A stretch of 64,000 nucleotides of DNA, taken from a virus. Where the stretch lies: positions 1,076 through 65,075 of the IMG/VR virus record IMGVR_UViG_3300025886_000014. One strand, given 5' to 3'. Position 1 is the stretch's first letter; every line of letters begins with the position of its first letter. The position numbers and the translations under genes were made by a program. Below are positions 1 to 64,000 of this stretch, one piece after another. The notes below the pieces were generated by a model. It was not told the DNA's origin and did not search any database. It saw only the letters and a program-made list of their open reading frames with translations.

Positions 1-2608
1 TAGAGAATGGATTTGTAATTGTATATTCTCGCACAAAACCTTTGGTGCTTGGACCACCAACAATTATCATTTTATTCTCAGAATCGTTTAATGCCATACC
101 AGTAATCAGACTATAATCAGGTAGTGTTGAAAAAGCAGAATCATATACCGCACTGTAAATTTCATTTGAATCTGATAGATTATACCTATGAACTTTCTGA
201 GCGGTAGTGCTTCTATTTTCAATAACATACATCTGTTTTCCATCAGAGGTTAATGTTACATCATGCAGCCGATTTGATGGAATGTAAGCATCTAAATTTA
301 AATATTTTTGTGTTTGTACCGTAACTGCTGAATTTAAATCCGCACTGTCATTATTTGCTGCACTGCTATTGGTGAGTTGAAATGATTGTATTTGAGTTTC
401 AGTAGTTTTTGGAAGATAGATAGTAGTTTCATCCTGATTAAGTTCAAACCCAGCACCAGCAGAAACATCTGTCACACCAAGTGTTGATCTTTCCACATCA
501 AAAGTTGCAGTTGAAACATCGTATGGAATTGACATGCTATATTGTCTTGTTATTGAGGAATTTGATAAATAAAATTTTGTTCCAATTCTATTCATTTTAA
601 AATGTTTTAGTCTTGGTGAAGCAATAATTTGAGGTGAACGTCTTGTATATGATCCACTCCAAGGTTGGATTATTCCAGCATCATTTTGCACAGTTGTTAT
701 ATCATATGGTGTAGACATTGTAAATTCATAAACGTAATTTGTATCATTATCCCAAATAAATATAGAACTGCCATCTGGTTTAAGTTCTATTCCCCAACAA
801 CTATATAATTTTGATTCTGTTACATTATCTGTATTTGGACTTTTTTGGCCTATACCATGGCTCACTGTAGCAGTGGGAGTTGCTGATGATATTAGCCAAG
901 GAGTTGTTAATGTGTATTGTTTTAACTGTCCTTTATCATAAGCACATCCCCATAAAATATATAATTTAGTACCATCAGCAGAAATTGTAAAGCATTGAGG
1001 ATATGCTGAGTGTATAAAATCGTATTGAATTTTATACCCAATAACTCTAAGTACTTGGTTTATCAATATAAATATTGAGTTTTTGTTAAAATGTGCAGCC
1101 CTTCTATATGTTGGAAAGGGACTATACCCTTCTGGTAATATTTCTCTGAAGTGTTGAGTAATTGTGGAAAATGTTGAATCAGTTCGTACATATCCATAAC
1201 CTTCTCTAGTATTACCACCACTACCACCTTTACCTCCAGGCCAATAAAATCTTTTTGTAGATTCAAAAATAGAAAACAATCCTACATAATTTGCAGTGCA
1301 TATTTGATCTTTATGACTTAAATCATGTTGCTTAATTCCATTAGCATCCATAATATAATAATGTTTGCCATCTTTTGATAAATGTGTGGTAAAAGTATTA
1401 TCATATATATTTTGTGTGGGATACCATTTTGTTATAAAGTTTCTAAACCAAGCAACATACGTGTAATCTCTAATCTGGCTGTTCGCTGATTGAGAAACAG
1501 TCACAGGATTTTGAATATTCGCGTTCTCATAATAATCAGTTTTATAATATGCAGAATCATCTAATTCGTATGGATTTGTAAGATCGTATTGGTATATATT
1601 ATTATGACCTTTATCTGCCAAAAATAATCTAGTACCAGAATCATTAAAATCTAAACCAAACAAATTACTTGAATTTATTGCTTCTGTAATACTGTTTGAA
1701 ATTCCTAAATTATTATATATTCCTAATGATTTATCTGGAGTAGATGTTGAGAACAATGAATCAACCCCATAAGGATTGTTAAGATTATATTGATCAACTG
1801 TTCTTCCACTACTTGAGTTATTCACAGCAAATAATTTTTTACCAGATATATTACCAGTTGATAATGAAGAATCAACATCATTAAAAACAATTCCTTGGCA
1901 ATTTGTCAAAAGTCTTAATGGTGATGATACCTTATATTTTACATCTGGTGCGCCTAATCCAATGTAATCGTAAAAGTCTGGAATATTTCCAAATGTGACA
2001 TGTGCTTGAGTTGGGGTATATTCAAGTGTAAAATAAAAACTATTTTCAAGATAGTTTGAATCTAAATTGCTTTTTTTTGGCAACCCACTTTTTCCACTGC
2101 CTGTAGCAATTTGTCCAGTAAATTTATAAACATCATTTGTAATTTCTTCTGTATATTCAGAATAATCATAATCTCCTGATGTTCTAGAAAGAACTGGTGT
2201 TATTGTATATTCGTTTCCAGAACCAACTAATTGTGAAATTGTTGGATTAAGTCTTTGGTTTGATGGACGATTTGCTATTGACCCCTTAGATACATGTGCA
2301 ATCCATTCAGTATCCATGTTAAAAAGATCAACATTATCAAGAATTCCAAGACTTGTACTAGTCAACTGTTGTACAGTCCAAGTTATAGGATTAGCATCAG
2401 AATCGTATTTATTGAGACTTACAATAGGTGTGTATGGGTCTGTATTTGGCGAAAAAGTAGAATCAAATGTTGAGAGATATATATCGTCTTTATATTCTAC
2501 TTTTTTAATCTCTTCATGTATAGCACCAACTGTTACATAATTTTGATTGAGGTACATTTTAAATTTTCTTGCGTCAGAATCGTAATATACTTGATATTCT
2601 TCTGGCAT
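1..2608 (-). CDS. Large virion/fibre-associated protein with beta-propeller-like repeats (partial, runs off left edge; absent from the ORF track)
   Basis: ATG at 2608 overlaps the TAA of the upstream ORF (TAATG). Manual translation begins MPEEYQVYYDSDARKFKMYLNQNY. The frame was open in the segments checked, including the last codons at the edge (VGGPSTKGFVREYTITNPFS). It has recurring LDFNDSGTRLFLAD..IYQYDLTNPY / QLKQYTLTTPW-type propeller repeats. Confidence 0.75.
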   Translation of the reverse strand, partial: MPEEYQVYYDSDARKFKMYLNQNYVTVGAIHEEIKKVEYKDDIYLSTFDSTFSPNTDPYTPIVSLNKYDSDANPITWTVQQLTSTSLGILDNVDLFNMDTEWIAHVSKGSIANRPSNQRLNPTISQLVGSGNEYTITPVLSRTSGDYDYSEYTEEITNDVYKFTGQIATGSGKSGLPKKSNLDSNYLENSFYFTLEYTPTQAHVTFGNIPDFYDYIGLGAPDVKYKVSSPLRLLTNCQGIVFNDVDSSLSTGNISGKKLFAVNNSSSGRTVDQYNLNNPYGVDSLFSTSTPDKSLGIYNNLGISNSITEAINSSNLFGLDFNDSGTRLFLADKGHNNIYQYDLTNPYELDDSAYYKTDYYENANIQNPVTVSQSANSQIRDYTYVAWFRNFITKWYPTQNIYDNTFTTHLSKDGKHYYIMDANGIKQHDLSHKDQICTANYVGLFSIFESTKRFYWPGGKGGSGGNTREGYGYVRTDSTFSTITQHFREILPEGYSPFPTYRRAAHFNKNSIFILINQVLRVIGYKIQYDFIHSAYPQCFTISADGTKLYILWGCAYDKGQLKQYTLTTPWLISSATPTATVSHGIGQKSPNTDNVTESKLYSCWGIELKPDGSSIFIWDNDTNYVYEFTMSTPYDITTVQNDAGIIQPWSGSYTRRSPQIIASPRLKHFKMNRIGTKFYLSNSSITRQYSMSIPYDVSTATFDVERSTLGVTDVSAGAGFELNQDETTIYLPKTTETQIQSFQLTNSSAANNDSADLNSAVTVQTQKYLNLDAYIPSNRLHDVTLTSDGKQMYVIENRSTTAQKVHRYNLSDSNEIYSAVYDSAFSTLPDYSLITGMALNDSENKMIIVGGPSTKGFVREYTITNPFS

Positions 2609-5600
2609 TATATTATACCCCCCGTTAGAGAAGATACGATAGGATCAAATATCATACTAGTTGAATCAAAATCAGGTGGAATACTATCTAAGGTTATATA
2701 CCTCATAAATTGTATATCGCCAAGCCAAGATATATCTAAACCGCTTGTGCCGTTATATTGAAATGAAATTTCCATCGGTGTAGCAGATGAATCTGTTGGT
2801 CTTGATAAACTATTTACAATTGGCCTCTTATTTTCAGAATCCACAGATTTTCCAATAAAATGTAAATGAGAGGTTCTATGCATGTTAGATTCTGATATAT
2901 CATATGCTTTAATATAGAAGGTTTTGTTGTCAGCATCATGACCTATTTGTAGAATAGGAGTTTGATAATTATCAACAGAATATGTCCAATCAATACTATC
3001 TCCTCTATCATCAGAATCTTTAAGGTGTATCAAAAAACTTGGCCTCGCGAAAGCAAGATTAGAATCTGGTTGATATATGTATGTGTGATCATCTCCTGTT
3101 ATAGTTCCAATATATGAACCACTTGATTCTTGAACTAATGGAGAATTAAATCCACCGAAGCCATCAGATTCATATATAGGCATAGTTTTCCTAATAGGTC
3201 TATAGTTTGAATCTTCAACTAATCCCAATGTCATATTTTGTGGTCTTGGTGCAACATCTGCATTAGTGTATTGCCAATCAGCGGGTGGCGCACCAGTGGT
3301 TTTGAAAGGCATCTTGAAATCAATATTAGCACCTTCACCAAATACTCCAGTGCCATATTGTTCACTTGGATTATCATCAACTAATATAGTATAAGCACTT
3401 TCTAAAGCATTTGGTAAAATACCTACTTTGCGCCACGATTTAACATCAGCAGTGTATGGACTATTTTCATTCGCTAAAATGGATGAACCATCATGAGCCG
3501 TTAGGAAAACATCATCTGGGTCTTTTGTAAGTTTGTCACCAAACCCAAATTCTGTTAAAAATTGTGCAGTGTAATCATTACCATTTCTTTTTTGGTTTCT
3601 AGTTAAACGAAATTCTTTTAGCAGAAAATCTCCATATACATCTTCATAAATTCCAAGAGTAGGATTCCAAGAGTCTTTTTTATTAAACATGATGTTATCT
3701 GTACTAATCAGAGAATTTATGTCTAAATTTATTGAACTACTATCTACCTTTATACCATCTATATAAGTTCTAATTACATTAGAGTCTCCACTGTAGTTTA
3801 AAGATGTGGAGAACCAATCACCTAAAGTATAAGGTACATTATGTAATTTACTTTTTGAAATACCGTGTGTTATAGTACCATCAGTGCCATAACTAAGTAC
3901 AGTATCTACAATTTGAGGATTTAAGATTAAATGTGTACTACTATCATTTTTTATCGTAGGTGCTGAATCAATAGTATATTGGAGAGCATACTTATTACTA
4001 TCATGGATAATAAAATCTCTAATATAACGAAATTTACTTGCTGCTACATAATCATCTATATACCACTCTGACATAGGATTTCCTGTAGTGAAAGTTGTAT
4101 CTACAGTACTTTGATTTATTAAAAGTTTTCCTTCAAATGTTGGAGAATTAGTGGGATTAAGTAAATCATATGTTGGACCAAAATCTTTTTGAAAAATACA
4201 ATCTTTAATTATAATTTCATTAACATTAACTTTACTGTTTTTATAAGACGAATAATTATTTCTATTTGGAACTAACCATGATTTATAGTTTGTAAATATG
4301 CATCCTTCAAATTTTATGATATTATCTGATGATCCTGCATCGCGAGAAGATTGATATGTTCTCCACCCAATGTCTTTATTATTAAAATCAAAAATGCATT
4401 TGAACGCAATACCATGTGCGCTTTTAAAAATAATATCAGGGTTGTAAGAATGATATTCTGCTTTCTTGATATTCATAAATGCAAGTTGAGTATTTGATGT
4501 AGTTGCTTCATCAAAAATCCTATGTACTTTAATTTTCAATTCTACATCATTAGGATTATCTGTTGTACCACAAATTAAAAATCCTACGTCAAAAAAGATA
4601 CTAGTCTTGGTGTTATAATGGGTTTGAGTACCAGTTTGTGAAGCCGAAACTTCATATTTTCCAGTAGGTAGAACTAAAGCGTCACCTTCAGATAATCCAG
4701 CCAAAGCCGTTTTTATATCAGTATTTTGACCACCAGAATAATGTACTATAGACCCTCCAGTTTTAGCAACATAGTCTGTTGCATATTGCAATCCAGTTTG
4801 TTCACCTCTATTATTTCTTACTGCTTCAGCAATTGTAACAGAACAATCTTTAAAGTCACTATACATTTGAGGATTATATAATAAACTAGATTTTAAAGTC
4901 CCTTGCCAACTATCACCAAGAGAGTCCATACCAAATGCACCATCTCCAGAAGAACTTGAAGCATTTCTATCAGCAGAAGGAATAGTTTCTATTAGATCAA
5001 CTGGATCAAGTTTCCATGAATTAGCACCTATTCTGACCTTTGAATGAGAATGTACACACCATTTTCTATGTTCAAAATTGTCAAAAAGCCTCCCCCTTCT
5101 AAATTTGTGCATCAGTGCTAGAGATGTATGCATCGCCCCTTTGTTTACATCGGACTGATATCCTCTGGTATCCTTTGAACTTATGGTGCGAATAAAATAT
5201 GGATAATCACTGAAAGGCCAAGTCGTGCCTTGGTCTGAAAGATACTCTGCTGGTGCTAAACCTTGAGAACCATCAATAGATAACATTATCTGGTGTAATA
5301 TTCTAAAATTAAAATATCTATCATGATTATCACTCGTTATTCCTGGATACCAAGATTCGTAATATGCTTTGAATGAAACGGCAATGTTTTGGTTCAAATA
5401 TGGCGAATAGGCGTCACCTCTATGATCAGGTTCTATGATCATTCCACCTACGTTTACGCCGTTTGAGTTATGATTTTGCGGGTAATAACTTGCTGGTGGT
5501 CCAGGCCATTGAGATGGTCTAATAGTACCAAACTTGCTGGCTTGTCGGTTATATTGATTTTCAGGTATTTGACTATCAGGCATTTCTAAATCATCATTGA

Positions 5601-8600
5601 TCCAATCTATATTAGTTATAACACCCCCCACATTTTTATGTGTACCCAATCGTTCACCTAAACCTCCAAATACACCATCAATTATTAGGGCGTCTTTTTT
5701 AAGAGTATTAATATATGGTTGAATATTATTAATTACTTTAAATTGATTAAAAGCACCTTCACCATAATCGCCAGGGTAGTACACACCACGATTCTGACCG
5801 CGAGTATCGCTGACAGCATTAATGTTTTTAGTTCCATCCGTAGAAGAAATCTTTTCTCCCTTTTTTAACATAATACTATAAGGAGCATCATTCTCAGGAA
5901 AATCTACATAACCGATATATGCAGCACTCGCGAATATATAAATTCTACTATCTGGTTCTGATATGATATAAGATACACGCTCACTTCCAAAATCCTTAAC
6001 CATAGGATATACATCTGTTTGATATGCCGAAGCACCAAATCCATCATCACCCAATCCCCCTCTAGGGACAAATTTATCAGGAGCAATTGAACCAAAAGAC
6101 TGTGGATGAGGGGCTGTTGGAAAACCATCTCCCATATCCCCCTTCCCAGAAGGTTGTTTGTAACGTTGATTAGTATTATAAACTTGGGTATCAAGATATG
6201 GCGAAACATACCTATAATCTACATAGGTATGGGTGGCTCTGTGCCTTCTAAGTGAGGACCATGCACCTGTAGAACCAGTTTTAGTCGGATCACCAGAGTA
6301 TCTATCTATAGGTCTATTAAATTGTGCATTTCCTCCATAATAATCGTCTGAGTTATCATACTGAGATGTTTTGGAAAGGCCATCAATTCTGAAGTTACTC
6401 ATTTGTCCATACGTTTCACTAACAAATTGCCCATTAGTATACATATAAGGGTGAACACCAATTTTAGATGTTTCAAAAAGAGTTAAATATACTGGACAAT
6501 TTGTTCTATTATATTTATGAGCATTAGTTTTGGCAAGTTCTGGTCCATAAAATACCGATTTTTGAGCAAACCACATACCAGTGTAATCAGCAGGATGACC
6601 ACTTCTATTATCAGCAGGGTCTATTTCAATGTAATAAGTTTTAGTACCACCCTTGTGTATTGATACGTTATCAATATAAGTATAATTTCCAGCAGAAAAA
6701 ACTCTCGCCCCGCCTAATAAATCCCCTCTAGTACCATATCCTGGAATTGCATTTTGATTTTTATTAAGCGCAACCCCAGCAGTGCCTTCCCGCGCCATTG
6801 GCGTAACTGAAGCAGGTGTAAGACAGTCAACTATTTCTTGGTGTGTCCAAGGATCATAGTCACTTCCTAAACTAGAATTCCACCTATCTCCCCAATATGT
6901 TGTTAATCCACCTACTGGTTGTCCTGGAGTTGATCCAGATTGTAAATACTGCCCTTTATTATTATTATGCCACTCCTTTATAAAATCAACTGCCCACTTT
7001 TCTTGTTTTAGTCCAATATTTTCTGACATTCCATCAGTTTGTTTAGCCTTATATGCAGCCTCTGCACCAAATTTAAGACCAGTTCCAAGACTACTAAAAA
7101 GACTAGCGTTACCTGTCGCAACACCATCGCGCCGCCAATTAGCAGGTGCGGTATCAAACGCTGCTGCGTTAATGGTATTGTTGCGGTGTTTGGTAATGTC
7201 ATCTTCCAGAAAAATTGATCCTAATGGTGCTGGCTTGTTTTCATTACGCAGTGGTGGAGCCGAAAGAAAATCCACTGAATTATGGCTTTTATGCCCATTC
7301 TCATCGTATCCCGCGAGTGGTAAATAATCATCAGTATACCAACGATCAGGTCTGTGATATCCCAAATCAAACGCTTCTGGATATTTTTGAATATGCATAT
7401 AATATCTAGCGATAAACGAATAAATAAGACCTCTACTGTTGATTGAATACACTTCACCGCTGGGAATGACAGCCCCAGTATCATCTAGGTTCCGAATTCC
7501 ACCACTAAGATAACGATTGTTTCCCACAAACCGAGCAGCGGTGCTTTTTTCCCATTGCGGCATCCACATCCATTGAAGAGTAATACCGTAATACTGCTTT
7601 CTGTGGTCAATATCATAAGCAGGAGTGTAACCATCTGCATGAGTATATCCAGGAATATTTTGCTTACTTGCGCTGGGAATATTTTCATTTAAATTATCGT
7701 AAAAATGTTGTGGTCTATAACCATCAACGGCATTTGCCATAGTATATTTTGCGATTAATCGCGCATTTGCATTATCTCCACTGATCCCACCTGACGAACC
7801 AAAACACCAAAGAGGAAATCCAACATATCCATTGTTTATGCGGCTATTAATATATTTATAACGTGTATGTTGTAGATTGAGAGGACGTCTTGTTACTTTA
7901 CTTATATCTTGTTCACCGTCAACAGTGCAATCTTCATTTGTATATGCTAGTTTGCTTAACTTTTGAACAGTAGGATAATCATAATAATAGTTCCAAGACC
8001 CATCTTGCTCATTATTAAATGTACTATAAGGAAATATATCAGTATTATAATTCTCAGCACCATCTGATCTACTTCTAGTGGATGAATCCAACATTGAAGG
8101 TGAATTTGTAAATGTTGCATTACTCAAATCTTCAAAAGAAGTCAAAGCCCATTGTCGTGCAGGTAAAGATTTATTAATAGAATTAGAACCTTGATAATTA
8201 CTATCAATCCATAACCTAACTCTTCCTGGATCAGTGTTTACGTCCCAAGAAATTGTATGAATATCATTATCTGTTGGTGCTGGAACTATTAATGATGGTC
8301 CATCAGCACCACCCGCTGATAACTTTAAATCGGCTCCAGAGTTTATAGTTTGTAATTGTACTCTATTTACCGCACCGCCCATGTAAAATAAAGTTTTATC
8401 TGTTGGTGACATTGTTGTTTGAACGGTCCATGAAGAAGGAACTTTTCTGTCCATAGTAAAAATATTCATAAAACCACTATCAATAATATATTTAACAGAT
8501 GCACCATCATCAGGAGTTCTAGTTAATTCAACAGAATCTCCGTTTTTCCATAATTCATAATTAAATCCATCAAATGTAAGTGCATTATGCGTCCAAGTGT

Positions 8601-9216
8601 TTGCGTCAAGACTACTGGCACTAGAGGTATACTGAACCCCATTTACAATAATTCCTTCTTCATTTAATACTAAAATATCTTTAAATTTATCCATTACAGC
8701 AAAAACGGTGTCATTTGTTGCAGAATTTTCTTTACGATACCAAAATTCAATAGTAAATGGCGAAAATAATACCATACTATCAAGGCTACTATCAACAGTA
8801 ATAAAGTCAAGACTACTATCAAAAAATAATGAAGAATTTCCATTATTATATGGCCCATGTTTAACTGCTTGAGTACGACCATATTGAGTGATTGTATGGG
8901 AATCTGAAGAAAAATCTAAAATAGAAGAAACTCTTGGATTTGCTATATCAAATATTGAAAAATCATCAGCAATACTTTTATTCATCCAGAATTCTATACT
9001 AAAAGAATCTCTTACCCCAGGAGATAAAAAATCAAAAAATGTGCTATCTAACCTTAAATGTGTACCATCATCAAAATTATAAGAAAATGATGAGGTAGTG
9101 CTTAAATCAAAAAATCTGTAAATAGCATTATTTTTTTTTACTACTGCCTCATCACCTTCAACAACATCAACCGAAGATATGTCGGCCTCTGTATTACATA
9201 TTTGAATATTACTCAT
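2608..9216 (-). CDS. 2202-aa virion structural/receptor-binding protein with N-terminal LamG/concanavalin-like domain
   Basis: ORF track. LamG-like motifs FTIEFW...WTHNALTFDG..YELWKNG near the N-terminus, with a second similar motif (YIDG) near the C-terminus. GGAG Shine-Dalgarno before the ATG. Lies among fibre genes. Confidence 0.6.
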   Translation of the reverse strand: MSNIQICNTEADISSVDVVEGDEAVVKKNNAIYRFFDLSTTSSFSYNFDDGTHLRLDSTFFDFLSPGVRDSFSIEFWMNKSIADDFSIFDIANPRVSSILDFSSDSHTITQYGRTQAVKHGPYNNGNSSLFFDSSLDFITVDSSLDSMVLFSPFTIEFWYRKENSATNDTVFAVMDKFKDILVLNEEGIIVNGVQYTSSASSLDANTWTHNALTFDGFNYELWKNGDSVELTRTPDDGASVKYIIDSGFMNIFTMDRKVPSSWTVQTTMSPTDKTLFYMGGAVNRVQLQTINSGADLKLSAGGADGPSLIVPAPTDNDIHTISWDVNTDPGRVRLWIDSNYQGSNSINKSLPARQWALTSFEDLSNATFTNSPSMLDSSTRSRSDGAENYNTDIFPYSTFNNEQDGSWNYYYDYPTVQKLSKLAYTNEDCTVDGEQDISKVTRRPLNLQHTRYKYINSRINNGYVGFPLWCFGSSGGISGDNANARLIAKYTMANAVDGYRPQHFYDNLNENIPSASKQNIPGYTHADGYTPAYDIDHRKQYYGITLQWMWMPQWEKSTAARFVGNNRYLSGGIRNLDDTGAVIPSGEVYSINSRGLIYSFIARYYMHIQKYPEAFDLGYHRPDRWYTDDYLPLAGYDENGHKSHNSVDFLSAPPLRNENKPAPLGSIFLEDDITKHRNNTINAAAFDTAPANWRRDGVATGNASLFSSLGTGLKFGAEAAYKAKQTDGMSENIGLKQEKWAVDFIKEWHNNNKGQYLQSGSTPGQPVGGLTTYWGDRWNSSLGSDYDPWTHQEIVDCLTPASVTPMAREGTAGVALNKNQNAIPGYGTRGDLLGGARVFSAGNYTYIDNVSIHKGGTKTYYIEIDPADNRSGHPADYTGMWFAQKSVFYGPELAKTNAHKYNRTNCPVYLTLFETSKIGVHPYMYTNGQFVSETYGQMSNFRIDGLSKTSQYDNSDDYYGGNAQFNRPIDRYSGDPTKTGSTGAWSSLRRHRATHTYVDYRYVSPYLDTQVYNTNQRYKQPSGKGDMGDGFPTAPHPQSFGSIAPDKFVPRGGLGDDGFGASAYQTDVYPMVKDFGSERVSYIISEPDSRIYIFASAAYIGYVDFPENDAPYSIMLKKGEKISSTDGTKNINAVSDTRGQNRGVYYPGDYGEGAFNQFKVINNIQPYINTLKKDALIIDGVFGGLGERLGTHKNVGGVITNIDWINDDLEMPDSQIPENQYNRQASKFGTIRPSQWPGPPASYYPQNHNSNGVNVGGMIIEPDHRGDAYSPYLNQNIAVSFKAYYESWYPGITSDNHDRYFNFRILHQIMLSIDGSQGLAPAEYLSDQGTTWPFSDYPYFIRTISSKDTRGYQSDVNKGAMHTSLALMHKFRRGRLFDNFEHRKWCVHSHSKVRIGANSWKLDPVDLIETIPSADRNASSSSGDGAFGMDSLGDSWQGTLKSSLLYNPQMYSDFKDCSVTIAEAVRNNRGEQTGLQYATDYVAKTGGSIVHYSGGQNTDIKTALAGLSEGDALVLPTGKYEVSASQTGTQTHYNTKTSIFFDVGFLICGTTDNPNDVELKIKVHRIFDEATTSNTQLAFMNIKKAEYHSYNPDIIFKSAHGIAFKCIFDFNNKDIGWRTYQSSRDAGSSDNIIKFEGCIFTNYKSWLVPNRNNYSSYKNSKVNVNEIIIKDCIFQKDFGPTYDLLNPTNSPTFEGKLLINQSTVDTTFTTGNPMSEWYIDDYVAASKFRYIRDFIIHDSNKYALQYTIDSAPTIKNDSSTHLILNPQIVDTVLSYGTDGTITHGISKSKLHNVPYTLGDWFSTSLNYSGDSNVIRTYIDGIKVDSSSINLDINSLISTDNIMFNKKDSWNPTLGIYEDVYGDFLLKEFRLTRNQKRNGNDYTAQFLTEFGFGDKLTKDPDDVFLTAHDGSSILANENSPYTADVKSWRKVGILPNALESAYTILVDDNPSEQYGTGVFGEGANIDFKMPFKTTGAPPADWQYTNADVAPRPQNMTLGLVEDSNYRPIRKTMPIYESDGFGGFNSPLVQESSGSYIGTITGDDHTYIYQPDSNLAFARPSFLIHLKDSDDRGDSIDWTYSVDNYQTPILQIGHDADNKTFYIKAYDISESNMHRTSHLHFIGKSVDSENKRPIVNSLSRPTDSSATPMEISFQYNGTSGLDISWLGDIQFMRYITLDSIPPDFDSTSMIFDPIVSSLTGGII

Positions 9217-12200
9217 TTATTTCTCCGTAAATAACCAACCATTTGCAACATTATAGTACACTAACCCAAACGCTGCCCGATCAACATCAATAGTCAAGTC
9301 AGAATCACTTGCTTCTATTTTATGACCGTTCCTATTTATAGTAATATTATTAGTGTTTGCATTTCCAGTACCATCAATAAATCTAATTTCATCACCCAAA
9401 TTAGCCGAAACTGGAAGATTAATAGTCTTGGCAGTAGACGTATCAATAATCAATCTTTGATTAGCAGTTGCGGTTATTGGTGTACTAGTGATTTCTGTCC
9501 AATTTGCCGCGCCAGCAGTTGTTCTTGCCGCAACATAAGCACTATCAACAAGGGTAGTAACAGAAGAGATGCCTATTCCAGTTGGATTAGATTTTACCCA
9601 TTGAGAAGTATTATCACTATCAGTATAGTAAACATAAGTTTCAAGGACTTCTGGATCAAACCACATGGAACCTACGCTTGGTGATGCAGGAGGATTATCT
9701 GAAATTGTTAATCCACCACCACTACTACTTGACCTTGCTGCAACGTATGCACTATCAATCATATTAATAATAGATGCACTATCTGTTCCAGCGGTAACCC
9801 TCGCAGCAACATAAGCACTATCCACTACAGAACTAACTGCCGAATTTATAGTACTTGTACTAGCACCTATTTGACTTAATGCGTTGATAACAATCTCATC
9901 ACCAGAATTTGCGGCATTAATAAGTGTAATTGTACTTGAACTTGTTGTATTATAGTCCACACCCTTTAATAAATTTATACCATTTAAGAATACAGTAACT
10001 GAATTAACACTATAGTTAAGTGTATTTGAATTTTGATCTGAGCCAGTAAATACTGTTTGATTTGATGTTGCTGTATAGTAATAAGATGTGATGGTTGATG
10101 TAAACGAACCACTTCCACCGCCAGAAGTTTGTCTTGCTTGAACATAAGCACTATCTACTAACGCTATAATAGATGCACTATCTACAGAACCACCACCGCC
10201 AGAAGTTTGTCTTGCTTGAACATAAGCACTATCTACAGTAGATGAAATATCATCAAAGTTTGCTAATTTTACCCAATTTCCAGCGTGAGCGAAGTAACCT
10301 TTTCCAGTACCATGAACGTGAGCAAACATTCCATGATATGTTGATGCGCTTGGAAGATCACCTTCTACCGAATATACATTTGAGTAAAGCATTTTTCCAG
10401 TGGTAGTAATATTGTTACTACCCATGTCAATCGCACCTGTCATAGTGCCACCAGAGAGAGGTAATTTAGCGGCAATACTATTTGTTAAAGTAGTGGAGAA
10501 ATTAGCGTCATCTCCAATCGCCGCCGCCAATTCATTGAGCGTATCCAGTGCAGCAGGTGCTGAAGCGACCAATGCCGCCGCTGCACTATCAGCAATTGAT
10601 CTTATATCTGAAGTTCTTGCTAATTCATGCCAATCAGCACCAACAGCAATTTTTGGAAGTTGTGCTTGGTTATCATATACAACCATACCTTTATATGTTG
10701 TAGCACTTGGTAATTGATTAGTGAAAGCAAAAGTATTATTATAGTAAATCGTATTACCACCAAAGTCAACATCTCTAGTCCCAATACCAGTAATTGGATT
10801 AATATGCGCTGAGTCTATTATACCTCTAATGTAAGGAGTAGAAATAAATCCTTGGATATATCCACTATCTGCTATACCTTTAACATATTCACTATCAATG
10901 AAAGTTTTCACATAATTTGAGTCTGCATGAGTTTTTATGTGACTTGAATCTGCAATTCCTAGAATATGTGGGATTGTTACTTTATTAAACGGTACTCTGA
11001 GATCAACATAAGCACTATCAACAAATCCCAATATCGCATCCGAATCTATTCCTAGAACTTTAGCAGAATTACCAGCATTATCTGTAACTTTTAGTCCAGC
11101 AGGAGCAGCCGTTATTCTAGTGTTACCTATGTTTATTGTACTACCACTTAGATATAAATCTTTGAATTTCTTGGTAGGTGAACCAAGATCAAAGGCACTA
11201 TCTAATTCTGGAAGAATATGACCAGTTGCCGCTAATTTAGCATCAATAACAGTTGTCACATATGCAGAATCCGCTGCCGATAAAATGAACGCACTGTCAT
11301 ACTTTGTATCTGTAATATTAAATACATATGCACTGTCCATGAAACCTTTTACATAACTTGAATCCGCAATTCCTTTGACATAAGATGAATCTATATGAGT
11401 TTTTAGATAATTAGAATCTGCTGCTGATTGAATGTGGTTTGAATCTGCGATTCCTTTAATAAATGCAGAATCAATATTATTAGAAGTTTTCACATATGCA
11501 GGGGTTATGATGCCTTTAATATATGAAGAATCTATATTAACTTTAAGATAATTAGAGTCTGCAATTCCTAAGACATAGGCACTATTAATGAAAGTTTTTA
11601 CATAATTTGAGTCTGCAATTCCTAAGACATAACCAGACGATGCCACAGTTTTTACATAATTTGAGTCTGCAATTCCTAAGACATAACCAGACGATGCCAC
11701 AGTTTTTACATAATCTGAATCCGCTGCTGAGAGGAAGAGCGCACTATCATATTTTCCATCAGTAATACTGAATACATACGCACTATCAATGAAACTTTTT
11801 ATATAATTTGAATCTGCCTTTGATCTTACATATTCTTGAGTAACTGCTGAGAATATCCAATTAGAGTCAGCGCGAAGTTGGACATAAGAACTATCAATGA
11901 AGTGTGATATCGCATCTGAATCTATTCCACCAAACTTTAAAAGATTTCCAGCACTATCAGAAAGTTCCAAACCACTTGCATTAGAAGATATTATGACTTC
12001 TCCAAGTGAAATTGAGTTTCCACTTAGATATATATCTCTAAATCTTTCAGTAGGTGATCCTAAATCATATATCGTATCTAAGGCTGGAATTATATCTCCT
12101 ACTGCTTTGTGAGTTGACATAATATAAGCACTATCAATATTCAATTCAGTTTTTACATAATCTTCAGTTACTGTGGTTTTTACCCAATCTGAGTCATAAA

Positions 12201-15200
12201 TTTCTGATATATTAGTACCATCAATAAAGAAACCACTATCAGCATTTATTTTTCCATTAACATCAAAGGTAAAACTTGGAGAAAGTTTACCCACACCAAT
12301 AAATTTACTTGGAGACTTGTATGTGGTGTATGATGCACCTTCATCCCAAGGAGTTTCCAGAACTAATTTTTCACCGTTTACTTCAATATGACCATTGAAA
12401 ATTTCTAACGCTGGTTGTTCTGCTGCGCCTGTAATGGGTTCTTGTGTACCATGTATAACAACTTTACCACCAACAGCAAGACCAGTACCAGTAGTTAAAT
12501 TTCCTATAGTTGGACCTAATGTTTCAATTGCTTCTTGTCCAGCAGTTACACCAGTTACTCCACTAGTTCTAAGTTGAGTTTGAACACCAACTCTTGATGG
12601 ATTAGAATCCCAATGACTATAAGATATTTTACCAATACCAACTTTAGTACCATGTGTGGCTTCAAAGCCTGTTGGGTTTGTAAATTGTGCTTCACCGCGA
12701 CCAAGAGCCTTTTCAAGAGTGGTTAAATCGCCATACTTAGCAGAAAGAATGTGCTTAACTCTAAATGCTATAATATCTCCACCAACAACACTATCAAGTT
12801 TATCATTAATATAGGCAGAATCAGGCCAAGCAGTGCGAACAAGATCGTTAATATAATCTTCATCAATCATTTCAATAATTGCACTAGAGTCCGCACCAGA
12901 TGGATTAGCACCAAAAGAGTATCTTTCTGCTACATATGCACTATCAAAAAATTCAGTTGCTGAATCTGGTGTAATTTGATAATTAATAACATTAGTATAA
13001 TGATTTAGATAGATGTTACTATCAAGTCCACCAGTTGGAAGAATAACATCACCTTGATATGTTAATCCTTCAAGGTTAACATTACCATTAACATCTAGTG
13101 TATAATTTACATTAGTTTTATATACACCATTAGAATCTGGACCATATCTTAAATAACCAGGAGTTAAAGTTGCAGTACTATTATCTAAATTAATACCAAC
13201 AAACTCAAAATCATTAGCACCCTTATATACAAGATGTGACGCCCCACCACTTGGACTTTTTTGGAAGAATGTATCGTTAGTGCATGTCGTTCTAAGATAT
13301 TCTTTATTAATTATACCTTCAACATACTCTTGATCAGCCGCTGTCAAAATCCAAGCACTATCTGCTGCAACGTATCTGATATAATTGTAAAGTCTCATAC
13401 CTTGCATATAGAAATCATGCTCATTACCAGCAGCATCAGTTCCATTAACATTAATTGGACCATTTACTTCAAGAGCATATTTAGTTCCAGCCCTTCCATT
13501 TTCATTAACTTTTTCACAAGTAATATCAGTTCCACCATCACCATAGGAACCATATGCTGCCGCACTTTTATATTGTATAGCAGTTGCTGGAACAATATTA
13601 ATTTCATCTTGCTCAATTACAACTTGACCGCCTTGAATGGATAGAGTATTATCAGTTGATACTGTTGTTGCTGTTGTTCCGAGTCCAATACCAACACTGT
13701 TCGCTGCGCTATTTACTGCACCGCCGACTGTAATATTGGTTCCTAATCCCAAAGCATTTTGACCGTATACAGTAATATTTCTACCTAAACCAATACCACC
13801 TTGATTTCCTGCGGCTCCAGTAGCAGTAACTGTATTACCGATTGCAATAGCACCATGAGTGGCAATATTATTTCTACCAAGCGCAATCGCTTCAGTGTCT
13901 GAAGTATTACCTCTACCAAATGCTATAGAGTGTGTTGTATTGCTATTACCACTACCAAGATTTACCTCGTTATCATAACCAAATGCTAAACCTTCTTTTT
14001 GAACATCATTTGAAGAACCAAATGCTAGACCATTTAACTCAACAACATTTTGTTTACCAAATGCTAAACCACCATTTGCAGTAATTGTGTTTCCTATACC
14101 ATAGACCATAGCGGTTGAAGGTGTATTTGTACTGCTAGTTGAGGCTCCAGACTGACCACTACCATATACAGAAACATAACTATTACCTGAGTTATTAGAA
14201 CCGTAAATATTTGCTTTAGAGTTATTTGTGTTATCAGTTCCAACAGTAATGCCTGGAATAGAACTTGTTCCAGCACCCATTGTATTATTTTTACCAATAA
14301 CTACTGATTTGCTTCCAGCATCGTTTGAGTAACCAATAGATACTGCATCTTGCCTTGCGACATTGGGTAATGCTGAAGTACCACCACCTATTGCAACTGA
14401 TCTTGCACCTAAAGTTTTTACATATATACCCATAGCAGCAGTTGCACCCGCCGCTTGTACTGAACGGCCCATGGCAACAGCATAATTACCTGTATTTTGA
14501 ACGTAACTACCAATTGCAACACCACCAGTTTTAGATGTGCTATTAAGACCGAAAATAGTACTATAGTTGGCTCCACTATTACCTTGACCAACCATAACTG
14601 CGCCGGTCTTACCAACCACATTATTACCAATGGCAAATCCACCGCTACCAGAATAAGCATTATATCCTAATGCTATTGATCCTTGTGAACCGTGACTTCT
14701 AACATTTTTACCAATTGCTACACCATTGCTACCAGCAAAAACAGAACTACCAACCGCGACTGATTTTGATGATGCAGTACCTTGTGATCCAACAAAAACA
14801 CCACCAGTACCTGTCGCTTTACCGTCTGCACCAATAGCAACCGCACCAGTACCACTTGTCACATGAACATTTCTGCCCATCGCAACAGCATTTTTCCCAT
14901 GCACAGTAACTTCTTTACCAACACCAACCGCACCTTTTGCGCTACTTCTCATTATAATATTTTGGCCTACAGCGAGAGCATCTTCTTTTTGTAATAAATT
15001 ATCATTACCAATGGCAATTGTATATTGCTTATCTAACTGATTATTATTACCAATTGAAGTTGTATCTTCTTTTTTAACTACACTGTTAGCACCAATCATT
15101 AACGATCTATCAGATGTTCTATAAGCAAGTAAGTCTCTACCTATTGCTGTAACATTATTGGCAGTACTTGGATTCATCAATGGGAATGAGGATTGGTCAT

Positions 15201-18200
15201 TCGCAATACCAACATTATATCCAATCGTAATTCTATTTCCTAATGAAGTATTGAAAGCACCCGCTGAGTTAATTTTTGACCCAAGTGATACAATTTGTTC
15301 TTTGTTATAGATGAATGGATTATTTGGAACTGGAGTGCCGCTGGTATTATTAGTAGGTCTTGCAATAATACCAATACCCATAGCAACACTATTGCGCTGT
15401 GGCATATCAATACCTTGACCAAGTGCAACACTGTTATTGTTATTTTTAGATGCCGTTGTCGCAGATTTTTTGACTTCACCAACTTTTACATCAAAGCCCA
15501 ATGCAGTTGAGAAATGTGATGCTTTGGTGTTATTACCTATTGCAATAGACTGATAGCCGACTTCACTATCTTCCCAATAATTGGATGCCCCAAAACCATC
15601 AAGCGCACCTATTCTGAGCGCACCTCTCTGTGGTATCCACATAAATCTTGCTTCTGCGCCCTTATTAGGAACATTTCCACGAATAACAGTACTAACGTCA
15701 TTATCTGCAATACCAGCACCACCTGCACCAGTAGAAATACCACTTTGGAAATTATTGGATAAGAACATTACATTTCCAGAGTCAACAACAAATCTTGTTG
15801 CTAAATCACCAGTTAATAAGGTTTTCGGTCCTATAATAACCGCACCTTCATCATCATAGAAGATTTTCTTTTGAACCCCAAGAGACACATTTTCAATCTT
15901 CCAAGGAGTTTGAAGTCTTATACCAATATAATCTGAATCAACGATTCTACCAATATGCGAATCAAGATCAAGTCTATGAGTTTTTCGGAAAATGTTTAAA
16001 GATTTATCCGTATTTACTACATCAAAACTATCTACTAATATATGATGCAAATTACCAGTAGGTGTGGTAAAGGATTTACCACCAAGAACAGGAGAACCAT
16101 CAGATTCATATTTGAAAACTACGTTACCAGCATCAACCTTTGTATTATCAAATGTCTGGAAATGATTTGATGACCGATCAAAGAAATGTTGAAAGCGTTG
16201 ATATTTGTGATTTTCATGATTAGGATTAAGAACATTTTCTGGGAATGTTGTTCTATTTCCAGAACCATCAGATTCATATTTATAGAAGTCTACTGGTTCC
16301 CCAACAAACATACGTGACATTGAATCAAGAGTAAAGTCACCATTGGTAAGTTCAAAACTTCCCTTAACATGAATTTTGCCAGTGTTAGTTCCAACATCAA
16401 GTGGATCAATAGTGATTTCACTTGGTCCTCTAATCAAGGTTTGATAAGAACTATCAATTTTAGCAGTTTTGATGTATGCACTATCAACATCTAATTGACT
16501 AATTCTAGCACTATCAACAAGTAATTGGCTAACATAAGCATCATCAATTTGGGCATATTTGATATATGCACTATCAACCACATCCCATTTTAGTTGTTTT
16601 ATATAGGCACTATCAACATCTAATTGGCCTATGTTAGCACTATCAACAAGTAATTGACTGATATATGTATCTAAAATTTGATCTGCTTTAAGAATTTTAA
16701 TGTAAGCACTGTCAGCATCTAATTGACTAATTCTAGCACTGTCTGAAGTAAATTGTTTAATTGTAGCACTGTCAGTTACTATCAAATGACCAATTGTGGA
16801 ACTGTCAACAATTAATTGACTGATATAGGAACTATCAATTCTGGCGTACTTAATATAAGCACTATCAGAAATTAACTGATCAATTGAGGCTGAATCAGCA
16901 TCTACAAATTTAACACTTAAACTGTCTTGCATCACAACAGGTTTTGAGAATGTTACAGGTTTCAGAAAGTTTAATACTGGTAGTGGTGGATTTTGTAAAA
17001 TATCAACAACATGAGAATCCAAAGTAACTTGATATTGCACATCAACATAGCGTTGATTACCTGTAATCGTACCATTATAACTACCATCAGATTCTACTTT
17101 ACCTAATAAACCACCTATACCATCACTATCTTGTTTTAATTCTTGTTTTGTCCTTAAAGGTCCAAATAGGAAATCATTTCCTGGTCTAATCGCTAGATTA
17201 TTTACTGTAAATGTAACTGCATTAAGTCCAATAGGATCAGTAGTCGCCGTAACATTTTTAACTATATGTGAATCCATTCCCACTATAAGATGAGAATCAA
17301 ATGTAGTTTCTGGATTAATATTTTGATAATGACCATATGCGTCTTTAGTTGCGTCAATTAATGATCTTGGAACTACATGCGTAACTGTTTTCTTAGGACC
17401 AAAGAACCAAGTTTTTCCAGAATCAACGTGAACATCTGCATCAAATTGAATTCTTTTTCTATTTACTGGATCACCGCTACTTTCAAAATGCATACCACCT
17501 TTAACAACAAAACTATCATGTGTTGTTAGTCTAGAACCAGTATGAGGATATCCTGGATAGGCGGCATGTGCCATAGCCTCACTACCAAGAGTAACATGAC
17601 CAAATAAATTTGTTGGTCCGACAATTTCTGTTCTGCTTGTAAGTGTAGGAGTTCTATCTTGAATTGTGATTTTATCACCAAGAATCATACTCGCTGAATC
17701 TGTTACACCATAAGCAGATGGGAATAAACCAGGAACAACATTAAGATCACTAAACACTCTAATTTCAAATGAATCTACAATAGTAAAATCGCGGTCTTTT
17801 AATAATTGACCTTTTACTGTACCAATAGAGTCTGTGAGTTTAACAATTGGATCAACTACACCAAACAAAGAAAGTCCAGCATTAATAGCGAGAGAATTGC
17901 CAGCATTATCAATAATGTTAGAAACTCTTGGAATAGAAGTGCCACCAACCGCGATAATTCTATCACCAATAATAATGGATGGTTTAGAATTAGAATCATT
18001 CTGAGGAATAAGTTCTGCCCCATGAAGTTGTGTATCACTATTCAATACTGATGGTTCTTTAATATAAACATTTTTAAGTCTATTAGTATTCGTCATTAAG
18101 TTATGAGATGGTCCACCATATCCATACTGTGACGAATCAAAGAGTGTTCTGTTGCCTAATGAATCATAATCAATATATCTGTTTAGAAGTACTGTTGCTC

Positions 18201-21200
18201 CACCAGAAGTGGTTCTTGTAATTCGTAAGAAGTCAAAATTTACAGAATCTGTAAATGATAATACAATATGAGAATCTGCATCATTGGGTCCAAATGCATT
18301 TTGAATTTGAGTATTATTCAAAGATACTGTTTGAGTTTCTTGTACATAGTTGCTATCAATTGTAAATACATATGCTTCTTCAAGAACATTATCATGTCCA
18401 AGAACTTTTAGACCACCTCTTAAATGAGTGCTATCGCCAACATATAGACCGTTTTTCCCTTTTATTTGACTAGCATCATAAACACCAAGACCATCTCCAG
18501 AATCTCTGCCATTAAATGATCCAATTTTAACAGCACCACCAATATTAACAAAAGAATCAATATTAAAAAATCCAATGGTGGTTAATCCACCACCAATTGT
18601 TAAATCACTCTCAACATGTAAATTACCACCAATAAATGCACTGTCAGATGTGGTTAATCTTGTTACACCACTTAAACTCCCACCAATTTGCATACTATCG
18701 GCAAATGTAACTGGACCAGAAGCATCTAAAGATGTTACACCACTTAAACTTCCAGCAATAGTCACACTATCTTCAACTAAAAGATTTTTTTCAAACCTTG
18801 CGTTACCGCGAAGATCAAGATTATGAGTTGCCGAGTCGCCTCTTTTGTTAATAGCAACTTTTATACTGCCATCATAGTATAATCCACTTGCATGAGTTCC
18901 ATCATACAGTTGTCCTGGTGCGCCAATGTAAACCGCATTGAAACTATCGTGCTTCCAATAGTAATCAGAATCCCAAATACTAATAATATATGCAGAGTCA
19001 AGTAAACTTCTAAAGAATGCTTTTGATGCAGCACTCGCGCTGGGGTTTGCTGTAAATGTTTCTTGAAGAAAATCAGCGTCTATTTTACTTCTAATATATG
19101 GTTGGTCAATATAACCAGTTTGTCGCAACCAAGACTTGTTAGGCCAAGCAGTTTGTGAGCCACCATCGCCGCTAAAGACAATCGGTGGATTACTAAGATA
19201 ATCATCGCCTTCTTTATCTGTAGTTCTGATATTAATTCTACCTTGAACATCAAGTCCTATAGAATCTCCAACACCACTACTAAATGATGTATGTCTAGTA
19301 TTATAGGAAGCAAGTGTAAGGTTACTATCATCAGTAGCATCATCAATGGTAGTTCCAGTTTTACTTAGATTACTAGCGTAAGCAGCATTTCCACCACCAT
19401 TAATATCTGGATTCCAACCTGTCCATGTTTGGTTATTTGTAAGACCTATTGCTACAGTTTTATGTCCATCGTTTGGATTGTAAACAAGAGCATCTGGATA
19501 AATTACCCAAGAGTTGAATGAATCTACTCTTTGTTGTACATAGTCAGTATCAAAATAACTTACAACAGAACTAAGAATTTTACTATTAGGACGTAAAACA
19601 TAACTATCAAAACTTAAATTACCAATATAAAAACTATCATCAACCGAGTTGTCTAACCAACGAACTGATCCACCAATTCTAATACTATCAGCAAATGTAA
19701 TTGGACCAGAAGCAGTTAAAGATGTTACTCCAGAAACTGCCCCAGCAACAGTTAAATCGCCACCAATGGTCATACTATCCGTTGATTTAAATGTTGTCAC
19801 AGTTTGTATTGCGCCAGCCATATCAAGATTCGTGACGCCACTTAAACGCCCACCAATGGTCATACTATCCGTTGATTTAAATGTTGTCGCAGTTTGAATA
19901 GCACCCGCCATATCTAAATTAGTAACGCCACTTAAACGTCCACCAATTTGCATACTGTCAGTACCTTTATAGGTAGTAACAGTTTCCAAAGCCCCCGCCA
20001 TTTCCAAATTCGTGACACCGCTTAAACGTCCACCAATTTGCATACTGTCAGTACCTTTATAGGTAGTAACAGTTTCTAGAGAACCAGCCATATCTAAATT
20101 AGTAACGCCACTTAAACGTCCACCAATTTGCATACTGTCAGTACCTTTATAGGTAGTAACAGTTTCTAGAGAACCAGCCATATCAAGATTCGTGACACCG
20201 CTTAAACGTCCACCAATTTGCATACTGTCCGTTGATTTAAATGTTGTCGCAGTTTTAATTCCACCAGCCATATCTAAATTAGTAACGCCACTTAAACGTC
20301 CACCAATTTGCATACTGTCCGTTGATTTAAATGTTGTCGCAGTTTTAATTCCACCAGATAAAGTTACTGCGCCAGCAACGGTCAAATCCCCACTAATTTG
20401 AACACTATCTCCGATAACTGCTGTTGTACCCACATCTAATGAAGTACCTATAGTAACAGAATCTCCAAATTTACCATGAGTATTTACATCTAAATATCCA
20501 CCAGTTTTTAAATATCCAGTAGAAACATCAAGATTACCACCTACAACTAAATCTTTACCAATACCCACAGAATCATTAAGTGTTACCGTACCTTGAACAA
20601 TAAGATCACTATCTATAATTACACTAGATTTAAATCTTTTTGGTGCTATAGTACCAGCACCACCAGTAACAATAGGGAGTGCTTTTAACGATAAGTATTG
20701 CCCAAAGACAATTTCAGCAGTTGGTACGCCATTCGCTGCCGTACCAGCAGAATCAAATTGTGATGAATCATATGCTGTACCCACATTTGGAGTACCAGTT
20801 CCTAGTGTAATATTTCCTACTGCTCCCTTATTGCGAGTTGTCCCTTTTGATGTATTGACCCCTACGCGAGTGGATACATCAGCAAATGTCGCACCATCAT
20901 ATAATTCAAAACTATCACCTATCCCACCAACAACATTTTTAATCGCAAATATAGAATCGTTTAAGAATTGCCCTATATTAGTTAAACTTGGTAAATTAAA
21001 TTCAACAGTTTTACCATCAGTCAAAATACCATTTGTATTTCTTATGATAACAATACCTGGATTAGATTGTTCAATACTTACAACTGTTGCTGTTGGTAAC
21101 GCTACAGCAGGTTGTTCAATTTCTATTTGTTTATTTGAAGGATCAACTCCAGCAACATAATCTCTAATATCTTGATCATTAATAAGAATTGATGCTATAT

Positions 21201-24200
21201 AACTATCACCACCTACTTGATTTACACCGTTTACTTTGCTGCCACCAATTCTAAGCGTACCTCTAATATCTAAGGCATATTCAGCAGTATGTTTACCAAT
21301 AGCAACTTTGGTGTTATCAAGATATGTATCAAGTGCTGAATCAGGGTTATTTAAAATAATTTGATTTTCTTGATTTCCAGTAAGAGTAACATCTCTACCA
21401 ATGATAAAGTTTCCTTTACCATTTGTGGTATGTATTGTATTTCCTTGACCAAAAATGAAATTTTCTGAAACATTAGTTGCAGGAGTAACATTTATATAAC
21501 CAGTACTTCCACCAGCAACAGTATTATTAAAACCAATCCAATAATTTTTTGATTGTGTTCCTAATGATCCAACACCATAAACAAGAGGTCCACCAGAATA
21601 TATTTGATATGTTGAATGTGCAGTAGCAGAATCTTTATTTCCTTCACCAATGAAATACGAATTAGTTGATCGCATTTCATTTGGATTACCACTTGCACCA
21701 CCAATTACAACAGAATTCGCAACAGTTCTGGCACTACTTCCTATTTTATTATCATAACCACCAATATTAATAGAATAACTAGTGCTTAGATTTCCAGATG
21801 CATCTCCAATATCAGTATTATAACCACCAATATTTACCGAATATTCTGCGTCAATATGGGTATTATATCCACCAACATTTACTGAATAATTAGCATTTGT
21901 ACCAATATCGGTATTCTGACCTGCAATATTTGCACTGTAGGAAGCATCAATATCATTATTATATCCACCCAGATTTATAGAATAGTTGGCATTTGCGGTA
22001 ATTTGCAGACCGCGACCACCAACAGTTGTGTTCCAACGTCCACCCGTCAAAGTATTTGAGTAACCACCAACACTAACATTATTTTCTCCACTAATGTTAA
22101 TGTTGTATCCACCTAAACTAGCATTACCTGTCGTACTCGCACCAGAAGAAATGGTGACACTTTGACCACCAACAATTACACCGTAACTGCCAGAAAGAGA
22201 ATTAGATACCCCACCAATTATTGCATTATAATCACCACTTATTGCACTTGAATATGATGAGAAAATTCCAGATGTTGTTGATGCTGATGTGATATCATTA
22301 TTATATCCACCTATTATAACACCAATATCGCCAGCAAGATCATTATGCTGACCACCAACAATCGCACCCCACTCTGCATCAGCAGTCGTTTCATTAATAT
22401 AACCACCTGCTATAATGTTATAGTTACCAAGCATATTGTTTTGGTAACCACCAACATTTGTGTTATATGTTCCACCAACAGTTAATGCATATGATCCACC
22501 AAAGTTACTACTATAGTTTCCAGTTACATTAGTCCTATTACTAGTAGAATTGGTATAACCACCAATATTTGTAGCGTATTGTCCATCCGCTTTTAAATAT
22601 CTACCACCAATAGCAACACTATAGTTTCCATCAACTCTACTCTGATCACCCCCAAGAACAACTCCATAGTCTCCATCAACTCTATTAAAGTACCCCATAC
22701 CAATAGAATGTGCGCCAATAGTATCATTTCTATGATCAGCATTTGCATTAATTTGACCAACTCTAAATACATCACCCAAAGGATAGTATGCCATAAGAGA
22801 AACATTTGAAGAAACATTACTAAAACTAGAAAGTGCTTTAGTAGTATCGGCAGAATCAAAGAATGGTTCACCTTGACCTATTTTACTTGTATATGATCCA
22901 CTGTAATTTCCTCTAAAGATAAATCCACGATTTCCTTCTGCTTCCACAGGTACATTTGGAACCGCGACATGCATACCAATAGGCTTATTACCATTTGTAT
23001 ATGTGATTTGAAGTCCATTATCACTCCACGGTGAATTTTGCAGTAGTGTCCCATCTGGTAGTAATTTAAGATTTTCTCCACTATAGATAAGATCACCAGT
23101 TACATAAAGATTACCAACTCCACTTGAAACAGGCACTGCCATTCTTGTTAAATCAGAATCACTACCAATTGTAACATTACCGCCTTGAATAGACATAAAG
23201 TTATCATGAGTGTTTGAAAGTGGTATAAATTCTCCAACAGTACCAGCCTGACCAGTACCCAAGTTAATACCAATAGAGCGGTCACCACCAACATTAACAT
23301 TTTTACCAAAAGCAAAAGAACCTTGAGCCGTACTAGGGAAAGTTATACCTTCACCGAATGCAAAGTTATAGGAACCTGCAATATTATGTGAAAACCCAAG
23401 TGCTACTGAATTGGTTGCCGAAACCGTATTTCCAGCAGCACTTGTACCACCTATAGCAATTGATGCACTGCCTGTTATTTGATTTCCTATACCAATCGCG
23501 ACTGCACCAGTACCGCTTGTAACTTGAGTGTCACCAATAGAAATTGATTTATCACCAACTCCTGTATTGGCCTTACCAATCGCGATTCCTTGCGATGAAG
23601 TTATTTGATTACCTTCACCAAAAGCAATACTGGTTAATGCATTGGCACTAACGATATTTTCTTTACCAATCGCAATACTAGTTGTAGCACCAGCATTAAT
23701 AATTGACTTAGTTCCAGAAACAAATGAACCATCCGCATACGTTTCAGAAGAATCTCCTTGAGCATATGAAGCAGTTCCTTTAGCAATGGTATTTTTACCA
23801 AATGCTGTGGAATAAGTACCCATTTCAGTATTTTTGATTGTGCCTGTTACGAAATATCCAGCCCTAAATCTTGCTTTAGCAGGATCAAACATCATTCTGG
23901 ATTTATCACTATCTAAATCTACAACAATTTGATATTGATCATTTATACTTGGACTTCCAGCCCCCACAGTATTTAAAGCATAATATTGTGCTGACGTATT
24001 TAATCTTCCAGATACTTGAAAAAGATTACCTATAAGAGTGGTATCTGTTCTGAAATCAAATGCATGTGCTGGTCTATTAGTACCAATACCAATTCTGGCT
24101 CCGATTTGAAATACGTCAGTAACTCCAGGTTCTCTTATAGTAGGTAAATAGAAAACATCATTAATATCATAAGGAGAGAATTGCTTTTCAAAAATACCGC

Positions 24201-26367
24201 CGCCAATAAACCTTTCACCTTTTCTATACATATTTCCATAGAAATCAATAGAACCATCTTTGTGAAATGATATTAAATTACTATCTAAAGCACCTTTTAA
24301 AGAAATAAGACTACTTCCTGGAGTACCCACACTATCGTAAAGAACTGCGTGAACACCACCACCAATTGTTGCACTATCAAAACTATAATCAGATTTGAAA
24401 ACATTTTTCTGTAGAGTGGATGTTAGTTGAGAGTCATTTAATTCAAGCCCATAGAAATCGTGTGCGTATGAAGTGCCTCTTCCGGTTTGTGAACCATAAT
24501 TAAGTGTAAGTGACGCTGATTGTCCAGTAGGTTTATGGTAATCGCCACCAATTCTAAAACCTTCTGCAAATATATTTCCAGATTTTGTTAGTGTGAGGTG
24601 GTAGTAGGAAGAATCTGCTGTTGGGTCTGGACCTTTACCATTAACAGTTTCTTTGCCAAAATGAATACCGTCCAATGATCCCAAATGATCTTGCCATGTG
24701 CGATTTTGTGTTCTTATAAACCCATCATCATTTATAAGCCTACCTTGTCCCGGTTCAGAACTAAGAATACCATGAGGTGTAAGTTGAAGTGAATACATGC
24801 TATCAACAAAAATTTTATCAAAATATCCAAGATCATATACCGCTCTCAAACCTTCAAGTTCAGAAATCATTGCACTATCAGAAACAAACTGCCCAATACG
24901 CCCAGAGTCGTATAAAATTGAAGAACCACTAATACGCGCTATGTGTGCGCTATCAACACCACTTAATTTTCCACCAATATGCAATCCACCAGCGATTTCC
25001 ATAGGCAAACTAGATTTCCACAATCCAGGTGCTGGACTAACTTGCCCTTGAAAACCAGATGCATCTGCTTGATAAGTAAAACTTCCTCTACCGTGAATTG
25101 GTGAATTGTAACTTCTATTACTGAAAACGGTAATACCAGCACCATCAGCAGCAGCACTATCCATGGCTGAATCTGCTAAAATGATATTCTTATCATTTAC
25201 AGAAACTGTTGTTGAGTTAATAATAGTTTGAATACCATCAACTTGCAAATCACCTTTGATAATAACACGACCACTATTACTATCAATCGCAGAAGGATCA
25301 ATAACGATATCTGCTGGACCAGTGATCAATGGTTGATACGATGTTTCAATATGAGCATATGTAATTTTCGCAGAGTCGGACATGAGTTGTCCAACATAAG
25401 CACTATCAATATCTGCCCTAGAAATATATGCACTATCAATATCTACTTGACCTATATCCGCACTATCAATATCAGTATGATCAATAAGAGCGTATTTAAT
25501 GTATGCACTGTCAATCGTTACATCATTGATATATGCACTGTCAATATCAGCATATTTGATGTACGCACTGTCAATCGTTACATCATTGATATATGCACTG
25601 TCAATATCAGCATATTTGATGTACGCACTGTCAATTGATACATTATCAATATGCCCACTATCAATATCGGCATATTTAATATATGCTGAGTCAATTGATA
25701 CATTATCAATATGTCCACTATCAATATCGGCATATTTGATGTATGCACTGTCAATTGTTAGATTATCAACATGACCACTATCAACATCCATAAATTTGAT
25801 GTGAGCAGAATCGATAGAAACATTATCAATGTGTCCACTATCCATATCAAAATGACGTATATAAGCACTATCAACACGCAAGTTGTCAATATGGGAACTG
25901 TCAATGTCGGCAAATTGTATATAAGCAGAATCGCTACGAAGATCATGAATATAGGCACTGTCTGCCTCCAAAAATGTAATATGCGCGGAATCAGAAATAA
26001 GCCCTTTTATAACCGCACTGTCTGCATTGAAAAAACGAATATATGCACTGTCAACACTTAGATTATTAAAACTACCAGAATCGCCAACAAGACTTTGGAG
26101 TTTTAGATAATCTAATCCGCGACTGTCATCTAGTAATACTAATCTACCATCTTGTGCTATTCCTGGATTATCTGGAAAAAGTGATGTAAAATATTCACCA
26201 CCAATCGTAGCAATTCTGGATGCATCACCAGTGACATTTACTTCTGGCCCTATACCAATAAAAAGTTTTTTGGATGTTTCAGCATATGAATACGCTATTT
26301 CACCTACTTTAAGATTTGATGGGGCATCAACATTTGATGATCGTTTTATTCTTATAGTTGCTGGCAT
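9217..26367 (-). CDS. Giant 5716-aa tail fibre/adhesin
   Basis: N-terminus MPATIRIKRS..APSNLKVGEIAY is a typical phage fibre start. Contains YadA-head-like S/A-x-A-I-G repeats, GGYxN repeats and DSAY repeats. The C-terminal module TINLPVSANLGDEIRFIDGTGNANTNNITI resembles T4 gp34-type repeats. Late promoter upstream. Confidence 0.8.
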   Translation of the reverse strand: MPATIRIKRSSNVDAPSNLKVGEIAYSYAETSKKLFIGIGPEVNVTGDASRIATIGGEYFTSLFPDNPGIAQDGRLVLLDDSRGLDYLKLQSLVGDSGSFNNLSVDSAYIRFFNADSAVIKGLISDSAHITFLEADSAYIHDLRSDSAYIQFADIDSSHIDNLRVDSAYIRHFDMDSGHIDNVSIDSAHIKFMDVDSGHVDNLTIDSAYIKYADIDSGHIDNVSIDSAYIKYADIDSGHIDNVSIDSAYIKYADIDSAYINDVTIDSAYIKYADIDSAYINDVTIDSAYIKYALIDHTDIDSADIGQVDIDSAYISRADIDSAYVGQLMSDSAKITYAHIETSYQPLITGPADIVIDPSAIDSNSGRVIIKGDLQVDGIQTIINSTTVSVNDKNIILADSAMDSAAADGAGITVFSNRSYNSPIHGRGSFTYQADASGFQGQVSPAPGLWKSSLPMEIAGGLHIGGKLSGVDSAHIARISGSSILYDSGRIGQFVSDSAMISELEGLRAVYDLGYFDKIFVDSMYSLQLTPHGILSSEPGQGRLINDDGFIRTQNRTWQDHLGSLDGIHFGKETVNGKGPDPTADSSYYHLTLTKSGNIFAEGFRIGGDYHKPTGQSASLTLNYGSQTGRGTSYAHDFYGLELNDSQLTSTLQKNVFKSDYSFDSATIGGGVHAVLYDSVGTPGSSLISLKGALDSNLISFHKDGSIDFYGNMYRKGERFIGGGIFEKQFSPYDINDVFYLPTIREPGVTDVFQIGARIGIGTNRPAHAFDFRTDTTLIGNLFQVSGRLNTSAQYYALNTVGAGSPSINDQYQIVVDLDSDKSRMMFDPAKARFRAGYFVTGTIKNTEMGTYSTAFGKNTIAKGTASYAQGDSSETYADGSFVSGTKSIINAGATTSIAIGKENIVSANALTSIAFGEGNQITSSQGIAIGKANTGVGDKSISIGDTQVTSGTGAVAIGIGNQITGSASIAIGGTSAAGNTVSATNSVALGFSHNIAGSYNFAFGEGITFPSTAQGSFAFGKNVNVGGDRSIGINLGTGQAGTVGEFIPLSNTHDNFMSIQGGNVTIGSDSDLTRMAVPVSSGVGNLYVTGDLIYSGENLKLLPDGTLLQNSPWSDNGLQITYTNGNKPIGMHVAVPNVPVEAEGNRGFIFRGNYSGSYTSKIGQGEPFFDSADTTKALSSFSNVSSNVSLMAYYPLGDVFRVGQINANADHRNDTIGAHSIGMGYFNRVDGDYGVVLGGDQSRVDGNYSVAIGGRYLKADGQYATNIGGYTNSTSNRTNVTGNYSSNFGGSYALTVGGTYNTNVGGYQNNMLGNYNIIAGGYINETTADAEWGAIVGGQHNDLAGDIGVIIGGYNNDITSASTTSGIFSSYSSAISGDYNAIIGGVSNSLSGSYGVIVGGQSVTISSGASTTGNASLGGYNINISGENNVSVGGYSNTLTGGRWNTTVGGRGLQITANANYSINLGGYNNDIDASYSANIAGQNTDIGTNANYSVNVGGYNTHIDAEYSVNIGGYNTDIGDASGNLSTSYSINIGGYDNKIGSSARTVANSVVIGGASGNPNEMRSTNSYFIGEGNKDSATAHSTYQIYSGGPLVYGVGSLGTQSKNYWIGFNNTVAGGSTGYINVTPATNVSENFIFGQGNTIHTTNGKGNFIIGRDVTLTGNQENQIILNNPDSALDTYLDNTKVAIGKHTAEYALDIRGTLRIGGSKVNGVNQVGGDSYIASILINDQDIRDYVAGVDPSNKQIEIEQPAVALPTATVVSIEQSNPGIVIIRNTNGILTDGKTVEFNLPSLTNIGQFLNDSIFAIKNVVGGIGDSFELYDGATFADVSTRVGVNTSKGTTRNKGAVGNITLGTGTPNVGTAYDSSQFDSAGTAANGVPTAEIVFGQYLSLKALPIVTGGAGTIAPKRFKSSVIIDSDLIVQGTVTLNDSVGIGKDLVVGGNLDVSTGYLKTGGYLDVNTHGKFGDSVTIGTSLDVGTTAVIGDSVQISGDLTVAGAVTLSGGIKTATTFKSTDSMQIGGRLSGVTNLDMAGGIKTATTFKSTDSMQIGGRLSGVTNLDMAGSLETVTTYKGTDSMQIGGRLSGVTNLDMAGSLETVTTYKGTDSMQIGGRLSGVTNLEMAGALETVTTYKGTDSMQIGGRLSGVTNLDMAGAIQTATTFKSTDSMTIGGRLSGVTNLDMAGAIQTVTTFKSTDSMTIGGDLTVAGAVSGVTSLTASGPITFADSIRIGGSVRWLDNSVDDSFYIGNLSFDSYVLRPNSKILSSVVSYFDTDYVQQRVDSFNSWVIYPDALVYNPNDGHKTVAIGLTNNQTWTGWNPDINGGGNAAYASNLSKTGTTIDDATDDSNLTLASYNTRHTSFSSGVGDSIGLDVQGRINIRTTDKEGDDYLSNPPIVFSGDGGSQTAWPNKSWLRQTGYIDQPYIRSKIDADFLQETFTANPSASAASKAFFRSLLDSAYIISIWDSDYYWKHDSFNAVYIGAPGQLYDGTHASGLYYDGSIKVAINKRGDSATHNLDLRGNARFEKNLLVEDSVTIAGSLSGVTSLDASGPVTFADSMQIGGSLSGVTRLTTSDSAFIGGNLHVESDLTIGGGLTTIGFFNIDSFVNIGGAVKIGSFNGRDSGDGLGVYDASQIKGKNGLYVGDSTHLRGGLKVLGHDNVLEEAYVFTIDSNYVQETQTVSLNNTQIQNAFGPNDADSHIVLSFTDSVNFDFLRITRTTSGGATVLLNRYIDYDSLGNRTLFDSSQYGYGGPSHNLMTNTNRLKNVYIKEPSVLNSDTQLHGAELIPQNDSNSKPSIIIGDRIIAVGGTSIPRVSNIIDNAGNSLAINAGLSLFGVVDPIVKLTDSIGTVKGQLLKDRDFTIVDSFEIRVFSDLNVVPGLFPSAYGVTDSASMILGDKITIQDRTPTLTSRTEIVGPTNLFGHVTLGSEAMAHAAYPGYPHTGSRLTTHDSFVVKGGMHFESSGDPVNRKRIQFDADVHVDSGKTWFFGPKKTVTHVVPRSLIDATKDAYGHYQNINPETTFDSHLIVGMDSHIVKNVTATTDPIGLNAVTFTVNNLAIRPGNDFLFGPLRTKQELKQDSDGIGGLLGKVESDGSYNGTITGNQRYVDVQYQVTLDSHVVDILQNPPLPVLNFLKPVTFSKPVVMQDSLSVKFVDADSASIDQLISDSAYIKYARIDSSYISQLIVDSSTIGHLIVTDSATIKQFTSDSARISQLDADSAYIKILKADQILDTYISQLLVDSANIGQLDVDSAYIKQLKWDVVDSAYIKYAQIDDAYVSQLLVDSARISQLDVDSAYIKTAKIDSSYQTLIRGPSEITIDPLDVGTNTGKIHVKGSFELTNGDFTLDSMSRMFVGEPVDFYKYESDGSGNRTTFPENVLNPNHENHKYQRFQHFFDRSSNHFQTFDNTKVDAGNVVFKYESDGSPVLGGKSFTTPTGNLHHILVDSFDVVNTDKSLNIFRKTHRLDLDSHIGRIVDSDYIGIRLQTPWKIENVSLGVQKKIFYDDEGAVIIGPKTLLTGDLATRFVVDSGNVMFLSNNFQSGISTGAGGAGIADNDVSTVIRGNVPNKGAEARFMWIPQRGALRIGALDGFGASNYWEDSEVGYQSIAIGNNTKASHFSTALGFDVKVGEVKKSATTASKNNNNSVALGQGIDMPQRNSVAMGIGIIARPTNNTSGTPVPNNPFIYNKEQIVSLGSKINSAGAFNTSLGNRITIGYNVGIANDQSSFPLMNPSTANNVTAIGRDLLAYRTSDRSLMIGANSVVKKEDTTSIGNNNQLDKQYTIAIGNDNLLQKEDALAVGQNIIMRSSAKGAVGVGKEVTVHGKNAVAMGRNVHVTSGTGAVAIGADGKATGTGGVFVGSQGTASSKSVAVGSSVFAGSNGVAIGKNVRSHGSQGSIALGYNAYSGSGGFAIGNNVVGKTGAVMVGQGNSGANYSTIFGLNSTSKTGGVAIGSYVQNTGNYAVAMGRSVQAAGATAAMGIYVKTLGARSVAIGGGTSALPNVARQDAVSIGYSNDAGSKSVVIGKNNTMGAGTSSIPGITVGTDNTNNSKANIYGSNNSGNSYVSVYGSGQSGASTSSTNTPSTAMVYGIGNTITANGGLAFGKQNVVELNGLAFGSSNDVQKEGLAFGYDNEVNLGSGNSNTTHSIAFGRGNTSDTEAIALGRNNIATHGAIAIGNTVTATGAAGNQGGIGLGRNITVYGQNALGLGTNITVGGAVNSAANSVGIGLGTTATTVSTDNTLSIQGGQVVIEQDEINIVPATAIQYKSAAAYGSYGDGGTDITCEKVNENGRAGTKYALEVNGPINVNGTDAAGNEHDFYMQGMRLYNYIRYVAADSAWILTAADQEYVEGIINKEYLRTTCTNDTFFQKSPSGGASHLVYKGANDFEFVGINLDNSTATLTPGYLRYGPDSNGVYKTNVNYTLDVNGNVNLEGLTYQGDVILPTGGLDSNIYLNHYTNVINYQITPDSATEFFDSAYVAERYSFGANPSGADSSAIIEMIDEDYINDLVRTAWPDSAYINDKLDSVVGGDIIAFRVKHILSAKYGDLTTLEKALGRGEAQFTNPTGFEATHGTKVGIGKISYSHWDSNPSRVGVQTQLRTSGVTGVTAGQEAIETLGPTIGNLTTGTGLAVGGKVVIHGTQEPITGAAEQPALEIFNGHIEVNGEKLVLETPWDEGASYTTYKSPSKFIGVGKLSPSFTFDVNGKINADSGFFIDGTNISEIYDSDWVKTTVTEDYVKTELNIDSAYIMSTHKAVGDIIPALDTIYDLGSPTERFRDIYLSGNSISLGEVIISSNASGLELSDSAGNLLKFGGIDSDAISHFIDSSYVQLRADSNWIFSAVTQEYVRSKADSNYIKSFIDSAYVFSITDGKYDSALFLSAADSDYVKTVASSGYVLGIADSNYVKTVASSGYVLGIADSNYVKTFINSAYVLGIADSNYLKVNIDSSYIKGIITPAYVKTSNNIDSAFIKGIADSNHIQSAADSNYLKTHIDSSYVKGIADSSYVKGFMDSAYVFNITDTKYDSAFILSAADSAYVTTVIDAKLAATGHILPELDSAFDLGSPTKKFKDLYLSGSTINIGNTRITAAPAGLKVTDNAGNSAKVLGIDSDAILGFVDSAYVDLRVPFNKVTIPHILGIADSSHIKTHADSNYVKTFIDSEYVKGIADSGYIQGFISTPYIRGIIDSAHINPITGIGTRDVDFGGNTIYYNNTFAFTNQLPSATTYKGMVVYDNQAQLPKIAVGADWHELARTSDIRSIADSAAAALVASAPAALDTLNELAAAIGDDANFSTTLTNSIAAKLPLSGGTMTGAIDMGSNNITTTGKMLYSNVYSVEGDLPSASTYHGMFAHVHGTGKGYFAHAGNWVKLANFDDISSTVDSAYVQARQTSGGGGSVDSASIIALVDSAYVQARQTSGGGSGSFTSTITSYYYTATSNQTVFTGSDQNSNTLNYSVNSVTVFLNGINLLKGVDYNTTSSSTITLINAANSGDEIVINALSQIGASTSTINSAVSSVVDSAYVAARVTAGTDSASIINMIDSAYVAARSSSSGGGLTISDNPPASPSVGSMWFDPEVLETYVYYTDSDNTSQWVKSNPTGIGISSVTTLVDSAYVAARTTAGAANWTEITSTPITATANQRLIIDTSTAKTINLPVSANLGDEIRFIDGTGNANTNNITINRNGHKIEASDSDLTIDVDRAAFGLVYYNVANGWLFTEK
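10110..10240 (-). repeat. Duplicated segment encoding VDSAYVQARQTSGGG
   Basis: ccaccgccagaagtttgtcttgcttgaacataagcactatcta occurs twice, about 80 nt apart. Confidence 0.8.
11594..11714 (-). repeat. 54-nt coding tandem repeat (ADSNYVKTVASSGYVLGI)
   Basis: gtttttacataat recurs at 11594, 11648 and 11702 with near-identical intervening sequence. Confidence 0.85.
19760..20360 (-). repeat. 90-nt (30-aa) coding tandem repeat, about 7 units (G.I/L.T.TT.K.TDSM.IGGRLSGVTNLDMA)
   Basis: Units are visible in the translation. DNA blocks ending cttaaacg(t/c)c recur with 90-nt period at about 19821, 19911, 20001, 20091, 20181 and 20271. Confidence 0.9.
25380..26110 (-). repeat. 30/60-nt coding tandem repeats (IDSAYIKYAD / IDSGHIDNVS)
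   Basis: 10-aa period in the translation. The 60-nt blocks at 25501-25560 and 25561-25620 are nearly identical. Confidence 0.85.
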
Positions 26368-26399
26368 AAAATCTGAACCTTAATTTACACTTCTTTTTG

Positions 26400-26407
26400 T
26401 ATTTATA
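26400..26407 (-). promoter_or_regulatory. T4-type late promoter TATAAATA upstream of the giant fibre gene
   Basis: TATTTATA on + at 26400-26407, about 33 nt upstream of the ATG at 26367. Confidence 0.75.
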
Positions 26408-26419
26408 TAATTATACAGA

Positions 26420-26656
26420 TCAAAACCCCTCGCCAGCATCAATAGTTTGTTTATCAAATAATAGTTGTGGTTGAAATTGTGCGCTTGTCGCATTAAAAAC
26501 TAACACATCTCCATTCACTGCACCATTACCTGCAACATTTGCAAGTTGCCCAATATCTGAAACTACTTCAATTTGAGCGATTTGTGGAACAGGAGTACCC
26601 AAGGTAATTTTTTTAATAACCGTATTTGTAGAAATAACCTTTACAGTATCAGTCAT
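26420..26656 (-). CDS. Small fibre-associated hypothetical protein (78 aa)
   Basis: ORF track. Contains a LANV..NG..NGDVLVFN..AQFQP fibre-type motif. GGAG SD upstream. Confidence 0.6.
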   Translation of the reverse strand: MTDTVKVISTNTVIKKITLGTPVPQIAQIEVVSDIGQLANVAGNGAVNGDVLVFNATSAQFQPQLLFDKQTIDAGEGF

Positions 26657-26823
26657 GATGATCTCCTAATTAATTCTTTTTTAGTAATAATTGACGGTAG
26701 ATATATAGAACCATAATGCTGAACTGTAAGTTCAACCTTACTATGTTTTGAAACTACTTTATCTATGAAAATCTTTTTTTGTATAGTGTTTGAAGAGACA
26801 ACTTTTATATTCTTGGTAATCAT
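26653..26823 (-). CDS. Small hypothetical protein (56 aa; absent from the ORF track)
   Basis: Manual translation MITKNIKVVSSNTIQKKIFIDKVVSKHSKVELTVQHYGSIYLPSIITKKELIRRSS*. It fills the gap exactly, and its TGA overlaps the next ATG (ATGA). Confidence 0.55.
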   Translation of the reverse strand: MITKNIKVVSSNTIQKKIFIDKVVSKHSKVELTVQHYGSIYLPSIITKKELIRRSS

Positions 26824-26826
26824 AAT

Positions 26827-27213
26827 TTAATTAACGCTTGGTGATACAGTGAGTGTCCCTTGAAGTATTCTTTCAATTATTGTTGTGTTGGTAGCAGAAT
26901 CTTGATAACTCAACTCAACATCATAAACATATCTTCCTGCTTTCATTGTATCTGTTATAGTATTTGCAAGAGATAGTTGTAAAACATTTGGATTATCAAG
27001 ATCAAGAAATGAAGTTTCAAACGATATCGCAGAAGAGTCGCTTGTTGAATACGATTTCTTTATTTTTCCAGTTGCAGCATACGGTGTAATAGTTCCACCA
27101 CTGTTTGCATCAAGTTTCTTAAATATTTTTTTACTACCATCAGTTTCAAAACATTCAAGTCTAAGTGTTATATCACTTCCTTGATCAACCATAATATCTT
27201 CAGATTGTGCCAT
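26827..27213 (-). CDS. Small Ig-like virion protein (BppU-like, common in marine T4-like phages)
   Basis: Motifs DQGSD..L..., T..MKAGRYVYDVEL, RILQGTLTVSPSV. Confidence 0.6.
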   Translation of the reverse strand: MAQSEDIMVDQGSDITLRLECFETDGSKKIFKKLDANSGGTITPYAATGKIKKSYSTSDSSAISFETSFLDLDNPNVLQLSLANTITDTMKAGRYVYDVELSYQDSATNTTIIERILQGTLTVSPSVN

Positions 27214-27231
27214 TTTTTTTCTCCAGTATTT

Positions 27232-28518
27232 CTATCCAGCAAATCTTGCTTTTGTTCTATCGTATGTAATTCCAGAAGTATATCTAGTAGCATTAGCATC
27301 AAAAAACATAATTCTCACAAATCCAGGGCCACCTTGATTAGTACTAGGTGCTACGCTTTGACCACTAGTTCCTTTTGATCCAGTTCCACCAAACCCATAT
27401 CCACCACCATTTGACTGTCTAGTGAAAAGATCATTAAAACCCTTCCCTCTTGATCCAATTCCACCACCATGTGTTGTGGTCACTTCTAATATCCAATCTG
27501 CTTGTGATACACGCCATCCAAGACCCTCTCCCCTAATATCATGAGAAATGCCTTCAGTGGTAGGAGAACCTGATGTTTGATATCCGGGCGCACCACCACC
27601 GCCAAAAATAGATGAACTATAATTAAAACTAGGACTAGTAGTTAATGTTGAGCCATTATTAACTAAACATGCTGATAAATATGAAGTTCCTCCCCAACCA
27701 CCAGCATAATGTAATTCTAATTTTGAGTTGTCATATATGGTAACTTTATTTCCAGTTCCAGGACCAAATGCATATCCAGATAAAGAATAACCTTGAGTTT
27801 CTATACTTCTAGTTCCACTATCAAATGTAGATACTCTATGAGTATTAGTGGATTTTGCAGCCCCACCTACTGTAAGTACATTGCTTCCATTTTTATAAAC
27901 GTAAGAATTTCCACCATCACTTGCATTACCACTAACTCCTTGAAATCCCCATTCACCACTATTTGATGATCCACCAAGTGCTTTACCGCCATTTCCAACT
28001 CTAATTGTAATTACATCGCCCTCAGTTACAGGAATTGGATGTGTTTGTGCATAATCGCCACCATTTCCACCAGCGGGTGCGTTAATGAATGAAGATGAAA
28101 TTCCACCACGACCAGACCAAGCCCAAGGTCCAATATAACCAGAAGCACCAGCACCTTGTATAAAAATTTTCATATGTGTAAATCCACAATGCTGTGGAAT
28201 TGTATATGTGTAATCAGATGTTGTTGTTTGTGTTGATGATGCGACAGTATATACAGCATCAAAATATGGTTTTATCATAAAATCACTTAAAGATATTTTG
28301 CCTGAAGATGGAACACCAGTACTATTAGATATTCCAGAGTTTATAATTAAATTCCCATCAGATTCTGCGACTAAACTACCACCTTTATAAAATTCCGATA
28401 AAGATACTGATCCAGCATCGCTAAATTGATTCTTGATATCAGAAAAACTAAATGAACTATCACCATCTAAGTGAGGATAATTGCTATGTAAACTTGTAGG
28501 TTTAAATGTTGTTGGCAT
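27232..28518 (-). CDS. Glycine-rich receptor-binding adhesin-like protein
   Basis: N-terminal SLSEFYKGG...GVPSSGKISLSDF, followed by many GGxG glycine-rich stretches. Lies directly downstream of a chaperone-bearing fibre, resembling the gp37-gp38 arrangement. Confidence 0.55.
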   Translation of the reverse strand: MPTTFKPTSLHSNYPHLDGDSSFSFSDIKNQFSDAGSVSLSEFYKGGSLVAESDGNLIINSGISNSTGVPSSGKISLSDFMIKPYFDAVYTVASSTQTTTSDYTYTIPQHCGFTHMKIFIQGAGASGYIGPWAWSGRGGISSSFINAPAGGNGGDYAQTHPIPVTEGDVITIRVGNGGKALGGSSNSGEWGFQGVSGNASDGGNSYVYKNGSNVLTVGGAAKSTNTHRVSTFDSGTRSIETQGYSLSGYAFGPGTGNKVTIYDNSKLELHYAGGWGGTSYLSACLVNNGSTLTTSPSFNYSSSIFGGGGAPGYQTSGSPTTEGISHDIRGEGLGWRVSQADWILEVTTTHGGGIGSRGKGFNDLFTRQSNGGGYGFGGTGSKGTSGQSVAPSTNQGGPGFVRIMFFDANATRYTSGITYDRTKARFAG

Positions 28519-29725
28519 TAGACTCTATCTTTTCCCTAAGATATTCAACATCTACTCTTAACTCATTTATTGCCTCTACAATAAGACCCATCATATTGCC
28601 ATAACGAATTGCTTTATTTTCACCATCAAATTCATAAACAACTTCTGGAAGAACTTCAGAAACTTCATCTGCCATAAGACCAGACATTTTTTCTTCTCTA
28701 CCTTTATAGTTAAATGTATATCCAGCCAATGTACCAACTTTATCAAGAGCATTATCAATACGTTCAATATTTTCTTTCAATTTCCTATCAGATGCACTAT
28801 TAAACGCTGTAATATCAGCATTTGATGTAATCGCACCATCAGCATGTAATGTTGATGAGAGAGATAACGAATGACCATTATCTAGTACATCAGACCTAAG
28901 ATATTTTGGATCAGTTATAGTATTAAGTATCAAAGAAGAGTCAACCCCAGCAGATGATCTTGCCAATACATACGCAGAATCAACTTGAGTTGATAGATTT
29001 GTTTCATCAATTAATTTGTGCCACGCCCCCCCATGAGAAAAATATCCCTTACCAGTTCCATGCACATGAGCAAACATACCATGATAAGTTGCTGCTGAAG
29101 GAAGATCGCCTTCTGTAGAATACATATTTGCATAAAGAGATTTGCCAGTTGTGATAATATTATTACTTCCCATATTAAGGTCAGCACTCGTAATATCACT
29201 TGTTCTTGCCGCTATATAATCACTATCAACATGGGTAGTTACTCTTGCGTTTGTATAATATAGGTTTGTTGAACCTTCAGTAATTTCATCAGTATTATCT
29301 TTTGTCAGAATACTTGCGTCTACATACGCTTTTACTGATTGCTGAGATGGTACGTGAATGGCACTGTTTGATGCCATCCCATCTTCATCAAGTAAATCGC
29401 TTGTTTTAAGACCATCATTAATACCATAACCTGCTAATGTAGTTGGTTTAAGTGTGATGTTTGAAAATGCTACAGTAGTAGGTTTTGTTAGAGTATTTAG
29501 AGTAGAACTATTTATTTTAGTGTAAATATAATTGGAATCTACAAGTGCTTGAACTCCGCTACTTGTCAAAGCCCCAGTATTATTGTAATGCTGTTCTAAG
29601 TTTGCCAAGGTAACTTTTGCGGTAGCATAACCACCAGATAAATTGGTTCCTGTTACTACCAAAAAATTTAGATTACTATCTAAATCACTACTTGTGGCAG
29701 TTGGTAAATCTACTATTTTGACCAT
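28502..29725 (-). CDS. Tail fibre with C-terminal intramolecular chaperone (peptidase S74-like)
   Basis: C-terminal SDRKLKENIERIDNALDKV..L.GYTFNYK...GLMADEV.EVLPEVV...IRYG.MMGLIVEAINEL. Confidence 0.8.
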   Translation of the reverse strand: MVKIVDLPTATSSDLDSNLNFLVVTGTNLSGGYATAKVTLANLEQHYNNTGALTSSGVQALVDSNYIYTKINSSTLNTLTKPTTVAFSNITLKPTTLAGYGINDGLKTSDLLDEDGMASNSAIHVPSQQSVKAYVDASILTKDNTDEITEGSTNLYYTNARVTTHVDSDYIAARTSDITSADLNMGSNNIITTGKSLYANMYSTEGDLPSAATYHGMFAHVHGTGKGYFSHGGAWHKLIDETNLSTQVDSAYVLARSSAGVDSSLILNTITDPKYLRSDVLDNGHSLSLSSTLHADGAITSNADITAFNSASDRKLKENIERIDNALDKVGTLAGYTFNYKGREEKMSGLMADEVSEVLPEVVYEFDGENKAIRYGNMMGLIVEAINELRVDVEYLREKIESNANNI

Positions 29726-29736
29726 CGTTTATCTTT

Positions 29737-30966
29737 CTATGCTATTATAAATGCTCTTACTTGGAGTTGCCATTTTGTTGCTGTTAATACACCAGTTCCC
29801 CCAGTATTTTTATCTTGATATATACCTGGCCCACTAGATGCAATTCTAAGAGTTACATTTGTAGCATCTACTACCGCACCGAACCCTTGTTCTGGACCGT
29901 CATTGTCCGTACTTGGATGTATATCAATAATATCATTTACAACATATCCACCCTGTGCGTCAATGCATTTAAGTCTATAAGTTATAATATCAGGTTCTAC
30001 ACCTAAACCATGAGTGAAAACATTTTGACCAGAATTTGAAATTCCGACATAAGAACTTACATACTTTTTTACTAGTTTGCCAGAAACGTCTGTGGATATT
30101 TGTCTTTTTACTTGTAAAGGAGTCATAATTAAATTATTTAAAAGACCACTATCTGCCTCAAAACTATCTGCAATCATATCGCCAGTAATTGAAGCACCAG
30201 ATAGTGCGCCACTAAATGTTCCAGTTGTTGCTGTAATTCCACCAGTAGATGTTATAGCCGCTGAATTAATAGTGTTAAATGTTACGCTAGATGTTGAATC
30301 AACTTCTTGACCAATAGATATAGAATCAGAACTTCCAATAGTAACACCAGTTCCACCCAAAGCATTAAAATTGTTTATTGATGCTAGAGTTGCCGCTGAT
30401 AACGTAAGGCCAATTTTACCATTAGAATCAAGGGTAATATCACTATCGGTACTAAATGATCCACGCGCTCTAGAATCTGTAAAATATAGATTAGGGCTTC
30501 CTTCTGGAACATGTGAAGTAGTAAACCCAACTTGAGAATCTTTTAAAAGACCATCCAGATTGTGGATTACTGGAATTCTTGCTTTATTAAAAACTCCAGT
30601 TGTTATTTTAGTTGTTGGTAGATTTGGAATTCTAGTAGTAGTAAATTGACCACTAGTAATTACACTTGCTGGTAGCGGATCAAGATGTGATGGACTTATT
30701 GAACTACAATTAAAAGAAAAAAGACCGCTATTGGAATCATAAGACAATGTAGTATGACTACCGTTACCACCTGCTACAAGACTTAATGCTGTAGTAACGT
30801 AAGTTGAACCAGAACTTGCTTTAATCTCATTAATTGCTTGAACCAAATCGGTTTTATTAGTTGTAGTGAGATTATCAGGTTCACCTACATATCCAGACAT
30901 AGTGTTTGTTGCATTACGCCAAGTTTCTATTTTATCAGTTAAGTTTACTGTAATTTTTCTAGTCAT
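29737..30966 (-). CDS. Tail fibre-like protein (paralog of 41377-42588)
   Basis: N-terminus TWRNATN.M..YVGEPDNLTTTNKTDLVQAINEI and IPxL.xxKITTG repeats. Late promoter immediately upstream. Confidence 0.65.
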   Translation of the reverse strand: MTRKITVNLTDKIETWRNATNTMSGYVGEPDNLTTTNKTDLVQAINEIKASSGSTYVTTALSLVAGGNGSHTTLSYDSNSGLFSFNCSSISPSHLDPLPASVITSGQFTTTRIPNLPTTKITTGVFNKARIPVIHNLDGLLKDSQVGFTTSHVPEGSPNLYFTDSRARGSFSTDSDITLDSNGKIGLTLSAATLASINNFNALGGTGVTIGSSDSISIGQEVDSTSSVTFNTINSAAITSTGGITATTGTFSGALSGASITGDMIADSFEADSGLLNNLIMTPLQVKRQISTDVSGKLVKKYVSSYVGISNSGQNVFTHGLGVEPDIITYRLKCIDAQGGYVVNDIIDIHPSTDNDGPEQGFGAVVDATNVTLRIASSGPGIYQDKNTGGTGVLTATKWQLQVRAFIIA

Positions 30967-30997
30967 ATGCTCATCTTTGCTATAGGTTGCTTATGTT

Positions 30998-31005
30998 TAT
31001 TTATA
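30998..31005 (-). promoter_or_regulatory. T4-type late promoter TATAAATA
   Basis: TATTTATA on + at 30998-31005, overlapping the stop codon of the last cassette gene and about 32 nt upstream of the ATG at 30966. Confidence 0.75.
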
Positions 31006-31447
31006 AGGTTTCTAAGGCTAGTTTAAACTCATCCTCATAATATTTTCTAACATCTGGAACCATTCCTTTCATTTTTAAAGGAAATTCTATATTTTTCAAT
31101 ATTTGATCATAAGTATCAATATCTAAATGATATTGAATAAAATGTGGATCGTTTTCCGCTAGTAGATATTTATCATTTAATAATTCAAAGAAATTTTCAT
31201 CAAAATCTTGAGATAACCAATATGCATAACATATAGCAACAAAATATGATTTTGCTGGTCTAATAGTTTCATCAACATATTCATTAAAGTGTAGTAAAGC
31301 ATCCCTTACAATATTTTCTTCACTCCATGTCACATCCATTTTATTCAAATCATCTGAATACTCTCTATTAAGTAAGTGATAAACTTGGGACGCTGTTCTC
31401 CATTTTCTCATACCAATCCAATAGCCCTTTATATCCGTTACATCCAT
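31001..31447 (-). CDS. Hypothetical protein of the radical SAM cassette (probable true start MRKWRT at 31411)
   Basis: ORF track. Overlaps the end of the upstream rSAM gene. No recognisable family. Confidence 0.6.
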   Translation of the reverse strand: MDVTDIKGYWIGMRKWRTASQVYHLLNREYSDDLNKMDVTWSEENIVRDALLHFNEYVDETIRPAKSYFVAICYAYWLSQDFDENFFELLNDKYLLAENDPHFIQYHLDIDTYDQILKNIEFPLKMKGMVPDVRKYYEDEFKLALETL

Positions 31448-32297
31448 TATCTAAATCCTTGACATATCGGTAATGTTCTGTTAAACAATTACCGAAATAT
31501 TTGCATGAAGCGCAAATCGGACTTATCATTTCTTCTTTTTCTTTTTCTGCCCAATCCAAGTAAGATTGAAAAGAATCCAACTCTTTAAAGTATTCCCTAT
31601 CGTGAACATCAAACTCCAATACTCCAAACTTGCCGTTAGGAGTAATGTAAACATGATCATCCGAAAATGCATTGTATAATCCACTAAAAGACTCCTCTAT
31701 CTTGTTTGCATTTACAAATTGAAAATCCATTTGATTTTCTAATTCCATCCACTGAATAACAAACTTTTCAAAATCTAAATGCGTCACAGTAAATGCATTT
31801 GCTTGATTAATAGAATATGGTTTAATCTCTACTGATTTAACAGCACCACACATATTCAATAATTTTATCATTTCATTTACATTCATCTTTAAAACTTGCG
31901 GTGATGCAAGAATAAGAACAGCAATCGGTACTGGACTCATCATCATATTCTGAAATACCAAATTTGATTTCTCTCTTGCTTCAAAATCGTAAGATACTGA
32001 TAGATAAACATCGTCATCAAAGAAACCATCATGCATCATAGAATAGTTTGTGTTGATATTTATTTTTTTACCATAATACTTTTTAATTGTATTTTTAACA
32101 TCATAAAAATAATTTTTCTTCATAGCACCAATTTCACCACCATATAGATCAACATGCTCTATATCTGGAATTTGTGAAAGTAATTCATCAAGTCTCTCAA
32201 TTGAAATTTTTTTCTGATCGCCTAATTGTTCTGAAGTAAGATAACAAAAATCACAGCGAAAATTACAAAAATAAGATGGATTTACAGATACAATCAT
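31368..32297 (-). CDS. Radical SAM protein with C-terminal Cys cluster (SPASM/twitch-like)
   Basis: CxxxCxxC in NPSYFCNFRCDFCY. C-terminal CASCKYFGNCLTEH...GCNG. Confidence 0.85.
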   Translation of the reverse strand: MIVSVNPSYFCNFRCDFCYLTSEQLGDQKKISIERLDELLSQIPDIEHVDLYGGEIGAMKKNYFYDVKNTIKKYYGKKININTNYSMMHDGFFDDDVYLSVSYDFEAREKSNLVFQNMMMSPVPIAVLILASPQVLKMNVNEMIKLLNMCGAVKSVEIKPYSINQANAFTVTHLDFEKFVIQWMELENQMDFQFVNANKIEESFSGLYNAFSDDHVYITPNGKFGVLEFDVHDREYFKELDSFQSYLDWAEKEKEEMISPICASCKYFGNCLTEHYRYVKDLDNGCNGYKGLLDWYEKMENSVPSLSLT

Positions 32298-33328
32298 GCA
32301 TATTCTCTTACATATTCAGTAACTTTAGTATCCATTCTATTTAAAGAGATTATATCTTTAGCCATAGATTTCATATGTTGACAGTGATCTTCAACCATGT
32401 TATGTTGTTTCAAATCTTTAATTGTTTTACGGCATCCATTACAAATTTCAAACATAGGACAGGTAAAACACGAATTTTTAAGACTCATTAAACTCAAATC
32501 ATTACTGAGAGGTGTCTCAAAACCCCCATTCATTTCATATTCAAAATCTATTGGTTTGTCAAAATCATCACCGAAAGAACCACAAGAATAGTAATCACCT
32601 TCTGGTTGAATATTACGAATGCCACTATCACAGTTTCTGGACTGAGGACATATGGTTGGTTTTTTTCTTAACCTATTTAACATTTGTTGAGTATTATGTT
32701 CCCAATCACTAAGTCCTGCTTTCCAAATTTGAATATATCTCTCATAAATTTTTGATAATCTATATGGTGCTGACTGAGAACCAGATGCCATAGCATAATT
32801 TACCTTACAAACAACATTCATCTTCTTAGCAAGTTGTACAGTCTGTATTACAGTATCTTCATTTTCATCCACAATTACCGCAATAAATGATGGTCTATAG
32901 CCTACATGCTCAAGCATCGCATCAGAACATTTCCAAAAATCTTCTTCTGTAAATTCACTGTAATCTCCCTTGAGCCTACCACCGCCATATTGAAATGAAG
33001 TCCCAACACCAATTCTATGATGATTAAAGAGTTCTGCCCATTTTTTTGGTTTCATTAAAAAAGGATACAAATTGGTTGTAAGGGATATTGTCGCTGGCAT
33101 ATCATGTTTATCTAAAAACTCTATTAATTTCCAATAGTAGTTTGGCCTCATCATTAAAGGATCACCACCATTTACGATGATAGTTTGCGTTTCAGGAAAT
33201 CTTTTAAGAAATTTGAATATCTTATTCAAATCAAGTACAGCAGTGTTATCCTCTTGAGTAATTTTAGAGGAAGAACAAAATGAACATTTAAAATTGCATA
33301 ATTCTGTTGGTTTGATAATTAAGTCCAT
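32294..33328 (-). CDS. Radical SAM/SPASM protein
   Basis: IIKPTELCNFKCSFCSS and NGGDPL. C-terminal CPQSRNC...YSCGSF...CFTCPMFEICNGC...HC. Confidence 0.9.
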   Translation of the reverse strand: MDLIIKPTELCNFKCSFCSSSKITQEDNTAVLDLNKIFKFLKRFPETQTIIVNGGDPLMMRPNYYWKLIEFLDKHDMPATISLTTNLYPFLMKPKKWAELFNHHRIGVGTSFQYGGGRLKGDYSEFTEEDFWKCSDAMLEHVGYRPSFIAVIVDENEDTVIQTVQLAKKMNVVCKVNYAMASGSQSAPYRLSKIYERYIQIWKAGLSDWEHNTQQMLNRLRKKPTICPQSRNCDSGIRNIQPEGDYYSCGSFGDDFDKPIDFEYEMNGGFETPLSNDLSLMSLKNSCFTCPMFEICNGCRKTIKDLKQHNMVEDHCQHMKSMAKDIISLNRMDTKVTEYVREYA

Positions 33329-33903
33329 GGAGAATTCTTTATATTAAAACCAAAATTCATTGTGATTCTTTGCACATTGGGTTTTCTAAAATCCTCAACT
33401 CTATGTTGAAAATTTAAATCTTGACTACCTAATATTAAATCATATTTTTTTGGTAAGTGATAACAAGTGACACGTTTATTTTGTCTCATATTTCGGAACA
33501 TTATTTCACCACCGACTCCTTGTTCCATATCAGTGAAATATAGTAAAAAGAAAACATTTGCACCTTCTCTTAAATCATTATGCCAAGAACTAGAACCATC
33601 ACATGCTCCATTCCAAATATATGAATATATTAATTTTTTGCTCTCATAACAATCGTCATACTTTGATAAGTATGTATCATACAATAAATCAGCAGTTTTC
33701 TTTATTTTGTTTCGCATACCATTCAAATGATAATTCCAACAAATGCTATAACTTTTACAATCATCACCATCATTTAACCATTTTATTTTTGGAATATTAT
33801 CACTACTCATATTTAACCACTTTAGTTTTGGCATAGTATCATTGATATGAATAAACATATTTTTATTATTTTCCATAAGATATCCTTGGTCTTTCATTTC
33901 CAT
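33319..33903 (-). CDS. 2OG-Fe(II) oxygenase
   Basis: WHND (HxD), LYFTD..GGEIMFR, FQHRVE (distal His), RITMNFGF (2OG-binding Arg). Confidence 0.8.
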   Translation of the reverse strand: MEMKDQGYLMENNKNMFIHINDTMPKLKWLNMSSDNIPKIKWLNDGDDCKSYSICWNYHLNGMRNKIKKTADLLYDTYLSKYDDCYESKKLIYSYIWNGACDGSSSWHNDLREGANVFFLLYFTDMEQGVGGEIMFRNMRQNKRVTCYHLPKKYDLILGSQDLNFQHRVEDFRKPNVQRITMNFGFNIKNSPWT

Positions 33904-34466
33904 GGAGATTCCTTTACTTTAAATCTAAAAAGCATTGTTATTCTTTCTTGCTTCAATTCTCTTGTATGCTCAACTCTATGCTGAAACTTTAAATCATCAC
34001 CTACACTTCCCATTACTATATCATATTTTTTAGGTAGATGAAAAGCAGTTATTCTTTTATTTTGTTTCATATTTCTGTACATTATCTCACCACCATTATT
34101 CGGTTCTGAGTCTGTAAAATACAAATTAAATTGTAAGTTGCCACCTTCAGTATCATGATGCCACTCACACGAACCAGTGTCCGTCCCATTCCACATAGTA
34201 TAATAATCCAAGTGTTTTTCGGTTTCCCACGGCAAGTAGGTTTCCCAAAGTAAATCGGCAGTTTTTAGCATCTTACTTTTCATGGAGTGGAAATAATAAT
34301 TCCACGCGACGCTTTGCCATCTGTCAGATTTATCAGAATTACTTCTCTTTAAGTATAACCATTTTAATTTTGGTAATGTATCTTTTATATGAATAAACAT
34401 ATCAGGATTATTTTCAATAAAACATCCAGAATTTTTATCAATATTCATTTTATTCCCAGCCCACAC
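33894..34466 (-). CDS. 2OG-Fe(II) oxygenase, tandem paralog (probable start MNIDK at 34448)
   Basis: WHHD, LYFTD..GGEIMYR, FQHRVEH, RITM. Clearly similar to the neighbouring gene throughout. Confidence 0.8.
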   Translation of the reverse strand: MWAGNKMNIDKNSGCFIENNPDMFIHIKDTLPKLKWLYLKRSNSDKSDRWQSVAWNYYFHSMKSKMLKTADLLWETYLPWETEKHLDYYTMWNGTDTGSCEWHHDTEGGNLQFNLYFTDSEPNNGGEIMYRNMKQNKRITAFHLPKKYDIVMGSVGDDLKFQHRVEHTRELKQERITMLFRFKVKESPWK

Positions 34467-34980
34467 TTACAGTCATTCTTGGTTTAGAGCCAAAATAAGG
34501 TCTAATACAATGTACCATAGAACTATTAAAAACTACTAACCTACCCACTTTTGGTTGTATTCTAGTCTTATTTTTTGGATATTGAAAAATATCAAGAGAA
34601 TCATAAATATCCAACTCACCACCTTGCCAACCATTATTATCTATATCTATAAAAAATAATGTAATGATTTTAGACTCTGTTCCATCATGATGTGGTTCCC
34701 AAATCATATTTTCATTATTATCTTTTTCATACTTGACAATTTTTATCAAATGTGATATAGCAATTTTTTTTACATTTGAATCTTTCACCATCGCAATAGT
34801 TTTTGCTTTATTCAGATTTGGAAAGTCATCCATATTATCTTTAATATTTATCGCCATATTTTTTTGCATGTTAAATCTTGGCAAATCCTCAATAGAGGGA
34901 TTGGCAAAAGAAAACTTGCTTTGTATTCTTTCAAGTTCTTTTTTATTCAAAAAATCATCATAAATTTCTACAGAATTCAT
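34450..34980 (-). CDS. 2OG-Fe(II) oxygenase (prolyl-4-hydroxylase-like)
   Basis: WEPHHD, WQGGEL, PKVGRLVVFNS..VHCIRP, RMTVS. Confidence 0.85.
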   Translation of the reverse strand: MNSVEIYDDFLNKKELERIQSKFSFANPSIEDLPRFNMQKNMAINIKDNMDDFPNLNKAKTIAMVKDSNVKKIAISHLIKIVKYEKDNNENMIWEPHHDGTESKIITLFFIDIDNNGWQGGELDIYDSLDIFQYPKNKTRIQPKVGRLVVFNSSMVHCIRPYFGSKPRMTVSVGWE

Positions 34981-36625
34981 CTAATCTTTCCTTTATCATT
35001 TCTTCATTTTTATTTAATAATATTTTCATTTCATTGACAATATCTTTACCTTTAAAGCGTCCCACATCAAACTTATCTATGCTATGTGGATTTTTATCAT
35101 AAAATATATTTCTTATTAATTCTTTGTAAACAAAAAACATAGGAATATCATTCAATATATTCCACAATTCTTTTGCTACCTCGGAAACATTTTCATATGT
35201 AGTATATTCACTTATAAAACTTAAACCTATATGTGGTGTAAACAAATTCATTATAAACATTTCTAGATATTCTTCAAACGTATATGAAAAACACTCAATT
35301 ATAGTATCATATTCATATGCAACATCCCCATATATTGGATTTACTTCAACATCATCCCATTTTCCGCTATAGTTACCATCAAATTGTGTTAATACTTTTG
35401 AAGTTTTTATTTTATACTTTTCTTGATATTCTTTACTGGCAGTTTCAGTCGCTGGTAAAACCATGTAAGGATATCTAGTGTCTGCCCATACGTCAAGACC
35501 TTTCCATTCTTCCCAATCTTTTCCTTCATTATACCCAACTCTATAGTATACTTTAAATTCCTCGTAAAAATCTTTTAGTGTAGATCCCGGCATCGCTAAA
35601 ATTAATTCTAAGTCTAACCATAATTCTTTTTCTTTAAAATTATTCCATTTATTAGTTAAATGATCCACCAACTCATAAGTTTCCTCAACATTAAGGTCTC
35701 TCCTGTTCGCAATTTTTCTCGCTTCTGGTGATATTGATTGTAAACTGATACTGATAACTTGACGAGTAATATCATGCTCAATCATAAAATCAAGCATTTC
35801 TTTTTTCTGTTCCAATTTTAAAGTTTTTAATACCGATAGATTTTCACCAATTTGAACCCCATTATCCACCATGTGCATCATCATTTCTCTATCACGTTCT
35901 TTAAACATTCCTGTATTAGCATCACACAAATCAATATGTACACCTTTGAACCGCCCTATAAATTCCATTTCATCCTTTATCACAGCCATAGGTTTTTTTA
36001 GAACTTTTGTTCCAGTACCGCCACCCCACTCACAATAAGAACACTTAAATGGGCATCCTCTAGTACTTTCATATATCAATGTTATTCGCTCATATAAGTC
36101 TATATTTTTAATGAAATGCTTATATTCTTTGGTAAAATAATCTTCACATCTCTTATATACATTCGTATGTCCAAATGGAAGAGGAATTTTTAAAGAACTA
36201 CCCAAATAAAATGGAATCTTTTTCTTATCAACAGAATCCTCTAAATACATATCAAGAAAGTATTGAACGAATATTTCTCCTGGAGCAAGAGGGTCTGCAA
36301 CATAGTCATAATCTTTTATTATATCAGGGTCTTGTTGAGGACCACCCATAACTACTATGGTATCTGAGTCAAGGCCATTTCGTATCCTTTGGTTAATTTT
36401 ATAATTCCAAACATAATTGGTAAAAAATACAATAGAACACCCTTTAACATTATCCAAACAATCTTGTATTGTAACTTCATTCCATTTGAATATTGGCTCC
36501 ACCCAAGTAACTTTTTCTGGATATTTACCGTAATCTTCATAAAAACATTTAAAAAGCATCCAATGATAATTAAATTCGGCCCTTGAAGGTATTCCTGTTG
36601 GATTTATATAACCTACTTTAATCAC
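34958..36625 (-). CDS. Radical SAM protein with N-terminal cobalamin-binding-like domain (class B methylase-like)
   Basis: YESTRGCPFKCSYCEWGG. N-terminal FTNYVWN...VVMGGPQ resembles the B12-binding domain. C-terminal ELILAMPG.T motif. Confidence 0.75.
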   Translation of the reverse strand: MIKVGYINPTGIPSRAEFNYHWMLFKCFYEDYGKYPEKVTWVEPIFKWNEVTIQDCLDNVKGCSIVFFTNYVWNYKINQRIRNGLDSDTIVVMGGPQQDPDIIKDYDYVADPLAPGEIFVQYFLDMYLEDSVDKKKIPFYLGSSLKIPLPFGHTNVYKRCEDYFTKEYKHFIKNIDLYERITLIYESTRGCPFKCSYCEWGGGTGTKVLKKPMAVIKDEMEFIGRFKGVHIDLCDANTGMFKERDREMMMHMVDNGVQIGENLSVLKTLKLEQKKEMLDFMIEHDITRQVISISLQSISPEARKIANRRDLNVEETYELVDHLTNKWNNFKEKELWLDLELILAMPGSTLKDFYEEFKVYYRVGYNEGKDWEEWKGLDVWADTRYPYMVLPATETASKEYQEKYKIKTSKVLTQFDGNYSGKWDDVEVNPIYGDVAYEYDTIIECFSYTFEEYLEMFIMNLFTPHIGLSFISEYTTYENVSEVAKELWNILNDIPMFFVYKELIRNIFYDKNPHSIDKFDVGRFKGKDIVNEMKILLNKNEEMIKERLDEFCRNL

Positions 36626-37256
36626 CTTTATAGAACTCCATATTCATAAATTGTATCTTTGTGAACCCTTTTAAAACCTTAGACGTATATGGAGTTTCCA
36701 TTATAGCACTGTCTGGATGGGTAGACATTTTTTTCATTTGAGTGTATAGTGTTTTGGCTGTAGGAACGTAAATAGGTCTATTCTCAATTTCAGTTTTGCA
36801 AAATTTCACCATGATTTTATAAAAGTCTATTTCTTGCCTTCTGGTTAAGCAATCTCTATAAATTCCATTTATTTGAATATTTGACATTATTGTATAATTT
36901 TTAGTTTTCTCTGTACCAATCCACCCTAACTCATAATCATTATTCACTGCTGTTTTGGGTGACCCAGTAAATTGAGTAGTGTAATCTTCTATCATAGATT
37001 TACTATTAACTTCAGATAATAAATTACTTGATAATGGAACACTAAAAACGTACACTTCACTACTCAAAAAATTATCTAAAAAATGAATACATGGGGGTAA
37101 TTCTATATCAACTGAATAATCAAATACTGTACGGCACACATTATAGTCTATATCAATTTCTTTTATTGGAGTAATTAATCTTTTCGCTCTTGTTGGAAAC
37201 CTATTTATAAAAGATTGACTTATTGGAGATTTATCACCATTTCCATAAAAAAACAT
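36618..37256 (-). CDS. Hypothetical protein of the radical SAM cassette
   Basis: ORF track, 212 aa, tightly packed between rSAM genes. No family recognised. Confidence 0.6.
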   Translation of the reverse strand: MFFYGNGDKSPISQSFINRFPTRAKRLITPIKEIDIDYNVCRTVFDYSVDIELPPCIHFLDNFLSSEVYVFSVPLSSNLLSEVNSKSMIEDYTTQFTGSPKTAVNNDYELGWIGTEKTKNYTIMSNIQINGIYRDCLTRRQEIDFYKIMVKFCKTEIENRPIYVPTAKTLYTQMKKMSTHPDSAIMETPYTSKVLKGFTKIQFMNMEFYKGD

Positions 37257-37257
37257 C

Positions 37258-38298
37258 TCATCTTAATCCTTGATTTTCAATATATCTATGTGTCATCTTA
37301 TAAACACATTCATCAAAAATTTCCTCTGCATATTTGTAATCGTGTGCCATGAAACACCCAAGAGTACATCTATGGAAATATTCACAAGTAGAGCAATTGT
37401 ACTTCTCAAGAAATGCTTTCTCAATAGGCTTATTATTGGCCTTTTGTATATCAGTTTTATACATTGCTTTATCTCTTGGCTCTTGAACAAGATTTCCACA
37501 CAAACACATAGTCCCATCCTCAAGAACTAATTTAGATGATCTGCATGAAACAACATTACGTTCATTTTCTATCCAAGAACGAATAGGTTCAATCTTAGGA
37601 TAATTATCTATAAAATGTGTAAAAATATCGTAATGTTCTTTATCTGTCGGCATACTTCTTTCTGCTTGACAATCGGGCATGTAGTAATCAGCATAAACCT
37701 TAACACCTTTATGATATAGATCATGCATAAAATCTTTTGGATCAGTAAGCCAATATCTTATATTTGATTTAGTTAGAAGAACACCTATACCTTCTAAATC
37801 ATCCCAAAAATCATATACATTCTCTTTGAAAATTTCTAAGTTTGGTTTGTTAAATCTACCTCTAGGATCATATGAGGTTACAAGTTTTGTAGCACATCCC
37901 ATATCCCTACACGCTTTTAATATTTCTCTCACATAATCCTTTTTACTAATAACAAGATTAGTTACCCAATTAATACTCACTTCATCAAAGTTATATTTTT
38001 TTCCTAAGTTTACTATTCCTTGAGCAAGAGAAATGTAGTCATTCTTCAATTTTTCATCAAAAATTTCATCGGCAAATATTTCGCCACCCATAATATTTAA
38101 AACAACACGTTTTCTCATTTCTTTCTCAAAGAATTTTTCTATTGATTCTAATTTATCTAAAACTGTATCAATACCCACAATGTTGTCATGGTCTTGCCAG
38201 CAAAATGGGCAAGATAGATTACAAAACTCAAACAAATGAATTGTATATTCTTGCTGCTTATCTCTTTTATCTCTTAAAATAAAATCTACTAAATCCAA
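37258..38298 (-). CDS. Radical SAM protein with C-terminal Cys cluster (SPASM-like)
   Basis: IHLFEFCNLSCPFCWQ and MGGEI. C-terminal CRSS...MCLCGN...CSTCEYFHRCTLGCF...EC. Confidence 0.88.
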   Translation of the reverse strand: MDLVDFILRDKRDKQQEYTIHLFEFCNLSCPFCWQDHDNIVGIDTVLDKLESIEKFFEKEMRKRVVLNIMGGEIFADEIFDEKLKNDYISLAQGIVNLGKKYNFDEVSINWVTNLVISKKDYVREILKACRDMGCATKLVTSYDPRGRFNKPNLEIFKENVYDFWDDLEGIGVLLTKSNIRYWLTDPKDFMHDLYHKGVKVYADYYMPDCQAERSMPTDKEHYDIFTHFIDNYPKIEPIRSWIENERNVVSCRSSKLVLEDGTMCLCGNLVQEPRDKAMYKTDIQKANNKPIEKAFLEKYNCSTCEYFHRCTLGCFMAHDYKYAEEIFDECVYKMTHRYIENQGLR

Positions 38299-38952
38299 TC
38301 AAACTTCTCCTGCACCAACTCCCCAAGTTAATAGGAAAAGTGGATTTTTTTCATAGGACCAATAATCAAATAAACCCTTTCCATTAAACATATATTCATT
38401 AAAATATTTAGAATAATAGGTCAAGTTTTTTTCATCTAATCCATTGTAGTAATAATAAAAATCTTCATGTTTTAATAAAGATACAAAATTAATACCTTTT
38501 ATATCATCAGTATCATCTTCTTCATGTGATATTACCCAATCTTTCATCTCATCATCTTGGATAATATACATATTATAAAGTGTCAATGAATCTAACTTTT
38601 TAATCCAAGTATCAATGACTTCTTTGTTATCATCAATGAAATCTTGATAGCAACCTAAACATTCTAAAGATAGATTTTTTTTCACCAAAAGAACCTCAAT
38701 AATAAATTCTTCTAAAACTTTAATATTTAATATTTGTGGAAACTGAAGATATATTTTTGCAAGGTTCTCTAAATCATTTCCTTCAACTTTAATATCACAA
38801 GGTAACTCTAAGTTGCTTAAATAAACGAGTAATTTCTCACCTTGTAACTCACTATTTTCATAATCAATAATAAAATTAATACTATCATCAGAAAAATATT
38901 TTTGTAAATCATCAATACCTAGTGGTGCAGTCACTGTAACATAATTATTCAT
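38299..38952 (-). CDS. Hypothetical acidic protein of the radical SAM cassette
   Basis: ORF track, 217 aa, directly downstream of the CHSN-repeat gene. No family recognised. Confidence 0.6.
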   Translation of the reverse strand: MNNYVTVTAPLGIDDLQKYFSDDSINFIIDYENSELQGEKLLVYLSNLELPCDIKVEGNDLENLAKIYLQFPQILNIKVLEEFIIEVLLVKKNLSLECLGCYQDFIDDNKEVIDTWIKKLDSLTLYNMYIIQDDEMKDWVISHEEDDTDDIKGINFVSLLKHEDFYYYYNGLDEKNLTYYSKYFNEYMFNGKGLFDYWSYEKNPLFLLTWGVGAGEV

Positions 38953-38959
38953 AATAAAA

Positions 38960-39787
38960 TTATCTCCTATTTCTTGATGAATGGCAATTAGAGTGGCAAT
39001 TAGAATGGCATACAGATTCAGTATATCCTGCTATATTTCCATCTATAGCAACAGTTTTCCATGCCTCATATAGATTATTGAATAATGTTTCCATATCACC
39101 ATCATCAATTAAATCTCCAGCGACTATCATTGAATGATCAACATCAGAAGAATCAATGGTGAAACTATGTCTAGGAGTTAAAACGCCCACTCCACTAACA
39201 CTTATTGCTTTACCTATAACAGCACCACTTCGTAAACTAACTGCATATTTTTGTGTCGCTGATGTACAAGCCGATTGAGCGTCTGAACGTAAGGTCTCTG
39301 CTTCTTGTTTTGTGGAAGGTTTTCCACCAATACCATATGAATTCCAATTTGTAAAAAACTCTGAGATAAATCCACCAAAAGTAACACCAGCCCCAGCAGA
39401 TACTTCGTTGTCTAAAGCATCTCTCCATTCACAAGCAAAGTTTTTTTCCTTTTCTGCATTTTCGGTAGATGCCGTATTGCGTGACGGTATTGGTATATTT
39501 CCACCTGGAATACCAGTTACAGTTCTTGTGGCAGTAAATTTTCTAACTCTAGTATATTGGTTAATATCCTTTAATAGAACAGCAAAAATATTTGATGCTG
39601 TTATTGGCCCATCCAACAAATCAGGATTTGTTGTCACACCAGTTGTATTTCCATGAAAATAACTTGCTACTGATGCAAATGGTAGATTATCATCACCAAA
39701 CACAATAGCATCATTAATTTTATCAGTCACAAACTGTCTGTATTTTGTAATTACAGGGTTTTCTGTAATAGGGTCTGATATTGCCAT
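38960..39787 (-). CDS. Protein with C-terminal (CHSN)n Cys/His repeat; candidate substrate of the cassette
   Basis: Ends VCHSNCHSNCHSSRNRR*. A 12-nt DNA repeat is visible at about 38978-39010. GGAG SD upstream. Confidence 0.7.
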   Translation of the reverse strand: MAISDPITENPVITKYRQFVTDKINDAIVFGDDNLPFASVASYFHGNTTGVTTNPDLLDGPITASNIFAVLLKDINQYTRVRKFTATRTVTGIPGGNIPIPSRNTASTENAEKEKNFACEWRDALDNEVSAGAGVTFGGFISEFFTNWNSYGIGGKPSTKQEAETLRSDAQSACTSATQKYAVSLRSGAVIGKAISVSGVGVLTPRHSFTIDSSDVDHSMIVAGDLIDDGDMETLFNNLYEAWKTVAIDGNIAGYTESVCHSNCHSNCHSSRNRR

Positions 39788-39797
39788 TCTTTATCTC

Positions 39798-40817
39798 CTA
39801 GACATTCTTTGCCAATTCCATCATTAAACTTTTAGGTGCGCCACACACATCACCTTCCCATCCTAATTGGTGACAATCACCACCACAATATTTTGCAACA
39901 GGACAAGAAAGGCAATTGGGGTTTCTCATTTTTTCTTCAATAATAGTTCGTATTCTTCTAGGACTATTTATAAGAGTTTTAATAGAATCATCCAAAGTTC
40001 CGAATTGAAATTCTGGTGCTGAATTCGGACAACCACTTATTGTACCATCTCCATTTATTGTAAATAATTTTGTTTCACAATCTCTACAAAAAGTGCCACA
40101 CGTAGTAAGAGTTTTCTCAAACTTAGCATATACATTTTCAAGAAAGTCATTTTCAAACCAATCTCGCGCACCATATTTTTCACTTTGTTGATGCATTTTC
40201 AAAAAATAAGCATCTAATTCTTTATTAGATGGAAATATCTCTGATGCTTCTCTAGCATTACCATTATTAGTTAATCTCTCTAAGGATACTTCTTGAACCC
40301 CTAATCTTCTACACCATCTCAATAATACAATAGGGTCTTTTTCTAAAGTATCTTTAGTAAGACTAATAAACAAACGTATAGTTACACCATCTGCTAAAAG
40401 AGACTTGACGTTTTTATGCCATAAGTTATATTGTCTTTGATTATCAAATCTTATCTTACGGTCCCATGAAGTTCCTAACCTATTCCTAAGTGGGCCTTTT
40501 ATAAATTCTCTATGCTGATCTTTTAATTTATATACTAAATTGGTTGTGGCTCCCCAACTCATATTATCCCAAAGACCATCACAAGCATCATACACTTTTC
40601 TCATTTGCCCTACAGGTACAAGAAATGGTTCGCCACCATGAAACTCTAAATGAATACCATCATCCTTCGCAGGTTTTTCTTCACGAAATCTATGTATCCA
40701 ATCAACTATCTTATCAGTATTCCAATAAATTTTAGCACCGTTGCTACCAGAGGTAAAACAGTGCTTACAGTTTAATTGACAAGTTTCTGTGGTTTTAAGA
40801 TATACTGACCAAAACAC
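39798..40817 (-). CDS. Radical SAM/SPASM protein
   Basis: YLKTTETCQLNCKHCF and FHGGEPFL. C-terminal CGTFCRDC...ISGCPN...CLSCPVAKYCGGDC...C. Confidence 0.9.
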   Translation of the reverse strand: MFWSVYLKTTETCQLNCKHCFTSGSNGAKIYWNTDKIVDWIHRFREEKPAKDDGIHLEFHGGEPFLVPVGQMRKVYDACDGLWDNMSWGATTNLVYKLKDQHREFIKGPLRNRLGTSWDRKIRFDNQRQYNLWHKNVKSLLADGVTIRLFISLTKDTLEKDPIVLLRWCRRLGVQEVSLERLTNNGNAREASEIFPSNKELDAYFLKMHQQSEKYGARDWFENDFLENVYAKFEKTLTTCGTFCRDCETKLFTINGDGTISGCPNSAPEFQFGTLDDSIKTLINSPRRIRTIIEEKMRNPNCLSCPVAKYCGGDCHQLGWEGDVCGAPKSLMMELAKNV

Positions 40818-41313
40818 TATTCATTTTATCCTCTATAAATTTTTCTAAGCCAAAACTCAAAGTAAGTGCTTCATGTTCATTAAATGCTTGGTGAGGGGTA
40901 TTCGCAGGAATATGTAGTGTTGCACCTTCCTTCAAAGTAAATACTGGTTCACCACCCATAGTATGACCTTCCATTGCTATCGTTTTCATTCCTTCACAAC
41001 AATATATAACGACATTATCTGGATCAGTATGTTTTTTGAATGAATGAGCATTTTTTTCAGCATAAAATAAATGACATGTTATTGGGCCATTATGATCATA
41101 CATATCTTCTAGTTCTAAACAATAAGAAAAAATCTCCGAGTTATATGCTTCCATTCTTTCAATTTTTATTGAATTTGTATTTTTATTTGCAAGAGTATCC
41201 GCAAAATTTTTCATTAGATGTTCTCTGCCATTTTCATCTATTGCATAAACCATATTTTGTTCATACGCAAGATCACTCGCAATTATTTTTAAGAATTGAC
41301 TCTTAGTAAGCAT
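40795..41313 (-). CDS. JmjC/cupin-like Fe(II) oxygenase
   Basis: HLFY...SFKKHTD (HxD)...GATLHIPANTPHQA...LTLSFG, matching the cupin-4/JmjC pattern. AAGGA SD upstream. Confidence 0.7.
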   Translation of the reverse strand: MLTKSQFLKIIASDLAYEQNMVYAIDENGREHLMKNFADTLANKNTNSIKIERMEAYNSEIFSYCLELEDMYDHNGPITCHLFYAEKNAHSFKKHTDPDNVVIYCCEGMKTIAMEGHTMGGEPVFTLKEGATLHIPANTPHQAFNEHEALTLSFGLEKFIEDKMNSVLVSIS

Positions 41314-41339
41314 AACAAAATCCTTTAATGACTAAGACT

Positions 41340-41368
41340 ATTATAAACTACATAGCCTAAAATGTCAA
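41340..41368 (-). promoter_or_regulatory. Consensus sigma70 promoter (TTGACA-N17-TATAAT) upstream of the radical SAM cassette
   Basis: On +, TGTCAA at 41363-41368 and ATTATA at 41340-41345 with an exact 17-nt spacer, in the 63-nt intergenic gap. Confidence 0.85.
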
Positions 41369-41376
41369 TATGTAAT

Positions 41377-42588
41377 TTAGAGTTTAAGGACACACTCAAT
41401 CATTTTTTCACCCTCAAAATCATTACTTTCAAGAGCGAGACCTACTAATTCTGCACCATTAAACTCTGAACTAGCAACACCATCACGCCAAGTATATACT
41501 GCCTCACCTTTTCTAATTTGACCATTTACTCTTACGGGAACCCTACCTTTAAGTGCAAGTGCTTGTCCTTCTGCTTCTGCATTCATAAGAAATGCTGGCT
41601 CTGCTGAAACGACTCCAATTGGAATACCAGAAGTGGTACATCTTGTAGTTTCACCAGTTGGCCCAAAATTTACCATCATAACAGTGCCTATTGGATAATC
41701 TTCATCTGTGGTATATTTTTCCGCAAGGTCAGCAAAATTAGCAGATGTAGCATTACCATGAAAAGTTGTTGCGTACATATTTGCGTATTTAAACGATGAA
41801 CTACCCACACTGTAAGAGTTATCTGTGTCTGGAACAATATGCCCACCGTGATTTATTTGACCATTAAATGTTGATGTAACAGAAAGAGCGGAAGTCCCAA
41901 CAGTAACCGTATTGTAAAAAGTACTAGTTCCATTATATACTCTTGTACCAGTGTATGATGTGGAAACATTATTTCTTACAAGAGATGGGTCCATTGCTTC
42001 TAATGGTATTGTAGTACCATCAGTCACTATTTTACTAGCAGGAATATCAGGTATTCTTCCTATTAGAAAAGTTCCCCTATTAATTTTACTAGTATGTAAA
42101 GATGGAATACGATCACTATCAAATTGCCCAGCAGTGGTTTGATTTGCAGATAGATATGGTAATCTAGCAGTTGCTAATGTTCCAGTTGTTATAACCCCAG
42201 CATCTATTGCTGGTATTAATGATGGATTAATAGTTCCAGTTGTTAATTTTCCAGCATCTAAATTAGGAATATCGTTTGCCGTGAGTGGATTACATGTGAA
42301 TGTAAATACCCCACCACCAATACCTGCTGAATCTGTATAAGATAAACTTGAATATGTACCAGACCCACCAGTTGATAATGCTAATGCAGTTCTTGCTAAT
42401 CCTTGCACTTCACCATTAACAGCAAATTTACTTTCAATTGAATTTACTGCACCGACAATACTTCCACTATCAGTTGTATTTAAATCATCTAAATCACCTA
42501 TATAAGTTGCAGTAAGGTTTGTTTTCATTCTCCAAGCATTTACTGAATTACTGAGATCAACATTTTCTAATCTAGCCATTAGTGTCAC
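41377..42588 (-). CDS. Tail fibre-like protein with C-terminal chaperone-like domain (probable start MARLEN at 42579)
   Basis: Contains 18-aa IPxLxAxKIxxG repeats. C-terminal ADLAEKY....YPIGTV...IGVVSAEPAFLMN...ALKGRVPVRVNG.I.KG (peptidase G2-type chaperone-like). Confidence 0.7.
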   Translation of the reverse strand: MTLMARLENVDLSNSVNAWRMKTNLTATYIGDLDDLNTTDSGSIVGAVNSIESKFAVNGEVQGLARTALALSTGGSGTYSSLSYTDSAGIGGGVFTFTCNPLTANDIPNLDAGKLTTGTINPSLIPAIDAGVITTGTLATARLPYLSANQTTAGQFDSDRIPSLHTSKINRGTFLIGRIPDIPASKIVTDGTTIPLEAMDPSLVRNNVSTSYTGTRVYNGTSTFYNTVTVGTSALSVTSTFNGQINHGGHIVPDTDNSYSVGSSSFKYANMYATTFHGNATSANFADLAEKYTTDEDYPIGTVMMVNFGPTGETTRCTTSGIPIGVVSAEPAFLMNAEAEGQALALKGRVPVRVNGQIRKGEAVYTWRDGVASSEFNGAELVGLALESNDFEGEKMIECVLKL

Positions 42589-42799
42589 CTAACTTTCTGG
42601 AAATTTCTACAAGCAGATTTTTCATATCCGCTACTTCTGATTTTAATACTTGAAATTCTTCTTTTTCTTCTCGCATTTTTTTCTTTCTTGCCTTCGCTTT
42701 TTCAATTTCTACAAGATCACTATTAATTATAGCACCAGATTCTAAATCTTTGACATAATTTTTTTCACCTTGAATTTTAGAAAATAACATATTAATCAC
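42572..42799 (-). CDS. Small coiled-coil hypothetical protein
   Basis: ORF track. KDLESGAIINSD followed by a basic/acidic coiled coil. Lies directly after the VrlC-like gene. Confidence 0.6.
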   Translation of the reverse strand: MINMLFSKIQGEKNYVKDLESGAIINSDLVEIEKAKARKKKMREEKEEFQVLKSEVADMKNLLVEISRKLGDTNG

Positions 42800-45700
42800 C
42801 TAAACTTATTGCTCTTAAATCACGGATGGCTGGAACTCTAGAAGAATTTGTTGACTTCATTACTATTTTTAATTTAAATTTAGTAAAATCTGGCATTGTG
42901 CCTGTATCACCGCCAATAGTGTAAATATATTCTCTAAAAGTAACAAAGTCATTATCACTTGGCATAGGAGTATCTATCTTTGCTAAACTCCAAGGAACAC
43001 TATCAAATTCAACATCACCCATTTGTGCCTTATAATACAACTCAACTTCGCAAACTGATGGCCTATTAATACCAGCAAAAACTTTCAAACCATTTGCTGG
43101 AGAGAGTAATCTTACAGATTTTGTGATATGTTTTGCTGATGCTGAACCGTTCAAGGGATCAGTCTCTGCCTTATATGTTTCATATCCAGAAGTGGCTACA
43201 TCAAGAACAACCTTACTTCCACCACTAGTTGCTTGTGAAACTGGACTATCAATAATATTTTCAATTAAATTAACAGATGCTCTTTGCAAATCAATAACAG
43301 GAGAAACAAAATTAGATGTTGTTTCCATATTACCGTACACAAGAAGTGAAGAATGTCCCATACTACCTTCTCTAGTTGAGTGTGCAATTGATCTTGGCGC
43401 AGCATAATAATTATTAGTTTTTGTTATGAATGGCTCTGTATTATATTGCACGTATGGGGATTCACTACCAGCATAAGATTTTCCACTAATACCTTTATGT
43501 GTAAAATTAATAGATGAACTTATAGGAGATAAGGTTTCAATATTAGGCCAAGCCAAATTGTAAGAATATTGTGGCGTTATTGTTACGTTAGTTCCACCAG
43601 TTATAATTGGGGATAATGGTGTACCAACCGCTGCCGTTCCAGCAGGTGTGGTTATTGTAGAAGCGGCAGAAACAAATGCAAAACTATTCGCATCAACTTC
43701 TGTTACAGTATGTGCTGTTCCACCATTATTAATAGCAGCACCGTATGTTGCATTGACTACTCCAGATATTACAACACTATCACCAACAATTAAACCGTGA
43801 TTAGGAGCATTTACCTTAACTGTTGTTTTATCAATAACTGATGTTGGTGCGCCCTTACCAAATAAGGTAATAGGATTGTTACTTAAAACTCTTACAGGAA
43901 CATTGGCATTTTTGAGAGTAGCGATACCGCCAGTTGTATCAAAAGATGCTCTTTCCAATTTGAATTTCATATCTTCCCATTGCGCTGCTTCCCAAGTTAC
44001 ACTGTTTTGTGATTTAAATAGTGATCCTAAAAATGGTTGTCTGTTTATTTTTTCTTCTGTAGTACCTAAAACGAATTCACCAACCTTTGAAGTATACAGT
44101 AAATAATCAGTATTATCCGTTAAACAAACTATAGCATAGTCAGTACTATTACCTTTTAAATAAACTGGTTCATCAAACGTAAATACTGTTCCAACAGTAG
44201 CATCAGCACTTATAGAGACTTGAGCAGATGTTAGTAGTTTTTGAGAACCAGGAAGAATTACGTCAGAAGATGGATAACCATTTACCATTGGTCTTATTTG
44301 AACCCAAACAGGCATATCAGAACTTTTTTGTTTAAAGTACAATGTGACTCTACTAACGAATACTCCAGTTTGTTCATGAACTGTAAATGATTGTGCAAGA
44401 GGATCAATTCTTACAGTATTTTGTCCAGTGACTTCTCTGGTAACAGTTTCAGATGATGTGCCAACAACTTCTAATACTCTAGTTGTTTCAACATCCTCTT
44501 GTCTGGTATCCAATATACCAGTAGAAGTAAATACTCCAGATGCAGTGGTTATTGCTTTACTATCGTCTATGCTTGTTATATCGGTTAATTTAAATTCTAC
44601 ACTACCAGTTTTAAATCTAATAGTATTTGTACTTGGAATAAAAAATGATCCTTCAATTTGACCATTTCCATCACTATATAACTTGGATGAAGTATTAGGA
44701 TGAGATGTTGAGTTAACTTGACTGTTGCCATATTCTGTTTGTTTATGCGAGTTATACGAATTAAATGATTCTTGCTTAACCCAATCAGCAACAGAAACCC
44801 CATCAAAAAATGCGAACATTTCAGTATTTGGTTGAAGACCAGATGCTCTGAAGAAAATCATTTTAGAACGCATAAATGGAATAAATGCCCATTGTACGAG
44901 TCTATCTCCAACAACTTCATTAACAGTACTGCTTCCAACAATCCTATTTACGACTGTGGTGTTCGTTCTTGCAATTCCTGTAGTAGTTCTTCTCCAATGT
45001 CTACGACTTGTACCAAATGCTCCACTGCGAGTAGTAAATTGACTTACATCAGTAAATGCTTCTTCACCTGTGACATTTGATTGTGATGTTTGTGCGCCAA
45101 CTTCAAGCCCATTTAGGTCAGAACCACCCCAATTCCATTCCCATTCATTCCAAAGAACTGCTGCATCAGTATTAAGTCTTGTACCACCATCAATCATATT
45201 ATCAGCAAGATATTCAATTTCTTTCCAATCATCACTGGCTGGAGACATTTTAACATGCCCTCTAAATCCTATAACCATAAATGGATTAACATTTTCAGTT
45301 CCAGATGCCAAACTCTGTTCTAAATAATCAGTATGTGTGTAATCTAAATAAATATTATCACCAACTATAGTAGTTCTAGTAGAAAGCGCATCATCATAAA
45401 CTAAACCAATATTATTTGCGCTAAATTTTGGTCTTGCAAATTGTTCTTGGGGATCAATTGACCCTTTATATTCTTGATTTTTTACATCTATATGACTTTG
45501 ATCAGAGAAGTTATCTGCAACGAAACCAGTTTTGGTTCTAGGGTTTCCATTTTCATCAAACACTTGAATATTTTTAGTATCAACTTCAAGTAAAGAAAGT
45601 GTTACTTGTTCTTCTAAGTCATCCACTCTCTTATCAATTTTACCAATATCGCGCATAGTGTATCGTTTGTTTTCAATCATGCTGAAAGTTAAATCTTTAC

Positions 45701-47126
45701 TATTCAATGTGTATGGATTAACCCTCACGCGATAAATTTCCATAGAGTTTGATGGAACATCTGGAAATTTTGGTTCAAATGATGGAGTTCCTTCAATATA
45801 CTTAAATTCTCCAGATTGTTGAATTATTAATTTATCATATCTTGGTAAATAATATTCAATATCTCCTGTCATAAGAGATATTGGTTTTGGAATTGCTGGA
45901 ACTCTTGCAGACGAATGAGTGAAATTATTACCACTTTGACCTTTAGATGGTCTTAGATCAATAATATCTTTTAAATCAACTTCTGAACCATCTTCCATAA
46001 CATATGTTGGAATATTATCATAGGTAAACCCAGCACCAACATAGGAATTAGGTGCAAAGTAATCTCCTTGACCATGTTCAAAATATGTAAATGAAACCCA
46101 AATTGTAGTGTTATCTAAAGAGTGACCATTTTTTAATCTTAATTTTCCAGTTTCATAAAAGGCATCTCTCTGCCCGTTATCCAATATAAATTTATCAGTA
46201 ATAATATCACCAGTTGCATCACCATATCTAATTTCTGGAACAGATATAATATCAACTTCATTTAAATCCACTGAGACATTAGTAGCACCAGCAGTCCAAG
46301 CAACCGTATAATTTCTTGTTCCAGTTTGTTTTGTTTTTGGTGCAAGAGTGGCAGATGCTTTATATACATAAGCAATGATCGTGAATGTTTCATCTACACT
46401 TGTATCGGTAGCAACTAAACTATTAACTGTTGCTGATGAAGAGTTAAGGCTTCCACTAGTCACACCATGCGATTGAATAGTACCAGAACTATTAGATACA
46501 ATCCAATCAGATATATCAGAGAAAACTTCACCAGATGCACAAGTGAATGTTAATGTTGTAGAACCAGCAGACAGTGTTGCTGCAAATTTCTTCTGCTGAT
46601 AAATTGATAAATTTGTTACCGCTTTCGCTCTTGGATTTGATACTGAAAAAAGAAGTCCTTTATTGTTTGCACCATGAATAATAGACCTAGAGTTTTGTTG
46701 ATATATGTTAGCATAATCGCTAGTAGTTAAACCAACACTCTTTGCGTCAGTGGAAAAGAATTTTGTAGAGTTCATTTGAACATCAAAAATATAAAGTTTA
46801 TACGCCACCAAAGCAACACCAGAAGAGTCTACTATTTCATCATATTTTTCAATTGCTCTAACTCTACAACTACCAACAGTATTACCACCCCAATCAACAC
46901 TATCCTTAATGTGTACAACACCAAGTTCTGATATATTTGGAATACCTTTTAGACCAGAAACCGAAATAATAACATAATGCCCATATGCGGCCCCGACACT
47001 ATCGTTTGTAACAGTTTCAGTTGTGGTTGATTTACTTACAGATAAAAATGTAGGGAGATTTTTCTGTATCTTGTAACCATTAACATATGCTTTACCGGGA
47101 GAAACCCTTAGTTTAATATTCGCCAT
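42792..47126 (-). CDS. DUF4815/VrlC-like large virion protein, C-terminal part
   Basis: VSPGKAYVNGY, YYLPRYDKL, RYTMRDIGKIDKRV..LE..VTLSLLE, GFVADNF, IDPLAQSF, WEAAQWEDMKF. Confidence 0.8.
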   Translation of the reverse strand: MANIKLRVSPGKAYVNGYKIQKNLPTFLSVSKSTTTETVTNDSVGAAYGHYVIISVSGLKGIPNISELGVVHIKDSVDWGGNTVGSCRVRAIEKYDEIVDSSGVALVAYKLYIFDVQMNSTKFFSTDAKSVGLTTSDYANIYQQNSRSIIHGANNKGLLFSVSNPRAKAVTNLSIYQQKKFAATLSAGSTTLTFTCASGEVFSDISDWIVSNSSGTIQSHGVTSGSLNSSSATVNSLVATDTSVDETFTIIAYVYKASATLAPKTKQTGTRNYTVAWTAGATNVSVDLNEVDIISVPEIRYGDATGDIITDKFILDNGQRDAFYETGKLRLKNGHSLDNTTIWVSFTYFEHGQGDYFAPNSYVGAGFTYDNIPTYVMEDGSEVDLKDIIDLRPSKGQSGNNFTHSSARVPAIPKPISLMTGDIEYYLPRYDKLIIQQSGEFKYIEGTPSFEPKFPDVPSNSMEIYRVRVNPYTLNSKDLTFSMIENKRYTMRDIGKIDKRVDDLEEQVTLSLLEVDTKNIQVFDENGNPRTKTGFVADNFSDQSHIDVKNQEYKGSIDPQEQFARPKFSANNIGLVYDDALSTRTTIVGDNIYLDYTHTDYLEQSLASGTENVNPFMVIGFRGHVKMSPASDDWKEIEYLADNMIDGGTRLNTDAAVLWNEWEWNWGGSDLNGLEVGAQTSQSNVTGEEAFTDVSQFTTRSGAFGTSRRHWRRTTTGIARTNTTVVNRIVGSSTVNEVVGDRLVQWAFIPFMRSKMIFFRASGLQPNTEMFAFFDGVSVADWVKQESFNSYNSHKQTEYGNSQVNSTSHPNTSSKLYSDGNGQIEGSFFIPSTNTIRFKTGSVEFKLTDITSIDDSKAITTASGVFTSTGILDTRQEDVETTRVLEVVGTSSETVTREVTGQNTVRIDPLAQSFTVHEQTGVFVSRVTLYFKQKSSDMPVWVQIRPMVNGYPSSDVILPGSQKLLTSAQVSISADATVGTVFTFDEPVYLKGNSTDYAIVCLTDNTDYLLYTSKVGEFVLGTTEEKINRQPFLGSLFKSQNSVTWEAAQWEDMKFKLERASFDTTGGIATLKNANVPVRVLSNNPITLFGKGAPTSVIDKTTVKVNAPNHGLIVGDSVVISGVVNATYGAAINNGGTAHTVTEVDANSFAFVSAASTITTPAGTAAVGTPLSPIITGGTNVTITPQYSYNLAWPNIETLSPISSSINFTHKGISGKSYAGSESPYVQYNTEPFITKTNNYYAAPRSIAHSTREGSMGHSSLLVYGNMETTSNFVSPVIDLQRASVNLIENIIDSPVSQATSGGSKVVLDVATSGYETYKAETDPLNGSASAKHITKSVRLLSPANGLKVFAGINRPSVCEVELYYKAQMGDVEFDSVPWSLAKIDTPMPSDNDFVTFREYIYTIGGDTGTMPDFTKFKLKIVMKSTNSSRVPAIRDLRAISLGD

Positions 47127-48079
47127 TATGCGCTATCCTCGAATCTTATGAAAAACGGTGTAACTGTGTAATCTCCAGACTCATCATTTGTTCTAACCGC
47201 CATTAAATCATTAATTAAATTATATTGATCTAATCCAGTAACTCTTTCTGCTATTTTTGAATTCACAACATTAGCAACATACACGAATGTTTGTCCTGAT
47301 GTTATAAGGTCTTGAGTCGTAAGTACTAATTTAATTCTAAATCTATCTGCACCAGGCGCAGTTTGGTTTGGGACACTACCTTGATTATCATATAAAGTAA
47401 CATCATCATCTACTGTGACGATATCTTGTTCTACCTTAAAGCCAACAACCTTTGAAATATCATTGGTATATTTTGAAAGTATTATTTCTTGTTGAGGTGC
47501 GTGAACAAAAAAACCTTGTGTAAAAAAGTCTTGATTTCCACTTGAAAATTTGGTTCCAAAACCATATGCTGGATTAATTGTTGTATTAGTTGTTTGTACT
47601 ATCAAACGAGTTGATCCATTATTCTCAACTAATTCTTCTGATGGAGAAATATTAATAGTTTCAGTTGAAGATGTGCCACTAAGTGTATTTGTATACTGAA
47701 CATATAATGTGTCAGGGTCTGGAGATGATGCTAAAACAACCTCTAATATTTTTATAGTTACTCCAGAAGTTTGTCCTACAAAGGATTTACCAACTAAAGA
47801 ACTTGAATTGGCTGGTAGTGCATTTGTAGATGTATCCAATTTAATAAATCGGTATCTATTATTAATTGCAACACCACCAGCAGAAACCGCTGCACCTTCT
47901 TTGAAGATGTTTTTACCAAAGCGATTGACTCCTTCTTGGATAATCGTTTGGAGTTGGGTCAGTTCTCTTGCTTGTAATGCCTTTTTATTGTTAAAGAGAA
48001 TACGTTGAAAACTTTTATCTTCATCGTAGTCATCCCTATAAACATTTGCAAAAGTATTTGTGGTGAATGTCTTAACCAT
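47126..48079 (-). CDS. DUF4815/VrlC-like virion protein, N-terminal part
   Basis: YRDDYDEDK.FQRILF...LQARELTQLQTIIQ, APGADRF.I.L.L, RTNDESGDYTV.PF. Confidence 0.8.
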   Translation of the reverse strand: MVKTFTTNTFANVYRDDYDEDKSFQRILFNNKKALQARELTQLQTIIQEGVNRFGKNIFKEGAAVSAGGVAINNRYRFIKLDTSTNALPANSSSLVGKSFVGQTSGVTIKILEVVLASSPDPDTLYVQYTNTLSGTSSTETINISPSEELVENNGSTRLIVQTTNTTINPAYGFGTKFSSGNQDFFTQGFFVHAPQQEIILSKYTNDISKVVGFKVEQDIVTVDDDVTLYDNQGSVPNQTAPGADRFRIKLVLTTQDLITSGQTFVYVANVVNSKIAERVTGLDQYNLINDLMAVRTNDESGDYTVTPFFIRFEDSA

Positions 48080-48094
48080 TATAGTTTCTTTCTA

Positions 48095-49471
48095 TCAAGT
48101 ACAATTGTCTAGTTTAATAACTATTTTAATATCTTCAGTTTGATTGGCAACTCTAGCCACCGCTGCTCTATTATCTATGTATAAAACATCACCAGACCTT
48201 GGATGTACCTCTGGTTTAATTTTAGAAGAGTTGGAAGATATGACTCCACTTCCAGACCCACCATCTTCATTAACAGTTTCACCATCAACAAACGAAACAT
48301 AGCCCGTTGAATCAAATTGATGATAAAATAGATTGCTATCAACTACGTTGTCAAGAAATGCTCTCGCCCCACTTGTAGCACCTACAACATATCTATCTTT
48401 AGTAAATCCCACACTTGGTGTTACTTTCATTTGATATAGAGTATTTCCAGAATTGGAATTAAAGTGTTTACCAGTTGATCCATGAGAATCTTTTAAGTTT
48501 TTCATAATTCCAATTTGTCTGAAGTCTTGTCCAGTTATGAAGTCTGTTTGATTTCCAGTAATTTTTGAATTTATCATTATAGACTTAGCACGTAAATCAA
48601 CAGAAGCATTCGCACCAATACCTCTTGCATTTGAAAATACAGGTCTAATTGAGGCTGTTGAACCTGTAGCATGTATAGTTGTTAATATTGCACCATCTAA
48701 ATCATCTTGGGTATGGAAGGTGCTAGAGTCTGATGCAAACATTACTTTCTTTATCACACCACCACTAGTTGTTACCAATATGTTACCGTCAAGTACACCA
48801 TTAACTTGTACTCTACAAGAATCTGTATAATTTAAACCACCACTATCTACAATAAATGAAGTAATTTCGCTACGTCTTGCGGTTTGTTGGATAGCGTATT
48901 GTTTATTCTCAGCCCCAGTTGAATTCGAATCAACACTCTCTATGTGTCTGATGGGCATCCAATCTTGGGTCATATAATAATTAGCCTCTAAAGGAGAGAC
49001 ACTGTATAAAAATTTCCATCTATATCCATCGGATGTGCCAATTACATGATTATTTTGTCCAGTTGGTTTTATAGTAGATGGTACTGTTGCACCAACAGAA
49101 TTTCTACCTGTTACCAAACAAATATAAACATCTTGAGCATCAGTCATAACATAATATGGAATGCCATCAGAATCATATTGATTCATAGTTCTTTCATCAT
49201 CATATTGAGCATAAGTCACACCACTTGTCCAATTTTGTCTTTTAACAACAAGTGATGCGGAATTGATTTTTATTATACTCTGTAATCCTTTTCGGAAATC
49301 ATTTTCTTCATCAACATCTTGTCTTGGTGCTGGTGCTAAATCACCACCGTTACCCCAAGATTGAGATTTTGATAATCCTAGATAAAAAGATGGACTAACA
49401 CCAGTAGTAATATTTTTCAACACTGGTTGAATTAGTTCTTGCTTGAGGGTTTCCGTTACAATTGATGCCAT
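48095..49471 (-). CDS. gp8: Baseplate wedge subunit gp8-like
   Basis: NWTSG.TY.QYDD, YYVMT...VYICL, S...P, DGYRWKFLY, SGDVLYIDNR..V.R..NQTEDIKIVI. Confidence 0.8.
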   Translation of the reverse strand: MASIVTETLKQELIQPVLKNITTGVSPSFYLGLSKSQSWGNGGDLAPAPRQDVDEENDFRKGLQSIIKINSASLVVKRQNWTSGVTYAQYDDERTMNQYDSDGIPYYVMTDAQDVYICLVTGRNSVGATVPSTIKPTGQNNHVIGTSDGYRWKFLYSVSPLEANYYMTQDWMPIRHIESVDSNSTGAENKQYAIQQTARRSEITSFIVDSGGLNYTDSCRVQVNGVLDGNILVTTSGGVIKKVMFASDSSTFHTQDDLDGAILTTIHATGSTASIRPVFSNARGIGANASVDLRAKSIMINSKITGNQTDFITGQDFRQIGIMKNLKDSHGSTGKHFNSNSGNTLYQMKVTPSVGFTKDRYVVGATSGARAFLDNVVDSNLFYHQFDSTGYVSFVDGETVNEDGGSGSGVISSNSSKIKPEVHPRSGDVLYIDNRAAVARVANQTEDIKIVIKLDNCT

Positions 49472-49484
49472 ATTATTTCCTACT

Positions 49485-50690
49485 TTAGATTAAAGCGTCC
49501 TTAGTTTGCTGTATTGTTTTTCCCTTAATATCACTTATAAGAGTTGAACCTATACTATACTTTGTATTTATATAGTTAGAATCACCTTTACAGTCACAAA
49601 ACTCTTTAATTGTTCTATATCTTGGTGATGGGAAATTAATAGTATTTCCTACGCTGTCATAAGGAGCATTTGCCGCCGCTGATTGAAAACAAAAGTTTTG
49701 AACAGTAAGTGTTCCGATATTAATACTGTCTAAACTATGATCTCTAAAATGATTACTAGATGAATAATAATCTGAATCTATAGATGATTTTATTTTTGTT
49801 AATGGTCTATTATTTACTCTTTCATGAGTAATAAGACTTGGACTAAATCCAGTTGGCCCATACATATTACCAATAGAAGCGTCATACGACAACCCCCACT
49901 CCAACATTCCAGACGAGTCATCTATGTAAAGAATTTTATCTGGATCAAACGCACCACTACTTGCTTCTATTACAACACAGTTTCCAGAAGGCACAATCGC
50001 AGTGCAACTTAAAGGAATATGTTCCATAGAAAATTTATGACTTGAATCCTCTATTGCCAGATCAGGATCAATTGTGGGTGTTGGAGTCTCCGACTTTATA
50101 GTTACTGAATTATCAGTATTAATTTCCATTTCTGCTGCAAGATGAAATCCTGCTGGATGTACAAATTTTCTATAAAAATCTTCATATTCTCCAAGTGATG
50201 TTTTTGATTTAATTAGAACCGAAAGTACTTGATAAACTCCACCATCTTGAATTACTTTTGTTGAGTGTGGCCCGATTTCAGAAGCACTATCCCCAACCAT
50301 AAATAAATCTTTTTTAGGATATATAATTTCACTAGTATTATCATTATAAAATGATCTGAAAAATCCTTTCGCAGAGTACAGTGAACCTTTAACTCTAAAA
50401 AATTTTGCAAAGTTTCTTAAAACTTCTCTTGGTTCATTGAAAAATTCTTGGCCCATACCCAAAGCAAATTCTTTAAACATATTATCAATATATAAGAGAT
50501 TAGTTGTTCCTATATCTCTAATATCATATAAGTCTTTGATAACATCATTAAACTGACCATCAGAGTCCATATAATCATAATAGGTCTCTATAAATGTTAT
50601 AAGGTTTGGATAAGAACTAGCAAAATATTCTGGCAAAATGTCTTTTACCAAACTAGATTTTATGATATGATCAATTCTATTTTCTTTCAT
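49485..50690 (-). CDS. Baseplate wedge protein gp7-like
   Basis: LPEYF..SYPNLI.F.ETYY, FF..KGS, YQV.S.LIKS, HPAGF. Lies between gp6 and gp8. Confidence 0.6.
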   Translation of the reverse strand: MKENRIDHIIKSSLVKDILPEYFASSYPNLITFIETYYDYMDSDGQFNDVIKDLYDIRDIGTTNLLYIDNMFKEFALGMGQEFFNEPREVLRNFAKFFRVKGSLYSAKGFFRSFYNDNTSEIIYPKKDLFMVGDSASEIGPHSTKVIQDGGVYQVLSVLIKSKTSLGEYEDFYRKFVHPAGFHLAAEMEINTDNSVTIKSETPTPTIDPDLAIEDSSHKFSMEHIPLSCTAIVPSGNCVVIEASSGAFDPDKILYIDDSSGMLEWGLSYDASIGNMYGPTGFSPSLITHERVNNRPLTKIKSSIDSDYYSSSNHFRDHSLDSINIGTLTVQNFCFQSAAANAPYDSVGNTINFPSPRYRTIKEFCDCKGDSNYINTKYSIGSTLISDIKGKTIQQTKDALI

Positions 50691-50691
50691 T

Positions 50692-52509
50692 TTATAATAC
50701 TATCTTTTGGTCTGTATTTTCTATATTTCCATAAGACCGTGATACACCCGTATCCAATGTAAGGATATAATTTCTTAAAGGGGATATGACTGCTTGATCT
50801 TGTGGGACTACTGATACTTTGATTTCTGACAAGCCACCAACAATGGATGTTGGAGCAAAGGTATTAATTGTTAGTACGCCATTAAGATTATCATATGAAC
50901 CTATGCCAGTTTCAAGAATAGTTCCAGTAGCGGGAACAAAAATTTCTATTTTATTTGAAGATAACTTATTTCTAAAAATGCAAACGCTGTTTCTATAAAC
51001 AAATTGTGAAGATTGTATAGTATGTGTAGTATCGTTAAATGATGCTAACGGAATTGGAAAATTCAAAGAATATGAATTGATGCTCCCTAAAATTGGTGAG
51101 AATCTTTGTTGAACTTTAATATCCATTTTAGAAGATAATATGGAACGATCAACACTATCAATACCTGTTAGTAATGGAGACCTTCTAAATTTATTTTCAA
51201 ATTTACCTAAATTGTTTGTAAAATATGTTGAAATATAACTATCAACTAATGTTTCTAAGGTTGATAATGTTGATGATGTTAAACCATTATTATAATAAAA
51301 TTCTGTGGTTGTTTCAACATATGTGATTTGTGGTTCTACGAATACGTTGCCTATAGACATAATGGATAAATTATCAGTAAACGATGTTTTTATTTGATTT
51401 TGTGTAGATGTTTTTATGTCATCGCTGGTTCCATCTGGAAACTTTAATGACATATAAACTTTTCCATAATCTTTTGGAATATTCTGTTCTCCACCCCAAA
51501 CTGCTGCGTCTGTAACAGTAGGAAACTTAGATAATATCATACCTTTATAATCTAAAGGTGTAACTAATCTTTGCTGAGAAGAAAATTGTATAGGTGCAAG
51601 TTTTTTAATTGTCTCAATAGATTCTCTGTCTGTTCCAGAATGTGATGCTATTTGAGTACCAACGCTAATGTTATAACTAACACTGTTTACCACTAAAGAC
51701 CCTATCGCAGAAAATGTAGTAGAGCCGTTTGCATCTGGTCCAGAAACTACATTATATGTCACTAATATTTTTCCACCAACAGGCGGTGCTTTTCCAAAAG
51801 ACACTCCATCTCCAAAATTAAGTTCATAATGACCATTAGGAGATTCTTTTATATCGTAATATTCTGTTGTTGCTGTGACTTCAATAGCATCCTCTAAAAA
51901 AGTGTAAGTAGTGTAGAGTGATGTTGTTGGTGTATCATACACTCTAACATCAAGAGTGCTTGTATCTATATTTTCATCTGGAATGACGTATGTTTGATTT
52001 GTTGACAGAGAGTCAACTAAGAAGGTTTTTGTTTTTGTTGTGCCTTCATAAACTAATACATTTTCAAATGTATAAAGACCACTTAGATCATTTGCTGTTA
52101 CTGCTGCCCTACTAGAAAATTCGTATGATCCTGTGTCATTTGAGGCTGTGAATGATGTTCCTATAGGTAAAGTTATTGAGGACGGTCTGCCCCCAACCCC
52201 CGATAAATCTATGGATGCTGTTATTGTTGATTTTGACGCATTTTTTGATTTTGGTCTATACCCAAGACCTTCAGCATGAGATACTACAGATGATCTTAAT
52301 TGTGCAGTGTTTAGAAAAGACTCATTAGTAGCAAAGTTTGCTATCAATCCATTAAAATGTGTATTATATGCCAAAACATCTAAAATATTTGATAAGCCTG
52401 ATGTTTCAAAATCATAGTCACTAAACTCAGTACTATTCGCAAGATAAGTTTTTAATGATGATTTTATTTGATCAAAATCTAATTGAGTTGATGTAATATT
52501 TGTTGCCAT
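50692..52509 (-). CDS. gp6: Baseplate wedge subunit gp6
   Basis: LDFDQIK.SLK.YL...EF.DYDFE.SGLS.ILDVLAYNTH, AQLRSSVVS.A..LGY.P, Q.RLVT..DY. Confidence 0.92.
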   Translation of the reverse strand: MATNITSTQLDFDQIKSSLKTYLANSTEFSDYDFETSGLSNILDVLAYNTHFNGLIANFATNESFLNTAQLRSSVVSHAEGLGYRPKSKNASKSTITASIDLSGVGGRPSSITLPIGTSFTASNDTGSYEFSSRAAVTANDLSGLYTFENVLVYEGTTKTKTFLVDSLSTNQTYVIPDENIDTSTLDVRVYDTPTTSLYTTYTFLEDAIEVTATTEYYDIKESPNGHYELNFGDGVSFGKAPPVGGKILVTYNVVSGPDANGSTTFSAIGSLVVNSVSYNISVGTQIASHSGTDRESIETIKKLAPIQFSSQQRLVTPLDYKGMILSKFPTVTDAAVWGGEQNIPKDYGKVYMSLKFPDGTSDDIKTSTQNQIKTSFTDNLSIMSIGNVFVEPQITYVETTTEFYYNNGLTSSTLSTLETLVDSYISTYFTNNLGKFENKFRRSPLLTGIDSVDRSILSSKMDIKVQQRFSPILGSINSYSLNFPIPLASFNDTTHTIQSSQFVYRNSVCIFRNKLSSNKIEIFVPATGTILETGIGSYDNLNGVLTINTFAPTSIVGGLSEIKVSVVPQDQAVISPLRNYILTLDTGVSRSYGNIENTDQKIVL

Positions 52510-52950
52510 TTATCTTAACCTTGCAATATCTGTTTCTAGTGTTAATATTTCTTTATTATTGATAACTTGAAAAGTAATAATTACTGAACAAGAATTATAT
52601 TGACCTCTTATACTAGCAGATATATCTAAAACTCTTACTCTTGGTTCATAATTCTCAATCACATCTCTTATTTGATTTTCAATATCAGTTGCATTAATAT
52701 CATCCGCTAAATCAAACAAGAGCCTTACAATATTTCCACCGTAAAACATATTAAATGGTTTCTCATAATGATTGGTCATAATCAAATTTTTTACTGCTTG
52801 TTTTACAGCCGCCGCATCATTTTTTTTGAAAATATCACCGTTTTTTCTTTTAGTAAAGGATAAATCAATATCACTATAAGAAGAAGTTTTCAAAGTTATT
52901 TGAGATAGTACTCCTAAATTTTTGTCTTCCAGTGATAAGTTTTTTGCCAT
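52510..52950 (-). CDS. gp25: Baseplate wedge subunit gp25
   Basis: YSDIDLSF, AVKQAVKNLI.TN..EKPF...GGN...LLF, IENYEPRV. Confidence 0.92.
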   Translation of the reverse strand: MAKNLSLEDKNLGVLSQITLKTSSYSDIDLSFTKRKNGDIFKKNDAAAVKQAVKNLIMTNHYEKPFNMFYGGNIVRLLFDLADDINATDIENQIRDVIENYEPRVRVLDISASIRGQYNSCSVIITFQVINNKEILTLETDIARLR

Positions 52951-52977
52951 CTAATTTCTCTTTGTTTTCTTTTATAG

Positions 52978-52985
52978 TATTTATA
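52978..52985 (-). promoter_or_regulatory. T4-type late promoter TATAAATA upstream of gp25
   Basis: TATTTATA on + at 52978-52985, about 28 nt upstream of the ATG at 52950. Confidence 0.75.
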
Positions 52986-52995
52986 AAGTTTTCAT

Positions 52996-55113
52996 CTAAC
53001 TTGAAGTGTAATCCTCACCATACGCATCAACAATATTCATTGAATCTGCTATTTTTCCAACATCTTGTTCTGGAATTTCTACTAAATCTGTTGAACTAAG
53101 AACATTATTGTTCCATAGTGTTTCTAAATCCATTTTAAAAAATGCTTTATAGTTGGATGGTATTTTTGGAGTACTTATTGCAATTTGGGCATGATGTGAC
53201 TCATTATTTGGGTCTAATTTATCATAGTATAACGACATTTTATCGTACTGAATATTATCTTTAAGATATACCGCCAAATCATACGTCTTACTTAATGCTA
53301 CTTTTCCAGTTGTAACAGAAATTAATTCATAAACTATTGCTCTACCAGTTTGTTTTAAGTCATTAATACTTTCGCTCTCTACAACTTCTTCTGGTCCTAG
53401 TTTGTAAATACCTTCTGCGACATTTAAAGAATAACCATCAAACTGATCAAGAGTTTGATATAGATCAATAATTCTAGCATGAGGAATAAGATTCCTTGCG
53501 ATTGCTCTCCTATCCTCTAAGGCAACTATGTGTGAAATAGTTATTGGGTCACCTTCAGTTGCAGAAAATTTTGATATTGAGGTATTATTTGATAATTTTG
53601 TACTTGAGTTAATTACAGTTAGTGTTGATGGATTAAATAATGGATTTGGTATCAACTGGTGATGCTTATCTTTTTCTGCGGCCTCTGAATGTAATGTTCT
53701 AGTAATTCTAGACTCTCTTCCATGCGGCCCAATATCTTTAGAACCCGATACTGTATTTTCTTTTTTATTCACCATTCTTCCTAATTCGGTTGGTGCGGGA
53801 TCACTATATGTAGGAGATAAAACTCCTTTACTCACTTGCCTTAAAATAAATTTACTGTTTTGTAAATTATTAGAGTTTTTAAGTTTTGATCTTACAGAAC
53901 TTATTGTTAAATTGTTTTCAGTAATCCCACCAGTTGGAACAGATAAGTCTATTGAATTATTAATACCACCATCAGCATCAACGCTACATTGTCTAATTCC
54001 AAATCGAGTTTCTGATAATATTCTTTTTATTTCAGAGTCTACTGGCTGTGCAGTTTCGTCTAAATTTGCTGAAAAATTTGTTTGCCTTTCAAATTTTTGA
54101 TCAGATGGTTTCGCACCTCTACCAGGAGTTGCAACTCCTGCCTTATTTGCAAATTCTGCACCAGAAGCATTCCCAGCCAAATAACCTACAAATTTTCCGT
54201 CTGCTTTGGCGTTATTGGTTATGTATAAATTTTTAGTTTGAACAGTTTCATTAACAAAAATATTCTTAGAGTAAGTTATCATATCTTTACCACCAATGGT
54301 TCCAGCAGTACCAATACAAGTCATATTTTCGGCAATCATATTAATATTTGGAGAACTTATCGCTAAATCTGTTTCTGAGGTAAACGTCAAAGAACCTTTA
54401 TGTGAATAATCACTAGAACCGTCTATAATATTTGTTAAACTACCTTTTATAGCATTTGTCACATTACCTAACAAAGTATTAGTAGATTGTTTAAGAACTG
54501 TCACTGATTTGGATTTTTTTATATATTCTCTCATCACACCACCAATAGTTTTTGTGAAGGAACCCACAATATCTAAAACTTTTTTACCACCTACATTGAT
54601 ATTATAGTCACCTTTTACATTTAAATTGTAATCACCAGTAACTGTCATATTCAAATTTCCAGTATACAAAACTGTACCGTCACCCTCAATCGTCATCGTG
54701 TGTTCGCCACTACAAATATCAATTCTATTACCAGTACTATTGATAATTATAGTACCATCTGGTTGTATGTCAACTCCAGCACCACAAGCATGTTTCAAAA
54801 GTATTCTCTCTCCACCCGGCGTATCATTTACTTCAATTACGTGACCACATAAAGACTCATCAACTTGAACTTTGGAGTAATCATAATCATGAACTGGTTG
54901 GTAACCCATACCTTTTCCAGGAATACCATTTTTAATATTTAAATTATTTGTATTTTCACCTCTAGCAGATTCATTTATAGAACTTTTTCCAGTATATTCT
55001 GCTTTTGGAAACTGATTTGAGGGATCAAGAAAACCTTTTCCAACGCCTTGATTTTCATTGGCAAATGGAAAATTCTTTTCTCTGGTTATAATATCATCTA
55101 TCTCTGTTGTCAT
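52996..55113 (-). CDS. gp5-like spike, C-terminal (beta-helix) part with an extra C-terminal domain
   Basis: ESLCGHVIEVNDTPGGERI...H..G....I.PDG, followed by V/I.G[DN] 8-residue beta-helix repeats. Confidence 0.8.
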   Translation of the reverse strand: MTTEIDDIITREKNFPFANENQGVGKGFLDPSNQFPKAEYTGKSSINESARGENTNNLNIKNGIPGKGMGYQPVHDYDYSKVQVDESLCGHVIEVNDTPGGERILLKHACGAGVDIQPDGTIIINSTGNRIDICSGEHTMTIEGDGTVLYTGNLNMTVTGDYNLNVKGDYNINVGGKKVLDIVGSFTKTIGGVMREYIKKSKSVTVLKQSTNTLLGNVTNAIKGSLTNIIDGSSDYSHKGSLTFTSETDLAISSPNINMIAENMTCIGTAGTIGGKDMITYSKNIFVNETVQTKNLYITNNAKADGKFVGYLAGNASGAEFANKAGVATPGRGAKPSDQKFERQTNFSANLDETAQPVDSEIKRILSETRFGIRQCSVDADGGINNSIDLSVPTGGITENNLTISSVRSKLKNSNNLQNSKFILRQVSKGVLSPTYSDPAPTELGRMVNKKENTVSGSKDIGPHGRESRITRTLHSEAAEKDKHHQLIPNPLFNPSTLTVINSSTKLSNNTSISKFSATEGDPITISHIVALEDRRAIARNLIPHARIIDLYQTLDQFDGYSLNVAEGIYKLGPEEVVESESINDLKQTGRAIVYELISVTTGKVALSKTYDLAVYLKDNIQYDKMSLYYDKLDPNNESHHAQIAISTPKIPSNYKAFFKMDLETLWNNNVLSSTDLVEIPEQDVGKIADSMNIVDAYGEDYTSS

Positions 55114-55116
55114 ATT

Positions 55117-57027
55117 TTACCCTCTATTAAGTTTTGCCATGCTGCCTTGACTCCGTTCCATTTCAGCATATCTTGCTACAGTTGCTGGATCACTAATTTG
55201 AACTAGTATTCTTCTGCTTGTGCCACCCACTATATGTTCCCATATTTGATAAACATTTGTGTCAAACCCCTTTTCGTAGAACTGGTGTCCAGTATATTCA
55301 GTGAATTTTTTTCCAATTGGATATCGGCTTGCATCTTTCCAATCTTCAGTTACATATTGAAAATCATACATTTCTGGATAGGATGCGTGTTGAGAAAATC
55401 CTTTTGATTCTGCAAGATACTGTGAACCCACAAAAGGACCATCTCGCGCATTCGCTTTAGGTTCAATAACTTCTTGAGTCTGTGGAGCAACTGCATTTGA
55501 TACTGAAACATCTCTTATACCAGTTGCAATTACTGATGGACTTATAGAACTTTTTCGTCCTTCAATGCTTAGATTTCTTTTTTTAAAATGTTTAAATACG
55601 AAATTTTCCATAGATATTCCCGGATCAATTTTATTATCTGGATCAGTGTCGTTATGACCCCAGACTTGACCTCCTGAGTGAATTGAATAAAACGCCCTTA
55701 AAAAGTTTTTGAGTGAAGCCCATTGTGCGTTATTTATTGATGAACTATTTGCGAACTTATCTGGATTTTTAGTTCCACTGGCGCAATTATATCCACCAAC
55801 AAGACATATACCGACACTAAAATTATTATGCCCCCCAGTTTTAGCATGTGCGCCAACTTCGTTTAATGGTCTACCCCTTTGTAATGACCCATCTCTACGA
55901 ATAACATAATGATATCCTATACCAGAAAAATCTCTAGCCTTGTGCCACTGATCAATTTCTTCTGCACCGATATTTTGATTAATATATGTGGCACTCCAAT
56001 GAACAACAACCTCACTGATTTCCCTTGTAGCACCTCTAAATTCTGATATTATTTCTTCATAAGAATGAATTCTTGTGAAAGTATATTTTTCATCTGGGTT
56101 TTTCCATGCTTGTTCAGTCTTAGTTGATACCCTATTACCCAAAGTTTTCTTTTGTACTGATAAACTACCAGAATTAACCATATTTGTAATAGATGGGTCT
56201 AGCAAACCAATCGTGTCTTGTAAAATTGATATGTTATCAAGGGGGAACGCTTTTGAAATCTTTTCTGATATTAGTCGCGACACTATATCGTTTCTTCCAT
56301 CTAAAACATTTTGTAATGTTTCTAATTGTTCTGATGCATTCAATAGACCTTTAGATAATGAAGTTATTTCATTACTAATAACAGGATTGGTATTTTCTAA
56401 CAATCTATTTATAATTCCACCCTTTACATCTGCTAAATTATTATTAATTTGAGATTCAAAATCGGAAGCGGCATTTTTAAACTTATCTTCAATTCCACCA
56501 ATCCCTTGTGCGACTGTACTTAAACTACTCAACATATCAGTTACTGATGAAAGAGCATCTATAGAATTTCCAGTTAGTTCACTTAAAGCACTAGCATTAG
56601 GTAGTTTTCCTATTACGGACTCTAAATTGGCGGCAATTGATGCTGGCGCAGGTGAAGTTATTATTTGGTTTAATTGTATTGGAGTAGAAGATAAATCCGA
56701 ACTCAACCCAGTAAGAGCCTCAAGTATAACAGGCCCAGAAGGAATTTTTTGTAAATCTGAAAATCCTTCAAGTTCTGAAGTTATTTTAGCAACACCCAAA
56801 TTCTCAACTAAAGAGTTTGGGTCTAAGTAATCAACCTCTTGAACTAAAGATTGAATTCCACCTACAATCTCATCAACCTTACCCCCAAGTGGTGTAGACC
56901 TAACATTTGTTATATTTTTAGCAGAAGTTAAAATATTATCAGCAGTCGCAGATAGATCAGAAACATTTTTTAAATTACTTAACGCTTGATTTACTTGAGA
57001 AAAATCTATACTATTTGTTAATGGCAT
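55117..57027 (-). CDS. Virion-associated N-acetylmuramoyl-L-alanine amidase (Amidase_2) with long N-terminal helical region
   Basis: VVVHWSA, IDQWH..R.FSGIGYHYVIRRDG..Q.GRP....GAH, SVGICLVGG, GHND...KIDPG. Confidence 0.85.
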   Translation of the reverse strand: MPLTNSIDFSQVNQALSNLKNVSDLSATADNILTSAKNITNVRSTPLGGKVDEIVGGIQSLVQEVDYLDPNSLVENLGVAKITSELEGFSDLQKIPSGPVILEALTGLSSDLSSTPIQLNQIITSPAPASIAANLESVIGKLPNASALSELTGNSIDALSSVTDMLSSLSTVAQGIGGIEDKFKNAASDFESQINNNLADVKGGIINRLLENTNPVISNEITSLSKGLLNASEQLETLQNVLDGRNDIVSRLISEKISKAFPLDNISILQDTIGLLDPSITNMVNSGSLSVQKKTLGNRVSTKTEQAWKNPDEKYTFTRIHSYEEIISEFRGATREISEVVVHWSATYINQNIGAEEIDQWHKARDFSGIGYHYVIRRDGSLQRGRPLNEVGAHAKTGGHNNFSVGICLVGGYNCASGTKNPDKFANSSSINNAQWASLKNFLRAFYSIHSGGQVWGHNDTDPDNKIDPGISMENFVFKHFKKRNLSIEGRKSSISPSVIATGIRDVSVSNAVAPQTQEVIEPKANARDGPFVGSQYLAESKGFSQHASYPEMYDFQYVTEDWKDASRYPIGKKFTEYTGHQFYEKGFDTNVYQIWEHIVGGTSRRILVQISDPATVARYAEMERSQGSMAKLNRG

Positions 57028-57030
57028 CTA

Positions 57031-57954
57031 TTATTCTCCTGCTTGCGGTTCATATTCATCAACTGTTGTTATATAAGTAGCAAAAACTTCTCTTGCAAAC
57101 TTAAATCTTTCTGGATGTGAACCCAACTTTGGTATTTCATATTTTCTTTCCCATACCCATGCAGAATCTTTTATAGTTTTGGCATTTTTCATTGCAGTAT
57201 AAACATGCTTGTGAGTTCCCCGTAATTCCACCATAACAAATTGAAGTTGTGTATCTAAATCATCCCAAGTTAATCCATTTGTATCTGCAAAAGAATGAAG
57301 TGCTTTTGCTCTCACAGAATTCCATTGGGCGATACCTATACTATCACTACCATCTCTACCGTCACCTGCATTTCTTGCCTTAGTACTCATTTTTGGTGTA
57401 GATTCAACCATAAAATTTCCAACTATTCCTGCTGATTGTTCTGGGGAAAATCCTTGACTTAAAAAATAATGATATGATATCTCTGGATTACTACCACCAG
57501 GTAAGTTCAACTTTTTAACTTTTCCATCATAATAGTCTTTCGGTTGATAATTTTCAATGTAACCTTCATCATAACCATGTATCGGTGGGCTATTCCATTC
57601 AGATTCCATAGTAGGGATTGATCCTATAACAAGTGGATTTTGAGAATTAGTACCATCAGTAAAAAAACCAACTACCATTGCACCAGGCTGAAGTCTAGGC
57701 ATTTTCCCTATGCCAGAAATACCACCTTCTGTTGTTGGAAGCATTACTTGCGACCAAGGAAGATCATTTAAAGGAATGTCTGTTAATCTTTCACTATGGA
57801 GACCTTGTATCCTTACTCTAACTCTTCCTAGTTTTAAAGGGTCTAAGTTATCTTCAACAATACCTACAAACCAACGCATCGTGTCACCATAAAAATCTTG
57901 TGGTTGCATAATAATTATCCTCTTTCTGGAGTTTTTTGTGACAAGCGACTGCAC
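57031..57954 (-). CDS. gp5: gp5 N-terminal OB domain fused to phage tail lysozyme-like domain (probable start MQPQDF at 57909)
   Basis: WFVGIVED..DPLKLGRVRVRI.GLH...LPW.QV..P. Then GFSPEQSAGIVGNFMVES...SIGIAQWN..R...L...QLQF...EL...WERKYE.P. Confidence 0.85.
   Translation of the reverse strand: MQSLVTKNSRKRIIIMQPQDFYGDTMRWFVGIVEDNLDPLKLGRVRVRIQGLHSERLTDIPLNDLPWSQVMLPTTEGGISGIGKMPRLQPGAMVVGFFTDGTNSQNPLVIGSIPTMESEWNSPPIHGYDEGYIENYQPKDYYDGKVKKLNLPGGSNPEISYHYFLSQGFSPEQSAGIVGNFMVESTPKMSTKARNAGDGRDGSDSIGIAQWNSVRAKALHSFADTNGLTWDDLDTQLQFVMVELRGTHKHVYTAMKNAKTIKDSAWVWERKYEIPKLGSHPERFKFAREVFATYITTVDEYEPQAGE

Positions 57955-64000: not shown

Follow-up and report, generated by a model that had tools for sequence, protein, structure and literature searches.

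The closest characterised analogue of the locus described here is bacterial HXS, an antiphage system in which two radical SAM (rSAM) enzymes, HxsB and HxsC, and a small helper, HxsD, mature the effector HxsA, a protein bearing His-Xaa-Ser repeats (Li et al., Nat Commun 2026, PMC13128918). The modification amounts to +8 Da, and the basic repeats bind DNA (PMC13128918). In the triceptide RiPPs, three-residue cyclophanes are formed by the rSAM/SPASM enzymes XyeB and GrrM/OscB and by the His-specific HaaB and HtkB; the motif is aromatic-x-x, and the crosslink runs from the ring to the C-beta of the third residue (PMC11499958).

We analysed a window of 64,000 nt (positions 1,076-65,075 of IMG/VR record IMGVR_UViG_3300025886_000014; all coordinates are within this window) from a marine T4-like phage that carries, among its tail-fibre genes, a cassette of rSAM enzymes, Fe(II) oxygenases and a 275-aa protein with a Cys/His tail, here called CHt. 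It resembles HXS in combining several rSAM enzymes with small non-catalytic helpers, in the predicted use of a full-size protein rather than a short peptide as substrate, and in short repeats that contain His-x-Ser and are rich in basic residues. However, HXS membership fails: its enzymes are no orthologues of HxsB and HxsC (32-34 bits vs. cut-offs of 268-370), and CHt has no HxsA match, no peptidoglycan-binding domain and no signal peptide, none being found in bacterial CHt proteins. Its C-H-x-S repeats, in which the Cys is invariant, lie at the extreme C-terminus and close with RxRR. The cassette has four SPASM-type rSAM enzymes plus Fe(II) oxygenases, and it lies with fibre genes, in phages and predatory bacteria, not in defence islands.

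Triceptide systems also use SPASM-type enzymes, and H-x-S/N/A in the CHt tail fits aromatic-x-x, but the cassette enzymes score 19-30 bits vs. cut-offs of 310-450, CHt is a folded structural-module protein (120-450 aa) without a leader or associated protease, and each of its His is preceded by an invariant Cys. With the ranthipeptide/sactipeptide maturases (PapB/freyrasin, CteB/SCIFF) and the CXXX-repeat system (TIGR04115) the cassette shares SPASM enzymes and Cys at a fixed four-residue period, and rSAM-A gives a weak but full-length alignment to the PapB model (42.7 bits vs. a cut-off of 340; 37.9 vs. 350 for TIGR04115). However, the tail has no Asp/Glu acceptor at i+4, and nothing in these systems corresponds to its invariant His and C-terminal RxRR. 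QhpD, which acts in maturation of the gamma-subunit of quinohemoprotein amine dehydrogenase (QHNDH), and the anaerobic sulfatase-maturating enzymes (anSME) are alike in that an rSAM/SPASM enzyme modifies a protein retained in a larger assembly, as predicted here; in QHNDH, crosslink building by QhpD goes together with an oxygenase. Scores are far below cut-off for both (21.6 bits vs. 453 for QhpD, 38.8-46.7 vs. 349 for anSME), the substrate motifs differ, and the cassette has no dehydrogenase or sulfatase partner. The cassette enzymes map to no known pathway, every match in the NCBIfam search being far below the family cut-off, in agreement with the first-pass annotation, which knew of no pathway of this composition. 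In the literature, the system is undescribed; its enzymes appear in genome papers only as annotations.

Composition of the cassette

The cassette (31001-41313) holds 13 co-oriented ORFs on the minus strand, overlapping or separated by gaps of about 10 nt at most. The first-pass annotation had listed five rSAM proteins, three 2OG oxygenases, one JmjC-like cupin, three unknown proteins and the Cys/His-tailed protein; all are present, and the ORF translation of the latter ends, as it had read, in CHSNCHSNCHSSRNRR. Nevertheless, what it took for a single 13-gene cassette is a core of 7-8 genes plus lineage-specific accessories. The conserved core comprises the cupin, rSAM-A, CHt, u217, rSAM-B, rSAM-C and rSAM-D, to which u148 is usually added; the accessories are the B12-type rSAM protein, the 2OG oxygenases and u212.

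In the Pfam profile search, the PF04055 cut-off was passed by rSAM-D (31368-32297, 309 aa, 33.2 bits), the radical SAM/SPASM protein rSAM-C (32294-33328, 344 aa, 41.1 bits) and the B12-type protein (34958-36625, 555 aa, 36.4 bits). Two further proteins, rSAM-B (37258-38298, 346 aa, with a SPASM-like Cys set) and rSAM-A (39798-40817, 339 aa), fell below it and matched phrog_1802 (radical SAM) at 2e-41 and 2e-61, respectively; rSAM-A also passes the SPASM model TIGR04085 (35.1 bits vs. a cut-off of 27). The four SPASM-type enzymes conserve CX3CX2C and 4-9 C-terminal Cys across 63-113 orthologues each: C13/C17/C20 plus eight C-terminal Cys in 113 homologues of rSAM-A, C26/C30/C33 plus six in 90 of rSAM-B, and C11/C15/C18 plus a single C-terminal four-Cys set (C262, C265, C271, C286) in 63 of rSAM-D. 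The best conserved is rSAM-C, with identities of 53-59% in jumbo phages and 52-55% in Bdellovibrionota; for rSAM-A, they are 47-50% (DT01 38%) and 40-42%.

The B12-type protein matches KedN5, of the B12-rSAM methyltransferase family, at 1e-23, far below the KedN5 cut-off. At the equivalent position of one other cassette (L035), a 521-aa gene carries the B12-binding domain PF02310. Besides L035, the B12-rSAM gene is present in most marine loci and some Bdellovibrionota, and it is absent from the Atu_ph07, RSL2 and DT01 loci.

The cupin, a JmjC-like Fe(II) oxygenase (40795-41313, 172 aa), scores above the Cupin_2 and JmjC_2 cut-offs (28.2 and 27.3 bits, respectively), conserves H95, D97, K110 and H141 across 84 homologues, and has orthologues in Atu_ph07, RSL2, RSF1, DT01 and Bdellovibrionota. 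The 176-aa 2OG-Fe(II) oxygenase (34450-34980) passes PF13640 (32.3 bits) and conserves H98, H157 and R168. The other two 2OG-Fe(II) oxygenase-like proteins are tandem paralogues with 51% identity. The 190-aa copy (33894-34466) scores 20.8 bits for PF13640, below the cut-off; the 194-aa copy (33319-33903) has no Pfam match, keeps H108, D110, H167 and R179 in 71 homologues, and has homologues in RSF1 and Bdellovibrionota. As judged from these alignments, the cassette enzymes retain their catalytic motifs.

Among the unknown proteins, u217 (38299-38952, phrog_20767) lies directly downstream of CHt in every lineage. Its family counts > 167 clusters, none named and none with a Pfam domain. Its AF2 model (pLDDT 86.7) found no relative outside its own family in the structure search, and its homologues share no conserved catalytic-type residues. 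The frequent component u148 (31001-31447, phrog_20737) has homologues in DT01, RSF1 and Bdellovibrionota and no family or Atlas match. No family match was found for u212 (36618-37256), which is confined to the closest marine loci.

The CHt tail and its association with the enzymes

CHt (38960-39787) ends in a 16-residue tail, coded at 38963-39010, which is the predicted substrate. In 31/31 loci that continue beyond rSAM-A, the gene that follows has a C-terminus of three C-H-x-x repeats and then R-x-R-R; these are 27 IMG/VR loci (27/27 ending CHxxCHxxCHxxRxRR) and those of Atu_ph07, RSL2, RSF1 and DT01. The pattern is invariant among the 30 non-redundant rSAM-A neighbours. A profile of the CHt C-terminus matched 647 cluster representatives, with the consensus VCH[SA]SCHSSCH[GS]SRGRR, and among the profile matches listed the tail was present in 137/148. 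Position 4 of the repeat is strongly conserved as Ser/Asn. Across 184 distinct tail DNAs, synonymous variation is free at each invariant Cys, His and Arg codon, and in 81/117 family members the tail contains all the Cys of the protein; selection on the tail therefore acts at the protein level.

The CHt family consists of folded proteins (120-450 aa), not of leader/core peptides; the body is a conserved fold that has conserved blocks at the N- and C-terminus. The AF2 model reached a pLDDT of 82, with values < 50 over the last nine residues, and therefore the end of the tail is probably disordered. Structure searches found no relatives that would place CHt in a fibre.

Pelagimyophage-like marine phages share the core in syntenic order with the jumbo phages Atu_ph07, RSL2/RSF1 and pPa_SNUABM_DT01; in nearly every phage cassette locus, CHt stands between rSAM-A and u217. 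The cultured-phage records matched by rSAM-A and by rSAM-C are an identical set (n=15). The core is also clustered, in shuffled gene order, on chromosomes of the predatory Bdellovibrionota; the system is not phage-specific. A search with the tail DNA pattern yielded 37 true tail ORFs from bacterial genomes, most of them with rSAM-A, -B, -C or -D, u217, the cupin or u148 within the same 8 kb, in varying order and orientation. In viral loci, 79 true tail ORFs were recovered; 4/5 tested contigs with an enzyme-free tail locus had rSAM-C elsewhere. In terms of gene content, the enzymes predict the tail and the tail predicts the enzymes. The gene-neighbourhood check that the first-pass annotation called for supports its idea of a functional unit: enzymes and tailed protein go together in every informative locus, in four phage lineages and, with the gene order rearranged, in bacteria.

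Fibre genes, virion proteomics and promoter

The cassette adjoins fib403 (41377-42588, minus strand), which matches PHROG tail-fibre families over residues 252-388. Its C-terminal domain of about 125 aa travels with CHt genes: it forms the end of 97/102 fibre proteins (92-2742 aa) and is found in 19/25 eligible CHt loci. CHt genes occur after fibre genes sharing this domain, twin small CHt genes lie directly 3' of it, and one Bdellovibrionota island adjoins a Peptidase_S74 fibre gene. These data uphold the earlier placement of the unit in a fibre/host-recognition module, and CHt probably associates with fibres ending in the fib403 domain.

The CHt homologue of Atu_ph07, gp170, was detected by mass spectrometry (8 peptides, 35% coverage) in a virion preparation that was PEG-purified only and also held clearly non-structural proteins (ribonucleotide reductase, topoisomerase, terminase). 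The fib403 homologue gp176 was detected as well, and none of gp164-169, gp171 and gp172, which include the enzymes, was. Abundance of gp170 peaked in the top gel band, which may reflect disulfides since the loading buffer contained no reductant.

In the 63-nt gap ahead of the cassette, a sigma-70-type promoter, TTGACA-17-TATAAT (41340-41368, minus strand), is the sole 12/12 match within 28000-43500. L003-L009, L022 and L008 retain the two hexamers although the spacer between them has diverged; L010 and L016 have TTTACA variants. Read from this promoter, the operon could supply enzymes that act ahead of late assembly.

Proposed function and alternatives

We propose, with a probability of roughly 60%, that the cassette is dedicated to the post-translational maturation of one substrate, the invariant C-terminal tail of CHt, a folded, body-variable component of the fibre/host-recognition module, and that this tail is covalently modified. 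What the data show is that the genes are conserved and occur together, that the catalytic motifs are intact, that there is a link to fibre genes and that one homologue was detected by proteomics; the tail modification, its chemistry and its role at the fibre are inferred. Of the first-pass interpretation, the enzyme/tail unit, the lack of a known pathway and the fibre module are supported; it needs amending in that the system is not phage-specific, the 13 genes are a core plus accessories, and CHt is not a leader/core peptide.

In the proposed mechanism, the four SPASM-type enzymes would abstract hydrogen atoms from residues of the tail, (Cys-His-x-Ser/Asn) x3 followed by Arg-x-Arg-Arg, and form intramolecular crosslinks, most plausibly three-residue His-to-Ser/Asn C-beta cyclophanes in each H-x-S unit or thioethers of the flanking Cys, alone or in combination. 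Hydroxylation of the tail would fall to the JmjC-like cupin and the 2OG oxygenases, and its methylation to the B12-rSAM protein, with u217 and u148 as putative non-catalytic helpers. The product would be a rigid, basic, possibly metal-binding knob on a host-contact protein. The recurrence of the same conserved set in unrelated giant phages and predatory bacteria suggests that such a protein is finished by an enzymatic step not described before.

The Cys3His3 tail could instead be a plain metal site (Fe, Zn, Ni or an Fe-S cluster, e.g. on a fibre axis) with no covalent change, the enzymes having different substrates such as a small molecule or further fibre proteins. Cys/His pairs spaced four residues apart are classic metal ligands, the isolated tail is predicted to be disordered, and there is precedent, since phage fibre tips employ His-coordinated metal ions (T4 gp37 and gp12). 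However, we consider this unlikely, as it leaves unexplained why four SPASM enzymes, the cupin and u217 accompany CHt across four phage lineages and shuffled bacterial loci, the nearly constant rSAM-A/CHt/u217 arrangement in phages, and the conserved position-4 Ser/Asn, which is not a metal ligand.

Less likely still, CHt would be a carrier whose modified tail is cleaved off during infection to give a freely diffusing peptide or cofactor, comparable to PQQ, mycofactocin or RiPP antibiotics. The enzyme set is like that of RiPP tailoring clusters, and PqqA and MftA also have their modified residues at the extreme C-terminus. However, the cassette has no conserved protease, transporter or immunity gene, the CHt body with its conserved terminal blocks is not a leader, gp170 tryptic peptides were present in the virion preparation, and CHt genes are located after fibre genes.

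It seems improbable that the cassette is a phage counterpart of HXS defence, in which a matured His-x-Ser-repeat protein, basic at its tail, attaches to DNA or the envelope and excludes superinfecting phages or counters host HXS. The His-Xaa-Ser within the repeats, the basic RGRR end and the early-type promoter would fit, as would the two rSAM enzymes and small helper by which HXS matures a repeat-bearing, DNA-binding protein (PMC13128918), but the HxsB/HxsC scores, the missing HxsA features of CHt and the consistent link to fibre genes rather than defence islands argue against it. Auxiliary metabolic or nucleic-acid-modification enzymes unrelated to CHt (QueE, NrdG, MoaA- or anSME-like, DNA hypermodification) are very improbable: models for MoaA, NrdG, viperin and anSME are matched weakly and at the N-terminus, far below cut-off and over the generic rSAM core alone, and despite a MoaA annotation on one record's orthologue and DHFR genes interleaved in RSL2 and RSF1, the partner genes of those pathways are absent and enzyme/CHt co-occurrence is essentially complete.

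Finally, the cassette enzymes are much better conserved than the adjacent structural genes (83-86% vs. 39%, L010-L021).

Identity and layout of the cassette

On comparative sequence evidence, the cassette (31001-41313, minus strand) most likely encodes a system for protein maturation, widespread and so far undescribed, that is linked to the fibre modules of phages and predatory bacteria. Comparative genomics points with good confidence to CHt, a 275-aa protein with a Cys-His-repeat tail, as its predicted substrate. More tentatively (probability of roughly 0.4), at least four unrelated phage lineages and predatory Bdellovibrionota would share a multi-radical-SAM/oxygenase pathway that builds a covalently cross-linked, possibly metal-binding Cys/His knob, of previously unseen chemistry, on a protein of the prey-contact fibre. 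If true, this would be the first radical SAM chemistry to finish a virion structural protein; virion protein maturation is generally thought to involve folding, proteolysis, and occasional autocatalytic crosslinks. If the oxygen-sensitive radical enzymes are dedicated to one fibre-module protein, they would add a layer not previously seen in how phages assemble and recognise hosts. Moreover, the invariant 16-residue tail and the four distinct SPASM enzymes hold promise for new chemistry of peptide crosslinking.

The 13-gene block with radical SAM proteins, oxygenases, and a cupin described in the first-pass annotation is real, as confirmed by ORFs and family searches: 13 minus-strand ORFs are packed into 31001-41313, with overlaps or very short gaps between them. 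Assigned by family searches and read 5' to 3', the genes encode a JmjC-like cupin (172 aa), the radical SAM protein rSAM-A (339 aa), CHt (275 aa, with the C-terminal end CHSNCHSNCHSSRNRR), the uncharacterised u217 (217 aa, phrog_20767), the radical SAM protein rSAM-B (346 aa), the uncharacterised u212 (212 aa), the B12-type radical SAM protein B12r (555 aa), the 2OG-Fe(II) oxygenases ox176, ox190, and ox194 (176, 190, and 194 aa; the last two are tandem paralogues, 51% identical), the radical SAM proteins rSAM-C (344 aa) and rSAM-D (309 aa), and the uncharacterised u148 (148 aa, phrog_20737).

The upstream neighbours are a VrlC/DUF4815 baseplate protein (1444 aa), a 75-aa virion protein, and the 403-aa fibre protein fib403; the downstream ones are the fibre paralogue fib409 and a 407-aa fibre protein that carries a Peptidase_S74 chaperone domain. 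The fibre genes that bracket the cassette (29737-30966 and 41377-42588, minus strand) encode proteins 33% identical over the N-terminal ~135-160 aa, with different C-terminal domains. The VrlC protein has distant closest cultured relatives (<33% identity), a Pelagibacter myophage among them, and the cassette sits where pelagimyophages have their 'host recognition cluster', downstream of VrlC. Among marine pelagimyophage-like phages, the system is abundant.

The CX3CX2C motif, which binds the SAM-cleaving [4Fe-4S] cluster in the radical SAM superfamily, is present in all five radical SAM proteins and kept in 27-113 orthologues of each. Three of the five score above the PF04055 cut-off; for the remaining two, the matches are to phrog_1802, at 2e-41 and 2e-61. 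SPASM is a C-terminal Cys-rich domain with 7-8 Cys that binds auxiliary Fe-S clusters. By the SPASM model TIGR04085, rSAM-A belongs to the SPASM/twitch group (35.1 bits, cut-off 27). The conserved C-terminal Cys number 8-9 in rSAM-A and rSAM-C, six in rSAM-B, and four in rSAM-D, whose set is, judging from the sequence, twitch-like or a partial SPASM. Cobalamin-dependent (class B) radical SAM methyltransferases combine the radical SAM core with a B12-binding domain at the N-terminus. The radical SAM core of B12r matches the KedN5 family at 1e-23, with 83 bits against 700; the Pfam B12-binding domain was not detected in B12r of the window, and is recorded for the 521-aa product of the cassette gene that takes its place in another locus (L035). 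The rSAM-C homologue of one IMG/VR contig (G304:C1:21410-22372) has one in-frame TGA, which may reflect a pseudogene, a sequencing error, or recoding.

The 2OG-Fe(II) oxygenases are defined by an HxD...H facial triad and an Arg or Lys binding 2OG. ox176 passes PF13640, and its family keeps H98, H157, and R168; the ox194 family keeps H108, D110, H167, and R179. Together, these features place the oxygenases in the 2OG-Fe(II) oxygenase superfamily. The cupin reaches 28.2 with Cupin_2 (cut-off 27.2) and 27.3 with JmjC_2 (cut-off 22), making it a JmjC/cupin member, and its H95, D97, and H141, which correspond to the HxD/E...H metal ligands of that group, are kept in 84 homologues; we take it to belong to the group that hydroxylates protein His, Arg, Asn, or Lys. 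Catalytic residues are intact in all the cassette enzymes. u217 gave a confident model; it lacks both relatives and conserved residues of catalytic type, and so probably acts as a helper or scaffold. Searching PDB sequences with rSAM-A, rSAM-C, and the cupin returned nothing useful, and ESM Atlas look-ups of u217 and u148 gave no usable match.

The Cys-His tail and its distribution

The gene after rSAM-A ends in C-H-x-x-C-H-x-x-C-H-x-x-R-x-R-R-stop in all 27 IMG/VR loci that extend beyond rSAM-A, and the three C-H-x-x repeats with the R-x-R-R ending recur in four of four cultured jumbo phages: Atu_ph07, RSL2, RSF1, and pPa_SNUABM_DT01 (DT01). The co-occurrence of enzymes and tailed protein, put forward as a check in the first-pass annotation, holds across these gene neighbourhoods.

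A tblastn search with CHt gave no match; the family is too divergent or low-complexity for BLAST, so we used profile and DNA-pattern searches. A profile of the last 75 residues, built from the window and IMG/VR sequences only, was searched against 1.84 billion cluster representatives and matched 647 of them at E <= 1e-3, and 163 at E <= 1e-10. Among the profile matches listed and new with respect to earlier searches, 137 of 148 end in the exact tail motif. The consensus is V-C-H-[SA]-S-C-H-S-S-C-H-[GS]-S-R-G-R-R; repeat position 4 is Ser in 80-92% and mostly Asn in the remainder; Asn in two repeats makes the CHt of the window an uncommon variant. In 81 of the 117 full-length members, Cys is confined to the tail. 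The conservation acts at the protein level and does not reflect a DNA repeat, because the 184 distinct tail DNAs differ synonymously at their Cys, His, and Arg codons and only one of them has three identical 12-nt units.

Searches with rSAM-A and rSAM-C (tblastn) each found the same 15 cultured-phage records at 38-59% identity, including Atu_ph07, Sinorhizobium Phosso, Ralstonia RSL2, RSF1, FLC4, and RsoM3USA, Burkholderia FLC6, FLC8, and S13, and Pseudomonas DT01; a whole-cassette nucleotide search against cultured phages gave no match. Since cultivable jumbo phages of Agrobacterium, Ralstonia, Burkholderia, Sinorhizobium, and Pseudomonas carry the system, it is directly testable. Atu_ph07, RSL2, RSF1, and DT01 keep the order cupin - rSAM-A - CHt - u217 - rSAM-B ... 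rSAM-C - rSAM-D; RSF1 and DT01 also carry 2OG oxygenases and u148, and DT01 has six radical SAM genes. In phiKZ-like Ralstonia phages, DHFR genes lie within the cassette (L002:15042-15578; L034:18673-19789), and RSF1 also has an HNH endonuclease.

The same gene order was found in 30 IMG/VR loci retrieved with rSAM-A (61-99% identity). At loci L010-L021, rSAM-A and rSAM-C are 83-86% identical to those of the window, rSAM-D 75%, and the adjoining VrlC 39%. We read the block as a seven-gene core with a frequent u148, and the B12-type radical SAM, 2OG oxygenases, u212, and extra radical SAM paralogues as accessory. The tail DNA pattern matched at least 120 stretches in IMG/VR, with true tails in 79 of the 80 loci returned.

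Among 185,579 species genomes, the degenerate tail DNA pattern matched 47 stretches. Thirty-seven were true tail ORFs, 26 of them in Bdellovibrionota. Most of these 8-kb bacterial loci have homologues of rSAM-A to D, u217, the cupin, u148, a 2OG oxygenase, or the B12-type radical SAM beside the tail gene. Their gene order and orientation are unlike the phage arrangement, and therefore functional linkage is favoured over inherited synteny. The Bdellovibrionota enzymes are 40-55% identical to those of the window. CHt is present in only nine of the 301 Bdellovibrionota genomes sampled, which makes the island sporadic and probably mobile. The occurrence of the system in predatory bacteria hints at a common solution for attacking Gram-negative envelopes. 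Two Bdellovibrionota CHt variants (L069:864-1433 and L077:156-764) have four C-H-x-S repeats, not three.

One Halobacteriovoraceae island of ~11 kb, on a 1.29-Mb contig (L213/L214, G002:C1:288000-327999), holds the full enzyme set on two divergent strands. It is flanked by a serine dehydratase, an Mrp/NUBPL ATPase, an SLT transglycosylase, and a 413-aa Peptidase_S74 fibre protein, and a 512-aa uncharacterised protein adjoins it. A prophage origin of the Bdellovibrionota loci was rejected on this island, the one detailed: its flanks are housekeeping and S74 genes, and 0 of 10 flanking proteins is a phage hallmark. In another Bdellovibrionota genome (L211:11866-18933, minus strand), a 2355-aa RCC1-repeat/Big_2 surface-type protein lies between the radical SAM genes and u217/CHt.

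Several other 'bacterial' tail matches appear to come from phage contigs that ended up in MAGs. Two examples, in a Rickettsiales MAG (L049) and a Methanobacteriota archaeon MAG (L086), have the cassette in its phage form, accompanied in L049 by VrlC and fib403, and both contigs are probably mis-binned.

Comparison with characterised modification systems

The first-pass annotation labelled the cassette RiPP-like. A RiPP is made as a leader/core precursor that is modified and then released by proteolysis. Protein maturation is a better name than RiPP pathway, because the cassette has no conserved protease or exporter and CHt is a folded protein family. Its AlphaFold2 model is a confident globular alpha/beta fold (pLDDT 82, pTM 0.81), with the last nine tail residues below pLDDT 50 and probably disordered. 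No function could be read from the CHt and u217 folds, since fold searches were uninformative: Foldseek against PDB gave best E values of 0.4-0.5, a wide VIA-align search gave a best Z of 5.4 for CHt, confined to a helical insert, and 4.4 for u217, and BFVD and AFDB clusters returned own-family members only, with no structural relative outside.

The first-pass annotation had also considered that the enzymes might map closely to known pathways. They do not: every match of the radical SAM proteins to a characterised family is far below cut-off, including DynA, DarE, PapB, anSME, XyeB, GrrM/OscB, AmcB, HxsB/C, QhpD, and the CXXX-repeat maturases. By these comparisons, the radical SAM proteins form SPASM-type families of their own.

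The closest characterised system is HXS, a bacterial antiphage system where HxsB, HxsC, and HxsD mature a His-x-Ser-repeat protein, with a +8 Da change of unresolved chemistry (PMC13128918). The likeness is in logic, not in homology or context. The HxsB and HxsC equivalog models gave 33.6 bits (cut-off 370) and 31.7 bits (cut-off 267.9). Whereas HxsA, the effector, has a signal peptide and a peptidoglycan-binding domain in addition to its HxS repeats, CHt shares the H-x-S element only: inspection of CHt N-termini revealed no signal sequence, no peptidoglycan-binding domain was detected, and NCBIfam and Pfam gave no match.

Models of enzymes forming three-residue cyclophanes (XyeB, GrrM/OscB, YhhB, AmcB) scored 19-30 bits against cut-offs of 310-450. 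Such cyclophane synthases, His-specific ones included, act on an aromatic-x-x substrate, which the H-x-S/N/A motif, present three times in the tail, fits as a resemblance only (PMC11499958). The four-residue Cys spacing recalls thioether-forming systems; the CXXX-repeat maturase model TIGR04115 gave 37.9 bits against 350, over residues 4-66 only. The ranthipeptide maturase PapB (NF047865, 42.7 bits against 340) has a Cys-X3-Asp/Glu substrate, whereas in the CHt tail position i+4 from Cys is Cys or Arg, and never Asp or Glu. In anaerobic sulfatase maturation, the sulfatase partner carries a C/S-x-P-x-R motif; no sulfatase gene or motif was found in the cassette, and anSME (TIGR03942) gave 38.8-46.7 bits against 349.

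In the literature, genome papers on FLC6, S13, RP12/RP31, and pelagimyophages list cupin, radical SAM, and 2OG annotations and nothing more, a comparative survey of jumbo phages does not mention the cassette enzymes, and full-text searches turned up no account of the tail family or of how it relates to the enzymes.

Fibre modules, virion proteome, and expression

The CHt body consists of conserved N- and C-terminal blocks flanking a variable insert, which is a Gly_rich_2 domain in some members. At L035:10001-11362 and in P0111, this fusion of CHt to Gly_rich_2 (PF21722) reaches 436-453 aa and has the same tail.

The C-terminal domain of fib403 (~125 aa, residues ~278-403) has the motif ADLAE.Y ... 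GR.PV ... KG and no Pfam family. It forms the C-terminal end of 97 of 102 fibre proteins, ranging from 92 to 2742 aa, and occurs in 19 of the 25 CHt loci with enough flank; CHt genes nearly always come next after it. This domain may be a docking site for CHt.

In phage Atu_ph07, gp176 is a fib403-domain protein (E = 2e-38), and gp170 is identified as the CHt homologue by its matching 31.89-kDa mass. The virion proteome of this phage includes gp176 and gp170, the latter with eight unique peptides, 35% coverage, and presence in bands 1-9, being most abundant in band 1; gp164-169, gp171, and gp172 are absent from the list (PMC6102473). The sample was PEG-purified, with non-structural proteins also present, and the loading buffer had no reductant (PMC6102473), so disulfides may account for the high apparent mass of gp170.

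A perfect TTGACA-17-TATAAT (41340-41368, minus strand), the sole 12/12 match in 15.5 kb, lies in the 63-nt gap ahead of the cupin gene. This promoter heads the cassette inside the late structural region; its hexamers are kept, with a diverged spacer, in relatives down to 45% cupin identity, and more distant relatives have near-consensus variants. A perfect sigma-70 consensus with kept hexamers suggests that host RNA polymerase, in its unmodified form, transcribes the cassette before late assembly. The late-promoter motif TATAAATA was rejected as a signal: it occurs 13 times in the window against 13.6 expected, and since it is not enriched, the copies inside the cassette carry no weight.

Finally, CHt also occurs in a second, common architecture, where two small CHt genes (124-140 aa) stand in tandem immediately after a fibre gene that ends in the fib403 C-terminal domain. 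This applies to 14 of 18 twin-CHt loci (L087, L112, L120, L125, L145, L149, L152, L159, L161, L163, and L164 among the small twins); the remaining four have two larger CHt genes (172-309 aa). Here, the enzymes lie some kilobases off (L130, L154); among loci that do not themselves include the enzymes, rSAM-C was located elsewhere on the same contig in four of the five contigs tested. One 151-kb contig combines the two arrangements, with L023 as its cassette CHt and L164 as its twin pair.

Follow-up and report, generated by a model that had tools for sequence, protein, structure and literature searches.

Gene organization of the locus

The gene considered here occupies positions 38960–39787 on the minus strand of the window, by which we mean the whole 64-kb stretch of DNA that was analysed. 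Its open reading frame (ORF) and translation define a 275-aa product of the PHROG 35144 family, hereafter the CH-tail protein, whose C-terminus is VCHSNCHSNCHSSRNRR; the translation closes with ...TESVCHSNCHSNCHSSRNRR*. Position-specific counts and codon analysis delimit a C-terminal tail, residues 260–275 (38963–39010, minus strand), which can be written as CHSN-CHSN-CHSS-RNRR.

The neighbouring features all lie on the minus strand and are described in the order of transcription. A 403-aa tail-fibre-like protein (41377–42588), assigned from PHROG 19602 (tail fibre) and synteny, precedes the cassette, and its C-terminal domain (approximately residues 256–403) is common to the pre-cassette gene in most loci. 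A sigma-70-type promoter, TTGACA-17-TATAAT (41340–41368; 12/12, by consensus match only), stands ahead of the first cassette gene, which encodes a 172-aa JmjC-like cupin (40795–41313; Pfam Cupin_2 and JmjC_2) whose triad, H95-x-D97...H141, is invariant in residue conservation. Then comes the radical SAM (rSAM) gene rSAM_A (339 aa; 39798–40817), which possesses CxxxCxxC and eight conserved C-terminal Cys (full SPASM) and is by synteny always immediately upstream of the CH-tail gene.

The orphan partner p217 (PHROG 20767; 217 aa; 38299–38952) always follows immediately after the CH-tail gene, and at the junction its SD overlaps the final two Arg codons of that gene. The earlier note had placed the CH-tail gene between two SPASM-type rSAM genes, which is correct on the upstream side, where rSAM_A adjoins directly, but not on the other, where p217 separates it from rSAM_B (346 aa; 37258–38298; CxxxCxxC and a 7-Cys SPASM motif). 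Further along lie the accessory orphan p212 (36618–37256), found in the marine T4-like subgroup only, an accessory B12-type rSAM (34958–36625), and three accessory 2OG-Fe(II) oxygenases spanning 33319–34980 (34450–34980, 33894–34466, and 33319–33903; Pfam 2OG-FeII_Oxy_3). These are followed by rSAM_C (344 aa; 32294–33328; CxxxCxxC and the SPASM Cys set) and rSAM_D (309 aa; 31368–32297; CxxxCxxC and Cx2Cx5Cx3H...C, that is, one auxiliary cluster). By synteny, the last gene of the core cassette is the orphan p148 (31001–31447), for which Pfam and PDB searches gave no match. In the marine subgroup the cassette ends with a paralogous fibre gene (29737–30966), which has its N-terminal ~150 aa in common with the product of 41377–42588.

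The C-terminal tail

Three Cys-His pairs at four-residue spacing at the extreme C-terminus, followed by an Arg-rich end, were the features that first drew attention to this protein, and both can be read directly in the translation: the unit Cys are C260, C264, and C268 (every fourth residue), and RNRR closes the chain. There are, as had also been claimed, only two further Cys (C119 and C174). The 12-nt repeat said to underlie the units is real for part of the array, since units 1 and 2 agree at 11 of 12 bases, but units 2 and 3 agree at just 7 of 12 (the three are encoded by TGCCATTCTAAT, TGCCACTCTAAT, and TGCCATTCATCA). The description of the body as Thr/Gly/Ala-rich must likewise be softened to mildly so, because S and T each make up 9.5% of the residues, A 8.7%, and G 8.0%. 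In a six-frame translation of the whole window, CH..CH falls within a real ORF in the CH-tail gene alone.

The family was collected with phmmer over 1.8 billion representatives, which gave 141 relatives; 151 members, 190–450 aa long, were counted. About 139 of the 151 carry the tail CH..CH..CH..R.RR-COOH, or more fully (C-H-x-S/N)x3-R-x-R-R-COOH, with its start fixed at 16 residues from the C-terminus, and the motif is far beyond chance. Position-specific counts give the consensus V-C-H-[SA]-S-C-H-S-[SN]-C-H-[GS]-S-R-G-R-R-COOH, in which the invariant side chains are Cys, His, and Arg; the fourth position of units 1, 2, and 3 is Ser in 81%, 69%, and 90% of members, respectively, and mostly Asn in the rest. 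The remainder of the protein diverges to about 20–30% identity, with many members below 30%. Conservation of the motif in homologs had been set beforehand as a refutation test, and the motif proved to be invariant down to approximately 25% identity.

Among the 97 distinct DNA versions of the tail, every synonymous codon for Cys, His, and Arg is used and Ser is encoded by both AGY and TCN, with Ser/Asn at the fourth unit position kept across both Ser codon families. Given this free synonymous variation, selection targets the tail peptide rather than a DNA repeat. Natural His-to-Tyr swaps occur in the tails of P0072, P0133, and P0144, in agreement with rSAM cyclophane synthases, where His and Tyr are reported to be interchangeable (PMC11002830). 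Tails have three units as a rule and four in rare members (e.g., P0142). A scheme of one rSAM paralog per CH unit was considered and ruled out, as the four-unit P0142 still has about four rSAMs.

Pairing with the enzymes and distribution among phages

In nearly every locus the order is fibre, cupin, rSAM_A, CH-tail protein, p217, rSAM_B, rSAM_C, rSAM_D, and p148, and this synteny is kept in about 90 loci belonging to three unrelated phage groups: marine T4-like phages, the phiKZ-like RSL2/FLC/S13 phages together with pPa_SNUABM_DT01, and the T4-like jumbo phage Atu_ph07. Exactly four rSAM paralogs are present in 58 of 60 complete cassettes. The B12-type rSAM is found in about half of the complete cassettes, and the number of 2OG oxygenases varies from 0 to 3 between loci; 11 of the 60 have neither, and these define the core cassette, which comprises eight genes (the JmjC-like Fe(II) cupin, rSAM_A–D, the CH-tail protein, p217, and p148).

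The pairing of tail and enzymes is obligate. When the test was reversed by searching with an rSAM_A profile, a tail ORF was found downstream in 75/75 informative loci, so that a SPASM rSAM adjoins the tail gene in essentially every locus in both test directions. The second refutation test of the earlier note, that homologs would usually lack adjacent rSAM genes, therefore does not refute it either. The invariant motif and this two-way adjacency strongly support a role for the tail as the core for rSAM chemistry.

The CH-tail family is phage-specific, with 154 IMG/VR loci; in 185,579 species genomes it turned up once, on a MAG contig that is itself phage-like. An apparent exception, a "(CHSN)x9" ORF in an actinobacterial MAG (L091), was rejected as an artefact, being an out-of-frame reading of a PTAT-repeat protein. 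Searches of isolated phages by tblastn with the CH-tail protein and its 189-aa relative P0011 matched nothing; the homologs in isolated phages were reached via the rSAM neighbour, by translating the gene downstream of it. The present stretch of DNA was found in marine metagenomes from at least 11 studies, and a search for near-identical DNA gave no match. Metatranscriptome contigs also span the cassette, but such contigs cannot prove transcription.

The radical SAM enzymes

The CxxxCxxC motif is invariant in all four families (rSAM_A C13/17/20, rSAM_B C26/30/33, rSAM_C and rSAM_D C11/15/18; 63–72 homologs each). A Cx2Cx5Cx3C block and flanking Cys are invariant in rSAM_A, B, and C, providing Cys sets for two auxiliary clusters, and in place of this full SPASM set rSAM_D has just Cx2Cx5Cx3H...C. 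rSAM_A passes the SPASM model TIGR04085 (35.1 bits; cutoff 27), and at the superfamily level the neighbouring enzymes belong with the radical SAM/SPASM maturases. The four rSAMs are ancient paralogs.

At the level of curated families, rSAM_A gives weak full-length matches to TIGR04083, PapB, DynA, and anSME, which are maturases without an RRE domain, and all scores against NCBIfam maturase models are far under the cutoffs; the chemistry is therefore unreadable from homology. The accessory B12-type rSAM is nearest to the KedN5-like C-methyltransferase family, again far under the cutoff (NF033712: E 1e-23, 83 bits; cutoff 700).

Virion presence and predicted structure

The earlier note had proposed looking for the protein in virions by mass spectrometry (MS), and this was borne out for one homolog. 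Atu_ph07 gp170, which is our P0017 (mass 31.89 kDa for both), was detected in virions with eight unique peptides and 35% coverage. The sample was PEG-purified, and some entries of its protein list are probably contaminants; neither the rSAMs, the cupin, nor the p217 homolog appears on that list (PMC6102473, Table S5). One might suppose that the CH-tail protein assists the enzymes and is no substrate at all, serving for example as a scaffold or as a sacrificial donor of sulfur or iron to the rSAM clusters, as its Cys/His-rich tail and its tight coupling to the rSAM genes would allow. The presence of the homolog in virions in which the enzymes were not detected argues against this, as do the variable middle and the N-domain swaps, which are typical of structural or receptor-facing proteins, and we give the idea very little credence.

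Despite its 31.9 kDa, gp170 peaked in gel fragment 1, the top slice (PMC6102473, Table S5), compared with fragment 2 for the 117-kDa sheath and fragment 6 for the capsid protein (PMC6102473). The loading buffer, as described, had no reductant (PMC6102473), and the high-mass species could therefore be disulfide-linked via free tail thiols. Such linkage, if it exists, could speak against complete thioether formation.

The AF2 model of the CH-tail protein (pLDDT 87.4) has a confident alpha/beta core and an exposed tail, which is predicted to be flexible since its pLDDT is about 55. In this phage, alignment and model agree on a lineage-specific insertion, residues 97–189 (39221–39499, minus strand), an antiparallel helical hairpin that contains C119 and C174 and is missing from typical family members, which are ~190 aa long. 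Fold searches with the model (PDB, BFVD, AFDB clusters, Atlas, VIA-align wide) recovered nothing beyond members of the CH family and generic helical hairpins, the latter matching the insertion in VIA-align with Z at most 7.4. An Atlas lead to PF27846 (Pfam 38.1), which points to the CXXX-repeat system treated below, concerns a neighbouring cluster only. The p217 model is also confident (pLDDT 91.3, pTM 0.87), and the same structure resources gave no fold match for it. No meaningful hit came from PDB sequence searches for the CH profile, rSAM_A, p217, or p148, and no Pfam or NCBIfam family matched the CH-tail protein (80 members, E up to 1).

These observations bear on the earlier suggestion that the body is a long folded leader or a structural domain: the leader is disfavoured and the structural domain upheld by gp170 in virions and the confident alpha/beta fold. 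A long-leader RiPP precursor, whose 16-residue tail would be modified, cut, and released as a cofactor, metallophore, or toxin while the body is discarded, would suit a gene layout resembling RiPP clusters and the optional tailoring enzymes, and cofactor precursors of the PqqA and MftA type likewise carry an invariant core. We nevertheless find it very improbable, as synteny places no conserved protease or exporter in the cassette, the body folds confidently and was recovered from virions, and the same C-terminal module occurs in one lineage, in the same gene slot, on a fibre-type Gly_rich_2/"tail fiber assembly" N-domain.

Metal bound on the axis of a fibre or spike is well established for T4 gp37, gp5, and P2 gpV. 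The phage metal-binding tips (T4 gp37 HxH iron, gp5/PAAR, lambda gpL Fe-S) resemble the CH tail in that a Cys/His cluster ends a protein of the adsorption apparatus, and an unmodified tail could bind metal or Fe-S with Cys3His3 per chain, possibly as Cys3/His3 layers in a trimer at the end of a fibre-associated protein, in which case the rSAMs would have a different target, for example a small molecule or the adjacent fibre. Apart from Arg, the only invariant side chains are those of Cys and His, no modification would be needed to hold the metal, the gene lies within a fibre module, and gp170 was found in virions and migrates as a high-mass species that withstands SDS. We nonetheless regard this explanation as unlikely. 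It does not account for the strict co-inheritance and translational coupling of four rSAMs, the cupin, p217, and p148, nor for Ser/Asn at position four and R-x-R-R being conserved as much as Cys and His; known metal-binding tips have no dedicated enzyme cassette. The Ser/Gly-rich tail is predicted to be flexible and has no HxH of the gp37 type, and neither a beta-helix nor a needle is predicted in the alpha/beta model.

Comparison with known maturation systems

The closest parallel in organization is HXS, which consists of the effector HxsA with its His-Xaa-Ser repeats, the rSAMs HxsB and HxsC, and the partner HxsD; HxsA is matured by the rSAMs as a whole protein at its HxS motif, with +8 Da on SHRSS (PMC13128918). 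In HXS, as is proposed for the cassette, a whole folded protein is matured by several rSAMs with small partners, and the target bears tandem H-x-S units in a basic context (three H-x-S/N units in the CH tail); in HXS, the motif Ser and His are essential. HXS differs in that it defends bacteria against phages, with two rSAMs and an effector that is periplasmic and binds peptidoglycan, whereas the cassette is phage-encoded, has four rSAMs and a cupin, and would have a virion protein as its target. Neither the HxsA model nor a peptidoglycan-binding domain was found in the CH family (80 members, NCBIfam and Pfam, E up to 1).

The tail might accordingly be an HxsA-like basic HxS array that, once matured by the rSAMs, is attracted electrostatically to DNA or to some polyanionic part of the envelope, for instance in genome ejection or in countering HXS-type defences. 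The three H-x-S/N units followed by R-G-R-R fit such a role, as does HxsA itself, which is matured whole by two rSAMs and a small partner, requires its HxS repeats, and binds DNA (PMC13128918). The matches of rSAM_A and rSAM_C to HxsB and HxsC are weak (TIGR03978, 33.6 bits against 370; TIGR03977, 31.7 against 267.9), HxsA and HxsD are unmatched, the HxsA repeat logic has no Cys although Cys is invariant in the CH tail, and synteny indicates fibres rather than DNA-ejection machinery; we judge this role decidedly unlikely.

CXXX-repeat systems likewise place their Cys four residues apart toward the C-terminus of the target, with a SPASM rSAM maturase encoded alongside. The CH tail differs in having only three units, each with an invariant His and Ser/Asn, in its R-x-R-R end, and in being part of a virion protein of 190–450 aa. 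The N-terminus of rSAM_A matches TIGR04115 over residues 4–66 only (E 1.4e-9, 37.9 bits; cutoff 350), and no NCBIfam CXXX-repeat target family was matched among 80 CH members.

The ranthipeptide and sactipeptide maturases (PapB, CteB, NxxcB) are minimal SPASM rSAMs that form Cys thioethers 3–4 residues apart in repeated motifs, and QhpD provides a precedent for work on a protein subunit. The PapB match is full-length but weak (E 4e-11; NF047865, 42.7 bits against a cutoff of 340). In the CH tail the acceptor would be Ser/Asn, not Asp/Glu/Thr, and position-specific counts show no acidic acceptor (Cys-x3-Asp/Glu).

Triceptide synthases (XyeB/XncB, GrrM/OscB, FxsB/MscB, HaaB, YhhB) are SPASM rSAMs that recognize an aromatic-x-X motif: Phe-x-Ser for MscB and His-x-Ala or His-x-Arg for HaaB and YhhB, to be compared with His-x-Ser/Asn, present three times in the CH tail and with natural H-to-Y variants. 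However, triceptides are small, secreted, and made with leaders, the invariant Cys of the CH tail are unexplained by a triceptide model, and the best scores against the XyeB, GrrM, FxsB, YhhB, and AmcB families are 19–31 bits (cutoffs 310–450). The anSME family (TIGR03942) offers an RRE-less SPASM rSAM of similar size that acts on Cys/Ser in a protein, and the last CH unit, C-H-[GS]-S-R, resembles C-x-[PA]-x-R. Full-length matches are again weak (rSAM_A E 6e-10 and rSAM_C E 2e-12; 38.8 and 46.7 bits against 349), and the CH system differs in having a target without a sulfatase fold, three units, and four enzymes.

Proposed maturation and its significance

We consider it likely that the CH-tail protein belongs to the virion as part of the fibre module and that the cassette acts on its tail, which would acquire thioether and/or His cross-links. 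The protein would be a particle component of the tail-fibre/baseplate module, its body an orphan alpha/beta domain with an extra helical hairpin in the present phage, and its last 16 residues a flexible tail to whose modification the genes around it are dedicated. Once the protein has been translated, the rSAMs would abstract hydrogen atoms from tail residues to create covalent links, joining either the Cys sulfur to the alpha or the beta carbon of Ser/Asn at +3 (sacti- or ranthipeptide type) or His C2 to the beta carbon of Ser/Asn at +2 (triceptide or HXS type). Hydroxylation, for example of Arg, Asn, or His, may fall to the cupin and the oxygenases. Optional tailoring would come from the B12-dependent rSAM and from the 2OG oxygenases, of which a locus has at most three. 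Between cassettes, Asn versus Ser in the tail shows a weak trend with the tailoring enzymes, one confounded by lineage.

The proposed maturation would leave the virion with a C-terminal knot that is rigid and cross-linked and may also bind metal. The enzymes could act on the neighbouring fibre instead of the tail. Somewhat more doubtfully, though it deserves to be taken seriously, the phage rSAM set may install covalent cross-links in a host-recognition protein, either within the tail or from the tail to a neighbouring subunit, as an enzyme-made "staple" in the virion.

To our knowledge, enzyme-installed radical modification of virus-particle proteins is absent from textbook phage assembly. 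The known covalent chemistry of virions (HK97 chainmail, autoproteolysis) is self-catalysed. Literature searches for the cassette found no more than brief references to "radical SAM" genes in papers on the genomes of jumbo phages and pelagimyophages, and no published account describes a virus particle protein matured by enzymes in this way. If the proposal is true, a radical-chemistry virion "staple" would be conserved over a range that runs from T4-like phages abundant in the ocean to jumbo phages infecting Agrobacterium, Ralstonia, Burkholderia, and Pseudomonas, and two partner proteins of new fold would take part. For enzymology, the cassette offers four uncharacterised SPASM-type families with a known, tiny, and invariant putative substrate, together with two orphan folds that are predicted confidently. 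Culturable carriers exist (Atu_ph07, RSL2/RSF1, FLC6/FLC8, S13, and pPa_SNUABM_DT01), which makes the question directly testable. The eight-gene cassette costs 7–10 kb, yet it is retained in unrelated phage lineages and recurs in at least 11 marine studies; a strong benefit is therefore implied, probably in adsorption or particle stability.

The tail and its coding sequence

The ORF at 38960-39787 on the minus strand encodes a product of 275 aa whose translation ends in TESVCHSNCHSNCHSSRNRR; we call it, together with its relatives bearing a Cys-His tail, the CH protein. The tail comprises residues 260-275 (38963-39010, minus strand) and, as the earlier note stated, only two other cysteines, C119 and C174, are present in the translation. 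The tail is encoded by three 12-nt units, of which units 1 and 2 agree at 11/12 bases and units 2 and 3 at only 7/12. Besides this gene, there is no second real ORF with the CH..CH motif in the window.

The gene was also said to lie between two radical-SAM (rSAM) genes, which is slightly loose. The upstream SPASM radical-SAM gene, rSAM_A (39798-40817, minus strand), does adjoin it, but an orphan gene of 217 aa (p217; 38299-38952, minus strand) intervenes downstream before the second SPASM gene, rSAM_B (37258-38298).

Protein family

No Pfam or NCBIfam family covers the CH protein of the window, and its match to PHROG 35144 is marginal and limited to the C-terminus. A word-indexed search returned 15 relatives, and an exhaustive phmmer search of 1.8 billion cluster representatives returned 141 matches at E below 1e-3. 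In a related viral cluster, an ESM Atlas neighbour, 25% of members have the Pfam 38.1 entry PF27846 "tSAM_targ_Cxxx_rpt". The usual member is about 190 aa long, the protein of the window being longer by about 90 residues in its middle.

The motif is retained in homologues: 139 of the 151 collected family members terminate in exactly CH..CH..CH..R.RR, which in every case starts 16 residues before the C-terminus. The consensus is V-C-H-[SA]-S-C-H-S-[SN]-C-H-[GS]-S-R-G-R-R-COOH, with no change at Cys, His, or the three Arg outside rare variants; Ser (in 81%, 69%, and 90% of members for units 1, 2, and 3, respectively) or Asn occupies the fourth position of each unit. Since the 97 distinct DNA versions of the tail use all synonymous codons for the invariant residues, and both AGY and TCN for Ser, selection acts on the peptide.

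Predicted structure

The AlphaFold2 model, built with 80 family sequences (pLDDT 87.4), has an alpha/beta core with strands at residues 28-31, 81-91, 194-203, and 253-260, and fold searches returned no match beyond the protein's own family. Residues 97-189 (39221-39499, minus strand) are a lineage-specific insertion, modelled as a helical hairpin with C119 and C174 on one long helix each; the long-form subgroup conserves the two, which suggests a possible disulfide staple. After the last strand comes the tail, modelled at a pLDDT of about 55 and therefore predicted to be flexible and exposed.

The C-terminal ~50 residues (helix, strand, and tail) behave as a module. In the family protein P0047 (L176:9001-10362), this module and its tail stand behind a Gly_rich_2 (PF21722) N-domain, matching also PHROG 863 "tail fiber assembly", and the gene occupies the usual slot between rSAM_A and p217.

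Gene order and coupling

Approximately 90 loci were annotated by phmmer, with the cassette proteins of the window as queries. The order in nearly all of them is a fibre-like gene, a small JmjC-like cupin (the first cassette gene), rSAM_A, CH protein, p217, rSAM_B, a variable set of B12-rSAM and 2OG oxygenases, rSAM_C, rSAM_D, and p148, another orphan. Exactly four rSAM paralogs are found in 58 of 60 complete cassettes; because 11 of the 60 have no tailoring enzyme whatever, we define a core of eight genes. In the reverse direction, searching IMG/VR with an rSAM_A profile gave 311 relatives, and a tail ORF lies downstream in 75 of the best 80; in the other five, the contig stops no more than 300 nt from the rSAM gene. 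Adjacent rSAM genes are thus the rule among homologues.

The cassette genes are translationally coupled: the Shine–Dalgarno (SD) sequence of the CH gene and the TAG stop of rSAM_A overlap (39780-39815, minus strand), and the final two Arg codons of the CH gene supply the SD of p217 (AGGAGA; 38940-38975, minus strand). Upstream of the cupin gene, at the cassette head, there is a perfect TTGACA-17-TATAAT (41340-41368, minus strand), the sole 12/12 match in 12 kb.

Two fibre paralogs (41377-42588 and 29737-30966, minus strand), with the N-terminal ~150 aa in common, flank the cassette. In most loci the C-terminal domain of the former (approximately residues 256-403) is found again in the gene just ahead of the cassette, gp176 of Atu_ph07 being one example. 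Two loci (L090:6062-6879 and L065:9986-10749) carry two tandem short CH-tail genes (126-140 aa) directly behind a giant fibre gene, with the cassette enzymes further downstream; p217 was not detected at either.

Enzymes and partner proteins

Enzymes rSAM_A, B, and C conserve CxxxCxxC and 7-8 C-terminal Cys, Cx2Cx5Cx3C among them, rSAM_D conserves one auxiliary motif (Cx2Cx5Cx3H...C), and the cupin conserves H-x-D...H. The SPASM model recognizes rSAM_A above its cutoff; alignments with the RRE-less maturases TIGR04083, PapB, DynA, and anSME are full-length but weak, with scores 10-fold under the curated cutoffs.

No family membership was found for p217 or p148. Encoded always directly after the tail protein, p217 is predicted to be an orphan fold, because its very confident AF2 model (pLDDT 91.3, pTM 0.87) has no match in the PDB, the AFDB clusters, or a VIA-align wide search (best Z 4.4).

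Presence in the virion

Supplementary Table S5 of the Atu_ph07 study lists gp170 at 31.89 kDa (PMC6102473), which is exactly the mass of the homologue P0017. The protein was detected in virions through 8 unique peptides at 35% coverage; it was spread over gel fragments 1-9 and most abundant in the first, compared with maxima in fragment 2 for the 117-kDa sheath and fragment 6 for the capsid protein (PMC6102473). The upstream fibre-like gp176 is among the listed virion proteins, and the rSAMs (gp171, gp168, and gp165), the cupin (gp172), and the p217 homologue (gp169) are absent from the table; the stock was PEG-purified, and the list includes a few likely contaminants, at low coverage (PMC6102473). 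Because the loading buffer, as described, had no reductant (PMC6102473), the high-mass form of gp170 may be held together by disulfides of the tail, where all its cysteines lie. We regard it as very improbable that the CH protein is the precursor of a released small RiPP, and just as improbable that it is an accessory of the enzymes.

Proposed function and chemistry

We consider it probable that the CH protein belongs to the virion and that the cassette has its tail as substrate, because the short, exposed tail is invariant, its coupling to four SPASM-type enzymes is obligate in three unrelated phage groups, the protein is present in the virion without the enzymes, and the C-terminal unit is modular. 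The earlier note had offered a core peptide or a metal site; an unmodified metal or Fe-S site would also employ the invariant Cys and His, and beside four coupled enzymes we regard it as unlikely.

Any single chemistry on the tail is rated far below the substrate reading itself. In ranthipeptides, the Cys sulfur is joined to a residue three positions on (Cys-Asn in NxxC peptides, Cys-Asp by PapB), and by analogy Cys-S in the tail could be linked to a carbon of the third residue after it, which the spacing fits. Triceptides join a ring to the beta carbon two residues on (HaaB and YhhB; Phe-x-Ser by MscB), and the spacing also fits a link that would run from His C2 to the beta carbon of the second residue after it. 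His/Tyr interchange is reported for triceptide enzymes (PMC11002830), and rare family members have Tyr for His in the tail. An anSME-like conversion of Cys to formylglycine at C-H-[GS]-S-R is likewise conceivable. In HXS defence, rSAM enzymes act on an S-H-x-S-S motif to mature a whole protein (PMC13128918); that the Arg-ended tail is an HxsA-like polyanion binder seems to us more doubtful than a metal site.

In kind, the cassette is an rSAM/SPASM maturation system for a target with Cys and His repeats; no description of it or of its target was found in the published literature. It is unusual in that the substrate would be a virion protein, a 16-residue tail would be served by four conserved paralogous enzymes, and two partners have orphan folds.

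Distribution

The IMG/VR scan yielded 154 loci with the family, and 185,579 prokaryote species (one genome per species) yielded two matches. One, L090, is a MAG contig on which the cassette occurs together with a giant fibre-like gene. The other, a "(CHSN)x9" ORF in an actinobacterial MAG (L091:1443-1613), was rejected as an out-of-frame translation of PTATPTAT repeats within a 507-aa protein; such PTAT repeats should be kept in mind as a pitfall of CHxxCH pattern searches. Isolated phages with the family are Ralstonia and Burkholderia phages RSL2, RSF1, FLC4/6/8, RsoM3USA, and SURPRISE13, Agrobacterium phage Atu_ph07, and Pseudomonas phage pPa_SNUABM_DT01.

The window is from a marine T4-like phage; the nearest relatives of its baseplate wedge protein are pelagiphage and cyanophage proteins (26-32% identity), and its cassette is placed after a VrlC/DUF4815 gene. 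The phage type is widespread in the ocean, since positions 36600-42600 recur nearly unchanged in marine metagenomes from at least 11 studies (2014-2024), and are present also in contigs of two metatranscriptome libraries.
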